64,000 nt of DNA from contig MU008158.1 in assembly GCA_010909165.1 (NCBI GenBank), positions 124,001-188,000 of the forward strand, read 5' to 3'. Numbering within the stretch: position 1 is the first letter of the stretch; each line of letters opens with the position of its first letter. Source of the stretch: Anthoceros angustus (lineage: Eukaryota > Plantae > Anthocerotophyta). A model generated the notes under the pieces. The model was given only the letters and a program-made list of their open reading frames with translations, had not been told where the DNA came from and made no database searches. The position numbers and the translations under genes are program-made. This document shows positions 1 to 64,000 of this stretch, piece after piece.

Positions 1-401
1 AAGAATCAACATGTGGAGGACTAGGTGTGTCATCTTCTGAATTTTCAGTTCGAGCTGACTCATGTGAAGGAGAAAAATGCAGACTTGAATCTTCTACAAT
101 GTTAGAAGAATATAGTTCACAAAAGGTGACACTACGAGCAAGTGTGAGTTTCCTGGTCTTAGGGTCATACAACTTGTAGGCTTTACTTTCCTCAGAATAG
201 CCTACAAAAAAATAGGGCCTGGACCTATCATCTAACTTCCGACGTTTGGACACAAGAATGAACACAAAAGCAAGGGAGCTAAAGACACGAAGATGCAGCC
301 AACTGGGTTTGTAAAGAGGCTGTGGGAACTCTGTTTAAGATATAAGTAGCCGTCACAATCGCCTCTGCCTAATATCCCTTTGGAAGTCCTGACTAGGAGA
401 T

Positions 402-1372
402 CTAGAGCATGCTACATGTCATCCCCATCAAAGTCTGATTTTTTCTCTCAGCCACTCCATTTTGCTGAGGAGTGTATGGAACTGTGAGTTGCCTGTGAAT
501 TCCATTTTTCTGACAAAGATCATCATACTTCTGCCCAAGAAATTCCCCACCATTATCAGTTCGTAGACATTTAACTAACTTGCCAGTTTGTTGTTGAACT
601 AGGGGAATCCAAGCGGCTATCTTATCAAATGCCTCACTCTTCAACTTCAAAGGAAATGTCCAAGTGAATTGAGAGTAGTCATCTGTAAGAGTTAGATAAT
701 ACCAAGCGCCACCCAAGGAAAAGACTTGCAGATTGCCAGCAATATCAGCATGGACAAGCTCAAGTACCTCAGTGGCCCTAGTAGCATCCTTGTTCTTGAA
801 GGTAATTCCTTCTGCTTGGATAAGATACATGATTTGCAAGCAGAAAGGTCCTTGAATTGAGCTGGAAGTTTCTCCTTGTAACAGTCCATAGAAGACATCA
901 AGCTCAATTTCGCCTTGTTGATATGACCAAGGCGAGCATGCCAAAGTTCAGCAACTGTTTTTGCCGATGTAGCAACAGCAGCTTGCTGAACTTGGGACAG
1001 CACTTGTAGCTGATAACGTTCATTAACCAGTACACCTCTTGCTGTGCACAGATCAAGGTTGGAAATTTTATACAAGCAGTAGCTGTTCAATTCAAATCTG
1101 AATCCAATCAAAGCTGATTGTGTAAGAGCTCTTATAGAGAGCAAATTCTTCGACATTCGAGGAACAAAGAGAGCATCCAGCAATTGCAACTGTGAACCAT
1201 CAGCAAGAGGTATGTCAATTGAACCACTACCCTTCACATCAACTCCACGAGAATCTCCCATATAGACCAACTGCTTCTCCTTCTTACTGTGGAAGGTTGA
1301 GAACATGAGTCGATTGTTACAGACATGGGCTGTAGCCCCAGAGTCTATGAACCAAAAGTGGAGAGACTTCAC
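402..1372 (-). pseudogene. copia-1 protease/integrase region, frameshifted
   Basis: ORFs 692..1372 (DSGA protease, LWHARLGH) and 402..944 (rve core) overlap in different frames. Confidence 0.9.
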
Positions 1373-1930
1373 GAAAAGAAGTAAGGCAGACCGTGAAAAC
1401 AGAAGAACTACTCTTAGATGCGGACTGCGAGGAAGATCCCTTGGAAGCTACATGAGCTACAGGTTTGGAATCCTTCCGTGGCTCACCAGCCTTCTTCTTG
1501 CGACAATCTCGTTCCCAGTGACCTGGAATATATTTGACACCAATTGCAAGTACCTTCACGTTTGGCAGTAGCGGGAGCAGGTGTTGGGTACTTTTTCTTC
1601 TTCCCCTTGTCTCTCCCCTGCCCAAACATTTTTCCCTTAAATGCAACAAGGACCTTATCCGTGCGCACCCTTGCGGTGCCACCAGATCGTGTCCTACTCT
1701 GTTCCTCTTGATGTAGAGCGGCAATGAGCTCATTGAGGGTAAGAGTGGGTGCAGTTCCAGCTTTCACTACGGACACAGAAGAACGCAACAAAGAATTTTG
1801 ACTTGAGACGAATTGCTGATAGGAGGGAGGAAGGCTGGATAGGAGCTGAGCCACAACATCAATATCCTCAAGCTTGCTTCCAAGCATGGAGAGCTGCGCC
1901 TTGAGGTATCTGAATTTGTTGATGTGCGCT
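1317..1930 (-). pseudogene. copia-1 gag, C-terminal half with CCHC zinc knuckle
   Basis: HINKFRYLKAQLSMLGSKLEDIDVVAQLLSSLPPSYQQFV (UBN2-type gag); the knuckle is split by a frameshift (CNWC / PGHWERDC). Confidence 0.85.
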
Positions 1931-2311
1931 TGTCATGGCACACAGTGGTAGGAAGAGGTAGATAAGAATCTGAGTGTGATGGTGTGTGTGTGCTATGTGT
2001 GTGGTGGCATGATGAGTGGCATGGGTATGGAAATAGGATGGTGTCATGGCTATGTGGACCATACAAGGAATCGGTCAAGCGCAATTAAGGCTCGTGGCGA
2101 AGATCTCCCGGCATGTGCGGGTGTGATCACGGCGCTTGATTCGGGCCGATTAAGATCGGCGGCGGTGTAGGCTACAAAGTCCGGCAATCCGTCATTGAGG
2201 CGGATTGTTGATGTCGATTCAATAAGACGGAGATCCCAAGCATTTTGAGCACCTTGTGATGCTTGGTATGGTGTGTGCATAGGACAACCATCCCAAGTCA
2301 GAATTTTTGCA
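1931..2311 (+). repeat. Terminal repeat A1 (copy A2 at about 15560-15936)
   Basis: ggtag(g/a)aagaggtagataagaatc...gataaccatcccaag...tttttgc is shared with 15570-15936. A1 begins TG and ends CA. Confidence 0.85.
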
Positions 2312-2399
2312 CATCAACAATCCATCTTTGGTGAAGCCACACAGGCAACGCGACTCGAAGGGTCGAGAGGGGCCCGAGATTCGAGCGGAAGACGGAGAA

Positions 2400-5300
2400 G
2401 AGGAATCAATCGGTGACCCCAAGGTGAGCGACACGGTAAGTCCATGGTAGGCGAGAAAACACCTTGGATTATTCACGGCTGTTTTATGCAGGCAGATCCA
2501 TTCAGGAGTGGGCCGATCTGGTGGAGCTGGAAGCGACAGATTTTTGGCAACGTCTCTGGAGTGAGGTGATTGACAAGCTGGCATGGTTGGCGGACTGGAC
2601 GCGGGAAGGAACTGACACCAACTTTGACGGAATGCCTTACATAGTCTCTCGCAGGGGGAGGGATTGATAGTGATGGTGTTAGTTACGGTGTGGTGGACGA
2701 ACGAAAGCACACCGACAACGGCTTACAATCCCGGCATGCCTTCGTCCGTAGGACAAGTGGTCGCTTTGAGTGAGTCACACTATCGATCCATTGACTTTGA
2801 AGAAAAGCCAGGGATGGATTATGAACCAGCCAAAGAAAATGATGTGTTCACGGTAGACACGGTAGTATGTCTCTTGCGACTTTGAAGAGAAGTTCGGATG
2901 GGCGATTGATGAGATGGTGCTCAAATACAAGTCCGAGTTCACACCGGAGATGGCACTCAAAGATGAGCACGTTTCTAGCCGGTGAAGCTTTAACGCTATC
3001 GTGATCGCAAAGAAAAGATAGGATGCACACATGTCGCGAATGAAGCGGGCAAGGAAAGGCTCCAAGGTCGATGATGAAGAACCGGGATCATCGGGTTCAT
3101 CGCAATCCGAGGTCATCACTTATTTGGTGGACGAGATGTTCGTCAAGTTTGGTGAGATGTTCCGATCTTCCATTGAGAAAATCCAAGAGTTGTCAAAGTT
3201 TGTGATCAAGTAATGAGCCTCTAAGATCTGCATATCTACTTGCGGTGGTGAAAGACACCAAGGTGAAGACCATGAGGAGGAGCGCAAATATACATTGCCG
3301 CCAGAAGACAGAGGAGGGTGATCGCCAACTTTCGCATATGCTACATGGGGCAGATTTTAACGCTCTGAGTGAGGTGATTGACAAGTCGGCATGGTTGGCG
3401 GATCGACGCTGGAAGGAACACCAACTTTGACTAATGCCTTACATAGTCTCGCGGGGGAGGGATTGATAGTGATGGTGTTGTTACGGTCGGGGTGAATGAC
3501 AGCACAACAACAGCTTACAATCCGGACGACTTCCGTCCGTAGGACAAGTGGTCGGTTGAGTGGAGTCACACTCTATCGATCCATTGACTTTGAAGAAAAT
3601 CGTGGTGGCGCCGGGATGGATTATGAACCACCAAAGTGATGTGTTCACGGTAGACACGGTAGTATGTCTCTTGCGACTTTGAAGAGAAGTTCGGATGGGC
3701 GATTGATGAGATGGTGCTCAAATACAAGTCCGAGTTCACACCGGAGATGGCACTCAAAGATGAGCACGTTTCTAGCCGGTGAAGCTTTAACGCTATCGTG
3801 ATCGCAAAGAAAAGATAGGATGCACACATGTCGCGAATGAAGCGGGCAAGGAAAGGCTCCAAGGTCGATGATGAAGAACCGGGATCATCGGGTTCATCGC
3901 AATCCGAGGTCATCACTTATTTGGTGGACGAGATGTTCGTCAAGTTTGGTGAGATGTTCCGATCTTCCATTGAGAAAATCCAAGAGTTGTCAAAGTTTGT
4001 GATCAAGTAATGAGCCTCTAAGATCTGCATATCTACTTGCGGTGGTGAAAGACACCAAGGTGAAGACCATGAGGAGGAGCGCAAATATACATTGCCGCCA
4101 GAAGACAGAGGAGGGTGATCGCCAACTTTCGCATATGCTACATGGGGCAGATTTTAACGCTCTGAGTGAGGTGATTGACAAGTCGGCATGGTTGGCGGAT
4201 GGGCGGGAAGGAACACCAACTTTGACTAATGCCTTACATAGTCTCGCGGGGGAGGGATTGATAGTGATGGTGTTGTTACGGTCGGGGTGAATGACAGCAC
4301 AACAACAGCTTACAATCCGGACGACTTCCGTCCGTAGGACAAGTGGTCGGTTGAGTGGAGTCACACTCTATCGATCCATTGACTTTGAAGAAAATCGTGG
4401 TGGCGCCGGGATGGATTATGAACCACCAAAGTGATGTGTTCACGGTAGACACGGTAGTATGTCTCTTGCGACTTTGAAGAGAAGTTCGGATGGGCGATTG
4501 ATGAGATGGTGCTCAAATACAAGTCCGAGTTCACACCGGAGATGGCACTCGGAAAGATGAGCACGTTTCTAGCCGGTGAAGCTTTAACGCTATCGTGATC
4601 GCAAAGAAAAGATGCAGGATGCACACATGTCGCGAATGAAGCGGGCAAGGAAAGGCTCAAGGTCGATGATGAAGAACCGGGATCATCGGGTTCATCCCGA
4701 GGTCATCACTTATTTGGTGGACGAGATGTTCGTCAAGTTTGGTGAGATGTTCCAGTATCTTCCATTGAGAAAATCCAAGAGTTGTCAAAGTTTGTGATCA
4801 AGCCAATGAGCCTCTAAGATATCTACTGTTGAGGCGGTGGTGAAAGACACCAAGGTGAAGACCATGAGGGACGGCGCAAATATACATTGCCGCCGCCAGA
4901 AGACAGAGGAGGGTGATCGCCAACTTTCGCATATGCTACATGGGGCATTATGAGTTGGAGCGGTGCGAGATGGCGAAAGAGTTATGAAGGAGATCATCAC
5001 CAATGCTTCTTGGAGGAGCACAATGTGATCGAGGTCACCACTTGAACATTGAGCGGCACAGGAAGTCACATTATCGCGAGCATGTGCGGTGAACGCTCAG
5101 CAGAGTCGCCATCAAAGGATCAAGTGGCTCATATGTAAGCTTCAAGACATCCGTAAAAGTGTTTACGGTGCAAGGGGCCGCAGGCGTATGAATGTGAGCA
5201 TCGTGTTGGTGGGTCAAAGGAGAAGAGGCGTGCGGGGCATGTGGTAAAACCGGACATACGGAAGCCGCGGCAAGCCCATCTGAACTCAAACCCAAGGGCC
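2400..5300 (+). pseudogene. gypsy gag region, about 3 tandem degenerate copies, ending in a CCHC-like knuckle
   Basis: Repeated block (MSRMKRARKGSKVDDEEP...FVIK at 3031, 3828 and about 4630). CGACGKTGHTEAA at 5231-5269. Confidence 0.6.
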
Positions 5301-6439
5301 TAGGAGACCGAGCAATGGACAAGCGGTCTGCGAGCTACACTCGGAAGGCTTAGTGAGGTCAGTGGCAGAGCAGGCGCTATGAGCGTAAGCATAAACAAGG
5401 ACTCATGTGCGTCGGCAGAAACCTATGATTCGGACGAAGATGTGTTTGCGTTGATGACGGAAAGGTCAAGGCATATCAAAGTGGGAAGCATTGATTTCGG
5501 CAAGGGTGTAAAAGTGAAGACCGATGGGGATAGGAATCAGTTGAGAATGCCCAAGTCATTGAGATCCAGACGAGGACGACGCCACATCGTGATGAGGTTG
5601 TTCCTAAGAGATTCATGGAAAAGCCATGGATGTACCGTAAGTTTGCGGACCGGGATCCGGACACAACCGCTCAAGCAAGCAATGCGGGCATGGATTAAGA
5701 AGGAAGCCACCGAGTTGAACATGGTGTCCGGCTTGTCACCACGTGGTGATCATCTAAAGCCAGCTAGGGGAAAGGTGGAATAGCGTTAGTGAAGAATCGA
5801 ACGAGAAGTCACCGTCAATGGCTTTGCACCGGAGTGTGTGTTAGTAGACACGTGCGATCCGGTGTTGCTTGGGGCACGGTGCAAGAAGCACTCAATGTAT
5901 GGAGACAAGTCGTGCAGGAGGTACGGATCACCACATCCGCAGCACCAAAGAATGTGTGATGGGGATGACTCGCGATCCGATTCGGATAGAGTATAAGCCG
6001 TGAAGCAGATGCGTGTGGTGGAAGTACATTGTTTGGTTTCGATGCACGAAACTATGATGTGTTAGTGATGCTACGACGGGCCAATGGGGTGGATCCACGC
6101 ACTGGCATTTTATAGGCCAAAGTGGCGGATGGAGATTTCACATGTCGCAATTCCTCCGGACATGAGGAGGCATGGTGAAAGATCAAGAAGTATGTCGCTT
6201 TGGCGCAGAAAAGTGTTCACCGAGGGGAGGTGTGGGAAGAGACACAAGACCTGGCACGACACGAGGTGTCGAAAGAAAGCACAACATCGAATGATGTGCG
6301 CGTGAGCTGTACCCACCCGTAGAGGAAGCTTTGGAAAGAGAGCGTATTCGACAGCAGCGGATGCAAATATGGCGAATCACCGGCAATTGTCCGGAAAGAA
6401 GCCTGCCACAGCGAGCAATCATAGGAAATCTGGGGTTAC

Positions 6440-8640
6440 AAATCAATAACCAAGTGATTCGGTGGCGAGTCCATGAACAGGGCATCCATCTCATGGAGTT
6501 GTGTTCAGGAATTAGTAGCGGACTGGAGTGTGTGCTGCGATGTGGGATTCGGGTACGGAAGTATACATGTGTAGAAATTGATGAGAAGACTCGTGGCCAA
6601 ATCCGGATTATCGCTACAAAAATGCATCCGAGCTTGCCGAGTGTGGAAGCCATAAGAGGGTGCTGCATCAAACCGCCAATCGATGTGATGCTGGTGGAAA
6701 AGCATGCAATGAGATGCCCGGTTGACATGGTGATTGCGGAGGATGGGAGTGCAAGACCTTTTCCAAGGCCGGACGTGGTCAAGGCAAAAAGTGGGAAGCA
6801 TTGATTTCGGCAAGGGTGTAAAAGTGAAGACCGATGGGGATAGGAATCAATTGAGAATGCCCAAGTCATTCAGACAGATCCAGGACGAGGACGACGTCGC
6901 ACATCACGATGAGGTTGTTCCAATACAGATTACATTGGAAAAGCCATGGATGTACCTGGTAAGTTTGCGGGACACAGGGATCCACAACCGTTCAAGCAAG
7001 CAATGCGGGCATGGATTAAGAAGGAAGCCACCGAGTTGAACATGGTGTCCGGCTTGTCACCACGTGGTGATCACCTAAAGCCCGGCTAGGGGAAAGGTGG
7101 AATAGCGTTAGTGAAGAATCGAACGAGAAGTCACCGTCAATGGCTTTGCCGGTGTGTGTTAGTAGACACCGGTGCGATCCGGTGTTGGGGCAGGTGCGAA
7201 GCCTCAAGTATGGAGACAAGTCGGGGTGTGATGGATCACCACATCCGCAGTACCAAAGAATGTGATGGGGATGACTCGCGATCCGATTCGGATAGAGTAT
7301 AAGCCGAGAACAGATGCGTGTGTGGTGGAAGTACATTGTTTGGTTTCGGATGCGAAACTATGATGTGTGTTGTTGGGTGCAGATGCTACGGGCCAGAATG
7401 GGGTGGATCCGCACTCACGCATTTTATAGGCCAAAGTGGCGGGATGGAGATTTCACACATGTCGCGAATTCCTCTGGACATGAGGAGGCATGGTGAAAGA
7501 TCAAGAAGTATCTTTGGCGTTCACGGCGTGCAGAGTGTTCACCGAGGGAGGTGTGGAAGAAGACACGGCACGACACGAGGTGTCGAAGAAAGCACAACAT
7601 CGAATGATGTGCGCGTGAGTATACCCACCAGAGGAAGCTTTGGAAAGAGGCGTGTTCGACGGCGGATGCAAATATGGCGAATCACCGCAATTGTCCGGAA
7701 GAAGCTCGCCATGAAAGCAATCATAGGAAATCTGGGGTTACAAATCGATAACCAAGTGATTCGGTGGCGAGTGCATGAGCAGGCATCCATCTCATGGAGT
7801 TGTGTTCGAGAATTAGTAGTGGTGAGTGTGTCTTTGCGATGTGGGATTGATGCGGAAGTATACATGTGTAGAAATTGATGAGAAGACTCGGCGTGGCCAA
7901 ATCCGATTATCGCTACAAAAATGCATCCGAGCTTCGAGTGTGGAAGCCATAAGGGTGCGGACCAAGCGCCTTGCGATGTGATGCTGGTGGAAAAGCACAT
8001 GCTGCAATGAGATGCCCGGTTGACATGGTGATTGCGGGATGGGAGTGCAAGACCTTTTCCAAGGCGGACGTGGTCAAGGCAAGCAGTGTTGGCGGGGAAG
8101 TGATACGGATTCGAGAGAAGTGCATGCAATCCGGCATGTTGGTACTTGCTGGAGAATGTTTGCGGAGCTTTGACAAACGGGTCATGTGAGAGAAATTATG
8201 AAAAGGTCGAGTGGTGAGGAGTTCATCATTGGCCGTGCGCAGTCGTCGCTCATCGTCTCCGCCACGGGCCGAACATTGCAAGTGTGGAAACACTCAGGAT
8301 CAGTTTAACCACACCAACTAAGCGGAACTGGATGGGATCCTTGAGGAGGCGCGATCGCAGTGAGCAGGATGGATAGGCTGCCACACTATCCTCCAATATT
8401 GTGGGAGAGCCCAGAGAGCTTGGCCCACATCGTCGCAAGAGCCACCATATGCCTTTCGCCGAGGTGGTGCATGGTATTGAACATGAATGGTGAGGAGATG
8501 GGGAACCCACGATTGTAGAGCGGAACGAGCGATGGGTTTTGACGATGGCAGCACCTATACGCGAGGTGTGTCAAGCTTTCGATGCAAACTGGGACAAGCA
8601 TTTGACGACTGTGTGCAATGGTTGGTGAGTGGAATAGCCA
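6440..8640 (+). pseudogene. C5-cytosine DNA methyltransferase catalytic domain, DNMT3-like, inside gypsy pol (duplicated, frameshifted)
   Basis: Motif I/II IHLMELCSGISSGLECVLRCGIRVRKYTCVEID (from 6484); motif IV PVDMVIAGWEC (8016-8048); motif VI WYLLENV (ENV 8152-8160); motif VIII AHRLR (8248); motif IX/X ERAMGFDDGSTYTRGVS..RCKLGQAF (ORF 8487..8801; copies at 8928 and about 9800). The motifs are in canonical order. Confidence 0.88.
7111..7302 (+). pseudogene. Retroviral-type aspartic protease (second degenerate copy near 5830-5900)
   Basis: CVLVDTGA motif. Confidence 0.7.
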
Positions 8641-9493
8641 CAAATGAATGCAAGTCGATAGAGGAAGGTCGCATGATGATGGGTGACGGGAAGAGTTTCA
8701 AATCGGGACAAGTACCCAAATCGCAAATAGTGCGGAAGTATCGTCACGAGTGGAAAGCAGTGGGCATTCAACTCATGTATGGCAAATATGTGAGGACTTG
8801 AATAGCGAGGATGGATAGGTTGCCACACTATCCTGTCAATATTGTGGGAGAGCCCAGAGAGCTTGGCCCTGAGTCGTCTGGCTCACCATATGCCTTTCGC
8901 CGAGGTGGTGCATGGTATTGAACATGAATGGTGAGGAGATGGGGAACCCACGATTGTAGAGCGGAACGAGCGATGGGTTTTGACGATGGCAGCACCTATA
9001 CGCGAGGTGTGTCAAGCTTTCGATGCAAACTGGGACAAGCATTTGACGACTGTGTGCAATGGTTGGTGAGTGGAATAGCCACAAATGAATGCAAGTCGAT
9101 AGAGGAAGGTCGCATGATGATGGGTGACGGGAAGAGTTTCAAATCGGGACAAGTACCCAAATCGCAAATAGTGCGGAAGTATCGTCACGAGTGGAAAGCA
9201 GTGGGCATTCAACTCATGTATGGCAAATATGTGAGGACTTGAATAGCGAGGATCAGGATCCGGAGATGCCGGAGAAGAATCGGGTACCTTCGCTCACCGG
9301 CAAGAGCTGGGACGTTATGAGCGCATCAAGTTCAAAATCATCACTACTACCAACGAGCTCAAGACAAGTTGAGCCCAAAGAGTGGGACATTGTGGATAAA
9401 CGGTGTAGGGAACTTGCACTGGATTAATTCGGAAATCAAGTTCACAAGATGTCGCTACCACGGTCCTTCCGCTAAAGAAAGACGAAACGGCGA

Positions 9494-11671
9494 ATGGAAG
9501 GACAGCGGATGTGTGGAGATTATCGGGCGCTGAATGAGGTAACGCCTATGGAGCGATATCCCATGCCTACCCCAGATGAAATCTTTGACGCGATTGGCGA
9601 AGCCAAGTATTTTACGACGTTGGACTTCCGTTCTGGATTCAATCAAATCGTCATCGAAGAAGAAGACAAGTGTAAAACGGCTTTCTGGGGCAAAGAACAG
9701 TTGTGGGAGTGGGAGACGATGCCTTTTGGGCTGAAAAACGCTTCCATCTACTTTCGAGGTGGTGCGGGCATGGTATTGAACATGAATGGTGAGGAGATGG
9801 GGAACCCACGATTGTAGAGCGGGAGCAGCGATGGGTTTTGACGATGGCAGCACCTATACGCGAGGTGTGTCAAGCTTTCGGATGCAAACCGGACAAGCAT
9901 TTGACGACTGTGTGCAATGGTTGGTGAGTGTGGGAATAGCCACACGGTGAATCTGTCGAGATAGGAAGGTCGTGCGATGATGGGTGACGGGAAGAGTTTC
10001 CGTCAATCGGACAAGTACCCAAATGCGAATAGTGCGGAAGAAGTATCGTCAGTGGAAAGCACGAGTGGGCATTCAACTCATGTATGGCAAATATGTGAGG
10101 ACTTGAATAGATCGGATCACGAGGATCCGGAGATCTTTGGAGAAGAATCGGGTACCTTGCGTTCGGTGGCAAGAGAGCTGGGACGTTATGAGCGCATCAA
10201 GTTCAAAATCATCACTACTACCAATGAGCGGTTTTAGAAGGCGGCACAAGTTGAGCCAGAGTGGGACATTGTGGATAAACGGTGTAGGGAACTTGCTGCG
10301 GTGGATTAATTCGAAATCAAGTTCACGGTATCTGCGCCACGGTCCTTCCGCTAAAGAAAGAGGCAAGCGAATGGAAGGACAGGCGGATGTGTGGAGATTC
10401 GAGCGAATGAGGTAACGCCTATGGAGCGATATCCCATGCCTACCCCGGATGAAATCTTTGACGCGATTGGCGAAGCCAAGTATTTCTGACGTTGGACGAT
10501 TGGTTCAATCAAATGTCATCGAAGAAGAAGACAAGTGTAAAACGGCTCGGGGCAAAGATTGTGGGAATGGGAGCGATGCCTTTTGGGCTGAAAACGCTTC
10601 CATCTACTTTCGGTGGCGAGACTTGGAGTTGCAAGGATTACCATTCGTGAGGTGTTACATTGATGACATTTTGGTGTTAGCGGCTGAGGAACACATTCAA
10701 CACCTCGAAGCGTTCTGCGGTATCGGGTCAAGGCACATCAAAGAAGTGTAAGTTTGCTTACAAGGAGATAGAATATTTGGGTCACAAGATTGTGCCGGAG
10801 GCGTCTGCCGCGGGCGGTCGTTGTCAATCTTATGCCAAGACCAAGGGCGTGCGTTGAGAGCATTCTTGGGACTCGTCAACTATTATCGCCGATTCATCGG
10901 AACATGAGCGGCACTTGCAAGGTATTGTATGATCCGATGAAAAGGGGCACGATGGATGGGGAGAAACATGAACATGCTTGGCGGAGTTAAAGGATCAATT
11001 GTCGAAGGCCCATGCTCAAAGCGGCTGATTTTGAAAAACCGTTCACTCTGTATCTGCATTAAATGGCGGAGGCTTGCTTGCAGGTGGATCGGGAAGGAAA
11101 AGAAAGAGTGATTGCGTGTATGGGTCGAACAATTCGGAAGCCAATTATTATCGTATGAGGGTGAATGTTTGGCTGCGGTGTGGGCGATTCTACATTTAAT
11201 TCGAAATCAAGTTCACGGTATCTGCGCCACGGTCCTTCCGCTAAAGAAAGACGAAACGGCGAATGGAAGGACGGATGTGTGGAGATTATCGGGCGCTGAA
11301 TGAGGTAACGCCTATGGAGCGATATCCCATGCCTACCCCGGATGAAATCTTTGACGCGATTGGCGAAGCCAAGTATTTCTGACGTTGGACTTCCGTTGAT
11401 TCAATCAAATGTCATCGAAGAAGACAAGTGTAAAACGGCTCGGGGCAAAGAACTTGTGGGAATGGGAGCGATGCCTTTTGGGCTGAAAACGCTTCCATCT
11501 ACTTTCGGAGGGTGGCGAGACTTGGAGTTGCAAGGATTACCATTCGTGAGGTGTTACATTGATGACATTTTGGTGTTAGCGGCGGAACACATTCAACACC
11601 TCGAAGCGTTCTGCGGGATCGATTCGGTGAAGGCACATCAAAGAAGTGTAAGTTTGCTTACAAGGAGATAG
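9494..11671 (+). pseudogene. gypsy reverse transcriptase (3 partial tandem copies)
   Basis: DYRALNEVTPMERYPMP..IFDAIGEAKYFTTLDFRSGFNQI...KTAF...MPFGLKNA; FVRCYIDDILV in ORFs 10449 and 11342. Confidence 0.95.
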
Positions 11672-12200
11672 AATATTTGGGCCACAAGATTGTGCGAGGC
11701 GTCTTGCCAACGGCGAAGGTGCGGTGTCAATCTTATGCCAAGACCAAGGGACGTAGCCGCGTTGAGAGCATTCTTGGGACTCGTCAACTATTATCGCCGA
11801 TTCATCGAACATCAAAGCACGCACTTGCAAGGTATTGTATGATCCGATGAAAAGGGAGCACAGTGGGAGCAAACATGAACATGCTTGGCGGAGTTAAAGG
11901 ATCAATTGTCGAAGGCCCATGCTCAAAGCGGCTGATTTTGAAAAACCGTTCACTCTGTACCGAGTGCAACCGGAATCGGAGTCCTTGCAGGTGGATCGGG
12001 AAGGAAAAGAAAGAGTGATTGCGTGTCAGGTATTGTGAAGCCAATTATTCGTCGTATGAGGGTGAATGTTTGGCTGCGGTGTGGGCGATTCTTTAATTTA
12101 TTTGTTCGGCAGAGCTTCCAACTCGTGATCGATCACCGGTAATTTGGTTAATGACGAACATGAAGTTGAGTGGCAAGCTCGCAAGGTGGGCGTTCTGCTC
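10950..12200 (+). pseudogene. gypsy RNase H (2 copies)
   Basis: LQVDREGKERVIA...Y(S)SYEGECLAAVWAI motif at about 11080-11190 and 11990-12090. Confidence 0.8.
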
Positions 12201-12499
12201 GAGAATATGATATGCACATAGTGCAAGGCGAGCAAAAGTACATCACAATGCGGATGGACTTAGCGAACCCGATTTTGATGACAAAGATGGACTGGTGCGG
12301 CGATTTTGATCATGCTCGTTACATGCCAAGCATGTATATGGCTCTCATGGCCACAAGTCGTGAAGGAAGAAAACAACTCAATGAGGGAGGACGAGACATA
12401 TGGAAATATGGGCATGCTATTCGGCTATTGAAGGAAGGACAAGTAGTTGGACTAGATCATGCCATTCAAAAGCTCGGAAGGTCATGAGGTATACGAGGG

Positions 12500-13400
12500 A
12501 TGGCAAATGTTAGTATGGAGTGTGTAAAATGGTCCCTCCCATAGAGGAACGGAGCAGATAGTGAGTAAAGTGCACAAGACACTTGGGCACTTGTAAAAAG
12601 GACGCATCATATCTTTGAAGAGTGCCTATTTTTGGTCCGGAATGTACTCGACGTCGAGCGAGTGGTGTCGAGATGTCGCTTGTGATGCGATCAAAGCAAG
12701 GTTCAACGGCCGGATGTGGTGTTGCATTGCCTATTCGGGTCTGTTCTTTCGATGGTCCGTTGACCTCATGCGAGCTACCATTGACCAAGCAAGGCAACAA
12801 GCATTGTATGCTCATGATAGAACACTTCTCCAAGTGGGTGGAATTGGCATTCCTTCCATCGAACTTCCCAATTCACGGCGAGCTTTCTGTGTTTTGAGCG
12901 GATATGGAAGGCATGCGGAGGTCTGACGGTCAGAAGCGAATTGAGGAGAGTTCCAAGCGTTGTTGGATCGGAGTTTGATAGATCACGCGTCAGGATCATC
13001 CTCGAGCGATGGTTTAGCGAGAAGGTGCAAACTTTCAAGGATTCACCGCCGCTTGAAGATCGAGCCTAATTGTTGGGATGAGTTGCTACCCACGCTTGCC
13101 TCGGCTGATCGATGTGCAGCCCACAGGCAACTTCCCTATTACTACATCATGTTTGGCGGGAATCTTCTTTGCCCAACATAGTGGCGAACACATATTCCAA
13201 ACCGATGGGTGGACACAAGATGTGGATGAGTGTTGCTCGAGTTACGAAACCGCCAAGTTGTTACAACGTGATACCCATGGCGATGGACAATCGCCATCGC
13301 ATGTCAGATCAATTGAGGTATGCATTCACACGAGGAGGATCATGGAAGCCAAAGGCGAGAAAGTTGAGTGGTGATTTCTGTATCTTCAACATCGTCCGGC
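12500..13400 (+). pseudogene. gypsy DDE integrase
   Basis: HKTLGH...YFWSGM zinc finger, LPLTKQGNKHCMLMIEHFSKWVE, HP.SDGLA...VQTFK, PYYIMFG. Confidence 0.85.
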
Positions 13401-13559
13401 ACTTTGGACGTAAACACGGTTGATTTTGAGAGTGGTGAGCGTTGGTGAGCAAGGGTCATCGAGTTGGAAGGGCAAGATGGATGCAAGGAGCACATCGACA
13501 TCGGCCTGCCACTTGAATCTTGATACGCGCATACAACCACAAGCATGGAAGCCACTGTT

Positions 13560-13700
13560 GATGCCGCGAACACTGGTCAAATCAGACCCCCATGTTGTTG
13601 TGTGACCAGTGCAACCAAGGACATCATGTCTTTTGTCTTCGACCGCCGTTGAAAGCAATCCCGGAAGGAGAATGGTTTTGTCACAAATGCGCGACGGAAA
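13560..13700 (+). CDS. PHD finger, C-terminal to the integrase
   Basis: MLLCDQCNQGHHVFCLRPPLKAIPEGEWFCHKC is the second half of a C4HC3 PHD; the first Cys pair is degraded. Confidence 0.88.
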
Positions 13701-15414
13701 AGCTAGGGCGGAAAGAAGCTGGGGGGCCAGGTAAAACGCGCACTCACGGTGTGGGCGTGCGGGAAGAGAGTCACTAAAGGGAAGGTCTATAAAACCCGTT
13801 ACTTGCCTTATCGATGCGGGGTTGTGTGTGACGTCTGATGGTTGGCGGCGCAAGGAAGTAAAGTGTGGACGGAGGATTGGCGGGCACGAAGGAGGATTCA
13901 ATAGGGCGGAGGATTGATCATTGGAGAAGGCACAATTCTTGGAGAAATGTGTGAGTGCATCGATGCGGTGGCGGTGCGAGAAGGTGAGCAGCGGGGTTGT
14001 CACGGTGCATGTGGGAGAAAGCTAATTGCGGTGACGTGTGGGTGCGAAGCAAGGAAGGCGGCTGATCCGGGCATCACACGAGTTGTTGCGGTGAAGGAAG
14101 GCGATGACGATGGAACATCGTGGCCGCACGGCCAGCGGTAATTGTTAGTGCATGTAGTTGCGGTGTAGATAGGGATAATAGAGGCGCTCAAGTGACAAAA
14201 GTGAAGGCGGTGATCACAGAATTGGGGTGAAGAACAAGCGCTAAGGTGGTCATGGCATCATCAAGATGTGAGAAACGTGAGGTGCATGGTATGTTTGTTG
14301 TGTAGGCGGCAAGTGCGATGGCGGGGACGACAGGTAAGACCAAGTGACATTCGATCGTTGCAATCGAGCGACTTGTGTTGACTAACAAGCAAGACACTCG
14401 CTTTGCAAGGCCGATTGCAAACATAGGTAGTCTTCCGAATCAACGTTCATATGGTTGTTTGACCAACACTAACAACACCGTTTTCCAAATTAGAGCATCA
14501 AAGAGGGTTCCCATTGGGGACAACGGTGGTTGACATGGATGGAAGGCAGACCACACTTGCAAATCATGCTTCCGGAGAATGAGCACAAGTGTTCCACAAT
14601 TTCAGACGAGGCCATGGGAAGACAAATGGAAAACACCTTTGGTAAGGAAGGTATCGGACTGTAAACCCGAACGACCGAGACATTTACGGAGTTGCAAGCA
14701 TTTTTGTATATGGAATCACACCATGAGGCTGCAACATGAGAGTTTTCCTTATGATCATAGAGATCTTTTGAGTGGCGGGAAGGGGCATGAGCAGGCAAAG
14801 CTTCGTGTGGACCGATTCGTGAAGGGGCCTTTCAGCGGAACATCACTGTTCATGCATCGTGTTTGATCAGCCGAAGGGTTCTTAATGTACACACAAGGAA
14901 AAACCAGGTGACCTGAAGTCCGAAAGTTTGGCTAAGTCACTTGCAGGCGGGCGTTTCGCCATCGGTACCCACGAGCTTTCTACGGGGTGTTTGCTTACGC
15001 TTGCAGGAGTGTTGGAATGGGATGAAGCCACTCGGAATCTTGGTATCTTCGACGACAATGTGGGTGATTATCGAGGCACGGTGTATCGAACGATTATTAT
15101 GTAAATGGTTTGAATGGGTGGCGCCTAGGGTGAAGACCGAACTAGATAGCGATGAAGAAGAAGAACTCATGGCGGCATCGAGAAGAGCAGAACGCAGTTG
15201 GGCAAAGCACAAGTTGATGAGTATTTCGATCCGGAAGAGCGTGTGGCTGCGTTATTAATACAGGAGAATGGATCATGATAAACCGTCGGAACCACAACTG
15301 AGGGATGGCATGTTCCGAAGGTTTTACCGACGATTCTACGGCATTTGAGAGTGCCAAAGTGGTGCTTTCACAACATGACGCTTGCCATCCGAGTAGCCCA
15401 ACTTTGGCAGGGGG

Positions 15415-16089
15415 GCCATTTGCAAACGCAGTGAGGCGGAGGTGGTGATAACGCATGTGGCCCAAGGTTACGAGTTGATAGCGAGTAGTTGAAAGACTTT
15501 CTTTTTTTTGTGGATTTTGATAGGATGGCATGCGCCATGCCGCTATCGGGGTGGTGACATATGCCGATGGTAGAAAGAGGTAGATAAGAATCGAGTGTGA
15601 TGGTGTGTGTGTGCTATGTGTGTGGTGGCATGATGAGTGGCATGGGTATGGAAATAGGATGGTGTCGTGGTTATGTGGACCATACAAGCGAGAATCTGGT
15701 CAAGCGCAATTAAGGCTCGGCGAAGATCTCCGACATGTGCGGGTGTGATCACGGCTCTTGAATTCGGGCAGAATTAAGATCGGCGGTGTAGGCTACAAAG
15801 TCCGACAATCCGTCATTGAGGCGGATTGTTGATGTCTCGATTCAATAGAACAGACGGATCCCAAGCATTTTGAGCACCTTGTGATGCTTGAGCTGTGGTG
15901 TGTGCATAGGATAACCATCCCAAGCCAGTGATTTTTGCCATTTGCAAACGCAGTGAGGCGGAGGTGGTGATAATGCATGTGGCCCAAGGTTACGAGTTGA
16001 TAGCGAGTAGTTGAAAGACTTTCTTTTTTTTGTGGATTTTGATAGGATGGCATATGCGGCCATGCCCGCTATGCGGCCGTGGCGCGACA
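15415..16089 (+). repeat. Right terminal complex B1 (15415-15559), A2 (15560-15936), B2 (15937-16089)
   Basis: gccatttgcaaacgcagtgaggcggagg...gaca occurs twice, flanking A2. A G-run (cagggggg) precedes B1. Confidence 0.85.
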
Positions 16090-16460
16090 CGCTCCTATCG
16101 TATCTCCTTCCTTCATCCTTAACCCATAGAAGTCATTTCTTGCAGCAACTAAGGTTAGGATGTTCTGGACTTGATAGGTGTCCTTCAATTGTCTCCAGAC
16201 GTCGGCTGCAGTTGGTAGAAACTCAACCTTTGTCACAGTGGCCTCATCCAAACCAAATAGCAAAATGGCAAATGCAATTTTGTTGCCTTTGTTGAATTTG
16301 GCTATCTCTTCAGGTAATGCACTAGTGCCTGGTTGGGGAATAGAATTCTGGAGTTTGTTGACCATATACGTGTTGGACAGCTTCTGAATTCTCGCCTTCA
16401 ATCTACAGAAAATTTGCTAATGAGGGTTTCCACACAGCTGGCTGGTAGGATTACCTCGGT
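16069..16460 (-). pseudogene. copia-1 gag, N-terminal half
   Basis: LKARIQK...KIAFAILLFGL...TAADVWRQLKDTY...FYGLRMKEGDTIGA, continuing into 1930 once the insert is removed. Confidence 0.85.
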
Positions 16461-17056
16461 ATATAGAAGATTTCAAGAGATCCGGGCCACTCTAGATGAA
16501 TTGGTTGTTTCCCTTGAATAATTGAACTCTGGTAGAACTACGGCCTTCTCTGCGAGAGATCCAATTTCTGCATTGTACTGCCCTAGCCTCAAGCAACGAT
16601 GTGAGAAGGCTTCCAAGAGGGTAGCGCTATAATTCGTGTGGAGCCTCAAGCCATAATTTCATTGCTTTAATTTTCTTTGGATTCGCGACATCTTGTTGCT
16701 GGCTCTCAAGAGGTGTCATGGGACTTGGTGGCGGTTGGTGTAGGTAACTACCCGGAAAGGTGCCCTAACTTTAGTTTCCACCTGTGCTCCTTGTTTTCTG
16801 GTAACCCTAAAAAACACAAAACTGAAACATTATTAGTTAAGTTTTGTACCCCTTCCACTCTCCTTCAGTTTGCTGCCTCCTCTCTACACCTTTGTTACTC
16901 TTTTCCAGCCAGCATTTTTCCAGTTTATGTCTGGATACTGGTGGGACTTTAGTGTTGACTTAGATGAGGGCGCAGAGACTGAAGCAGATTTTCTTAACTC
17001 GTTAGCCTCTCAGTTTCCTTCCTTCTCTCTACCTATTCCTCCTATTTTTATCAAAA

Positions 17057-17200
17057 TGGCTGGAGGAACATCATACAGTGGATAATTTAAGGAGAAGGAC
17101 AGGTTTGATGGCAAACCTGCTAGGTACGAGAGCTAGCGAGCTAGGATGAAGGCCTTCTTGGATGCACGTGATGTTTGGGAAATTGTGGATGGTTCTCCAG
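17057..17200 (+). pseudogene. Short copia gag N-terminus relic, antisense within the copia-1 leader
   Basis: MAGGTSYSG*FKEKDRFDGK....*RARMKAFLDARDVWEIVDG resembles the gag N-terminus at 41128-41448. Confidence 0.65.
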
Positions 17201-17598
17201 TCTTCTGTTTGATGCTGATTGCGATTGTAAACCCTCGAACGATGAATGCAGGGACGCGGACGGGGAGAGGCACCACATAAATTCTTCACATCGGATTTGT
17301 GTGTCTGTATCCTCCTAGGATGTCTGGAACTCGGAACTTGCTCAAGTGTCCGGTTCCTGAGGAATTTGTTGTCTAGTTCTGCCTAGGCTCTAAGATGATC
17401 AGCAGAATTAGAGAAATAAAACGGATCCTCAGAATGACGTCTTGTCCTCCACGTCTTTGCTCTTCTGCTTCACATATTCAGATTAAATAAGCAAAGCATT
17501 GTAAAGCTAGAAGCCATAGGGTCCTAGAATACTAGCAAGTCTGCAATATAGATAGACAAACATGGATCTAACATATATTCAGACATTGAGTACCTGGT

Positions 17599-17610
17599 GC
17601 TCTGATACCA
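17599..17610 (-). promoter_or_regulatory. Primer-binding site (initiator tRNA-Met) of copia-1
   Basis: Minus strand ...TTTCA TGGTATCAGAGC. Confidence 0.9.
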
Positions 17611-18780
17611 TGAAACTTTGTGAGCGGAAGCTCGTTGAATTGCAAAAAAGAATAGAGCAATTAATCAAAAGTTGAATACAAAATTGTCTTAAGTACTTCA
17701 TGTGAGTAGGTATGACCATTCACCACTAACCAAGATATTAAATAACTAAATAATAACTGGTAGGTTAATAACAACCTTTCACATTCTAACACAATTAATC
17801 CTGCAAGGTGACGTAGGAACACACTCCGCTCCTCGAGCATGGAAAGGCAAGAGCGCACGGAACGCGAAGTTGGCACAAGGGATAGTCTCCCGGGTCTTGG
17901 GCGCCATGCCTTCTTATATACCCCCCACACCCTAATCTAACCCGCCTATGTATGTACCCTAACTCTAGGTTGCCAGGCCGTAGTAGCTCATCATTTCACC
18001 AGAATTCTTCCACTGGCTGCTCTCTCGCCATGCAGCAGATCCGTTCTAGACTACGCTGCCTGACCGGACTAAGCCGCTCGGCTGGACCAACTCCATCGAA
18101 CGCTGCCCAGCAGGGCCGTCCGAACTACGCCTCCGACTGGACCAACCCGCCAGGCACACTTCAACGGACTTACTTCGGCAAGCTCCCCCTTAATGAACCA
18201 TATCTCCCCCTTCGCTGGATCACCCCATCTCGGCGGACCAGTCCCGCATTCGCCGGACCAGTCCCGCAATGCCGGACCTCTTCGGCCTCCAGCAAACCAA
18301 GGGTCTAAGGATTGCACTCTAAGTGCAATCTGGCCAAAAATGGCCTTATTGGCTAACTCCTCTCTATCCCTATTAAAAAATAACAACCCAAAAGAAAAAA
18401 AAAAAGCATAAAACAAGCCGCCGATGTTTTGAACATCGGATTTGGCAGTGTACAGGTTGCTTACCTACCACGGTAGGTGCACCCCTACCGTTCACGTTTG
18501 GCACCTACTCTCCTCGCTACAAGGTCATTTCTTTTTCCCTAAGTATGCTCCCTACCTTTCTAACACTATCCTACGACTCCCGCTTCAAAAGAACCCAAAA
18601 AGTTCCGACATGTTTCCTCCAAATCATTTTTAACCAAAAGAAGTTGGACTTGTTCCAAAACAAACTCACTTGATCTAATAGCCCAAACTTTTGGTTTCAC
18701 AGCAGTGCGAGCGCGAACAGGGAGCGTGAAACGCTCAAAGATGAATAGGACAAGGACAAAGATTTACCTAGTACTTTTCA
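17611..18780 (-). repeat. Putative 5' LTR of copia-1
   Basis: Abuts the PBS; TGAAA...TTTCA inverted ends; TATATAAG on the minus strand at 17913-17920. The right boundary is inferred because the partner LTR is outside the window. Confidence 0.55.
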
Positions 18781-19092
18781 TTGCTTTACATCCTTAGGAA
18801 AAATGAAAGTTACTTTAGAGAGACAATAAAGACATTTAGTTCGGTTGCTCGGGTGCACCTGGACTAAAGCCCCAACAGACCGAGTGCTAGCAAAGTATTT
18901 GCCTCGCGTGCTGGGGCTCTTGCCTCGACCGTGCGCTCTCACGTGCGGGGACTCCGCCTTTCGGGGCATCCGGCTCAGAGCCGTCTTGGCTTAACAGCCT
19001 CAGCGGCTCTACGCCGGAATGTCCCTCCGAGCGGGCATTCCCTAATACATGGAGATCCTGGTCTATCTTCGTGGAACTTCACGAAACGAGAG

Positions 19093-19388
19093 TAAATATG
19101 AAAATAGGCTGGGCAAAGGATGACCATGAATATCCTTTCAAATAAACATGTTGATGAATCCCACTTTTTAACATGTCCTAAAACCCATTTCCTAACCAAG
19201 ATACTTATCAAGTTCTTTTAATTAAGATACTCCTAGGTTGTAAATATGAAAATAGACTGGGCAAAGGATGACCATGAATATCCTTTCAAATAAACATGTT
19301 GATGAATCCCACTTTTTAACATATCCTAAAACCCATTTCCTAACCAAGATACTTATCAAGTTATTTTAATTAAGATAATCCTAGGTTT
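19093..19388. repeat. 148-bp tandem duplication
   Basis: taaatatgaaaatag...ctaggtt starts at 19093 and again at 19241. Confidence 0.9.
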
Positions 19389-19928
19389 TGTAAAAGACTT
19401 GTCCTTAAACATAACTTCTGGATGGGAGGAGACTCGAACTTTCAAAGGGTAAGAGGAGTATGTGTATCTACCCTCATAAGACGCATTCGACATGTCTCAA
19501 TATATATGTTGGTGAGTCGGATGGCCCATGCTATCCAAATCTGAAAAAGGGAACAAAACTATGTTCATACTATAATGGGTACACGGGATGAGATTAAAAG
19601 GTGGAAAAGGAATTGCGAACCTAAGCTCTTTCGGGAGAAGAAAATGATGCAGATGCTAAACCCCGGCCCTAGCCCCTTCTTTGCTCATTGTCAGCTGTTG
19701 CTGCGCGTCGACGCCTGTGAATCGAGGCGAGTTCGTGTCGTCCAGCCAGGGTTGATCTTCCCAGTTGGCTTGCAAGGGTATGGGTGTGCCGTGCGGAATG
19801 TGCGCCTGGATGTTCTGGCACTCCGGGGCGGAGAGATGCATGATGGATAGGGTTTGGCGGTAGCGGAACCCGGGCGTGTGGCACTCTGGTTGATCAGGTT
19901 AGCAGACTTGCACGCGTAAGGCGCAGCC

Positions 19929-22900
19929 ATGGCAGACAGCAGCGGTGGTGCCAACACCGCTGACTCCTATATCGGCAGCCTTATCAGCCTCACTTCTAAG
20001 AGCGAGATCCGATATGAAGGCGTTCTCTATACGGTGGACACGGAAAATTCCAACATTGCTTTGTCGAATGGTGAGATTCTCCTGGTCCTTCCTGCTGCTT
20101 GGTGCAATTCCTTGCAGCTTGGTGTACTTTTGCACCCCCGGCTTCAGAATTGGGGAATGTCCTTCGCGCCTTCACTGTTGTGAGAGTCTCTTCCTTGTTC
20201 TGGACTCGAGCAAATGCACAGCATGCAGGTCGGGTGTATAGGTACTTTGCACAGTTCGAATGGTCCGGGTAAGCTCTCAGCTGGAGGAAACCGGATCCGG
20301 GTTCTGTCTGGCGTTGGGCCCGATTTTACGGATATTGTGGCCTACCGTGCCGTCGCGTGGTCGTGAATACCATTCCTCAGATCCGAAGATGTACCAATGG
20401 AAGTCGTGGATCAGTATTTAGCCCGTCATAAGCTTAGAACCTAGTGAGTGCTATGTTTGGAAGGTCATGATGCCCTAAGCCTGGATATCCTGTGATAGTA
20501 TTCCATGGAACAATCTTTAGTTGTTAATTGGACGTTCGTGATTCAGTATGCGGTGAACTGGAGGGTTTGGATGCCTGTCTCTTGCGGTTTCTATTGGTGA
20601 ACATTGGATGACAGCACGTTTTATCCCTGTCGGTTCTTATGTTTGCAGTGAGATCCTTTGGAACGGAAGGGAGAAAGAAAGACGGCCCCCAAATCCTCCC
20701 CAGCGATAAGGTTTACGACTTCATTATATTTCGGGGCTCCGACATTAAGGTAGGAATTCATGCGCTCACGATAGTTTACAGTGATTCTGATCTGGGGAAC
20801 CGTCGTCGGGTCGGAGCCGGCACCAAAGATGGTTAATGTGAGGTCTTATGTGCGCAGGATTTGCAAGTGAAGTCCTCCCCTGCTGCTGTGCCAGCTTCGC
20901 ATCAGCCACCAAGTGATCCAGCAATTATCCACCTTCAGGTACACCTTAGCACCAAACCTGTTCTGTAGGGGTCTCTGCTAGGTCTCTAGTTTATGGGATA
21001 CCATGCGTCTGTAATTCGGTGATTTGTTTCTCTTTTGCTTGATGTAACTTGTTGAGGAGGAACTAGGCTATAGGGAGTGGGCGTGGTCATCTCTTGTGTG
21101 TTTCTGCCAGAGACGACAAATTTACGATGTGTATTGTGTCTTCTGAACAGTCACAATATACTCAGCCAGCATCCTTGGCCCCAGCATATGTGCCTCCTTC
21201 TCAAGTTGGTCCTCCTACAGATGCAAGCCTACCAGCAGCATATGGTGGCATCAGGTCACCTGCTTTTAGAGGCAGTGTCCCACCCATGTACCAACCAGCT
21301 GCTGGTATGGGGTCGTGGGGTGTTCCCCCAATGCCTGGTGTCAATGGAACAGGGATTGCAATGCCTATGTATTGGCAGGGTTATTACAGGCCCCCTAGTG
21401 GACAAGCACAGTTACAACCACAGCCCCTACCTGTTCCTAACCTTACACCGCAACATGTTTTGCAAGCAGCTGGACGGTCTTATCTTTCACCACCGGCATC
21501 ATTGTCTGGAGTTCCAACTGGTGTAGCCTCCAGCCAGGCGAATATGGCCTTTGCAAATGCTCCTCCACCACCTGTGGCTGCCATGCAACCTTACGTCCCT
21601 GCAGCAATACCTGAGCCCTTGACACCGGCATCATTCCCTGCCTCCAGTGCAGCTTCTATGCTGGTTGCTGCATCATTGCCGTCTACCTCAGTTGTTCCTC
21701 CGGCTACACCCCCTGCAGCCCCAGCTGTGACTTCTTCTATTATTTCTGCAAGTGCAGCAGTCAGCGGGCCAAGTTCAGCGGCGGAGAACCTGGCATCTTC
21801 AGCTTATGGAGTCAGTGCTGTGATAACCCCAGCGGCCAAGAATCCTCGGAGGAGCAATGCTCCTGGTCAATCCGCTCCACTTCAGGATGGTGGTGGTGGT
21901 GGTGGTGGTGGTGGTGGTGTTGGTGGTATTGTACCTGTGTCTATGGGTTTGTCGGCCTCTGCGCACACAGCCGCTACAAAAGGTGTGTGGCCCAATGCCA
22001 GTGGGCAAAAGCTTGGAGCTCCTCAGCCTCAGAAAGGTGCCGGGAGCCTTGAACCTTCCATTTTGGAGCAGAATTTGCTACAGTCAGGACATCAAATCTC
22101 TGCTGTGGCACCAGAAGAACTGCAGCAACAAATCTCTCAACCGTTGCTACCTTTGCCTGTGACTTCAGTGCAACCGAAGATCGTGCCACAGGTAACTTGT
22201 GTAGCATCCCGATGTGCAAGTAACCAGAATGGCAGTTTTTTGGGCCTCACTTGGTTGAAAAGGCGATGGTAAAATGAACTCCAAAGCTTTGGTTGGCCTG
22301 AACCAGATGTCGTTTTGTTTGGACTGTTGCTGAAGATTTTTGTGTCTAACCAGTGGCATGGAGGCCAACGCATTGCAGTAACCCGCCAGAGCGACCGTTG
22401 GCAGGTAGATGGGATGTCCAAAGTGCAAAGGTGTATCCAGCGCAGATGCTGCGGCTGGGTCAACTTTTGTGGGGGGATGTGATGTTGTCTCATGGACTTG
22501 GTTTGGTTTACTGCTGTGCATTTCAAAGATTCGTTGTTGCTTGAGGGTCCTGAGTATTAATTTCACACACCGTAATCTCGTTCTACTTATTAAAAAGCTT
22601 TACAGTTGCATGATTGTTGGCTTTTGTGTTTCAGGGTAATGGGTCGCCTGGACACAGCAACAATTATGGTCGAAGGCCTAGAGGAAGAGCTGGAAGTGGA
22701 AGAGGCGTAGGGGTAAAAAGGCCATGCTTTTTGCTTGATTGCATTTACACTGCTACAAAGCTTTCAGTGCTGGTGTAGGTTTGTGATCTGGCACGACATG
22801 TATTCTTCTGTCGGGTGTTAAAGTCATTCTTTAACTCTGCCCTTACTGTTTTGTGTAGGTTTCCCATCCGACCAAACAGTTTACTGAAGACTTTGACTTC

Positions 22901-23532
22901 ACAGCCATGAACGAGCGGTTTAAGAAAGATGAAGTTTGGGGTGAGCTTGGTGGCAAAGGGGATGGCGGAGAAAAAGTATTGCTCCCCATCAGTGTGGATG
23001 GTGTAGAGGGTAATCCTGATGACGAGGAACTGGATGGATTGGCGCTTTCAAGCAAGTCATTACCTGATGCGCCCAAGAAGGTATTGATGGACAAGAATCT
23101 TGTATTGGAAGGTTTGCTGAATGCTGACACTGTTCGTCTCACGCCCTCTCATCCTCTGTTGGTAACTGCAGCCCATGTACGTGAAGGAAGAATTCTTCGA
23201 CTCCCTGTCATGTGATGCGCTGGATCGGGAAGGAGGGCGTGCAGAACGCACAAAGTACTCTGAGCAACGCAAGATCGATACAGAGGTTGGACGTTGGAAT
23301 GTGAGACTTGAGTCGGTTGTGTGAGTCGTCGCATTTCTCACACGAATTTTTGTGGCAGACGTTTGGTACCTTCCCACTGAGAAGCCGTGGCGGGCGTGGA
23401 GGCCGAGGTGGCATGAGGGGAGGTTACAGGGGTGGTGGTGGTGGTTTCTACAATCAGCAATATTCAGGCGGAGGCAGGGGGAATGGATATGGAAGGGCCC
23501 GCAATGCTCCCAGGACTACCTCACCGAAGTAG
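19929..23532 (+). CDS. DCP5: Decapping 5 / LSM14 (Scd6, RAP55) family protein, 8 exons: 19929-20070, 20649-20749, 20858-20938, 21151-22191, 22635-22712, 22859-23080, 23172-23285, 23359-23532 (650 aa)
   Basis: LSm14 domain [18 protein letters not shown]...[13 protein letters not shown]...[14 protein letters not shown]; DFDF box ([21 protein letters not shown]); FFD box (EEFFDSLSC); TFG box (RKIDTETFG); RGG tail. All introns are GT-AG and the frame is preserved. Confidence 0.95.
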
Positions 23533-25254
23533 GTGGGCGTAGCTGGTGCCTGTTTCTAGCCTCTGACACGGCAATCTGGCGCGGGGCATGCACAGGCCAA
23601 GCGATGGTGTACTATCTTTGTGGCTCTACCTGGTTACCTACCTACAGACGTGGCCGGAGTTGTTGATAGGCTGCTGCTCCTGGACTAGGCGACGCATCTC
23701 CTCCAGAGGGTAGTGGGGGTAGCGCAGGCGAGCAGCCGGCGGGCAGCGGGCTCGGTCGGGGTTCGGGGAGGGTGTAGGGTGGAGTGGCAGTTGAACAGGA
23801 GTCTTGGTGGGGCCTCTTGTCCGTAGTCTTGTCTTGGAGTGATGACAGTGGCCTTCCCACGGACATACAAGCAAAAAAGCCTGTTGTTCTTCGATGTGTT
23901 GTCAGCGGGATTCACGGTGGGCCATCTAGGACTTGTAAGTATACTGCAAGTAGTTGTCCGGGATTTGGGTCCCCATGTTTGGCCAGATGGACCTGTTGAT
24001 AACATCACACCGTGGCAATGAACGGAAGGTGTCTCGTTCCTTGCGGCCTTGCAGTAGTACATCACTTACCCAGTGGGCAGTACTGCAGTGTGTATGTTGG
24101 ACCTCGCTTGCGAAATGTCGAGTCGGGCCTGGCACGCTGCCAGTGGTCGGCAATCACGGGCAGCGCCCTTACATAATGGAGTCACGAGGACAGTGGAGGG
24201 CCTAGGCGACAGGCGCATTTATGCGCATTGATGGAAACAAAATTAAAAAAGCGCATTGATGGCAAGCAGGACAGTCCCAAATCCGGGGGACCCGCTGATT
24301 CCGGCGCCGGCCGCCGGCGATGCAGGATCGGCGCTGCCTGATTTGCGAGGACGCGAGGGCCCCGGGCCCGGCTCGTCCCGAGTCCCGAGTCCCGCGCCAG
24401 GGGCAGCCGCAGCCGCAGCAGCAGCAGAAGCCGCAGCAGGACTCGGCAAGGCATCCCAATCGCTGGACTAGACTACTTGCGTTTGCAAAGAAATGAAACC
24501 TTTGCTCCCGTCGTGTATAGCAAATTGCCATGGCCGGTGGCGAGCAGCAGCTCCGTTCTCGCAGATGTGCCGGCGTGGCCTTTGTCCTTTGTCGTGTTCC
24601 TGTCCTGTCGCCGCGCCTCTCGCTCCTGCAATGTGCTGGGGCCGCGTTCCCGGAGGATCTGGACCAGTCTAGTGAGCGGAAGCGGAGGACTGATCCCATC
24701 CAGCTCAAGAAAAGCAGCGCTGTATCCGCCATACATGGATGACGCTGGATCACACACCCCAATCTCCTCAGCCGGCTCTGTCTGCTGCTTCTTCTGCTCC
24801 CGCTGCTCTTCCTCCTGATCCGCCTCCCGGCTTCGGAGACGAAGCCGCGATGAAACGCTTGTCTGTCTTTTCGTTCTTCCCCGAGCACATCGTCGCCTCC
24901 GCCTCCCGGTGCAGCCGCATCGAGAGGGTTTGAATCTCGAGCAACAAGCCGTGCACGGCGGGCCGCGCTCGAGGCAGCATGACGCGAGCCGGCCCCGCGC
25001 GCGCTCTCTTCCCCCGCTCGTCCCAGCCACAAATTCCATCCCGCAGAGCTCACACCTCGTGAGCACGCGGCAGTCATGGCGGACTGCGGCATCAGCAGCA
25101 GCAGCAAGGAGGCGAAGGAGAAGGAGGTAGACTGGCTGCTGCTACTGGTGAGCGGCGACCAGGGGTCCGAGGACCCCGCGGTCCCCGACCGCGACAACGA
25201 GTCGTCTTCACAGTCGTTTGAGTCGTCTTCGTCGTCCTCATCCGCCTCCTCATC

Positions 25255-25365
25255 GACATCTTCTTCCTCCTCTTCTTCATCCTCCTCTTCTTCATCCTCC
25301 TCTTCTTCATCCTCCTCTTCTTCATCCTCCTCTTCTTCATCCTCCTTTTCTTCATCCTCTTCTCC
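25255..25365. repeat. 15-bp minisatellite (tcttcttcatcctcc)n
   Basis: Direct inspection; reads as poly-Ser on + and EEEDE repeats on -. Confidence 0.9.
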
Positions 25366-25420
25366 TCCATCGCCTTCTCCATCTCCTCCATCTCCTTCCT
25401 CGCCTTCTCCTCGTCTGGAG

Positions 25421-26623
25421 ATGGACGCGGCCGTATGGAGCAAGCTTCCGGAGGACTTTCTGGAGAGAGTCCTGGTGCGGCTGCCGCTGGTGACTCACCT
25501 CCGCTTCCGCGCCGTGTGCAAGCAGTGGCGGGCAACCCTATCGTCCCCGGCCTTCCTGCAGCAGCATCGCTTGGCCGCAACGGCCTCCCCTCCGCCAATC
25601 TGCCTGTGCCAGATCGAGTCCGGGTGGCCGAGGGAGCGGGCCACGCCTTGCGCGCTCCCCGCCTCCTCCCCCTCCCGGAGCTTCAAGCTGGATCTCTCCT
25701 TCCTCCCCCGCCGGGTGTCCTACCCTCGCCTCCACGACCACGGCCTCATCTGCTTCCGCGCCGAGCCACACCCGGAGCCTGAGCCAGAGGCGGAAGCCAT
25801 CTCCATCTCCATCCATGACCAGGACGAGGGCCAAGACCGGGACCAGGACATGATGCTGCTCTGCGTGTGCAACCCCCTCACCCGGACATGGAGGGAGCTC
25901 CCGGAGTTCGCCTCCCCCCGCTCTCACCAGCTCCGGGTAGCCCTGGCCGCGGACGCCATAGCCGGGTTCCAGGTGGTGGTTTTGCACGGCGAGGTTTCGG
26001 ACCAGTGTCAGCTGGACCGGAACCAGGGGGGGTGGAGCATCCGGAGCTGCGTTGGCGGGGGGGAGTGGAAGGTGAGTCGGGGAGATTCGCCTTGCCCGCT
26101 CCTCACCCGGAGCACCTTCGCGCTCTGCCGGGGGCGGCTCTTCGTGCTCGTCTTCGGAGTGCACTTCCTGCTGTACGCGCTGGACGGGCGGCTGCTGCAC
26201 AGATTCCACGTCCACAACCCCTGCATGCACCACGCGGCGCACCGGCTGGTGGAGCACCGCGGGGAGGTCTTCCTCTGCGGCCACTACCGGCTGGCCCCCG
26301 GGAAGCACCTCACGGTGCGGATATGGCGGCTGGAGCAGCGCCGGCTCGTGTTCCAGCAGGTGGCTGCTCTGCCCGAGCCGCAGGTGATGGAGCTGGTGCA
26401 GGGCTGGGACATGGCGGATGCCGATGTGGAGCTGCTCGACTGCCGCGCTGTCGGCGACTGCATTTGCCTCCACCTGGAAATCTACAATCTGGTGTCCGGG
26501 GTGGTGCGGAATTTGGTGCTCGCTTTCCACTGCGTCGCCGCGTCCTGGACCCTGTGTTCCATGGAGTACCTGCCTTACAAATCCCTCACCCTCTTCGAGC
26601 CGCGCCTCGATCTCTTCATTTGA
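25421..26623 (+). CDS. Intronless F-box protein with a C-terminal beta-rich (kelch/FBA-like) region; in-frame upstream extension to 25076 possible
   Basis: WSKLPEDFLERVLVRLP...LRFRAVCKQW F-box; GLICF, VCNPLTRTWRELP and RLVEHRGEVFL motifs typical of plant F-box proteins. Confidence 0.9.
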   Translation: MDAAVWSKLPEDFLERVLVRLPLVTHLRFRAVCKQWRATLSSPAFLQQHRLAATASPPPICLCQIESGWPRERATPCALPASSPSRSFKLDLSFLPRRVSYPRLHDHGLICFRAEPHPEPEPEAEAISISIHDQDEGQDRDQDMMLLCVCNPLTRTWRELPEFASPRSHQLRVALAADAIAGFQVVVLHGEVSDQCQLDRNQGGWSIRSCVGGGEWKVSRGDSPCPLLTRSTFALCRGRLFVLVFGVHFLLYALDGRLLHRFHVHNPCMHHAAHRLVEHRGEVFLCGHYRLAPGKHLTVRIWRLEQRRLVFQQVAALPEPQVMELVQGWDMADADVELLDCRAVGDCICLHLEIYNLVSGVVRNLVLAFHCVAASWTLCSMEYLPYKSLTLFEPRLDLFI

Positions 26624-27319
26624 TACAATTTTTCGCCATCCATGCTGCAAGTAAGCAATGCTGGGCTCGGCCCGGGCTGGTGTGGCAATGTGTTAGGTGG
26701 GCTCGGAATTATAAATCCGAGCAATGCAAAGTAAACCATGGCTCGAATTGCTTGGACTGACTTGATGCATATCATGATCGGAGAGATGCAAGTAAGGCAC
26801 TGGCTGGGACTGAAGGATGCAAGAGAGCAAGCAGACTGATGTAATATCAGCAATGAACGTAAGCTGTAGACTTTTCTTCTTCTATGGTGACTTGAGGCTG
26901 CTCGGATTCGTGTGATTCACTCTAATCCCTGCATTAGCGATGGTCCGACTCATTGCCAATTAGATAAGGGAAAGAACGGCAAATTTTGTTATTATCTACA
27001 AACAATGTGATCTATTTATTCATGCATACGGTCCTAGCAATATGATACTCTAGCAACGTAAGAAATAGATCATATTGCTGTGATTTCAGCAATTCAAGAA
27101 AATAATTATTATTATTAATATATTAGGATAAAATAAAAATAATATAATAAATATATTTGTTCTATCTAATCTAATCTAATCTAATCCATTCCCATCTTGC
27201 ATCATGTGATTTAAGTAATAGATCCTTATAAGCTGCTCGAGGATAGACCCTTGAGGGGTATGACGTTGGTGTCCCGCACCCAAATTGAGTATATGACATC
27301 ATATGAAGGAGTATGACAT

Positions 27320-27830
27320 CAATGTTCCATGCCCAATTAAATATAAGACATCGTGCCCAGGATTGTATAATGGAACTATGTATATACAAGGCACTTAAAT
27401 ACAGGACATCATCCCAAGGATTATATGATGGAATTACATATACGGCAAGGAACTTGAGTACTGGAGATCATGCCAAGGATTATGTGATGGAACTACATAT
27501 TCAGCAAGGATTTTGTAAAGGGAACTACATATAAGGCAACATAGTGACTACCTCTTTCAACAACTGCAACATTTTCTTGAGTTACTTGTGTCACACCTAA
27601 CACATCACCCGAGACCCAGTGTTGTTGTAACCAATGATGGAAAGTGACTGTTTTCTTGAGTTACTTGTGTCGCATCTAACACATCACCCAATACCCAAAG
27701 TTGTTGTAACCAATGATAGAAAGTGACAAACGGATGTTCCTACGACCTCGTGCCAGCGTTTGTTGTAACCCATGATAGAAAGTGACAAGCGGATGTTCCT
27801 ACGATTTCGTATCAATCTTACAGAAAGAGA
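27320..27830. repeat. AT-rich degenerate tandem repeats of two unit families
   Basis: ccaaggatt.t.tgatggaa.tacatat recurs in 27350-27530; gttgttgtaacc.atgat.gaaagtgac recurs in 27620-27790, including a 78-bp duplication at 27573/27651. Confidence 0.7.
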
Positions 27831-28603
27831 TGACCGACTTTCGTGCTCACCACGTCTTTCATTCTACCACGAATGATATTGAGGATGGAATTTGCGTCTA
27901 CGCTAAGGAAGTATCCATTCAAGTTTGTAAAATCCCAGCAAGAAAGAAATAATGGTAAGCAAGCATTCCTTCGGGCTTATATCGAATCTGAACATCAAAA
28001 AAAAAACGAGGAAGCATTCCTTGGATGTTATATCATATTTTATCAATGCAAAAAAATTACTATCATATTTGACCAAAGTAAAAAAATAATGCGCTTAAGA
28101 AATAACAACTAAACACTAAATAAAAAAGAATACGAAACCTGAACTTGGGGCCAAAGATAAATAGTGACATTAAAAAACGTATAGCTTCCTAATAGAATTT
28201 ACACTCACCCTTCTTATCCATCGCGTTATGATCTGTCTTTTGCAGAGAAACATTGCCAAGATACTATTGGGACCGTTGTTCTGCATGTAAAACCGATTTT
28301 TTTCTATACCTCCTTTCAGTATACAGTACAAGTGTGTTCCCACCAAGTGAACGTTCGGTTTAGCACCACCAGCATTTCCCTTGCGGATGGTAGGTGTGAG
28401 AAATCAGCAAAGTAGGGGCAAGATTTAGACTGTAGCGGACAAATAATTATCATTTGTTTGCTGTCCTTCAAAGCATGACCCATCTCACATCTATACCTCG
28501 GCAAAAATCAGTTGTGAGCAGCGAGCTGAGTGGTTTTTTCTGGCGCTAGCATTTTCAGAAAAGAAAAGTGCTAGCTCCAGATTCCGAAATGCTTTGGGAG
28601 TCA

Positions 28604-30067
28604 CTATCGAATTCGGGTCCAGGTTCTGTAATCCGTGCCCTGGCTCACAGCCACGCCAAAGCAGCCGTTCCTTTTGGTCCTGTCATTGCCCACATAGTAC
28701 AGCCTGAAGCTGCCGTCGTCAAGGCAAACGACATGAGGAGCCGCAACCATCCCATTGTCCCAGGCATCCTCGTCTCCTGCTCTGGCTGTGAAAATAGGGC
28801 CTCCAGGCTGTTTTCCCGAGGCCAAATCCTTCTCCCAGTGCACACCATCCGGGGAAGTGGCAAGGCCGATGCCATGGACACCGCTTCTGTCCACACCTTC
28901 ATAGAACAAGAGATATTGCTCTGCCGTCTTCACCACATGCCGTCGGCTCACCCCCCCCTCGTCCCAACACCCAGGCTCTCCAGCCTCCAGCACTTTGCCC
29001 AGTTTGTGCCATGACCTGCCGTCCAGGGAGGTGGCCACCCCGATGGAAGAGCGAGGGGGAGAAGATGGGTCGGAGCTGGCTTCCATGGAGCTGTAGGTCA
29101 TGAGCCATGTGAGCTGCTGGGATGATGGGGGGATCACTCTGGCCCATGCCACAAATGCCCCATCCCACTCTCCATCGCCGCCCACATCCAGCACCAGGTT
29201 GTCCCTCTCCCTCCAGAACTCCACCCCTCTCGCAGACCTCACCAGCCCTACTCTCATGCGCATGCCCCGCACCAGCCTACCATGCCCCAAAGACGCAGCC
29301 TCCAGAGACCCTCCCAAGTAGTACATCCACCACTCTCCGTCATGGTGAACCACATCGCTGCATCCGACATGCACGCAGTCGAAGACTGAAGGGTTCTGCT
29401 CGTCGGGATCCAGAATGGCTCCTTGTGGCAGAGCTCCCGAGAGCCTGGTCCAGCTCAACCCATCTTCGCTGAGAGCCATCCCCACTCTCCCGGTGGAGAG
29501 CAGTGCTGGGCTCACCCCGGAGTGCCAGCTGCTCCTGTCCCTGCCATAGTAGTACATCCTCCAAGGAGCCAGCTCTGCACTCGGATCCTTCACCACGATG
29601 GGATGGAACAGGCACGCACTATCCCACCACTCCACATCCTTGTCCTCGCACAGCCCGAACATCCTGCCTGCCCACCTACAAACAAATATACCATCTCCTC
29701 AGCCCATGTAGATGAAATTCCAACCCATCAACTACGTGTCCCTTCCTTTCTGACAGGAATCCCACCTGTGATTCGCAGCCACGCTGCTGCTTCCTAGGCA
29801 CTGCCTCCTCGTCCACATCCGCTGGTGGGTACAAGTATGCTGCGGTGATTTCCATCTCTGAGCAAAGAACCGCTCCGGGGCAATCCTCACTACTGGCCCG
29901 CTGTCGGGAAAGCAAAGGCTGTGCATCGTCGGAGTAGGGCCAACCTGGAGGGCTGTCATGTTTCCAGTCATCGGCCCGTTTCTAAACCGGCAACCATTGA
30001 TACCAGCCCAGAAAAAAGAGACGAGACTGGCGCTGTTCTGCCGGGCAGATGCTCGCCACCGGATCAT
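28604..30067 (-). CDS. Five-bladed beta-propeller glycoside-hydrolase-like protein (arabinanase/levansucrase/invertase superfamily), exons 29766-30067 and 28604-29675 (457 aa; start uncertain)
   Basis: Repeated blades: WRMYYYG..RVGMALSEDGLSWTR, IGVATSLDGRSWHK, IGLATSPDGVHWEK, WD..GV..HVV. A 90-nt GT-AG intron (29676-29765) joins the two ORFs in frame. Confidence 0.85.
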
Positions 30068-30448
30068 TCCTCACAGTCCCAGACCCCCAGCCGTAAGGGG
30101 ATGATCCTAACACAAGCACAAGGATCATCTGGACCAGCCTCTATTGCCCGAACCTTGGCCCCTTGGCTTGTGTGTGTAGGCAGTTGTAATTTGGCAGCGT
30201 ACATGGATGTACAAGACCATACCAGCAAGTTTTGCACTAGCAGGGCATAAAACAATCATAAATCATTAAGATAATCATTTTTTTGCAACCTATAAATTTC
30301 AGCCTTACATTATCTACCGGACGGACATTGAAATGGTTCCCTATTATGGTGTTTTATTGAGGGAAAAAACGATGGGAAAAAACTCATCCAGCACGAGACA
30401 ATGAAGGTAGACCTCAGGGATCAAGGTGAAAAAGAGCAACTAAGCTCC

Positions 30449-30865
30449 TTACCTAAAGTTACCTACTGCTCCTAGAACATCATATGCACGAAGAACAAAT
30501 GGCCTGCAAATGACGGAGGAAGAGGAAGAAGCGTCACTGGCCATCGCCGCCTTGTGAAGGATTGCCATCGAGAGGGCCCTTTGAAGGGCAATGGAGACTC
30601 GCTGTCTCAAGTAAGTTGTGAAATAAGAAAGGGACAACCCTGTGCCATGCCTGCGGGCGTGGTAGGATTTGGCACAGGACTTGAGAAATTGATCGAAGTT
30701 CGTAGCCATAGCTCCATATGTTTCAAGTGCGAGCGGAATAAAGAAGTGGTCCGCTTGCATCCCGCCATACTTTCTGACCTTGAGAGCCGCAGCATCGGCG
30801 GCAGCCCAACCAGGACGGTTAGTGTGGAATGGTATTTTGCGTCTAGAGACACAAGGAGGCCACAT
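30449..30865 (-). mobile_element. C-terminal restriction-like endonuclease (RLE) fragment of a CRE-like non-LTR retrotransposon
   Basis: AAADAAALKVRKY....FFIPLALETYG...YLRQRVSIALQR matches the RLE tail consensus AA..K..KY...F.P..ET.G...QR.S.ALQR. Confidence 0.75.
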
Positions 30866-31699
30866 TTATCCTCTATGTCGTTATAATCCTAGGATTCGAT
30901 CCCAAGGGAATGGTTTTGTGTCAAGGTGTTCCAAAACTATGGATTCTAGCCCTACTACGGTCAGTTCCTACCCAGCTGCAACCCACTACCACGTCCAAAC
31001 CCACCACCGTGGTAAGTTCGGCCACCGCCGTGGTGGACTCAGCCACGATGTGGCTCAACCACTGGCGGGACCCACCACCCTGCAGCGCCGCAGCCGCGTC
31101 TACTTGACACCCAGTTCTTCTGGCGTGATTCTAAGGGTTATAGTCTCACACACGGATTCACGCCTACTCCAGATCACCTGCAGGGGTATCCGCCCCAGAA
31201 CTCACGGCGGACGCCTACCTCGGCCACTCACGCCGCGGCGCCTCACTCCGTCACCGATTCGCTCCGTTTCCACCATTCACCCCACAGCCCTTCTCATATG
31301 CCGCGCTCCCCAAACTTTCACGTTCACCGCTCCCTAGTCTCCTTCTTACACGTCGACTCACTTCCCCTCTTCCTTCCTAAACTCTCGGACACCACCACAC
31401 ACAAGTTGCTCTCGCCAACCCCTTCTCAGGCCACACAGACCCTCCCCTGGGCCACATAGACCCCTACCTTGGGCCACACAGACCCCTCTCTTAGAGTTAG
31501 ACACAATGTGGTTAGACAGCGGGTTGGAAAGAAGGAGGGAAAAATGCTGGACAGCAAAATTTACCTGACGATCTACTTGGGACTCGTGGAAATCTTCTCC
31601 TTCCGGCGTCTTGTGCGCCATCACCGCTAGCCACCGGATCAGGAGCTTGGTCACTCACTCGACCACCCAAGGATCTTCCCGGCCCTCTTATGACGAGGC

Positions 31700-34360
31700 G
31701 GTAAAGAATGGCCTAGGATCGCATGTGTGCAATGCGTGATGATCGTGCAAGATGAAAGCAAGGAGACAAGAGCAAGTTGGGATGTAAGATGTTCAACTAA
31801 TGCACGAAAAGGTGTCTTATACAAAAAGCAGTTATTGGCGGTTGTGATTTATTGTGATTTATTAATTAACTAATAATAAAACTAAACCTAATTCTAATTG
31901 TGACTTAAATCACTATTATGTTTTAACACATTTTGTTCAAATAAGCTATATTCCATTACTCCCACTTAGTTGCAATTAGGAGTTAATTAATAAGCTTGAA
32001 AATATCTTGAAGATGAACTTCACTAGGAAGTGTACTCCCCTTTGTATAAGCAGGAAAAGAGTTTTGACAAGTGTGAAATAAACAATAAGGCTTCATCCAA
32101 TCACCAAGCCAAATAAAGGTGAGAATCAACCTAATGAGCTGTTCGTGCTTTGTTCACTGCAGGTATAGTTTGTAGCCCAGCTACCAAAGTATGCTTCTCA
32201 TGTTAGTACTAGCTTTGACAAAGCTTTGGTCAAAAGATCAGCCACATTCTCTAAAGTATCAACATAGTCCACTTTTACCTCTTTACGGTCTGCTGCTTGT
32301 CTTATAAAATGATGAGCAATCTCAATATGCTTGCTCCTAGCATGAAAAACCAGATTCTTCAATAAAGCAATGGCTGACTGATTGTCGTACCAAAGCTGAG
32401 TTGGTCCTTCATGAAGCTGCTTAAGTCCACATAAGAAAGATCGAATCCAAATAACCTCTCTAGAAGCTTGTGTCATAGCACCATATTCGCCTGTAGAGGA
32501 GAGACAAATAGTGGTGAGCTTTTACTAGACCAAGAAAATCGATCCACCTAAAAAGCGTCGGTGACACTACGTCTAGTGTGGGTCTCCATCAATCACAAAG
32601 GACATAAGGCGCAAACCATCGATTGCTTAGAAAACGTAAACCTTTGCGTCTTTGTTCCTTTGAGGTACCTAAAATCCTCTTCACCGCAGCCCAATGTGGC
32701 AAGCCGGGTTCTCTAAAATTGACTAACATTACTAATTGCGTGTAATGTCTAATCTAGTCCAACGATAGATAAATTAAACAACCAACACATCGATAAGGCT
32801 TGAGTGCCATCTCAACCTTTTCTTCTTGTTGTTGGGCATTGTTCCTTAGATAGCTTTTCACCTATAGACATAGGTGTCGTGATCATCCTCCATCTTGAAT
32901 CTCTTAAGTAGTTGATGTACAAAATGCTCTTGATGAATATCAATAGTATTATCACGGTGTTAAAATGAAATTGAACACCAAGAGAAAATGATAACCCCCA
33001 AATCAGTCATATCAAATCTTGCCAAAAGAACGCTTTTATTCTTGCCATAAGAGTTGGTGACGTGCTAAATAAAATATTGTCATCCACATAAGCAGTTAAA
33101 ATGATAAAATCATTGCCATCCCATAAAATATATACGCTGGTATCAACGTCGAAACATGTGAAACCCAATTCTATGAGCAATGCATGAAACACTTCATTCC
33201 ATGCACGGGAGGATTGTTTAAGACCATAAACATGAAGATTACACATACTTATCAACTGGCTTGGTGGTGTTCCTTCCTGTGGAGAGTGGTGGTGCTCCTT
33301 CATGTGGAGAGTGGTGGTGCTCCTTCCTGTGGAGAGTGGTGGTGCTCCTTCCTGTGGAGAGTGGTGGTGCTCCTTCCTGTGGAGAGTGGTGGTGCTCCTT
33401 CCTGGAGAGTGGTGGTGCTCCTTCCGTGGAGAGTGGTGGTGCTCCTTCCGTGGAGAGTGGTGGTGCTCCTTCACGTGGAGAGTGGTGGTGCTCCTTCCTG
33501 GAGAGTGGTGGTGCTCCTTCCGTGGAGAGTGGTGGTGCTCCTTCCACATGGAGAGTGGTGGTGCTCCTTCCGTGGAGAGTGGTGGTGCTCCTTCCACATG
33601 GAGAGTGGTGGTGCTCCTTCACGTGGAGAGTGGTGGTGCTCCTTCACAGAGTGGTGGTGCTCCTTCACATGGAGAGTGGTGGTGCTCCTTCACAGTGAGA
33701 GTGGTGGTGCTCCTTCACATGGAGATAGATGTTCCTTCACTGTGGAGAGTGGTGGTGTTCCTTCACATGGAGTGGTGGTGCTCCTTCACTGTGGAGAGTT
33801 GTGTTCCTTCTGTGTAGGACCTATCTTGGGAGTGGTTTCTTGAGGCGGTGCTCTCTTCTCGCGTATCTATATATTCAATCTTGATGTATGTGAGCTCCAC
33901 TATATTCAAATATCATATATCCATCACAAAGCTTCTATGCTATGTCATCGAGGCAATGATCTTGGCTAGGGCTCCTCTATCCTCAAGATGTTAAGCCTTA
34001 TATATCAAGGGAGCATATGAACTTATTATTTAAAGAGCCGGGATCTTTGTGTTGGCGAGAACTAGGGGTTGAAACCCTCGGTGGAATATGTGCGTCGTTG
34101 GCGGATAAATTGAAGATCCAGAAGGCATAGAACCTTTTGAGGATAAAGTGAAGATTGACAAGGCATGGTACATCTTGGGTGACATGAAGTTCTTAAGCTA
34201 TATGGAATGAGCCAATGGTTGGGAAGATATTTTCACATTCGAATCGAGGTGAAGATAAGGGGATGTTATCCAATTACAAGCTCATTATATTGGCGCTTTG
34301 AGTGCAGGTGCTACGTAGTTACATGTGCAGGAGTTACTCTTTTATATATTGGCTACTTGG
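31700..34360 (-). mobile_element. Degenerate copia remnant (copia-2): RT C-terminal half and RNase H
   Basis: YGLKQSSRAWN...AYVDD (33007-33240); YDNQSAIAL..NLVFHARSKHIEI..HFIR...NVADLLTKAL (32198-32476). The boundaries are approximate. Confidence 0.85.
33259..33810. repeat. 24-27-bp minisatellite (ggagagtggtggtgctccttc...)n, about 20 copies
   Basis: Direct inspection; it produces the EHHHSP/GAPPLST/ESGGAPS ORFs. Confidence 0.95.
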
Positions 34361-34363
34361 AGG

Positions 34364-34578
34364 GCTAGGCCCTAGATGTTACGGCTGAGTGTTATGCCAG
34401 AGGTGTTGCGTTTGAATGCTAGACCCTAGATGTTGCGGCTGAGTGTTATGCCCTAGGTGTTGCGGCTGATGCTGGGCCCTAGATGTTGCGGTTCAGTGTT
34501 ATGCCCTAGATGTTGCGGTTGAGTGTTATGCCCTAGGTGTTGCGGCTGAATGCTAGGCCCTAGATGTTGCGACTGAGT
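34364..34578. repeat. About 54-bp tandem repeat (ctaggccctagatgttgcggctgagtgttatgccctaggtgttgcggctgaatg), resuming at 61888-61940
   Basis: The same unit lies on both sides of copia-3, split at the TGAGT TSD. Confidence 0.85.
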
Positions 34579-34809
34579 TTTTAAATTATAAGAATATGCA
34601 GATTAAATCAACATGTTAATCAATTACATCTGAAATGTATATTAAAGAACATTAATAAATGAGTTCTAAAAGTGAGTTTTTAAATAAACTCAAAAGACAC
34701 GTCTAATGGGCGTAACCCTAACCAAGCGTTGTGACCTTATTAATCTCACTTAAGCTAACCAAACGTGCCCTAAATATAATCAGCATATGTATGCGAATAC
34801 TCTTTAACA
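34579..34809 (-). repeat. 3' LTR of copia-3 (231 bp)
   Basis: About 7 substitutions and 1 indel versus 61658-61887 by manual alignment; PPT AAGTGGGAG at 34810-34818. Confidence 0.93.
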
Positions 34810-35899
34810 CTCCCACTTGCTGATAATGATTTAGGTGTACGTTCCCGCGCATGGTACGCCGCCGCTCAGTCCTCGTGAACGTTACTTCAACTGCGTGTTA
34901 CGTCCCAAAGACATCTGTACACAGTTGCGCTCCACGTTCTCCAGCTGAGCATGATGAGTTCTGGTGGTGATGCCGCCGCTTACATAAAACTCAGCTGGTT
35001 CTTGTCTCTTGCATTGTCTGAGCTGCTGGAGCGTAGGATCTCGTGCCTTCTCTTCATCATGTCTTTTGGTTCTGATTCCGATGCTCCCAAGCACGCCGTC
35101 CTGGCGTGGCGCCCTAGGAAGATTTGCGACTAAGACAACTACGAGTGATCAAAGCGGGCGAAGGCTTCTTGTAGCAAAGCGGCGCCGGCGGGCGAGGGAC
35201 AACCAAAAAGGTCTTGGAGGCGGCGGGTTGAACTTGCAGTCGACAATATATGGACACTCATGAGTCTTCTCCGCCCACGTGGATACACCCCTCTGGTCAG
35301 AGTTCTGAACCTTGATTTTGCTTACTACGAAGATGGCCCGGCCGCAGTGTACAGTTCCCAAAGCCAAGGCCTGACTTCATGAAGACTCATATTGTCACTT
35401 GTGGGTCACTGAAGCATCCTTGCTCACCTCTACGGTATTTGGTGTGGGTCTTCTTGGCCCGAAGATCTGCGTGAAGGTCGAAGTGTGTGAGAACATCCAC
35501 ATCCATGTCCATGTCGACCGTCTGATGAAGTAGGCTATTTGCTTCTTATCTTGTATCAAGTCCTTTTGTTGCTGTTATCTTTTGCAGGATTACTTACAAT
35601 CTTCTTGTTTCTCGGTTTACATGCGAGTCTACTCTCAGACTCAGGGACGAGGCTAAGAAGGAAGAAAAGCTGAAAGTTGAAGAAACCCTCTCAAGAAAAG
35701 AGTACATCCTGGCTTTCCTGGAGATCAGTCACCTGGTGGCTGTCATAACCCTTACCCAATAGAAGATGAGTCTCCTTCCATCCCAACGATGCGGAGAGAT
35801 AGACTTTGGATACTCTGCTGATTTTGATGGCTATGAGTCACCGGTGTTCTAGGCTAGGTTTCTTGTTAGATTGTCTTGGATGAGAAGGCTTGTGCCTCT

Positions 35900-38800
35900 C
35901 CCATACCAAGGCCAGAATGCTTGTTGTGAGCATCTCGCTTAAAGCCTTTGTAAGTATATCTGCGGGTTTTCTTGAGTTGAGACATACGAGTTCAATCTTT
36001 CATACACTGCAGTCCTCGATGTAATGGTATTCCACCTCCACGTGTTTCGTTCGTGCATGGAATCTGGATTCTTGGCTAAAGCCATCGAACCTTGGTTGTC
36101 GGTTTGTATTGTGGTACAAGTTGGGATCGGGATGCCTAACTCCTTAAGCGATAGCTTACACCAAACTACCTCTTTTCTTTTCTGCGGTGACGATACTACG
36201 CCGTCATGAAAAGCGTAAGCTTTTTGCTGACCGACAAAGCCCTGCGAATTGTAATCGTGAGATCTTCGATTTTACGCTATCAATATCACAATCAGTCGAT
36301 AAAGACTTCCGGTCCAATGCTTTTCCTTCTTGATACTTATCGTGATACCTAATCGGGTGTTCCTTTCGTGTCGAACACACGCTTAAGACTTGTCCAATGC
36401 TCCAGTCCTGGATTTTCCAAGAACTGGGAGAGTACACTTGTAGAATAAGCTATTTCAAGTCTCGTCGCGTTACTAGCGTATATAAGCTTGCCAACACCTT
36501 GTCTGTAAGGTACGCCCTTCATCTGTTCTTTCTCATCACGTGTAGTTGGTGACATAGCCTTGCTAAGTTTCTGACCTGCTGCCATGGGTGTCGATGCAGG
36601 CTTGGCATCCTTTAAACCCAGCGGTTCAACACAATCAAGAAGGTAACGTGGTTGAGTAAGAGTCATAACCCGTTGTTTTCTATCCCTCTGAATGTGTATT
36701 CCAAGGCAGCTCTGTAAGGGTCCCAAACAGGACATCTTAAACTTAGTGGCCAACACATCCGTAATGCTTGTTATAAAGGCATTTATTCTTGGGCCGATGT
36801 CGGATCGTCACGTAGGCCGGATAGCATATAACCTCTCCTTTCGAGTATATGTATAGGCTCATGCGCGCTCTTTGTGAATCAAGGCTAAAAGTTACGTATC
36901 TAGGGTAGCATTCCATTTCATAGTCCTTTAACCCATATAGACACTTGATCAGCTTACAGGCATAGTTTGCTTTACCCTTCACTACATATCCAGGCGGTTG
37001 CTGCATGTATATTTCTGTGTCTAATTTGCCGTATAAGAAAGCTGTTTTAACATCGTACATTTGCAACTCATAATCGTAATATGTGGATATGGCAAGGATA
37101 ATTCGAAGAGTGGACAACTTGACTACTGGAGAAAACGTTTCAAGATAGTCCAAGCCAGGGATCTGAGAGAATCCCCTTGCCACCAAACGATCAAAGGTAC
37201 CATCTGCCTTAACCTTTAGTTTGAAAACCCATTTGCATGAAACTAGCTTTCTGTCTGGAGGTAACTCCACTAGTTCCCATGTTCCGTTCTCCATTAATGA
37301 GTCATACTCTGATTGAATTGCTTTTTCCCATTCTTTGTGATCGGTCATAGCGCCTCTTCATAGGATTGAGGCTCAATGGGATCAAGAGAAGTGGCGGCAT
37401 TGCGGTCACATAAGAAGAAGAAGCTCGAATCCGAACAGTAGTAGTCGGGAGGTTGTCATTGTGGTGGGATACCTTCGGTTCTTCAAGCGGAGGGTCAACA
37501 AGCTCAGCATCTAAGGTAGGCTCAGTCGGATCATCAATTTGTTCTGGAGGATGATGGTCATGTTGATCCTGATGATTGTCTGGAACATCTTGTTGTGCGG
37601 GTTCTACAGCTACATCATCAAAACCTGCTGAATCATCAATATCATCAGCAGGATCTACCCCACCCACAGGGGCAACATCCTCAACAGGAACAACTTGAGT
37701 GCCATGATCAGTCTGGTCAAAGTGTGAATCTTGAAACGCTGATGCCTCGTCGTCACCAAGAGGAGGATCCTGGGATACTCCCGAGGCCCAAGTGCTACCT
37801 TCATCAAAAGTAGCGCTCCTAAGCGTATATAAGCTTGCCAACACCTTATGCTAGGTACGCCCTTCATCATTCTTTTCTCATCACGTGTAGTTGGTGACAT
37901 AGCCTTGCTAAGTTTCGACTGCGCCATGGGTGTTGATGCGGGCTTGGCATCCTTTAAACCCAATTTGTTCACAATCAAGAAGGTAAGCGTGGTTGAGTAA
38001 GAGTCATAACCCGTTGTTTTCTATCCCTCAATGTGTATTCCAAAGCCTGTAAGGGTCCCAAACAAGACATCTTAAACTTAGTGGCCAACACATCCGTAAT
38101 GCTTGTTATAAAGGCTTGGCATTCTTGGGCGATGTCGGATCGTCCACGTGTGCCGGATAGCATATAACCTCTCCTTTCGAGTATATGTATAGACTGCTGT
38201 CTGCCTGGCTCTTTGTGAATCCAAGTAAAGTTCTGTATCTAGGGTAGCATTCCATTTCATAGCTGACTGCTTTAACCCATATAGACACTTGATCAGCTTA
38301 CAGGCATAGTTTGCTTTACCCTTCACTACATATCCAGGCGGTTGCTGCATGTATATTTCTGTGTCTAATTTGCCGTATAAGAAATCTGTTTTGACATCGT
38401 ACATTTGCAACTCATAATCGTAATGTGTGGATATGGCAAGGATAATTCGAAGAGTGGACAACTTGACTCTTTGGAGAAAGCGTTTCAAGATAGTCCAAGC
38501 CGGGGATCGAGAGAATCCCTTGCCACCAAACGATCAAAGGTACCATCTGCCTTAACCTTTAGTTTGAAAACCCATTTGCATGAAACTAGCTTTACATGCA
38601 GGTAACTCCACTAGTTCCCATGTTCCGTTCTCCATTAATGAGTCATACTCTGATTGAATTGCTTTTTCCCATTCTTTGTGATCAAGTCTACGCAACGCCT
38701 CTTCATAGGATTGAGGCTCAATGGGATCAAGAGAAGTGGCAGCATTGACAGTCACATAAGAAGAAGAAGCTCGGAAATCCGGAGCACGGTAGTAGTCAGG

Positions 38801-41448
38801 AGGTTGTCGCTGGCGGGTGGGATACCTTCTAACTGGTTCTTCAACAAGCTCAACAAGCTCAGCATCTAAGGTAGGCTCAGTCGGATCATCAATTTGTTCT
38901 GGAGGATGATGGTCAGTTGATCCGATGATTGTACGGAACATCTTGTTGTGCGGGTTCTGACTACATCATCAAAACCTGAATCATCAATATCATCGGCCGG
39001 ATCTACCCCACCCACAGGGGCAACATCCTCAACAGGAACAACTTGAGTGCCATGATCAGTCTGGTCAAAGTGTGAATCTTGAAACGATGATGCCTCGTCG
39101 TCACCAAGAGGAGGATCTTGGGATACTCCCACTGAGGCCCAAGTGCTACCCTCATCAAAAGTAACGCTCCTAGCGTAGATAACTTTATTTTTAGGTACAT
39201 CATAAAGTTTATATGCTTTTATGCCCTCTGTATAGCCTAACATCAGAAGTTTTCTGGCCTTGTCTAATAGCTTCTTTCTTTTCTCCTTAGGAACGGAGGC
39301 GTATGCTATACAGACCAAAGATACGCAAGTGAAGTATGGATGGCTTGCGCCCTGTGAACGCTTCATAAGGGGTAAGACCAACTACGGAAGTGGTAGGCAG
39401 TCTGTTTTTGATATAGGTTGATGTCATAATGGCCTCCGCCCAATATGGCAGGGGAAGCTGAGCATGATGTAGGAGAGAAGATGTCATCTCCTGCAACGTA
39501 AGATTGAGGCGCTCAACCACGCCATTCTGTTGAGGCGTGTAGACAACTGTAAGCTGGCGTCCAATACCCTCAGAGTAGTCCTGAAACTCCTTTGAGGTAA
39601 ACTCTCCCCCGTTATCAGATCTTAGGGTTCTTAGTTGTTTTCCAGTCCACCTTTCAACATACTTGAGATATTCTTCAAAATAGCTGAAGCATTCACTCTT
39701 TTGCTTTAAGATGTAGGTTGTAACAAACCTTGTCTTGTCATCTGTAAATGTCAGGAAATACTTGCCACCACCAATGGATTCTTGTGAGAGTGGTCCACAT
39801 AAGTCCGTATGAACAAGTTCCAAGACATCTGAAGCTCTGTGTGGTTCTTTGTTCTTAAAGGTTGCTTGATGCCGCTTTGAGAGAACACAAGACTCACACA
39901 AAGGAAGTGGCACCAGAGGACCTATCTGCTCATGCTGGTAAAGATCACTTACAGCTAATTTCTGTAATTTTGCTGAATGTGGGTGCCCTAATCGTAAATG
40001 CCATAGTTTTGACTTTTCTGTTTGCTGTGCAGACGCATGAGTAGCATCCTTGGTCAAATGAGAAAATGGTATACTTCTATCTGTATGTAGACGGAACAAG
40101 TCCTTCTCAGAAGACCCAGAGGCAAGTACTCTAGTATGATTAAAGGCATCTAATACTTGACATTCTGTTTGAGTAAAGAGAATGTGTGATTATCAATTGA
40201 CTTCGGTGAAATGAGGTTACGTGTCATGTCTGGTACATAGTACACATCATGCAACACTAATACATTTCCTGATGGAACAGTCAGTTCTATTGTTCCAATG
40301 CCAGGAGACACCAGGGATCTGTCATCCCCCAGGTATACGTACTGATCCTTAACTGATTTGTACGTTTGAAATGCTTTTCTGTCAAGGCAAATATGGGCAG
40401 TAGCCCCTGTGTCTAAGTACCAATCTATGGTATACTTAACCTTTGTATTTGCTGACAAACAAGCAGGTGACAAGGATGAACTTGTGGCAAACAGTGTTGT
40501 ACCAACCGTGAGGGCAGAGGGGGTTGGTTGCTTCTTAACAACCACGTGAGTCTCAGCACTAGTCGAACCCTCCTTGCGAGGTACACCAGCCTGCTTTTTC
40601 CTGCACTCACGCTCCCAATGACCAGGTAATTTGCACCAGTTGCAAGCTCCTGTCCTTTTGGGTTTTCTCTGGCTAGTTCCACGTCCTTGTGAACCACCAC
40701 CTCTCGAGGTACTGCCCCCACCCCTGTTATAGGGTCTTCCTCCTCCACGTCCTCTGTTGGATGTATAGAGGGCTTCTTTTGCTTACATTTCGTCATTAGA
40801 TTTGCTTGCTTCCTCTTGCAATAAGGCTCCCACTAACTCTGCAAAGCTGGTTTCTGGCAGGATTACACCTGATGCCTTTGCAAGTTTCTCAGTCTGGAGT
40901 CTCGAGGCATTGAAGGAGGTCACAAAATGTGACCAAGAGTCTGGTAAGGATATGAGGAAGTAAAGTATTAGTGTATCATCTTTAACAACCTCGTTTGAAG
41001 CACTTTCAAGTCTGGACACAAGTGTCCTACAGTGTCCAAGGTGCTTTTCGATTGATTCTCCTTCTCTCATTTTACATAATTGTAAATTTCTCAAAGCTGT
41101 CATTTGACTTGTCTGATTGCTGCCTGCTTACAGGTCTTGAAGTCTTTTCCATATTTCTGCTGAGGTTGTACATCCTGAAGTTTGTCTTAACATCTCTGAG
41201 GTAAGACCACTCCTGATGAGGAACATAGCTGCCTCATCCTTTGCATCCCATGCATCAATTAACTTCTTCTCAGCAGCTGTAGGTAATATGGGAGGTGTGG
41301 GGGCCACTGGGGCCTTCTCTTCCCCAATGACTACCTTCCATAACTTCCTATTTTGTAAGGCCCCTTTCATGCGGATTACCCATATGTCGTAATCCTGACC
41401 TCCAAACCTATCTTTCTCCTTGAACCCTTCCCCACCCAAGCTAGATGA
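35900..41448 (-). pseudogene. copia-3 gag-pol, frameshifted, with a tandem duplication of about 1.35 kb in the INT-RT linker/RT
   Basis: gag DRFGGQDYDIWVIRMKGAL; CNWCKLPGHWEREC; WYLDTGATAH; LWHLRLGH and SDNGGEF (ORF 39287..40099); RT WELVELP..CKWVFKLK..RLVARGFSQ..YDVKTAFL..YGLK; RH ..ADILTKAL. Confidence 0.93.
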
Positions 41449-42869
41449 CCCTACTAGAAAAGGCCGCCTATGTTACACTTTTTGTTAAGATTTGAACCCC
41501 CCCATGTTGCAATTATGTTGAAATCTTGGGGTCTTGTTACACTTATTTGGCCCCTTGTTACGGTCGGGCTTGGTAACCAACCCTCCATCTTGTTACAATC
41601 GCGTTCTGATCTTGTTGCAATTTTGTTGCAGTAGTGAGGCGGTATTTGGCCCTTTCAAAATTTCAACATATTTGCAACAACCAAAGTGTTACACCCTCTT
41701 ATATTCTGATTTTGCTTGGTACCGAACCTCCTTCCCATGTGGGTTTGCCATTATTGCTTTCATTCCTTTGTTTCCCTGCCTTTATTGTTATCGTGTACGG
41801 ACTATAAGTATATAATATGCCTTGGCTTCCAGTGCGTATTGCCCGATGTCATTACTCAAAATTTATATCGATGCCTTTTCAAATTACACGTACAAGTGGT
41901 ATTGTTGTGCACTCCGTTTTGCTGATGCGGCGCAAATTTCTGGCGTTGTTTCCACCCTATTACTGCGGTGCCTTTCACGTCACTCGTATTTCGTGCCCTT
42001 GTGGGCGTCCCGTATAGGGTACTTGTTTTGGAAACCCTTACGGTCCACAAGAACAACGAAGGCGTAGTTTCGCACCCTCGGATAACATGCGGTTCTTTGC
42101 CGCATCCACATCCAAAATTGGCGTCCTCCCTCGGTAGCGGGATGAATCTACGGCATCCGCATCCGCGGTGTCCGTGCTCACTCGTCGGCGAGGAATGAAC
42201 CGCAATCTCCATCCGCGACCTCTGGCTCCCTCCTCGCGGAGGGGTGAATTGGGGTTGTGGTTGGCATTCTCTGTTGCCCGCCCGTTCGTTTCTGAAGGCC
42301 TACTCCTCGTCGTATGCGGTGGGTGCACCTCCCACAGTTACCGATTTTGCCCTTCCTTCCTCAAGCGGTGCTGGTTTTCCTTCCGTCTTTGCGGCTCCGA
42401 TTCCACTGTTTCACAGGATTTGCAGAACATATGACCACATGCCATTCCCATGGCCCTTGGCTGTAAGCACAAGCGGTGGCGAGTGCGGTTGCAATTTGCG
42501 AGCTTACCTTCTCGGCCTTCTCTTTGTTTTGTTTCCGCCCACTTCACGCCTCGATTGCGTGCTTGTCACGTTCCTTGGGCTGCCGGCCCTCGACGTAACT
42601 CTTCCTTCCCCATCGCCTTGCCGGGCATTCCCTTCCTTTCCTCTTAGGCCTCCTCCATCCTCCATAGGTTGCGTCACCTTTTGGAGCCCACGAGTCCATG
42701 CTCTCGGCATCGGCTCGGCCGGTATGTCGGGTACAAAGTTCGCAGGCGCGTTCACATCTCCATCCTCTTCCGCCACCTCCACATGCTCTTCCTCATCGTC
42801 ACCATGTCGTGGCCGTCGATCTCTGTCCATTGGAGGCTGCTGGATCCCCGTGAGATGTCTCATTTACAT

Positions 42870-44560
42870 CTCGCGCCTCCATTCCTGCACCGCCCGAAAC
42901 GTTTTTGGCACCATTGCGCACACATGTCGTCACCCCTGCGCCCTCCATTGTCCATCCGCCCATCTGTTGCTACCTTGATGTCCAGATCACGCCATTCCAC
43001 GGATGTGTACAGCCCCATGTACAACTCACTTACGGTGGCGCCCCTCTCCCTACCATGTTCTTCGTTGCCCCGTTTTCGAGTCACCCACCACCATGCCCCC
43101 TCTCGATCATGGCCCTTTGCTATGTTACGCCACAACCACGGCCGTTCGTGGTGTCGCTGGGACCACCACCTCATCGCCCTCGCCATAGTCGGCGATGTCG
43201 ATCATGCCCACAGGCTGCCCGCACCTTATCATGCGTTTGCCCCACCGTGTAAGCGTTTCCTTCTCTCGCGGTCGCACCCTGTTTTTTTTGTCATTTGGTG
43301 CTCCATGGCCTACCACCTTGATGTCTGTCCTCCCATGGTTGATCGTTCACCTCGTGGCGTCCCTCTCCATGTCGGGTTCCGCCGCCTTGTTGTCCCCGCC
43401 ATTCGTCCTTCCTTCCGCACATTTGTGCGCGTTTTTGGCACCATTGCGCACACATGTCGTCACCCCACGGTCCCCCCTCGCCTCCATTGTCCATCCGCCC
43501 ATCCTGTTGCGCCACTACCAGCCTTGATGTCCGCTGCATACTGCCATTCCCTGGATGTGTACATGGCCCCATGTACAACTCACTTACAGCTGACGCCCCT
43601 CTCCCTACCATGTTCTTCGTTGCCCCCGTTTTCCCCGAGTCACCCACAGCCACCATGCCCCCCCCTCTACGATCATGACCACTGCTATGTTCTGCCACAA
43701 CCACGGCCGTTCGTGGTGTCGCTGGGACCACCACCTCATCGCCCTCGCCATAGTCGGCGATGTCAGTCGCCTTGCCCCTGGCTGCCCGCACACTGTCATG
43801 CGTTTGCCCCACCGTGTAAGCGTTTCCTTCTCTCGCGGTCGCACCCTGTTTTTTTTGTCATTTGGTGCTCCATGGCCTACCACCTTGATGTCTGTCCTCC
43901 CATGGTTGATCGTTCACCTCGTGGCGTCCCTCTCCATGTCGGGTTCCGCCGCCTTGTTGTCCCCGCCATTCGTCCTTCCTTCCGCACATTTGTGCGCGTT
44001 TTTGGCACCATTGCGCACACATGTCGTCACCCCACGGTCCCCCCTCGCCTCCATTGTCCATCCGCCCATCCTGCGCCACTACCGGCCTTGATGTCCCATG
44101 CATCGCCATTCCACGGATGTGTACGGCCCCATGTACAACTCACTTACGGTGGCGCCCCTCTCCCTACCATGTTCTTCGTTGCCCCGTTTTCGACACCACG
44201 GCCACCATGCCCCCTCTCGATCATACCGCTATGTTCTGCCACAACCACGGCCGTTCGTGGTGTCGCTGGGACCACCACCTCATCGCCCTCGCCATAGTCG
44301 GCGATGTCAGTCGCCTTGCCCCTGGCTGCCCGCACACTGTCATGCGTTTGCCCCACCGTGTAAGCGTTTCCTTCTCTCGCCGGTCGCACCCCTGTTTTGT
44401 TTGTTCTGTCATTTGGTGCTCCATGGCCTACCACCTGCCTTGATGTCCTGTCCTCCCATGGTCGATCGTTCACCTCGTGACGTCCCTCTCCATGTCGGGT
44501 TCCACTTCTGCCTTGTTGTCCCCTGCCATTCGTCCTTCCTTCCTGCACATTTGTGCGCGT
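42870..44560. repeat. About 550-bp GC-rich unit in about 3 tandem copies
   Basis: ttttggcaccattgcgcacacatgtcgtcacccc recurs near 42903, 43433 and 44000. Confidence 0.9.
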
Positions 44561-44749
44561 TTTTTCTCCACCACATGCTTGTGGCTCCCCTGCTGCGGCT
44601 CGAATGCCTTCCCGCCTCACATCTAGCGCCCCATCCGGCGGGAAGGATTGACCCATTCCCACTATCCTCCTCCTTGGAAGGCCACGAGATCGGGATCCTT
44701 CTCCAACTCTATATCATTCGACGCAGATCCTTTTCCCGCGTTATCCGGC

Positions 44750-45916
44750 AATCTCACGCATCTCGTGGGTTCGTCCATACTTTGCCTCCCTCACGTCACG
44801 AGGAACTCCGGCACCGAATCGCCTGTGCCCGCCCTTCCATGTTTGTCGTTCCTCTAGCATGCCATACTCGCCGTCATCTGCGGGATCGTGCCATACCGTT
44901 GTGAAACCGCAACACCCACTGTCCGACCTCCCTTTCCCCACGGGTTTGGACCCATACCGCCATTTCGCTAGTCTCTCCTTGCTGCTATTTCATGCTTGGA
45001 TGGCTGAAACGGCCGTTCCTTTTGCTCGTGCCCATGCTAAGGCATCTTCCCACTCTTCGCCGTCCACCATGGAAGGTTTCCTATTCGGAGGTAGTTCCCC
45101 TTTTCCCTCTCTTCCAGCGCCGGCCGGCATCCACACATCGGCATTCGCGTCCGCGTCATTTGAGAGAAATGTCTACTTATGCACGACTTCGTAACGGAAG
45201 GCTTCCGCCACACACTTGATTAACCGGGCCTTCTCTGCTTTTGGGACGTCCCTCCACCTTGTCAGGTACCCCAGGTCGTTCACAACCTTTGTCCTGACTA
45301 GCTCCAGCATTTCTTCGTGTCTCCTTTCGCTTAGCCCACCGAACAACAGCGGTGCCCTGCCGACGCCTTTCACAACTCTGTCAATTGCGTTCCTCAGCCA
45401 TTTCACTCCATGCTTGTGCAGCAAAGCATTCACCAAGGCCTCGTTATCAACACCATTTACGAGGGCATTCACATCTATTGTGCCCTGTCCTTCCCTGCCT
45501 TCGCCGGTTGATATGACACCTCCACCTGCAACAAATTCCGCCCGCCATTCCCTTTCTAGGGCCTCTGCACCCGTCGGTCCTTCCTGCTGTCCTCCCCTCC
45601 CTCCGACCGTCCGTTGCCTGTGCCTGTTACCTTTCTGTGCATTCCCCGCATTTTCGTCCTCCTCTCTTACATCCAACTCCCTCCGCAGTCGGAAGCGTGA
45701 CGGGTTGTTCTCCTCTTCCCTTGATAGTTCCCATTCCCCCCTACTTGCCATCCATCGTCTTCGTGCACATCCAACTGCATTCACACAATGCACATGGAAA
45801 TGACGTTCATCCCGGATCGGTCTATATATCGACACGTACAATGTGTTGCGTGGCGTCACGATATCATCTGTGCCACAACACACTAACTGGTCCGACATTT
45901 CGCTTTCTTGGTCCAT
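44750..45916 (-). pseudogene. TnpA-like (Ptta/En/Spm, Transposase_24-like) gene 1
   Basis: HEEMLELVRTKVV..RWRDVPKAEKARLIKCVAEAF followed by RRWKRGKGELPPNRKPSMVDGEEWEDAL; position downstream of TnpD is typical of CACTA. Confidence 0.55.
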
Positions 45917-46599
45917 GTCCTGCAGCTCGGCTGCATTGCTCCGTCCGTCGGGATGGAAGGTGCCAAGTTTCGGCGTCGCCGAACTGAACCTACCATGCCG
46001 CCATCGCGTCCCTCCTTCACGCTTTGTTCCCTCCTTTGCGCCGCTGGCAGCCTCCTCCCACCGTGCTCGCCGATTGAACGCCGGAAAGGTGGATGGGGCG
46101 GATGAGGAGGATAGGCAAGACGACCTACCCTCCTCATCCCCTCCACCTTCCTACGGTCTCCTGTCGCGCGCGCCGTCGTAGACGCCTCCCGATTGTGGTA
46201 GGTTCGTCGGCCGCATACGGTCGACATCCTTGGCCACCTCTATCCGTCTCACGCCATTTCTGTGCATGCGTTCAGCCTTCCTTCCCCTGCAATTTTTTGG
46301 CTCCCTCTGTAGGCAACCTTTTCCTTGCCTTCGTCCCTCATGGCGGTATCGTGCACTCCTGTCCGTACAACTGGCTGGCCTTAGATTTGAAACATATGAG
46401 CCATCCATGGCGTCCTTCGAGGCAATTGCGAAACATGGCCAGCGCGGGGCGCCGCTTCCTCATATCCCTTGTTCATTGACTTGAGCCTACCGCCAGGGCA
46501 GCGTCACCAATGTGCATTCGAGGCATTTAGTGTTATTTGTCTTTGATGCGCGTTTATTCGTTTCATATACAGTGGAGGATTAATGTGCCTGGCAAGCCC

Positions 46600-49500
46600 G
46601 CCATATTATGGAGGTCGCCAAACCCGTCACTTGCGCGTCATCATCTCTACCCCAATTACGATCATTCCTATCTGCCTCAATCCATGGGTTCCTACCCTCC
46701 ATCCCGTCTTTGGTCGGGCGCCACTGCCCACCCGATGTTCTCCTCCATCGTCTCTGGATGTAGCATGCATTGGGTTACCTGTGAGGGCCACACAAATGGG
46801 CCATCGATGGAGCGCACCCTGTATGTGCAAAGTCTCTCCATGTTCACCAGGTGGAATCCCGTGTACGACGTCCGCAATGATGGCCTGGGTCCACTCGGCT
46901 CACACTCGTACCAGAACCTTGACATAGCATGTACTCCTCCCAGTGCACGCGCAAAATTTCTGTATGTGACCATAAAACACTCGCTCTCCTTCACAACCTT
47001 CATCTGCCCCTGTCCCGCTCATTAAAAATTTTGCGAGCACCGCACTGTCCTTAGTGCTCCGGCGCCGTCTATCTGCCTCTATCGTTCTAAGGTGGCTGCC
47101 TTTGTTCCACATATGCCGATGAGCTACTGCCTCCATTCGTGGACCGTCCATGATAGCGCGCACTTCATCTGTCATAGCCGGGTGATTCTCCCATGCGTTG
47201 GCAGCCCTTCCTGCATGCAGCCAAACCTTGAAAGTTCGCCGGTCTCCACGTGAACCATACCTCCTGACCTCTTCCTCGTACATATCTAGAAACGGCTGCA
47301 TCACCTCCATGTGGTACAACACATACGTGTGCGCCTGCCGTGCCTCCACGGCATCCAATTTGTACGGCCTCCCAGCACCGAGCACCTTCTCTCCGTCTCG
47401 CTCGCTCCATAGCCCTCCAACGTGACCATAATAACGCCGCAAAATGCCATCCCATAGTGCATGCTCTCCTCCTTCAAGTACCCCAACGCTATCGGCCTCT
47501 CCTCGCCGCTGCGGACGATCCCCCTCTCCCAAGGTATCTTTCGACAGGTACATCCACCTCGTGTGCCGGTCAGCACTACCTCGTCCACTAGATGGATTAT
47601 CGGTGAGTCGATATATCAAACATTTTGGAGGAATTGCTTTTCCGGATCGCACATCACCCTCGCTGCCTCCTCTTTCATTGCTTGGATATATCAAACATTT
47701 TGGCCCGGTATTGTCCATTGCTTGGATCCACATTGTCACACCCGGCTAACTTGACCACCGCCTTGTACACATCGGGGTCTATGCACCCTCGGAGGACAAT
47801 AGGGAAGACTACTTCCATCATTATGTGCTAGTCATGGCACTTCAGGCTTCCAACCTTGCCGCTCGCGATTTTCGCAGCTATGTTAGATCCATTACCCGTT
47901 GGCGACTTTATGCGTTTCATTTCCGCAATAACCCGTTTGATTCCTCTCGACCGGGACATATGCCGGGGCAATGGCCATCCTCTCTGAGCCATAACCACCC
48001 TTCCCTCCACTCGCTTCCATGTCCATCCTGAGGCTATGTCATCTCGGTCTCCCTCAGCGTATGCCAAATGGCTTGGCGTTGTTTTCTCGGCGTGCATAAC
48101 GTCCTTTGGTGCCCATTTCAGAAAACCGCCCGATGGGAGGTCTACAAACAAGGCCGACCTTCGTCGGGTTCCAAACCGGCCTCGATGGCGCGAGTCCGGT
48201 CGCGTTCACTCTGGCTGCCATATCTTCGATGACATCGACGAAAGATGGCGGGGCAGGTGGGGCCGATACTCTGCCACTCCATTGTACCAGCCCACGTCTG
48301 TCCACCGTCCACTGTCGTCCGCCGGAAGCCACCTCCTGCAACCAGCATATATTTCTTTCTTCAAGTCCGAAGAATACCGTGAATCCAAGTCCTCCCAGCA
48401 ATCAACACATGCACGGGCCCCCCTCACTTGCAATCCCGTCAGAGTCCCAAGGCCTGGGTAATCTGCTATGACGTGCAAAATCGCTGCTCGTAGTTTGAAA
48501 TGCCTGTTTGGATGGTTGACGGTTTGGAGAAGTCTTCCGTGTCCATGCCTCTCCAAAGGTCCTGCAGTCCTCGATTAAAGGCGCCATAAAGACATCGAAA
48601 TTCTGGCGATGCGAGCCCGCACAATCAACGGCATAATCACATTCGCATCCTTTGTGCTGGCCCATGGTGGCATATTGTGCACGAACAACAAACCGGCCAT
48701 ATGGATGTGTTTGCGGACACTGTGGCCAAATGGATTGAAGCCATCATGCACAATGCAAACCTTACGTTTCGTTGCTCTTCCCCAAAGCCGTCTACTCCAT
48801 CAAGAGCTGTCCAAGCGGGTGTCACCATGATGGTCATGTCCCGTCGGCTCTGTTTCCCCACATACCATGTCATCATCTACGTATGTGGCATTTGAAACAT
48901 TCGCCAGCGTGCCTTCAACGGAAAATGCCAAAGCACCTTACGCGGTATTTCATCTTCCTCATCAAACCCTTCCCTAAACCGTGGTGTGTCGCATTACGGG
49001 CCGTGTGGTCTCTCCTATAAAACACGGTCCCTCTCTCAGTGGATTTTCGTACCTTGGCCCAAACATGTATAAAAGTGCCTTGGCCTCGTACATGTCTTTG
49101 GGCGAGTTCCGTGGCGGAATATCGGTGGCAATTAGCCGCAAAAGTCCCATGGCGGCGTCGATGTCATACATTGATTGCCAAGACAACAATAAGAGTGTGG
49201 CGCTTAGCCTGCTTTCCTTGAACCATGCCCTTCGGGATGTCGTACAAGGCGTTTCACGCCCGCACGCCGTATCACGGCATCGCTTGCCCTCCCGTTCGCC
49301 GGTCGGTTGCCAACAACTCATCCATCGTGTACCCGGTGGGCAAGTCCTCACCATCTCCTCTTCCGAATTGTCTAATCGCCTGCTATCACGTTAGCATCGC
49401 TTCGTTGTGCCCTCGGACATATGTGACACCGTGTCCGGCGGGATGCATGGTGCCCACGGTTGCCCATGCCCTATTGCAGCATGGGCGGCCGCCATTAACC

Positions 49501-50850
49501 ACAACAATTGAACCATATGGAGCGATCGTGAAGGTCACAATGGTCCGTACCGGCTGGCGCTGCCCTTGCATTACTTGGCGAAGGCAATGAACTCGAGACG
49601 TGAGCTGGAATACGGCCTGCGCGCACTCTCGGCAAGGCGAGGTACATGCAACATCGCATCTCGTGGCATTCTCCCGCTGCGTGACATGGATGACGCGGAA
49701 GAAGAAGCTGGCGGGGAGGAAGAACTTGATTAAAATGGAAGCGTTCCTTCAACAATAAGCCCATTCGAACAAAAGTACGCGCGTGCACAAACAACTTTCC
49801 ACCATGGACGACGTGGACTCACGACTCGACCTCGTTGCCTCGGGAGAGCTCGAGGATGCGTCGCTGCAGCTAAAGCATCCGCAGCTGTGTCGACCATGAT
49901 GGTCATGTCCCGTCTGGCTCTGTTTCCCCACATACCATGTCATCATCTCGTATGTGGCATTTGAAACATTCGCCAGCGTGCCTTCAACGGAAAATGCCAA
50001 AGCACCTTACGCGGTATTTCATCTTCCTCATCAAACCCTTCCCTAAACCGTGGTGTGTCGCATTGGCATGCGTGTAGTCGGCGTACTCTCCCCTGTATAA
50101 AACACAGTCCCTCTCACAGCAGTGGATTTTCTCGTACCTTGGCCCAAACATGTATAAAAGTGCCTTGGCCTCGTACATGTCTTTGGGCAGGCAGTTCCCT
50201 GGTGGCAGAATATCGGTGGCAATTAGCCGCAAAAGTCCTATCATGGCGACGTCACTGATGTCATACATTGATTGCCAAGACAACAATAAGAGTGTGGCGC
50301 TTAGCCTGCTTTCCTTCGAACCATGCCCTTCGGGGATGTGGTACAAGGGCGTTTCACCTGCCGCCCGGCACGCCGCTGTCCTGGCATCGCTTGCCCTCCC
50401 GTTCCGCCCAGGGTCGGTTGCCGCCAACAACTCATCCACTGTGTACCCGGTGGGCAAGTCCTCACCATCCGTCTCCTCTTCCGAACTGTCTAATTCGCTG
50501 CTATCACTTAGCATCGCTTTTCATTGTGGTGCCCTCGGACATATGTGACACCGTGTCCGTGAGGATGCATGGTGCCCACCATACGGTTGCCCATGCCCAT
50601 CGTCACGCAATTATTGCATGGGCGTGCCATTAACCACAACAATTGAACCATATGGAGCGATCGTGAAGGTCACAATGGTCCGTGCTGGCGCTGCCCTTGC
50701 ATTACTTGGCGAAGGCAATGAACTCGAGACGTGGTACGGCTGACGCGGCCTGCACGCACTCTCGGCAAGGCGGAACATGTACACGGCATACGCATCTCGT
50801 GGCATTCTCCCGCTGCGTGACATGGATGACGCGGAAGAAGAAGCTGGCGG
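46600..50850 (-). pseudogene. CACTA TnpD/Tnp2 transposase (Transposase_21, DUF4218 and DUF4216-like), frameshifted, 5' part duplicated
   Basis: LPKDMYEAKALL..RYEKIHCCERDCVLYRGEY; FDVFMAPLIED; VIADYPGLGTLTG..GARACVDC; DVMHAEK; HTRWMY; AHTYVLYH; TGFHLVN; PFVWPSQVTQ. Confidence 0.92.
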
Positions 50851-53800
50851 GGAGGAAGAACTTGATTAAAATGGAAGCGTTTCCGCACTTCAACATAAGC
50901 CCATTCGAACAAAAGAAGTCGCGTGCAAACGGTACTTTCCACCATGGCACGTGGACTCACGACTCGACCTCGTTGCGGGGAACGGAGCTCGAGGATGCGT
51001 CGCTGCAGCTAAAGCATCCGCTATGTGTCGACAATGGAAGCCTCCGGACACCCTATGGTGTTCTCACGAATCAAGCGTTGCGAGACATCACCAAGATGTC
51101 TCGCGAGACGCCAAATGCCACCGCCAGAGCCATCGAGTGGCATGGAACGGACTTGTGGGTCCGTGTTTGGATTACCGCTGCCCCGCAGAGAGTGCCGGGG
51201 AAGACGAGTTCAGACACCGAGATGTCTTCCGGATGGACGCCGTCCGCCGCACCCACCCGCCTTCCGCGAACGGCGGGATAGAAAGGGATGACGGTCGGTC
51301 GATATCGAGGGTTGGGGACAACGGTCGGAACGGTTCGCCCGCTGGGTGACTCCACTTCGTGCAACATTCAATGTCATATGTTTGGCGTGCATTGACATTT
51401 GTCATGCCTTGTGTCAAGAATGCAAAAAAGGCAAAACATTTCGTGCGGGCGCCACCATCGCTAGTGTGCATAACCTCCTTTATCCGCACTTTGTCTACGG
51501 AGGAAAGCGTGGAGCTCATGCTCGAAATCTCGTAGAGCTCCCAAGCGGCGAAAACAAGCTAACGGACACCGCACCCAATGGCTGCAAATCGGCCCCATGC
51601 CGCTCCCTCCCTCTCCTGTCCATGCCTCAATTGTGGATCTTCATCCGGGCATGCATCCGATGTGAACCCTCCACATCTGCAGCTTCATTCTGCCCAAACA
51701 GACGACTTAGATCGCACAACATCTCCGACTTCGTCACGCCTTTGCAAGAATTTCGCCTGGGTCTCCGGTGCCTCTTCTTCCTGGAGTCCCCTCACTGAGG
51801 GGTTGCCCGCTTGAGCGAGCCCCGCGCATTCAACCACGTCGATTTCCTCTTCCTTCACGTGGACGATGGCCTCGGACGTCGCCCCTCGCGGCTCCCTTGG
51901 CCTCGCCTTCCTTTGGACCTCCCTTCGTCCTTTCTTTCTGCGGCCTGCGGATATGAACTCCTTCCTTTCCTAACGGGTCCATGTGCTGCATCGCGACACA
52001 CATTCCGCAGACTCGGTTCCTTTTAGAGCAGGTGACCTTACGTTTTTGGGCAACAGGTGTGCGGAATTAGTAGCCTTTGTTTAATTCATGTCCATCCTCA
52101 CGGCGCTAAGACCAGCCACAATCGGAAGTTGAAGGCAATCATGACCCACGTAACACGGAAATGTCATGGATCGCGGGTTGCTTGAGGCCTGACAGCATGG
52201 AGGGCACCACTCCATACCCTCCATTCCGCCAACCACCTCACAGCGCCTGCTTTATTTCCAGCCACCAAGTGTACAGATTCAGCTTGCCGGAAAGGACATT
52301 CCGGCAAGGCGTTCCACATTACCCCCGCCGCACCTCGACCTCCGAGGTGTACACCTCCTCCCTCCACCAGCATGTCTCGCGCACGCCAAATGCCACCGCC
52401 AGACTCCGACCCCGAGCCATCGAGTGACATGGAACGCGACTTGTGGGTCCGTGTTTGGATTACCGTCAGGCTCTCGCAGCAGAGTGCCAGGGAAGACGAG
52501 TTCAGCGCTGCACACTGAGATGTCTTCCGGATGGACGCCCTCGGTCGTCGCCGGCCACACCCAATTCGCCCTTCTGGGGCGAACGATGGGATAGAAAGGG
52601 ATGACGGTCGGTCTGATATCGAGGGTTGGGGACAACGGTCGGGAACGGTTCGCCTGCTCGTGGGTGACTCCACTTCAGGCAACATTCAATGTCATATGTT
52701 TGGCAGACTGCCTGCGTACATTGACGGTGTCATGCCTTGTGTCAAGAATGCAGTGAAAGGCAAAACATTTCAGGCAGGGGCGCCACCATCGCTAGTGTGC
52801 ATAACCTCCTTTATCTGCACTTTGTCTACGGCGAGGGAAAGCGTGGAGCTCATGCTCTCGAAATCTCGGTAGAGCTCCCAAGCGGCGAAAACAAGCCCGG
52901 AAAACGGACACTGCACCCAATGGCTGCAAATCGCGTCCCATGCCGCTTCGTCCTCCCTCTCCTAGGTCCATGCCTCTGAATTGTGGATCTTCATCCACAG
53001 TGGGCGTGCATCCGATGTGAACCCTCCACATCTGCAGTTCATTCTCCAAAAGACGACTTAGAAAATCTCGACTTCTGGCCTTTGCAAGAATTTCAGTTCT
53101 GGTCTCCGGTGTGCCTCTTCTTCCCAGTGGAGTCCCCCCTCGGCCGCCTGAGGGGTTGCTGCGCCCGCTTGAGCAGAGCCCCCCGCCTCTGCGCATTCAA
53201 CCACGTCTGATTTCCTCTTTCCGTTCGCCTCACCAGGGACGATGGCCTCGGACGTACTGCCCCTCGCGGCTCCCTTCGCCTTCGTCTTCCCTTTGGACCT
53301 CCCCTTCGTCCTTTCTTTCTGCGGCCTGCGGATATGAACTCCTTCCTTTCCTAACGGGTCCATGTGCTGCATCGCGACACACATTCCGCAGACTCGGTTC
53401 CTTTTAGAGCAGGTGACCTTACGTTTTTGGGCAACAGGTGTGCGGAATTAGTAGCCTTTGTTTAATTCATGTCCATCCTCACGCGCTAAGACCGACAATC
53501 GGAAATTGAAGGCAATCATGACCCACGTAACACGGAAATCGCGGGCCGGTTGCACTGTCTGCAGACGGTATGGAGGGCACCACTCCATACCCTCCATTCC
53601 GCCAACCACCTCACAGCGCCCCTTTCTTTATTTCCAGCCACCAAGTGTCTTCGATTGCCGGAAAGGACATTCCGGCAAGGCGTTCCACATTACCCCCGCC
53701 GCACCTCGACCTCCGAGGTGTACACCTCCCTCCCTCCACCAGCATGTACCTATGAAGAGACGACCGGGGAGCGAGGACCGTGCATACCAGTCCTTGATGG

Positions 53801-55188
53801 CAGACGGAGAGCAACCTTCCGTCGTCCTTCGGGGCAATGGACGGAGAGCAACCTTCCGTCCATCGCCCTGATGGCCATCGTCGGTCGCGACGGTCCAATC
53901 CTTCATAGCCATACTCGGTGCCTATCTATAGGAGCCCACAACCTCCGCACACCGCAATGTTGGAAGGAAGATAGTTGAGCACGGAAGGAAAAGGCGGCAT
54001 GCGGGGAACCAAAAACTATTGAACGCAATGAGTGAAAGGGTGAATCCCGGGCGACACCTTGGGCGGCACAGGTCATGGACGATTCACACACACAAACTAA
54101 CCCCACGGCCGAGATCCGGCGAGGTGGTGGTCGAGACACGAACTCAAGGCGTTGGGAGGCTTCCACTTGGCCATTGGAACGGGGTTCCAAAAAGGCGAGG
54201 ATACACACGGTTGGCACAGCCACCGGGTCCTTGACGGCCATCGATTCGTGGAGGTGTCCAAAAGTGCAAGCCGGCAGTATGCCCAACCCATTCAAGATGT
54301 AGGAATGCGGAAGTCACAGATCCTGGCGGTCACATCCGTGGACACTAGGGACGAGGGCTCGGGCATACCGTGCCGCCAAGGCGGGGGCGGGGCGGGGGCG
54401 GGCGGAGGAGAGGTGGAGACGGGGTGGGGAGGGTGGAGGGGAGTGATGTGGGGTTCACGGTAGGCCTCAAAGCTGGGGAGGAGACTTAAGCAAGAGCTGG
54501 AGCTTTTCACAGTACCGTCGTGAGTCCGTAGTTAAAGCAAATCTCGGGAGAAGAGCCGATTTCTACACGCAACTGTGGCCTCCGGAACATCGGTTTACGG
54601 TTGGGAGAATCTGCGATATCGACCGTCCGTTGTGTGCGACAAGCTTGCAGAGGCAGGCATTGACGGCCACAGCGCTGACAAGCCCGTCTGCCATGGCGAC
54701 CTTTGGCGGTGGTGTCGCCCCGGCAGTGACGTGAGTAGCGGGGTTTTCAGGAGGTAAGCATAATTAACAACAGTGCCAACTGCGTACATCGAACAAGTAC
54801 AGGTATAAACCTTGACAATGGTGCAACAGCAGATGGACGGCGGCCTAGGATCATGGCAGACCACCCCAAGTGCACAGTTTTGTAATGACTGGTATGATGA
54901 CACATATTCATTTCACACCCACGCTATCCACGATGCACGGCCGTTTGCACCGAGGTGCCTCACAAGGGTGACGCACGGCGCGTCTCTCGTGGTCACCGGG
55001 ATTGTCTTTGGTCCATGATGAGTCAATGCATGTCATGGTCCTTGGATTGGGAAATGCCCATGTCATTTGTCCTTCGCCATGACATGTACATGCATGACAT
55101 GGTCCACGGACATCGCATGACTTGGGCCATGACATGTATATGCATGTCATGGGCTTGACCATGGCATGCATTTACATGTCATGGCCGA

Positions 55189-56594
55189 ACATATATAGTC
55201 ACGAATATCTCGCTCACACATAGCGGCCAAGCACATGGCATTTCGAGGGCCAAGGACAAATGCGACCTCCTGTCATTGCACAAGGATTTATTTGTCCTTG
55301 GGCCTCGACATGTTCGTGCATGTCATGGCCCATGGTCTTGTCATGTCCTTGGCCCATGACGTGCATATACATGTCATGGGCCAAGGACATGATATGACCA
55401 TGACATGCATATGCATGTCATGGTCCAAGGAAACATTTTTCCTTGGACCATGAAATGTATATGCATGTCATTGTCATGCGCATGACATTTATATAATAGC
55501 CATGGGCCAAGGACATTTATATAATTGCCATGGCCCAAGGACAAATTTGTCCTTGGGCCATGACATGTATATTACAAGGCGTTTCCTGGGCCAAGGACAA
55601 CTTTGTCCTTGGCCCATGGCAATGCATGGCATGGTCAAGACCAGGACATGAACGCCATTTCGTGGGCCAAGGACACATTGTCCTTGGCCCGTTATGCATG
55701 GCATGGTGTGGCCCAGACATAAATTCATGTCATGGGCCAAGGACAAATTGTCCGCCCAGACATGTAAATTCATGTCATGGGCGAAGGACAAATTTGTCCT
55801 TGGCACGAAAGCGATGCCACATATTGGTGTCTATATATGTATAGCACTGATGAGTGTGGTGTAGACTTCATTTGGGAGGACATGCTATTATGAGGACTTA
55901 AAACACAAGGAGCGCATGATGAGGTGGCCAAACATGCATGGGGATGGGCCTAGTTGTCATGGGCCAAGGACAACTTTGAGCTTGGCCCATGACATGTAAA
56001 TGCACGGCATGGTCTTCACCATGACATGCATATACATGCCATGGGCCAAGCTCAAAGTTGTGCTTGGCACATGACATGCATATGGATGTCATGGGCCAAG
56101 GAAAACTTTGAGCTTCGCCCATGACATGCATATGCATGTCGTGCCAGGACATGCATATGTATATATATGACATGACATGCATATACATGCCATGGGCCAA
56201 GGACAAAGTTGTCCTTGGCCCATGACATGCATATGCATGTCATGGGCCAAGGAAAACTTTGTCCGTGGCCCATGGCATGTATATGCATGTCGTGCGGAGG
56301 ACATGCATATGTATATACATGACATGGTCCAAGGAAAAATGTTTCCTTGGACCATGACATGCATATGCATGTCATGGTCATGTCATGTCCGTGGGCCATG
56401 ACATGTATATGCATGTTATGGGCCAAGGACATGACATGACCATGGGCCATGACATGGACGCACAGCTCGAGGCCCAAGGACAAATAGTTCCTTGGGCAAT
56501 GACAAGCGGTGGCATTTGTCCTTGGCCCTCGAAATGACTGTGAATGTTCTTGGCCGTCGAAATGTGTGTGCGAGAATTTGGTGACTATATATGT
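55189..56594. repeat. About 1.4-kb imperfect inverted repeat built from short palindromic units
   Basis: acatatatagtcac...gagggccaaggacaaatg (from 55189) is the reverse complement of the sequence ending at 56594; the arms consist of CATGACATGCATATGCATGTCATG and GGCCAAGGAC units. Confidence 0.9.
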
Positions 56595-56871
56595 CTACGA
56601 GTGATAAGTGTGGTCATCAGTTGATTAGGTCCCACTTGTTATAATGAGGAGTTCAGACATAAGGGGAAGGCGATGAGGTGGCAAACTTTGAATGGCGCCG
56701 CATGCGCATGGCGGGCATGCGCATCGCACGATGTCCGGAGACATGGCCTATTACTTCATGACCGTCAAGTGTTACTTCCACTTGCATCTTTTCAATCGTC
56801 ACCTTGCGGTTGCAATTCTTTTTGTCTCGGTTCGCTCCTGTTCAGGCTTTCGACTTTGCGCGGTTACAAAG

Positions 56872-58569
56872 ATGGTGTGGGACGTGGACTTCGAGGATTT
56901 GGATGAGGCTGTCCGCCTAAGCCTGGCACCGACTTCAACCTGCCGTGACACACCCGCCGGTGAAGATGGCGTTCCGGCCGCGCAGTCAAAGGAGGGCGTC
57001 ACGCCGTCTGCAGGCAGTGGCAATGGCGACTATGGCGACAGCGCGGCTGGTGGTGGGCAAGCACTCGAGTGAAAGGGACCACGTGCGCGGCAGCTGGTCA
57101 TGGAAGTGTCACGGCTCCGGCGGTGGGAAACGGCGAAGCCCGGGAGGTGGAAACGGTGGGTGGACCCATAGAGGCCGGGCGGCTCCATCCGAGGCAGCGG
57201 GGAGGCGTGGCGGAGGGTGGCACAGTGACAACACAGCGCCACCATGAAGATGGGCAGGCAAGTGTCCCTTCCAAGGTTGCGGAGGAGGCAGGTGATGGCG
57301 ATGCCCAGCAAGTTGCCCCTGTCGAGGGTGGGGATGGGAAGGAAGATGCTTCCCACCATCAACCCCCCGGGAGGAGCGCACCGCTCCTATGGGCATTCTT
57401 GGCTGCTCAGGGGTTTTGGTCCTCTGGAGTGGCAGGAGGTGGCCCTTCCCGTGGAGCAGGTGGCTGGTCCTCGGGATGAGCGAACATCGGTCCCCCGCCC
57501 TTGTGGCATGGATGCCCTAGCAAGTGCGCCTACTGGGGCCGCCCATCCCGCCTCCGGAAGCGTGGACCACTTGCCTATGCCGACGGCAATGCGAGCGAGG
57601 TGCACGCGAGCCAAGGAGAGGAAGGGCATGCTCCCGACCTCCACTGTGAAGAACAACTGGATGTGGGAGATGAGGACAGGGTTGAGGGGGCAAGCCAGCC
57701 AGAGGCCGAGACGGCCGACTCCGAGGCGGATGGAAATGGCGAGGACGAGGACAATTGCGAGGATGAGGCTGAGGTGGGTGATATGGAAGAACGGGTGGCG
57801 ACGTCCCCCACCACCGCAACTCCGGCAGAGATAGGAGAACTCACCACAGTACGGCGGTAAGCAACTCGGCAGCGTCATTCTTTGTGTGTGCTCCACAGGC
57901 GGGAGGAGTGTTTATGGTATCGGCCGCTGCGATGGAGGTTGGGTCGAAAATGAGGATCGGTGTGGAGGATGAAGAAGCACTGTTGAGGAGGGCCTTCCAT
58001 CAGCGTGTCTTGGAGCTAGTGTGTGCGAAGATGACGTTGATGGTGCCGTGGACAAGCCATGACGAGAGTTTGAGGGAGAGGCTGGTGAGTATGGTAGAGG
58101 TTGAGTTTCCAGGTATCGACCGGATGAGATTGTGGCAAGGTTTGCAGGTGCATCACGGACAAGGAACCACAACGTAGGGAAGAAGGTGAGGCAAGCTGCA
58201 TTGATATGGAGGGAGAAGGGTAAGGATGCGAAATGGCTCCATCCGCCGAATGTCACGAAGGCATGGAGGAAGGCCGTGGGCGGGGGTGGTTACGTTGCAC
58301 AAGAATGGGGGGGTGTGGCCAACACCTCGCAGCGCCGCGTCGCAAGGCCGGCAAAGCATGATCAAGGGACCAATCCCTTTGGTCCACTAGGGGCGAAAGA
58401 TTTTGAAAGGAAGTTCGTGCAACGGTGGGGAGGGAGCGCAACGGTAGAGGAGCTGCGGTGGGCAGCGAGGAATGGCTTGGAGAACATGCCGGAGTATTGG
58501 AGAGGTAAGGGAAAAGGCATGACGGTGGCAGTGAGAGGGCAAGTGGGCGAGGCAACGCTTGTCGACTGA
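56872..58569 (+). pseudogene. TnpA-like (Transposase_24-like) gene 2, low-complexity N-terminus, frameshifted
   Basis: HQRVLELVCAKMTLMVPWTSHDESLRERLVSMVEVEFP; KWLHPPNVTKAWRKAV...SQRR..HDQG..GPLG..F; visibly homologous to gene 1. Confidence 0.55.
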
Positions 58570-59649
58570 TGTGATCACCTGGAGTGGCATGTGCAGGATG
58601 CTTGGAGACGGGAATGCAAGAGGGAAGCAATGGACAGAGGCGAGGGGACAGTACACATGCAGGCGTTGAAGAGGGTGGGGGGGACAACGAGGGAGAGGGA
58701 GGGAAGACAGTTGCTGGTGGGCAGCTGGAAGAAGGGGGACAACAATGGAAGTGGTGGCACCGACACGGAGGATCACACGGAGCGTGTCGAAAAGTGTAAG
58801 TGCAAATGTGTAACATGTCATGCAAATGGCGTAATGGCGAAAAATTGCGTGCTTTGTTGCAGCCATGGTGGTCGAAAAGAAGGAAGCTGTGGAAGGATGT
58901 GTGGGAAAGCAGAGCGTGAGGCGTGAGCAAGGGAAGAGAAAGCGGGCACCAAGCATGACACCAACAAGCAAAGGAAGAAAACGGGTTCTACACGGAAGAA
59001 GAAGAAGAATCCTCCGAGGACAACCAATGAGTGTAGGGGTGTCTGCAAGAAGCCTAAGTAGCATAGGATTTAGTTTTATGTAGGAAGAAAGTGAGGGCTT
59101 CGATGAGTTAGCGCCATCTAGATGAATGTGTGGTTGGAGCGCTGGTGATGTGAAGGCGAAAGGGAGAAGCTTGTGGCTCGAATCGATGACTCAAGAATAC
59201 AATTGTGACATTGCCGCTTTTGTGACACAAGCGAGAATTGGTAGGTGTGGGTTGAAGCACGATTGCTAGGTTTCGCATGTGTGAAAAGACGACCAGACGG
59301 GTTGGGGAAACGACGACGCCATTGCTCATGGGTACCGGACAAAAGCATGGGATTAGTCCTCATGTACCACCCTTTCCCAATTTCGTGACATCAAGGTATG
59401 TATGTATAAAGGAACCTAGTTGTCCATGCACTCGCGTTGGTGGAGTGGAGGAGGCATGGTGACGAACAAGCGGTCATGTTCGGTTAAGTCAAACGATTTT
59501 GCAACGCAAGAACAAGAGGTAACGGAGGCGCCAAGAATGCGATAGCAAAGACCAAAGAAGAGAACGATTGCGGTCAAGAATGCGACCAGACAAGATATAT
59601 CCGTGTAATGGAAATAAAAATCAGATAATCCGGTGTTCATGTACAAATA

Positions 59650-59880
59650 CCTACCTACAAGTAGGTACCAGACGTATGAAGGTAAATCCAGATTCTACAA
59701 GTAGGTACCAGACGTATGAAGGTAAATCCAGATTCTACAAGTAGGTACTGACGTATGAAGGTAATGTGTATTCTATCTCTCAAGATATCGTGCAAAAGCC
59801 ATAAACAAATAGTATACAAGCCAATAATAGCTATGGTAAGCCATAAACAATTAGTATACAAGCCAATAATAGCTATGGTA
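59650..59880. repeat. Short tandem repeats (40-bp unit about 3 copies; 42-43-bp unit 2 copies) in the right arm of the CACTA
   Basis: aagtaggtaccagacgtatgaaggtaaatccagattctac; agccataaacaa.tagtatacaagccaataatagctatggta. Confidence 0.85.
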
Positions 59881-60345
59881 GGGAAAAAAGGTTGATATAG
59901 GAATTATGGCTGTCAGGTGGTAGAGGAAGGAGACAATTAATGAGAGACAATTAATGAGCATGTTACTGTGATATCCAGGTTTGGGCGCCATTAACAATAG
60001 TTGTGAAGAGAGAGTGCAATGAAGAGCAATAGGAAAAACATTAACTAATTGTACTTCCAATGGGGTGTAATAAAGAGGGGGACTGATAGAGAAGAGAGAG
60101 AGGGGTCCTTGTTACAGTCATGTTGCATTTGCATGAGGGAATTCATAAACAATGCGTATGAGAGAGGGGATGTAGTTAAGAGGGTGAAGTGGTAGGAGAG
60201 AGAGCAAGGTTCGTGTTAAGATTGTAGGCCCAATGCGGAAAGAAATGACAAACTTAATACCAAGCCTCCAAATGATGTTGCAAGTTACAAGTGTAACATA
60301 AAATTGCAACAACGACTGTAACATAGGGGGCCATTTCTAGTAGGG

Positions 60346-60433
60346 TTTAGGGTTTAGGGTTTAGGGTTTAGGGTTTAGGGTTTAGGGTTTAGGGTTTAGG
60401 GTTTAGGGTTTAGGGTTTAGGGTTTAGGGTTTA
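60346..60433 (+). repeat. Interstitial plant telomere array (TTTAGGG)12 plus TTTA
   Basis: 12 perfect units at 60346-60429, directly after the TIR end TAGGG. Confidence 0.98.
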
Positions 60434-60754
60434 CCTCAGGTATCTACTGCAGATGCCATTTTTCCTCTTTGGTATTTTTGGGTTAGCTACTCCCAAAATT
60501 ACTAAGATTCGGTGATGGCTTTGCAGGGGTTAGAAGACTCAAGACTTCAAACATGTAATGCACATGCGGCTCGATTCTGATATGTTGTGACATCGAGTCA
60601 TCGTCTGATTCTAGCGTCGACTCTTGTTGTTGAATTCTGTTTCTGATTTTCTGATTTCTAATCTCCCACTTATTGTAAGCATATATAGAGCAGGATGGAC
60701 AAGAATTAGGACTTCCAAACATATGTTTTTACTTGTTTTCGTTGCATGCTTGAG

Positions 60755-61174
60755 CTACACCTCCTGTCTGAGGTTAGCAAGCAAAGATGGTTTTAACAAG
60801 GTAAGAAGCTTGAAATCCAAGTGACTTATCTGCTCTTGCAAATCTCTCAAGTCTACACTGTTAGCAGATACCTTGTGCATGATACTACTAAAGCGTGTGT
60901 CCACATGTTGCTGATGTGACTCAATCCTGTTCACTAACTGTGCAACACTGGCAGGTGGAGAGACATGCGTTGTTAGAAAACCTCTAGGGTTACCATTCCC
61001 ATCAAAGGCTCTCTGAACACGAACTTCTGGGAGATTGTCAGGATTGCGGGGTGGAAGGGCAACCACCAAGTGGCGCTGTTCAGGATAAATCACTTCAATC
61101 AAGGTATTGAAAGATTCCCTTACTTCAAGTGCAAGGACAGGCTGGTCTTGTATTGTAGCAATCCATTCGGTCAC
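60755..61174 (-). CDS. Unknown ORF in the copia-3 leader, sense to gag, with a possible coiled-coil C-terminus
   Basis: 139-codon open frame with protein-like composition between PBS and gag; no motif recognised. Confidence 0.4.
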   Translation of the reverse strand: MTEWIATIQDQPVLALEVRESFNTLIEVIYPEQRHLVVALPPRNPDNLPEVRVQRAFDGNGNPRGFLTTHVSPPASVAQLVNRIESHQQHVDTRFSSIMHKVSANSVDLRDLQEQISHLDFKLLTLLKPSLLANLRQEV

Positions 61175-61645
61175 ATGTTGATGAAGCTGACCAGCAATTG
61201 CGTTTCTTGCAGCTTGTGCTCCTTGCCTCCTGCGGCGATTTTGAGGTTGTGGAATCGCTCAGCAGGGCGAGGCTGCCACTGGTGCCCGACCAATTGATTG
61301 GCCATTCATCAGGCCAAATTTTTGTGTTGTTAAATGTTCATTGTATTTATATAAATATGTCTAACAATCTACCTGCAGATTAGGTAGTTGTCCTAGCGCA
61401 TATCTCCTGAGATTGCTTTAAAAAGCAATCCAGGAAAAATGCGCCAGGATCACTTCCTTAATTTGCCAGGAATTGTTGGATTTTTATATAAATAAACAAC
61501 AAAAAATATGTTCTTTAAAAGTTTTGTTTTCTTGATCAAGAAAACATTTTTCTAAATCAAAAGAACAACAAAACTTTACGTAAATGCATTCTTTTTAAAT
61601 GCATTCTGTAATATGCATCAAATAACATGAAGATTGCATATAACA

Positions 61646-61657
61646 GCTGCGATACCA
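61646..61657 (-). promoter_or_regulatory. Variant PBS (tRNA-iMet-like) of copia-3
   Basis: TGGTATCGCAGC immediately after the 5' LTR. Confidence 0.75.
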
Positions 61658-61887
61658 TTTTAAATTATAAGAATATGCAGATTAAATCAACATGTTAATC
61701 AATTACATCTGAAATGTATATTAAAGAACATTGACGAATGAGTTCTGAAAGTGAGTTTTTAAATAAACTCAAAAGACACGTCTAATGGGCGTAACCCTAA
61801 CCAAACGTTGTGACTTATTAATCTCACTTAAGCTAACCAAACGTGCCCTAAATATAATCAGCATAGATATGCGAATACTCTTTAACA
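61658..61887 (-). repeat. 5' LTR of copia-3 (230 bp)
   Basis: Matches 34579-34809. Confidence 0.93.
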
Positions 61888-62049
61888 TGAGTGCTATGCC
61901 CTAGGTGTTGCGGCCGTTGCTAGGCCCTAGATGTTTGCGATTGATTGATGGTTCGGTTGATTGTGTGATTGTTGTGAGCTCTATTACATGTTCGTGAGTC
62001 CATTTTCATCTCTGATTCTTTGCTTATACGCTTTTCGGTTGGGCTTCTT

Positions 62050-64000
62050 CCGGCTGAGGATCTCCTTGACTTTTGAGTCTTGAGTTGGTGTGGGCGTTAG
62101 TTTGGTGGTTGGCGGTGGTCACGTGGGTTGCACCCTCTTGGCTGGGGCCCTTTGGCGGCCTTTTGGGGTTCGCCATACAGACTCAAACTCTGTATGTCCG
62201 GTCAGTGAGGTCATTTGCCCTCGGTCCCGGTACCTCTTGACCTGTTACCCTTCAAGCTGGCGTTTGCAGGCCCTTTTCGCCCCCATCCAATGGGGCGATC
62301 CACACCCTCCGTGTTGTCAGGACACTCCTTGTCGATCATGCTCAACTCTCTGCGGCGTCAAGGGGTGAAACTCACCTCGGGCACATGCATAAAGATTTCG
62401 ACCAGACTACAGGCTGCCCAAGTGCAGCTGCGACCTCCTCCACGTCCATTGCCCGGCTTTGCCATAGCTTTCTCCTTGTGGTGCCTCTTTCTTCACAGGA
62501 ATGGTTGCGGTCTTGGATCACATCCTTGGGATGTTGAAACCCGCTTTCCATGTCCGCGTATCTTCCGAGCTTCCTCGGCACCTTCACGATGATGCCGTCG
62601 GCATTTCGTCTTCCCTAGATCGCCTTGCACTCGATCCGGGATGAGTTAGCTTGGTGTCTCCTCCTTCTTCTCCCGATGGTGTCTTGATTGCACTAGGGGG
62701 GCTTGAGCAAGTGAAGTTGCTAGCCGTCTTGACGTTTTTGTGGCGGGCGGCTCTTGAGAGGAGGTGTGCGTCTTTGCCAAGTCCGGCGGAATCTGCTCGG
62801 CCGGTTGGAGCAGTGCGGGTAATGCAACAAACCTCGCGGCAAGTTGCTTGGCAGTGGTGAATATGCCGTATAGGGCTCTTCGACCCGCCCCTTGGCCTCC
62901 GCTCAAGAGACAATTGCTGCCCTCCGTGCCTCCATCCGCCACCTAAGGATGCCATTCCCGGACATATCCGACTATGTCCCGAGGATCCTTCTCCTGACCG
63001 GCGGCTTTTGCTCGCCTCTCCACAACCCTCGCCTTTCATCTCCGGCTTGTCGGAATGGTGTTCGAACACCTTAGGGACCTCTTTCTCCTCAAGATCCATC
63101 TAGCGGCTTTCGAGCTCTTTTCTCTGCTGCTGCGGTGGCTCGTGGAGATGCCTCACCGGATTTCAGTTCAGCCTAGTAGGCTTGTCGCTATGGACAAGCT
63201 CCTGCCTCGGCGCCCACTGCGGTTGGGAGGCCTTCATGCGGCTACTCACCGACTATCGCCCGCAGCCGCCTCCCTTCTCCACTGGACCGGCGGCTTTTGC
63301 TCGCTCTCTCCACAACCCTCGTCTTTCATCTGCGGTTTGTCGGGAATGGTGTTCGAACACCTTAGGGACCTCTTTCTCCCGAAGATCCATCTAGCGGCTT
63401 TCGAGCTCTTTTCTCAGGCTGCTGCGGTGGCTCGTGGAGAGATGCCTCACGATTTGGTTCTTGCGGCTAGTAGGCTTGTCGCTATGGACAAGCACACTTT
63501 TTCAGGCGTCGCCCACTCGCGGTTGGGAGGCCTTCATGCACTCGGCCCTATATCTGATGCGCTCCCTTCTCCAAGAAGACTTCAACCCCTTCAATTTGGC
63601 ATTGCCACTCACACTGCAGTGCAGTGGTGCTAGGGGTGAAAGCTTGCCTTGATACCCACCCGGATTGGGTAGTCTTACGGTGGATGTCGAGAACGCCTTC
63701 AATACCATTTCCGGGCGTCATCTTTGAGGAGCTTAGGGATCTTGGCGGCGTCTAGAGTCTTATACCCTTTGTCCGGTTTACCGGAGGTCCTCCAACCTCT
63801 ACTACCGGCACAACGTCTCTTGAGTTTCGTCTCGTCTTGGAATCGGCCACGGTGCAGGCAAGGCGACCCGCTAGGCGGTGCTCTTCGCTATTGCTCACTA
63901 TAGGGCCTGTCTGGGGCCGCCCTCTCCAGCCATGTGTCTTCCCTTGTTGGCGGGGCATTCTCACATCCTCGGGCACAGGGACAAAGTCAAGGAGGCCTTT
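62050..64000 (+). mobile_element. CRE-like non-LTR retrotransposon RT region, degenerate, runs off the right edge
   Basis: ASRLVAMDK..GV(R)PLAVGEAFMRL; VDVENAFN (63680-63703); QGDPLG (63859-63876); internal duplication 62990-63245 versus 63280-63545. Confidence 0.8.

Follow-up and report, generated by a model that had tools for sequence, protein, structure and literature searches.

A telomere-repeat tract in register with the terminus of a CACTA-type transposon nested in a copia retrotransposon: a candidate case of telomere addition at a transposon break

Background

The origin of interstitial telomere repeats in plants is still debated. Closely related events are described from vertebrates. 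Comparison of tract-bearing and empty loci in the horse shows short interstitial telomere tracts that were inserted at breaks (PMC7215372). At 78% of the informative horse sites the 3' end exposed 1–6 nt in register with the repeat, with at least 5 nt in 5%, and small deletions of the flanks were the commonest side effect (PMC7215372). Telomere addition associated with repair thus has a precedent at vertebrate breaks (PMC7215372).

Telomere repeats at the ends of transposons are described from ciliates. For Tel-1 of Tetrahymena, extension of a linear intermediate by telomerase was proposed by Cherry and Blackburn in 1985 (cited in PMC13085455), and under this model, as noted there, G-strand repeats are expected 3' of the right end. 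Telomere repeats at the transposon ends of Oxytricha TBE1 were reported by Herrick et al. in 1985 (also cited in PMC13085455). In plants, an Arabidopsis preprint finds EnSpm elements enriched in interstitial arrays and proposes, as a seed of such arrays, that telomerase heals the breaks left by cut-and-paste transposable elements (10.64898/2026.05.10.723265). This type of healing has so far been only a guess.

Results

The satellite and the host copia element

The locus lies in a 64-kb window, i.e., the whole stretch of DNA that was analysed, and has three nested levels. A 27-bp satellite contains a Ty1/copia element on the minus strand, which in turn contains a CACTA element. The features of the two outer levels are as follows.

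34364..34578, unstranded: 27-bp host satellite, the target of the copia insertion (Tandem Repeats Finder array)
34574..34578, unstranded: left copy of the copia 5-bp target duplication (TSD), TGAGT (sequence)
34579..34809, minus strand: copia 3' LTR in element orientation (alignment with 61658–61887)
36349..41448, minus strand: decayed Ty1/copia gag-pol (Pfam matches)
61646..61657, minus strand: primer-binding-site-like TGGTATCGCAGC, just inside the copia 5' (right) LTR (LTR alignment)
61658..61887, minus strand: copia 5' LTR (alignment with 34579–34809)
61888..61892, unstranded: right copy of the copia 5-bp target duplication, TGAGT (sequence)

The LTR pair is 231 nt with 96.5% identity, and the two TGAGT copies are identical. 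The 27-bp satellite resumes to the right of the copia at position 61893 (61893–61940), and when the sequence is read across the copia the satellite unit is restored with TGAGT duplicated. The Pfam matches on the minus strand, from 41439 to 36746, are to gag, Pol_BBD, integrase, SH3-like and RVT_2 domains, which is the copia order. The element thus shows the properties of Ty1/copia elements, with an LTR pair, a 5-bp TSD and the gag-protease-integrase-RT order. The gag-pol domains are split among short open reading frames (ORFs). The TGGTATCGCAGC segment is presumably a primer-binding site of the initiator-tRNA type, which it resembles.

The DNA on either side of the telomere tract is part of a single old, decayed copia, because the LTR pair matches, the 5-bp TSD is perfect and the satellite is restored. 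With both flanks from one copia, the insertion is local; neither a rearrangement nor the joining of unrelated sequences is involved. A large-scale misassembly is rejected by the copia TSD and the restored satellite. The original prediction of an insertion nested in a copia is thus borne out by the LTR pair, the 5-bp TSD and the restored satellite.

Other repeats are present at this level of the nest. The copia pol has an internal 1.36-kb tandem duplication (36475–37832 and 37822–39182, 90% identity), and part of the RT/integrase region is therefore present twice. To the left of the 27-bp satellite is a tandem array at positions 33262–33803 that has a 25-bp period (96-bp higher-order period) and about 22 copies. 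Two adjacent direct repeats of about 260 nt with 87% identity, 62987–63239 and 63273–63539, are found to the right of the copia.

The CACTA-type element

The inner element is 18.9 kb and has the following features.

41449..60345, minus strand (transposase remnants): CACTA-superfamily element (TIRs, subterminal motifs, composition)
41449..41477, plus strand: left TIR with terminus CCCTA (terminus comparison)
48209..48574, minus strand: tnp2-type (Transposase_21) transposase fragment (Pfam PF02992, E 2.8e-15, 56.6 bits against a cutoff of 28.6)
60317..60345, minus strand: right TIR, in which the last five bases of the plus strand are in phase with the telomere unit (TIR match, Tandem Repeats Finder start at 60341)

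The TIRs are 29 nt and match as an inverted repeat at 27 of the 29 positions. The motif TGTTRCA, counted together with its complement, is present eight times in the first 400 nt and six times in the last 400 nt, compared with 0.13 per 400 nt in the interior. Subterminal clusters of short repeats of this type are a character of CACTA / En-Spm elements. A tnp2 / Transposase_21 domain is a further character of this group (CMC), and the PF02992 score is above the gathering cutoff. The transposase is present in short ORF pieces and is therefore not functional; because it is in pieces, the copy is not autonomous. Composition also separates the two elements, with a GC content of 53–63% in the CACTA interior vs 41–45% in the copia.

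The TIRs do not start with 5'-CACTA. Both ends have CCCTA, with four of the five bases the same, and CCCTA is treated here as a variant terminus of the CACTA superfamily. The remainder of the TIR is close to the classic CACTA sequence, CACTACAAGAAAA.

Self-comparison of the 64-kb window revealed no second copy of either the CACTA element or the copia. Exact look-up of 10 ORFs from the window in a protein collection gave no match. In a word-index homology search, which says nothing on longer kin, no match was obtained with an ORF of the transposase region, with the N-terminal gag ORF or with a third element ORF. A pattern from the left TIR (41455–41477) had no match in metagenome, viral or prokaryote genome contigs, and an empty-site pattern (from 41436–41445 and 60437–60452) had none in metagenome contigs.

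The interior of the CACTA element (42000–59000) has a strong strand asymmetry. The GC skew is about -0.3 at 43–45 kb and +0.4 at 58 kb, and the sign flips near 54 kb. Internally repeated segments are present, and a 542-aa ORF at 42669–44297 repeats its own motifs. Positions 55077–56536 are dense in inverted and tandem repeats, with arms of up to 277 nt at 88% identity, periods of 25–151 nt and a GC content of 47–50%, which is below that of the surroundings. This segment may represent an internal hairpin array, or else a nested insertion of the foldback or MITE-like type. Most long ORFs of the 42000–59000 interior have no Pfam match. A 176-aa ORF on the minus strand (49984–50514) has a cysteine/histidine-rich stretch and no Pfam match at E 0.01; the stretch resembles the N-terminal region of plant CACTA transposases.

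The telomere tract and its junctions

The right TIR is followed by the feature of main interest.

60346..60433, plus strand (G-strand): perfect plant-type telomere-repeat tract, 88 nt (Tandem Repeats Finder, direct count)

The original prediction described a TIR end that continues in register into a TTTAGGG tract, with the G-strand outward, and this anatomy is confirmed at positions 60346–60433. The 88 nt consist of 12 perfect 7-nt units and 4 additional nt. The plant-type unit is the telomere repeat of land plants generally (PMC6410037), and is taken on that basis as the repeat of the host's own telomere. The tract begins directly after the last TIR base, 60345, with no spacer, and the copia resumes at 60434. 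Tandem Repeats Finder places the array at 60341–60433, with 13.3 copies and 100% matches; as the array starts at 60341, it takes in the last 5 nt of the TIR, which share its phase. The G-rich strand is the plus strand and points outward from the CACTA element. At the left junction the copia ends at 41448 and the CACTA element begins at 41449, and no telomere repeats are present there.

A search of the 64-kb window with a two-unit telomere pattern gave 11 overlapping matches, all in the tract, compared with 0.01 expected. The tract is the sole telomere-type sequence within the window. There are no Ns or quality breaks at the locus. Given a tract beside a TIR, the observed orientation (1/2) and phase (1/7) have a joint chance of approximately 1/14, and the spacer-free join adds to this argument.

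The orientation and the register together mean that the tract grew outward from the 3' end of the TIR rather than from the copia side. The G-strand is outward and in register with the TIR, and at a break between TIR and flank the plus-strand 3' end is on the element side, which therefore gives outward synthesis from the TIR. Synthesis from the flank is rejected, as the orientation is wrong; the plus strand would then read as a C-rich repeat.

In the gag-coding strand, the telomere repeat has stop codons in all three frames by direct reading, and the tract is therefore not part of a working copia gag. A tract as old as the copia, which has an LTR divergence of 3.5%, would be expected to have about 1.5 substitutions in 88 nt. 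The perfect sequence is mildly suggestive of a tract younger than the copia.

The gag start and the candidate CACTA target duplication

Two short features are found where the copia is interrupted.

41446..41448, unstranded: left flank triplet TGA, candidate copy of the CACTA target duplication (pairing with 60431–60433 not significant)
60434..60462, minus strand: copia flank with the presumed gag start (translation)

The two gag pieces were translated separately. The flank codons down to 60434 are in frame with the gag that runs from 41448 downward, and read ...RYLR then SSSLGGEGFKEKDRF... across the junction. The DUF4219/gag Pfam match begins 12 residues into the left gag piece, which is the place expected for the N-terminus of a copia gag. 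The ATG at 60462–60460 is one base out of frame with the downstream gag, and its frame reaches a stop after 7 codons. A rebuilt gag start had been proposed for this locus; the codons do continue in frame across the junction, but the ATG can be used as the start only if an extra base is assumed.

The right triplet beside the flank (60431–60433) reads TTA, as would the repeat if it simply ran on. A match at two or more of three positions occurs by chance in 10 of 64 cases. The proposal of a 3-bp TSD with one mismatch, TGA/TTA, is therefore not supported. The pair is confounded with the telomere repeat, is indistinguishable from chance and is set aside as evidence of a TSD. An intact right copy of the CACTA 3-bp TSD is missing.

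Discussion

Proposed mechanism

On balance we lean towards a model in which the TIR 3' end, exposed at a transposase-made break, was the primer for a short interstitial telomere tract that was then rejoined to the flank. That a transposase made the break and telomerase the tract, and in which order, is inferred. A double-strand break would have formed exactly at the boundary of the right TIR and the flank, where a CACTA transposase cuts. The exposed 3' end of the plus-strand TIR, in which five bases match the telomere unit, would have paired with the template of the telomerase RNA and been lengthened in register by about 12 units. End-joining would then have connected the lengthened end to the waiting copia flank, with the C-strand filled in. 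The observed junction would result if a tract with the end ...TTT had been joined to the A of what was once TGA, or if the G alone had been lost.

The break may have arisen in one of two ways. One-ended (abortive) cleavage of an already integrated copy is favoured over an excised linear intermediate that was extended and then entered a copia break by non-canonical end-joining. Re-cutting of an integrated copy is favoured because transposase-mediated integration needs a free TIR 3' OH, and because of the clean left junction, the contiguous flanks and the lack of a TSD copy at the right junction only. A right TSD copy that is not intact fits a right junction that was re-opened and processed. The original prediction placed elongation by telomerase either in transposition or in repair. 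Addition linked to repair is the best mechanism of the two; extension during transposition is less likely, since a tract would bury the 3' OH that is needed for transposase-mediated joining. The support for the mechanism comes from a single locus.

Alternative explanations

Templated filler DNA is established at plant end-joining sites, and the tract could have been copied at the same break without telomerase, either by invasion of a telomere or telomere array through the 5-nt microhomology or as filler reverse-transcribed from telomeric RNA. Copying of this type would give the orientation, register and perfect units that are observed, and the sequence cannot separate it from telomerase action; retrotranscribed telomeric RNA has been named as an alternative route (PMC7215372). 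It is nevertheless an unlikely source, as 5 nt is short for strand invasion and the tract is without non-telomeric filler or variant units. There is a similarly small chance that the tract is older than the CACTA insertion, i.e., that it was present in this copia copy or its lineage, or that a composite was duplicated, and that the CACTA element landed at its edge. The finding would then be ordinary. Such an insertion would have to fall exactly at the edge of the tract and leave the far side free of repeats, and on top of this would have to agree with the TIR end in phase and orientation, at a chance of about 1/14. The first 3 nt after the TIR also differ from the left flank triplet, and a pre-existing tract would consequently give no TSD either. 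Since the tract destroys gag in all frames, it could not have come from an active master copia.

The resemblance of the TIR terminus to the telomere C-strand raises the question of whether telomere repeats are a regular part of the ends of this family, as in ciliates, or whether the family resides at chromosome ends. Terminal telomere repeats are present on TBE1 of Oxytricha (PMC13085455), but the left end of the present CACTA copy has no tract, and a regular association is very improbable. An artefact, in which a chimeric read or a consensus error placed or inflated the tract, is given an equally low probability. The length of such tracts in assemblies is error-prone; however, a chimera would not end at the exact TIR and at the in-frame continuation of the same TSD-flanked copia, and the locus shows neither Ns nor quality breaks. 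Like microsatellites, interstitial telomere tracts differ in length (PMC6410037), and growth in situ by replication slippage, starting from the TIR end and the target duplication, was considered as well. The TIR end and a 3-nt TSD amount to less than 1.5 units with the wrong number of T's, and two or more copies of a 7-nt unit must be present before slippage can start. A slippage origin is rejected because the seed is too small, and it is the least probable of the explanations.

Comparison with known systems

Exact telomere units form a short internal array at this locus, as is characteristic of short interstitial telomeric sequences (SITS), and the locus shares their in-register property through the 5 in-phase nt of the TIR end. 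By analogy, the present junction fits the break-insertion pattern of the horse. The sequences described by Nergadze, Giulotto and coworkers (PMC7215372, PMC2246262) are from vertebrates and are proven with orthologous empty sites, and the breaks are unspecified. In contrast, the unit here is of the plant type, and the break would coincide with a place where the transposase cleaves and where 5 nt in register are provided.

The element is similar to plant CACTA / En-Spm (CMC) elements in its tnp2 domain, short TIRs, subterminal clusters and large size with cargo. It differs from them in the CCCTA terminus, which gives a 5-nt telomere match at the 3' end, whereas CACTA gives a 1-nt match. This suggests a rule by which the last bases of a transposon terminus govern the ease of telomerase action. 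It is doubtful that the CCCTA-ended CACTA family as a whole is a systematic telomerase substrate, with ends that are capped whenever a transposase exposes them. If this were true, the family would be a starting point for interstitial telomere tracts throughout this plant genome, and at times for new chromosome ends; it would be a plant counterpart of the Tetrahymena Tel-1 proposal and a concrete source of interstitial arrays.

In chromosome healing in plants (McClintock; wheat deletion lines; maize fission, PMC12094224), telomerase likewise caps a broken end that is not telomeric. Healing leaves a terminal telomere, whereas the extended end at this locus would have been rejoined to its partner and is now internal. 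If confirmed, the locus would be an example at base resolution of the healing of cut-and-paste transposon breaks that has been suggested for Arabidopsis (10.64898/2026.05.10.723265), with a known cleavage site, a transposon end as primer and a product in register.

The ciliate transposons are similar in that telomere repeats are found directly at a TIR transposon terminus, and the orientation seen here is the one predicted by the Tel-1 model (PMC13085455). Tel-1 and TBE1 have repeats at both ends and in all their copies, and in TBE1 these belong to the element. Here the repeats are at one end of one copy, and the left end directly abuts the flank. The best reading is that the kind of event is known, namely the insertion of a short interstitial telomere sequence where a break was repaired, and that priming by a transposon terminus is a new variation, which echoes an old hypothesis from the ciliates.
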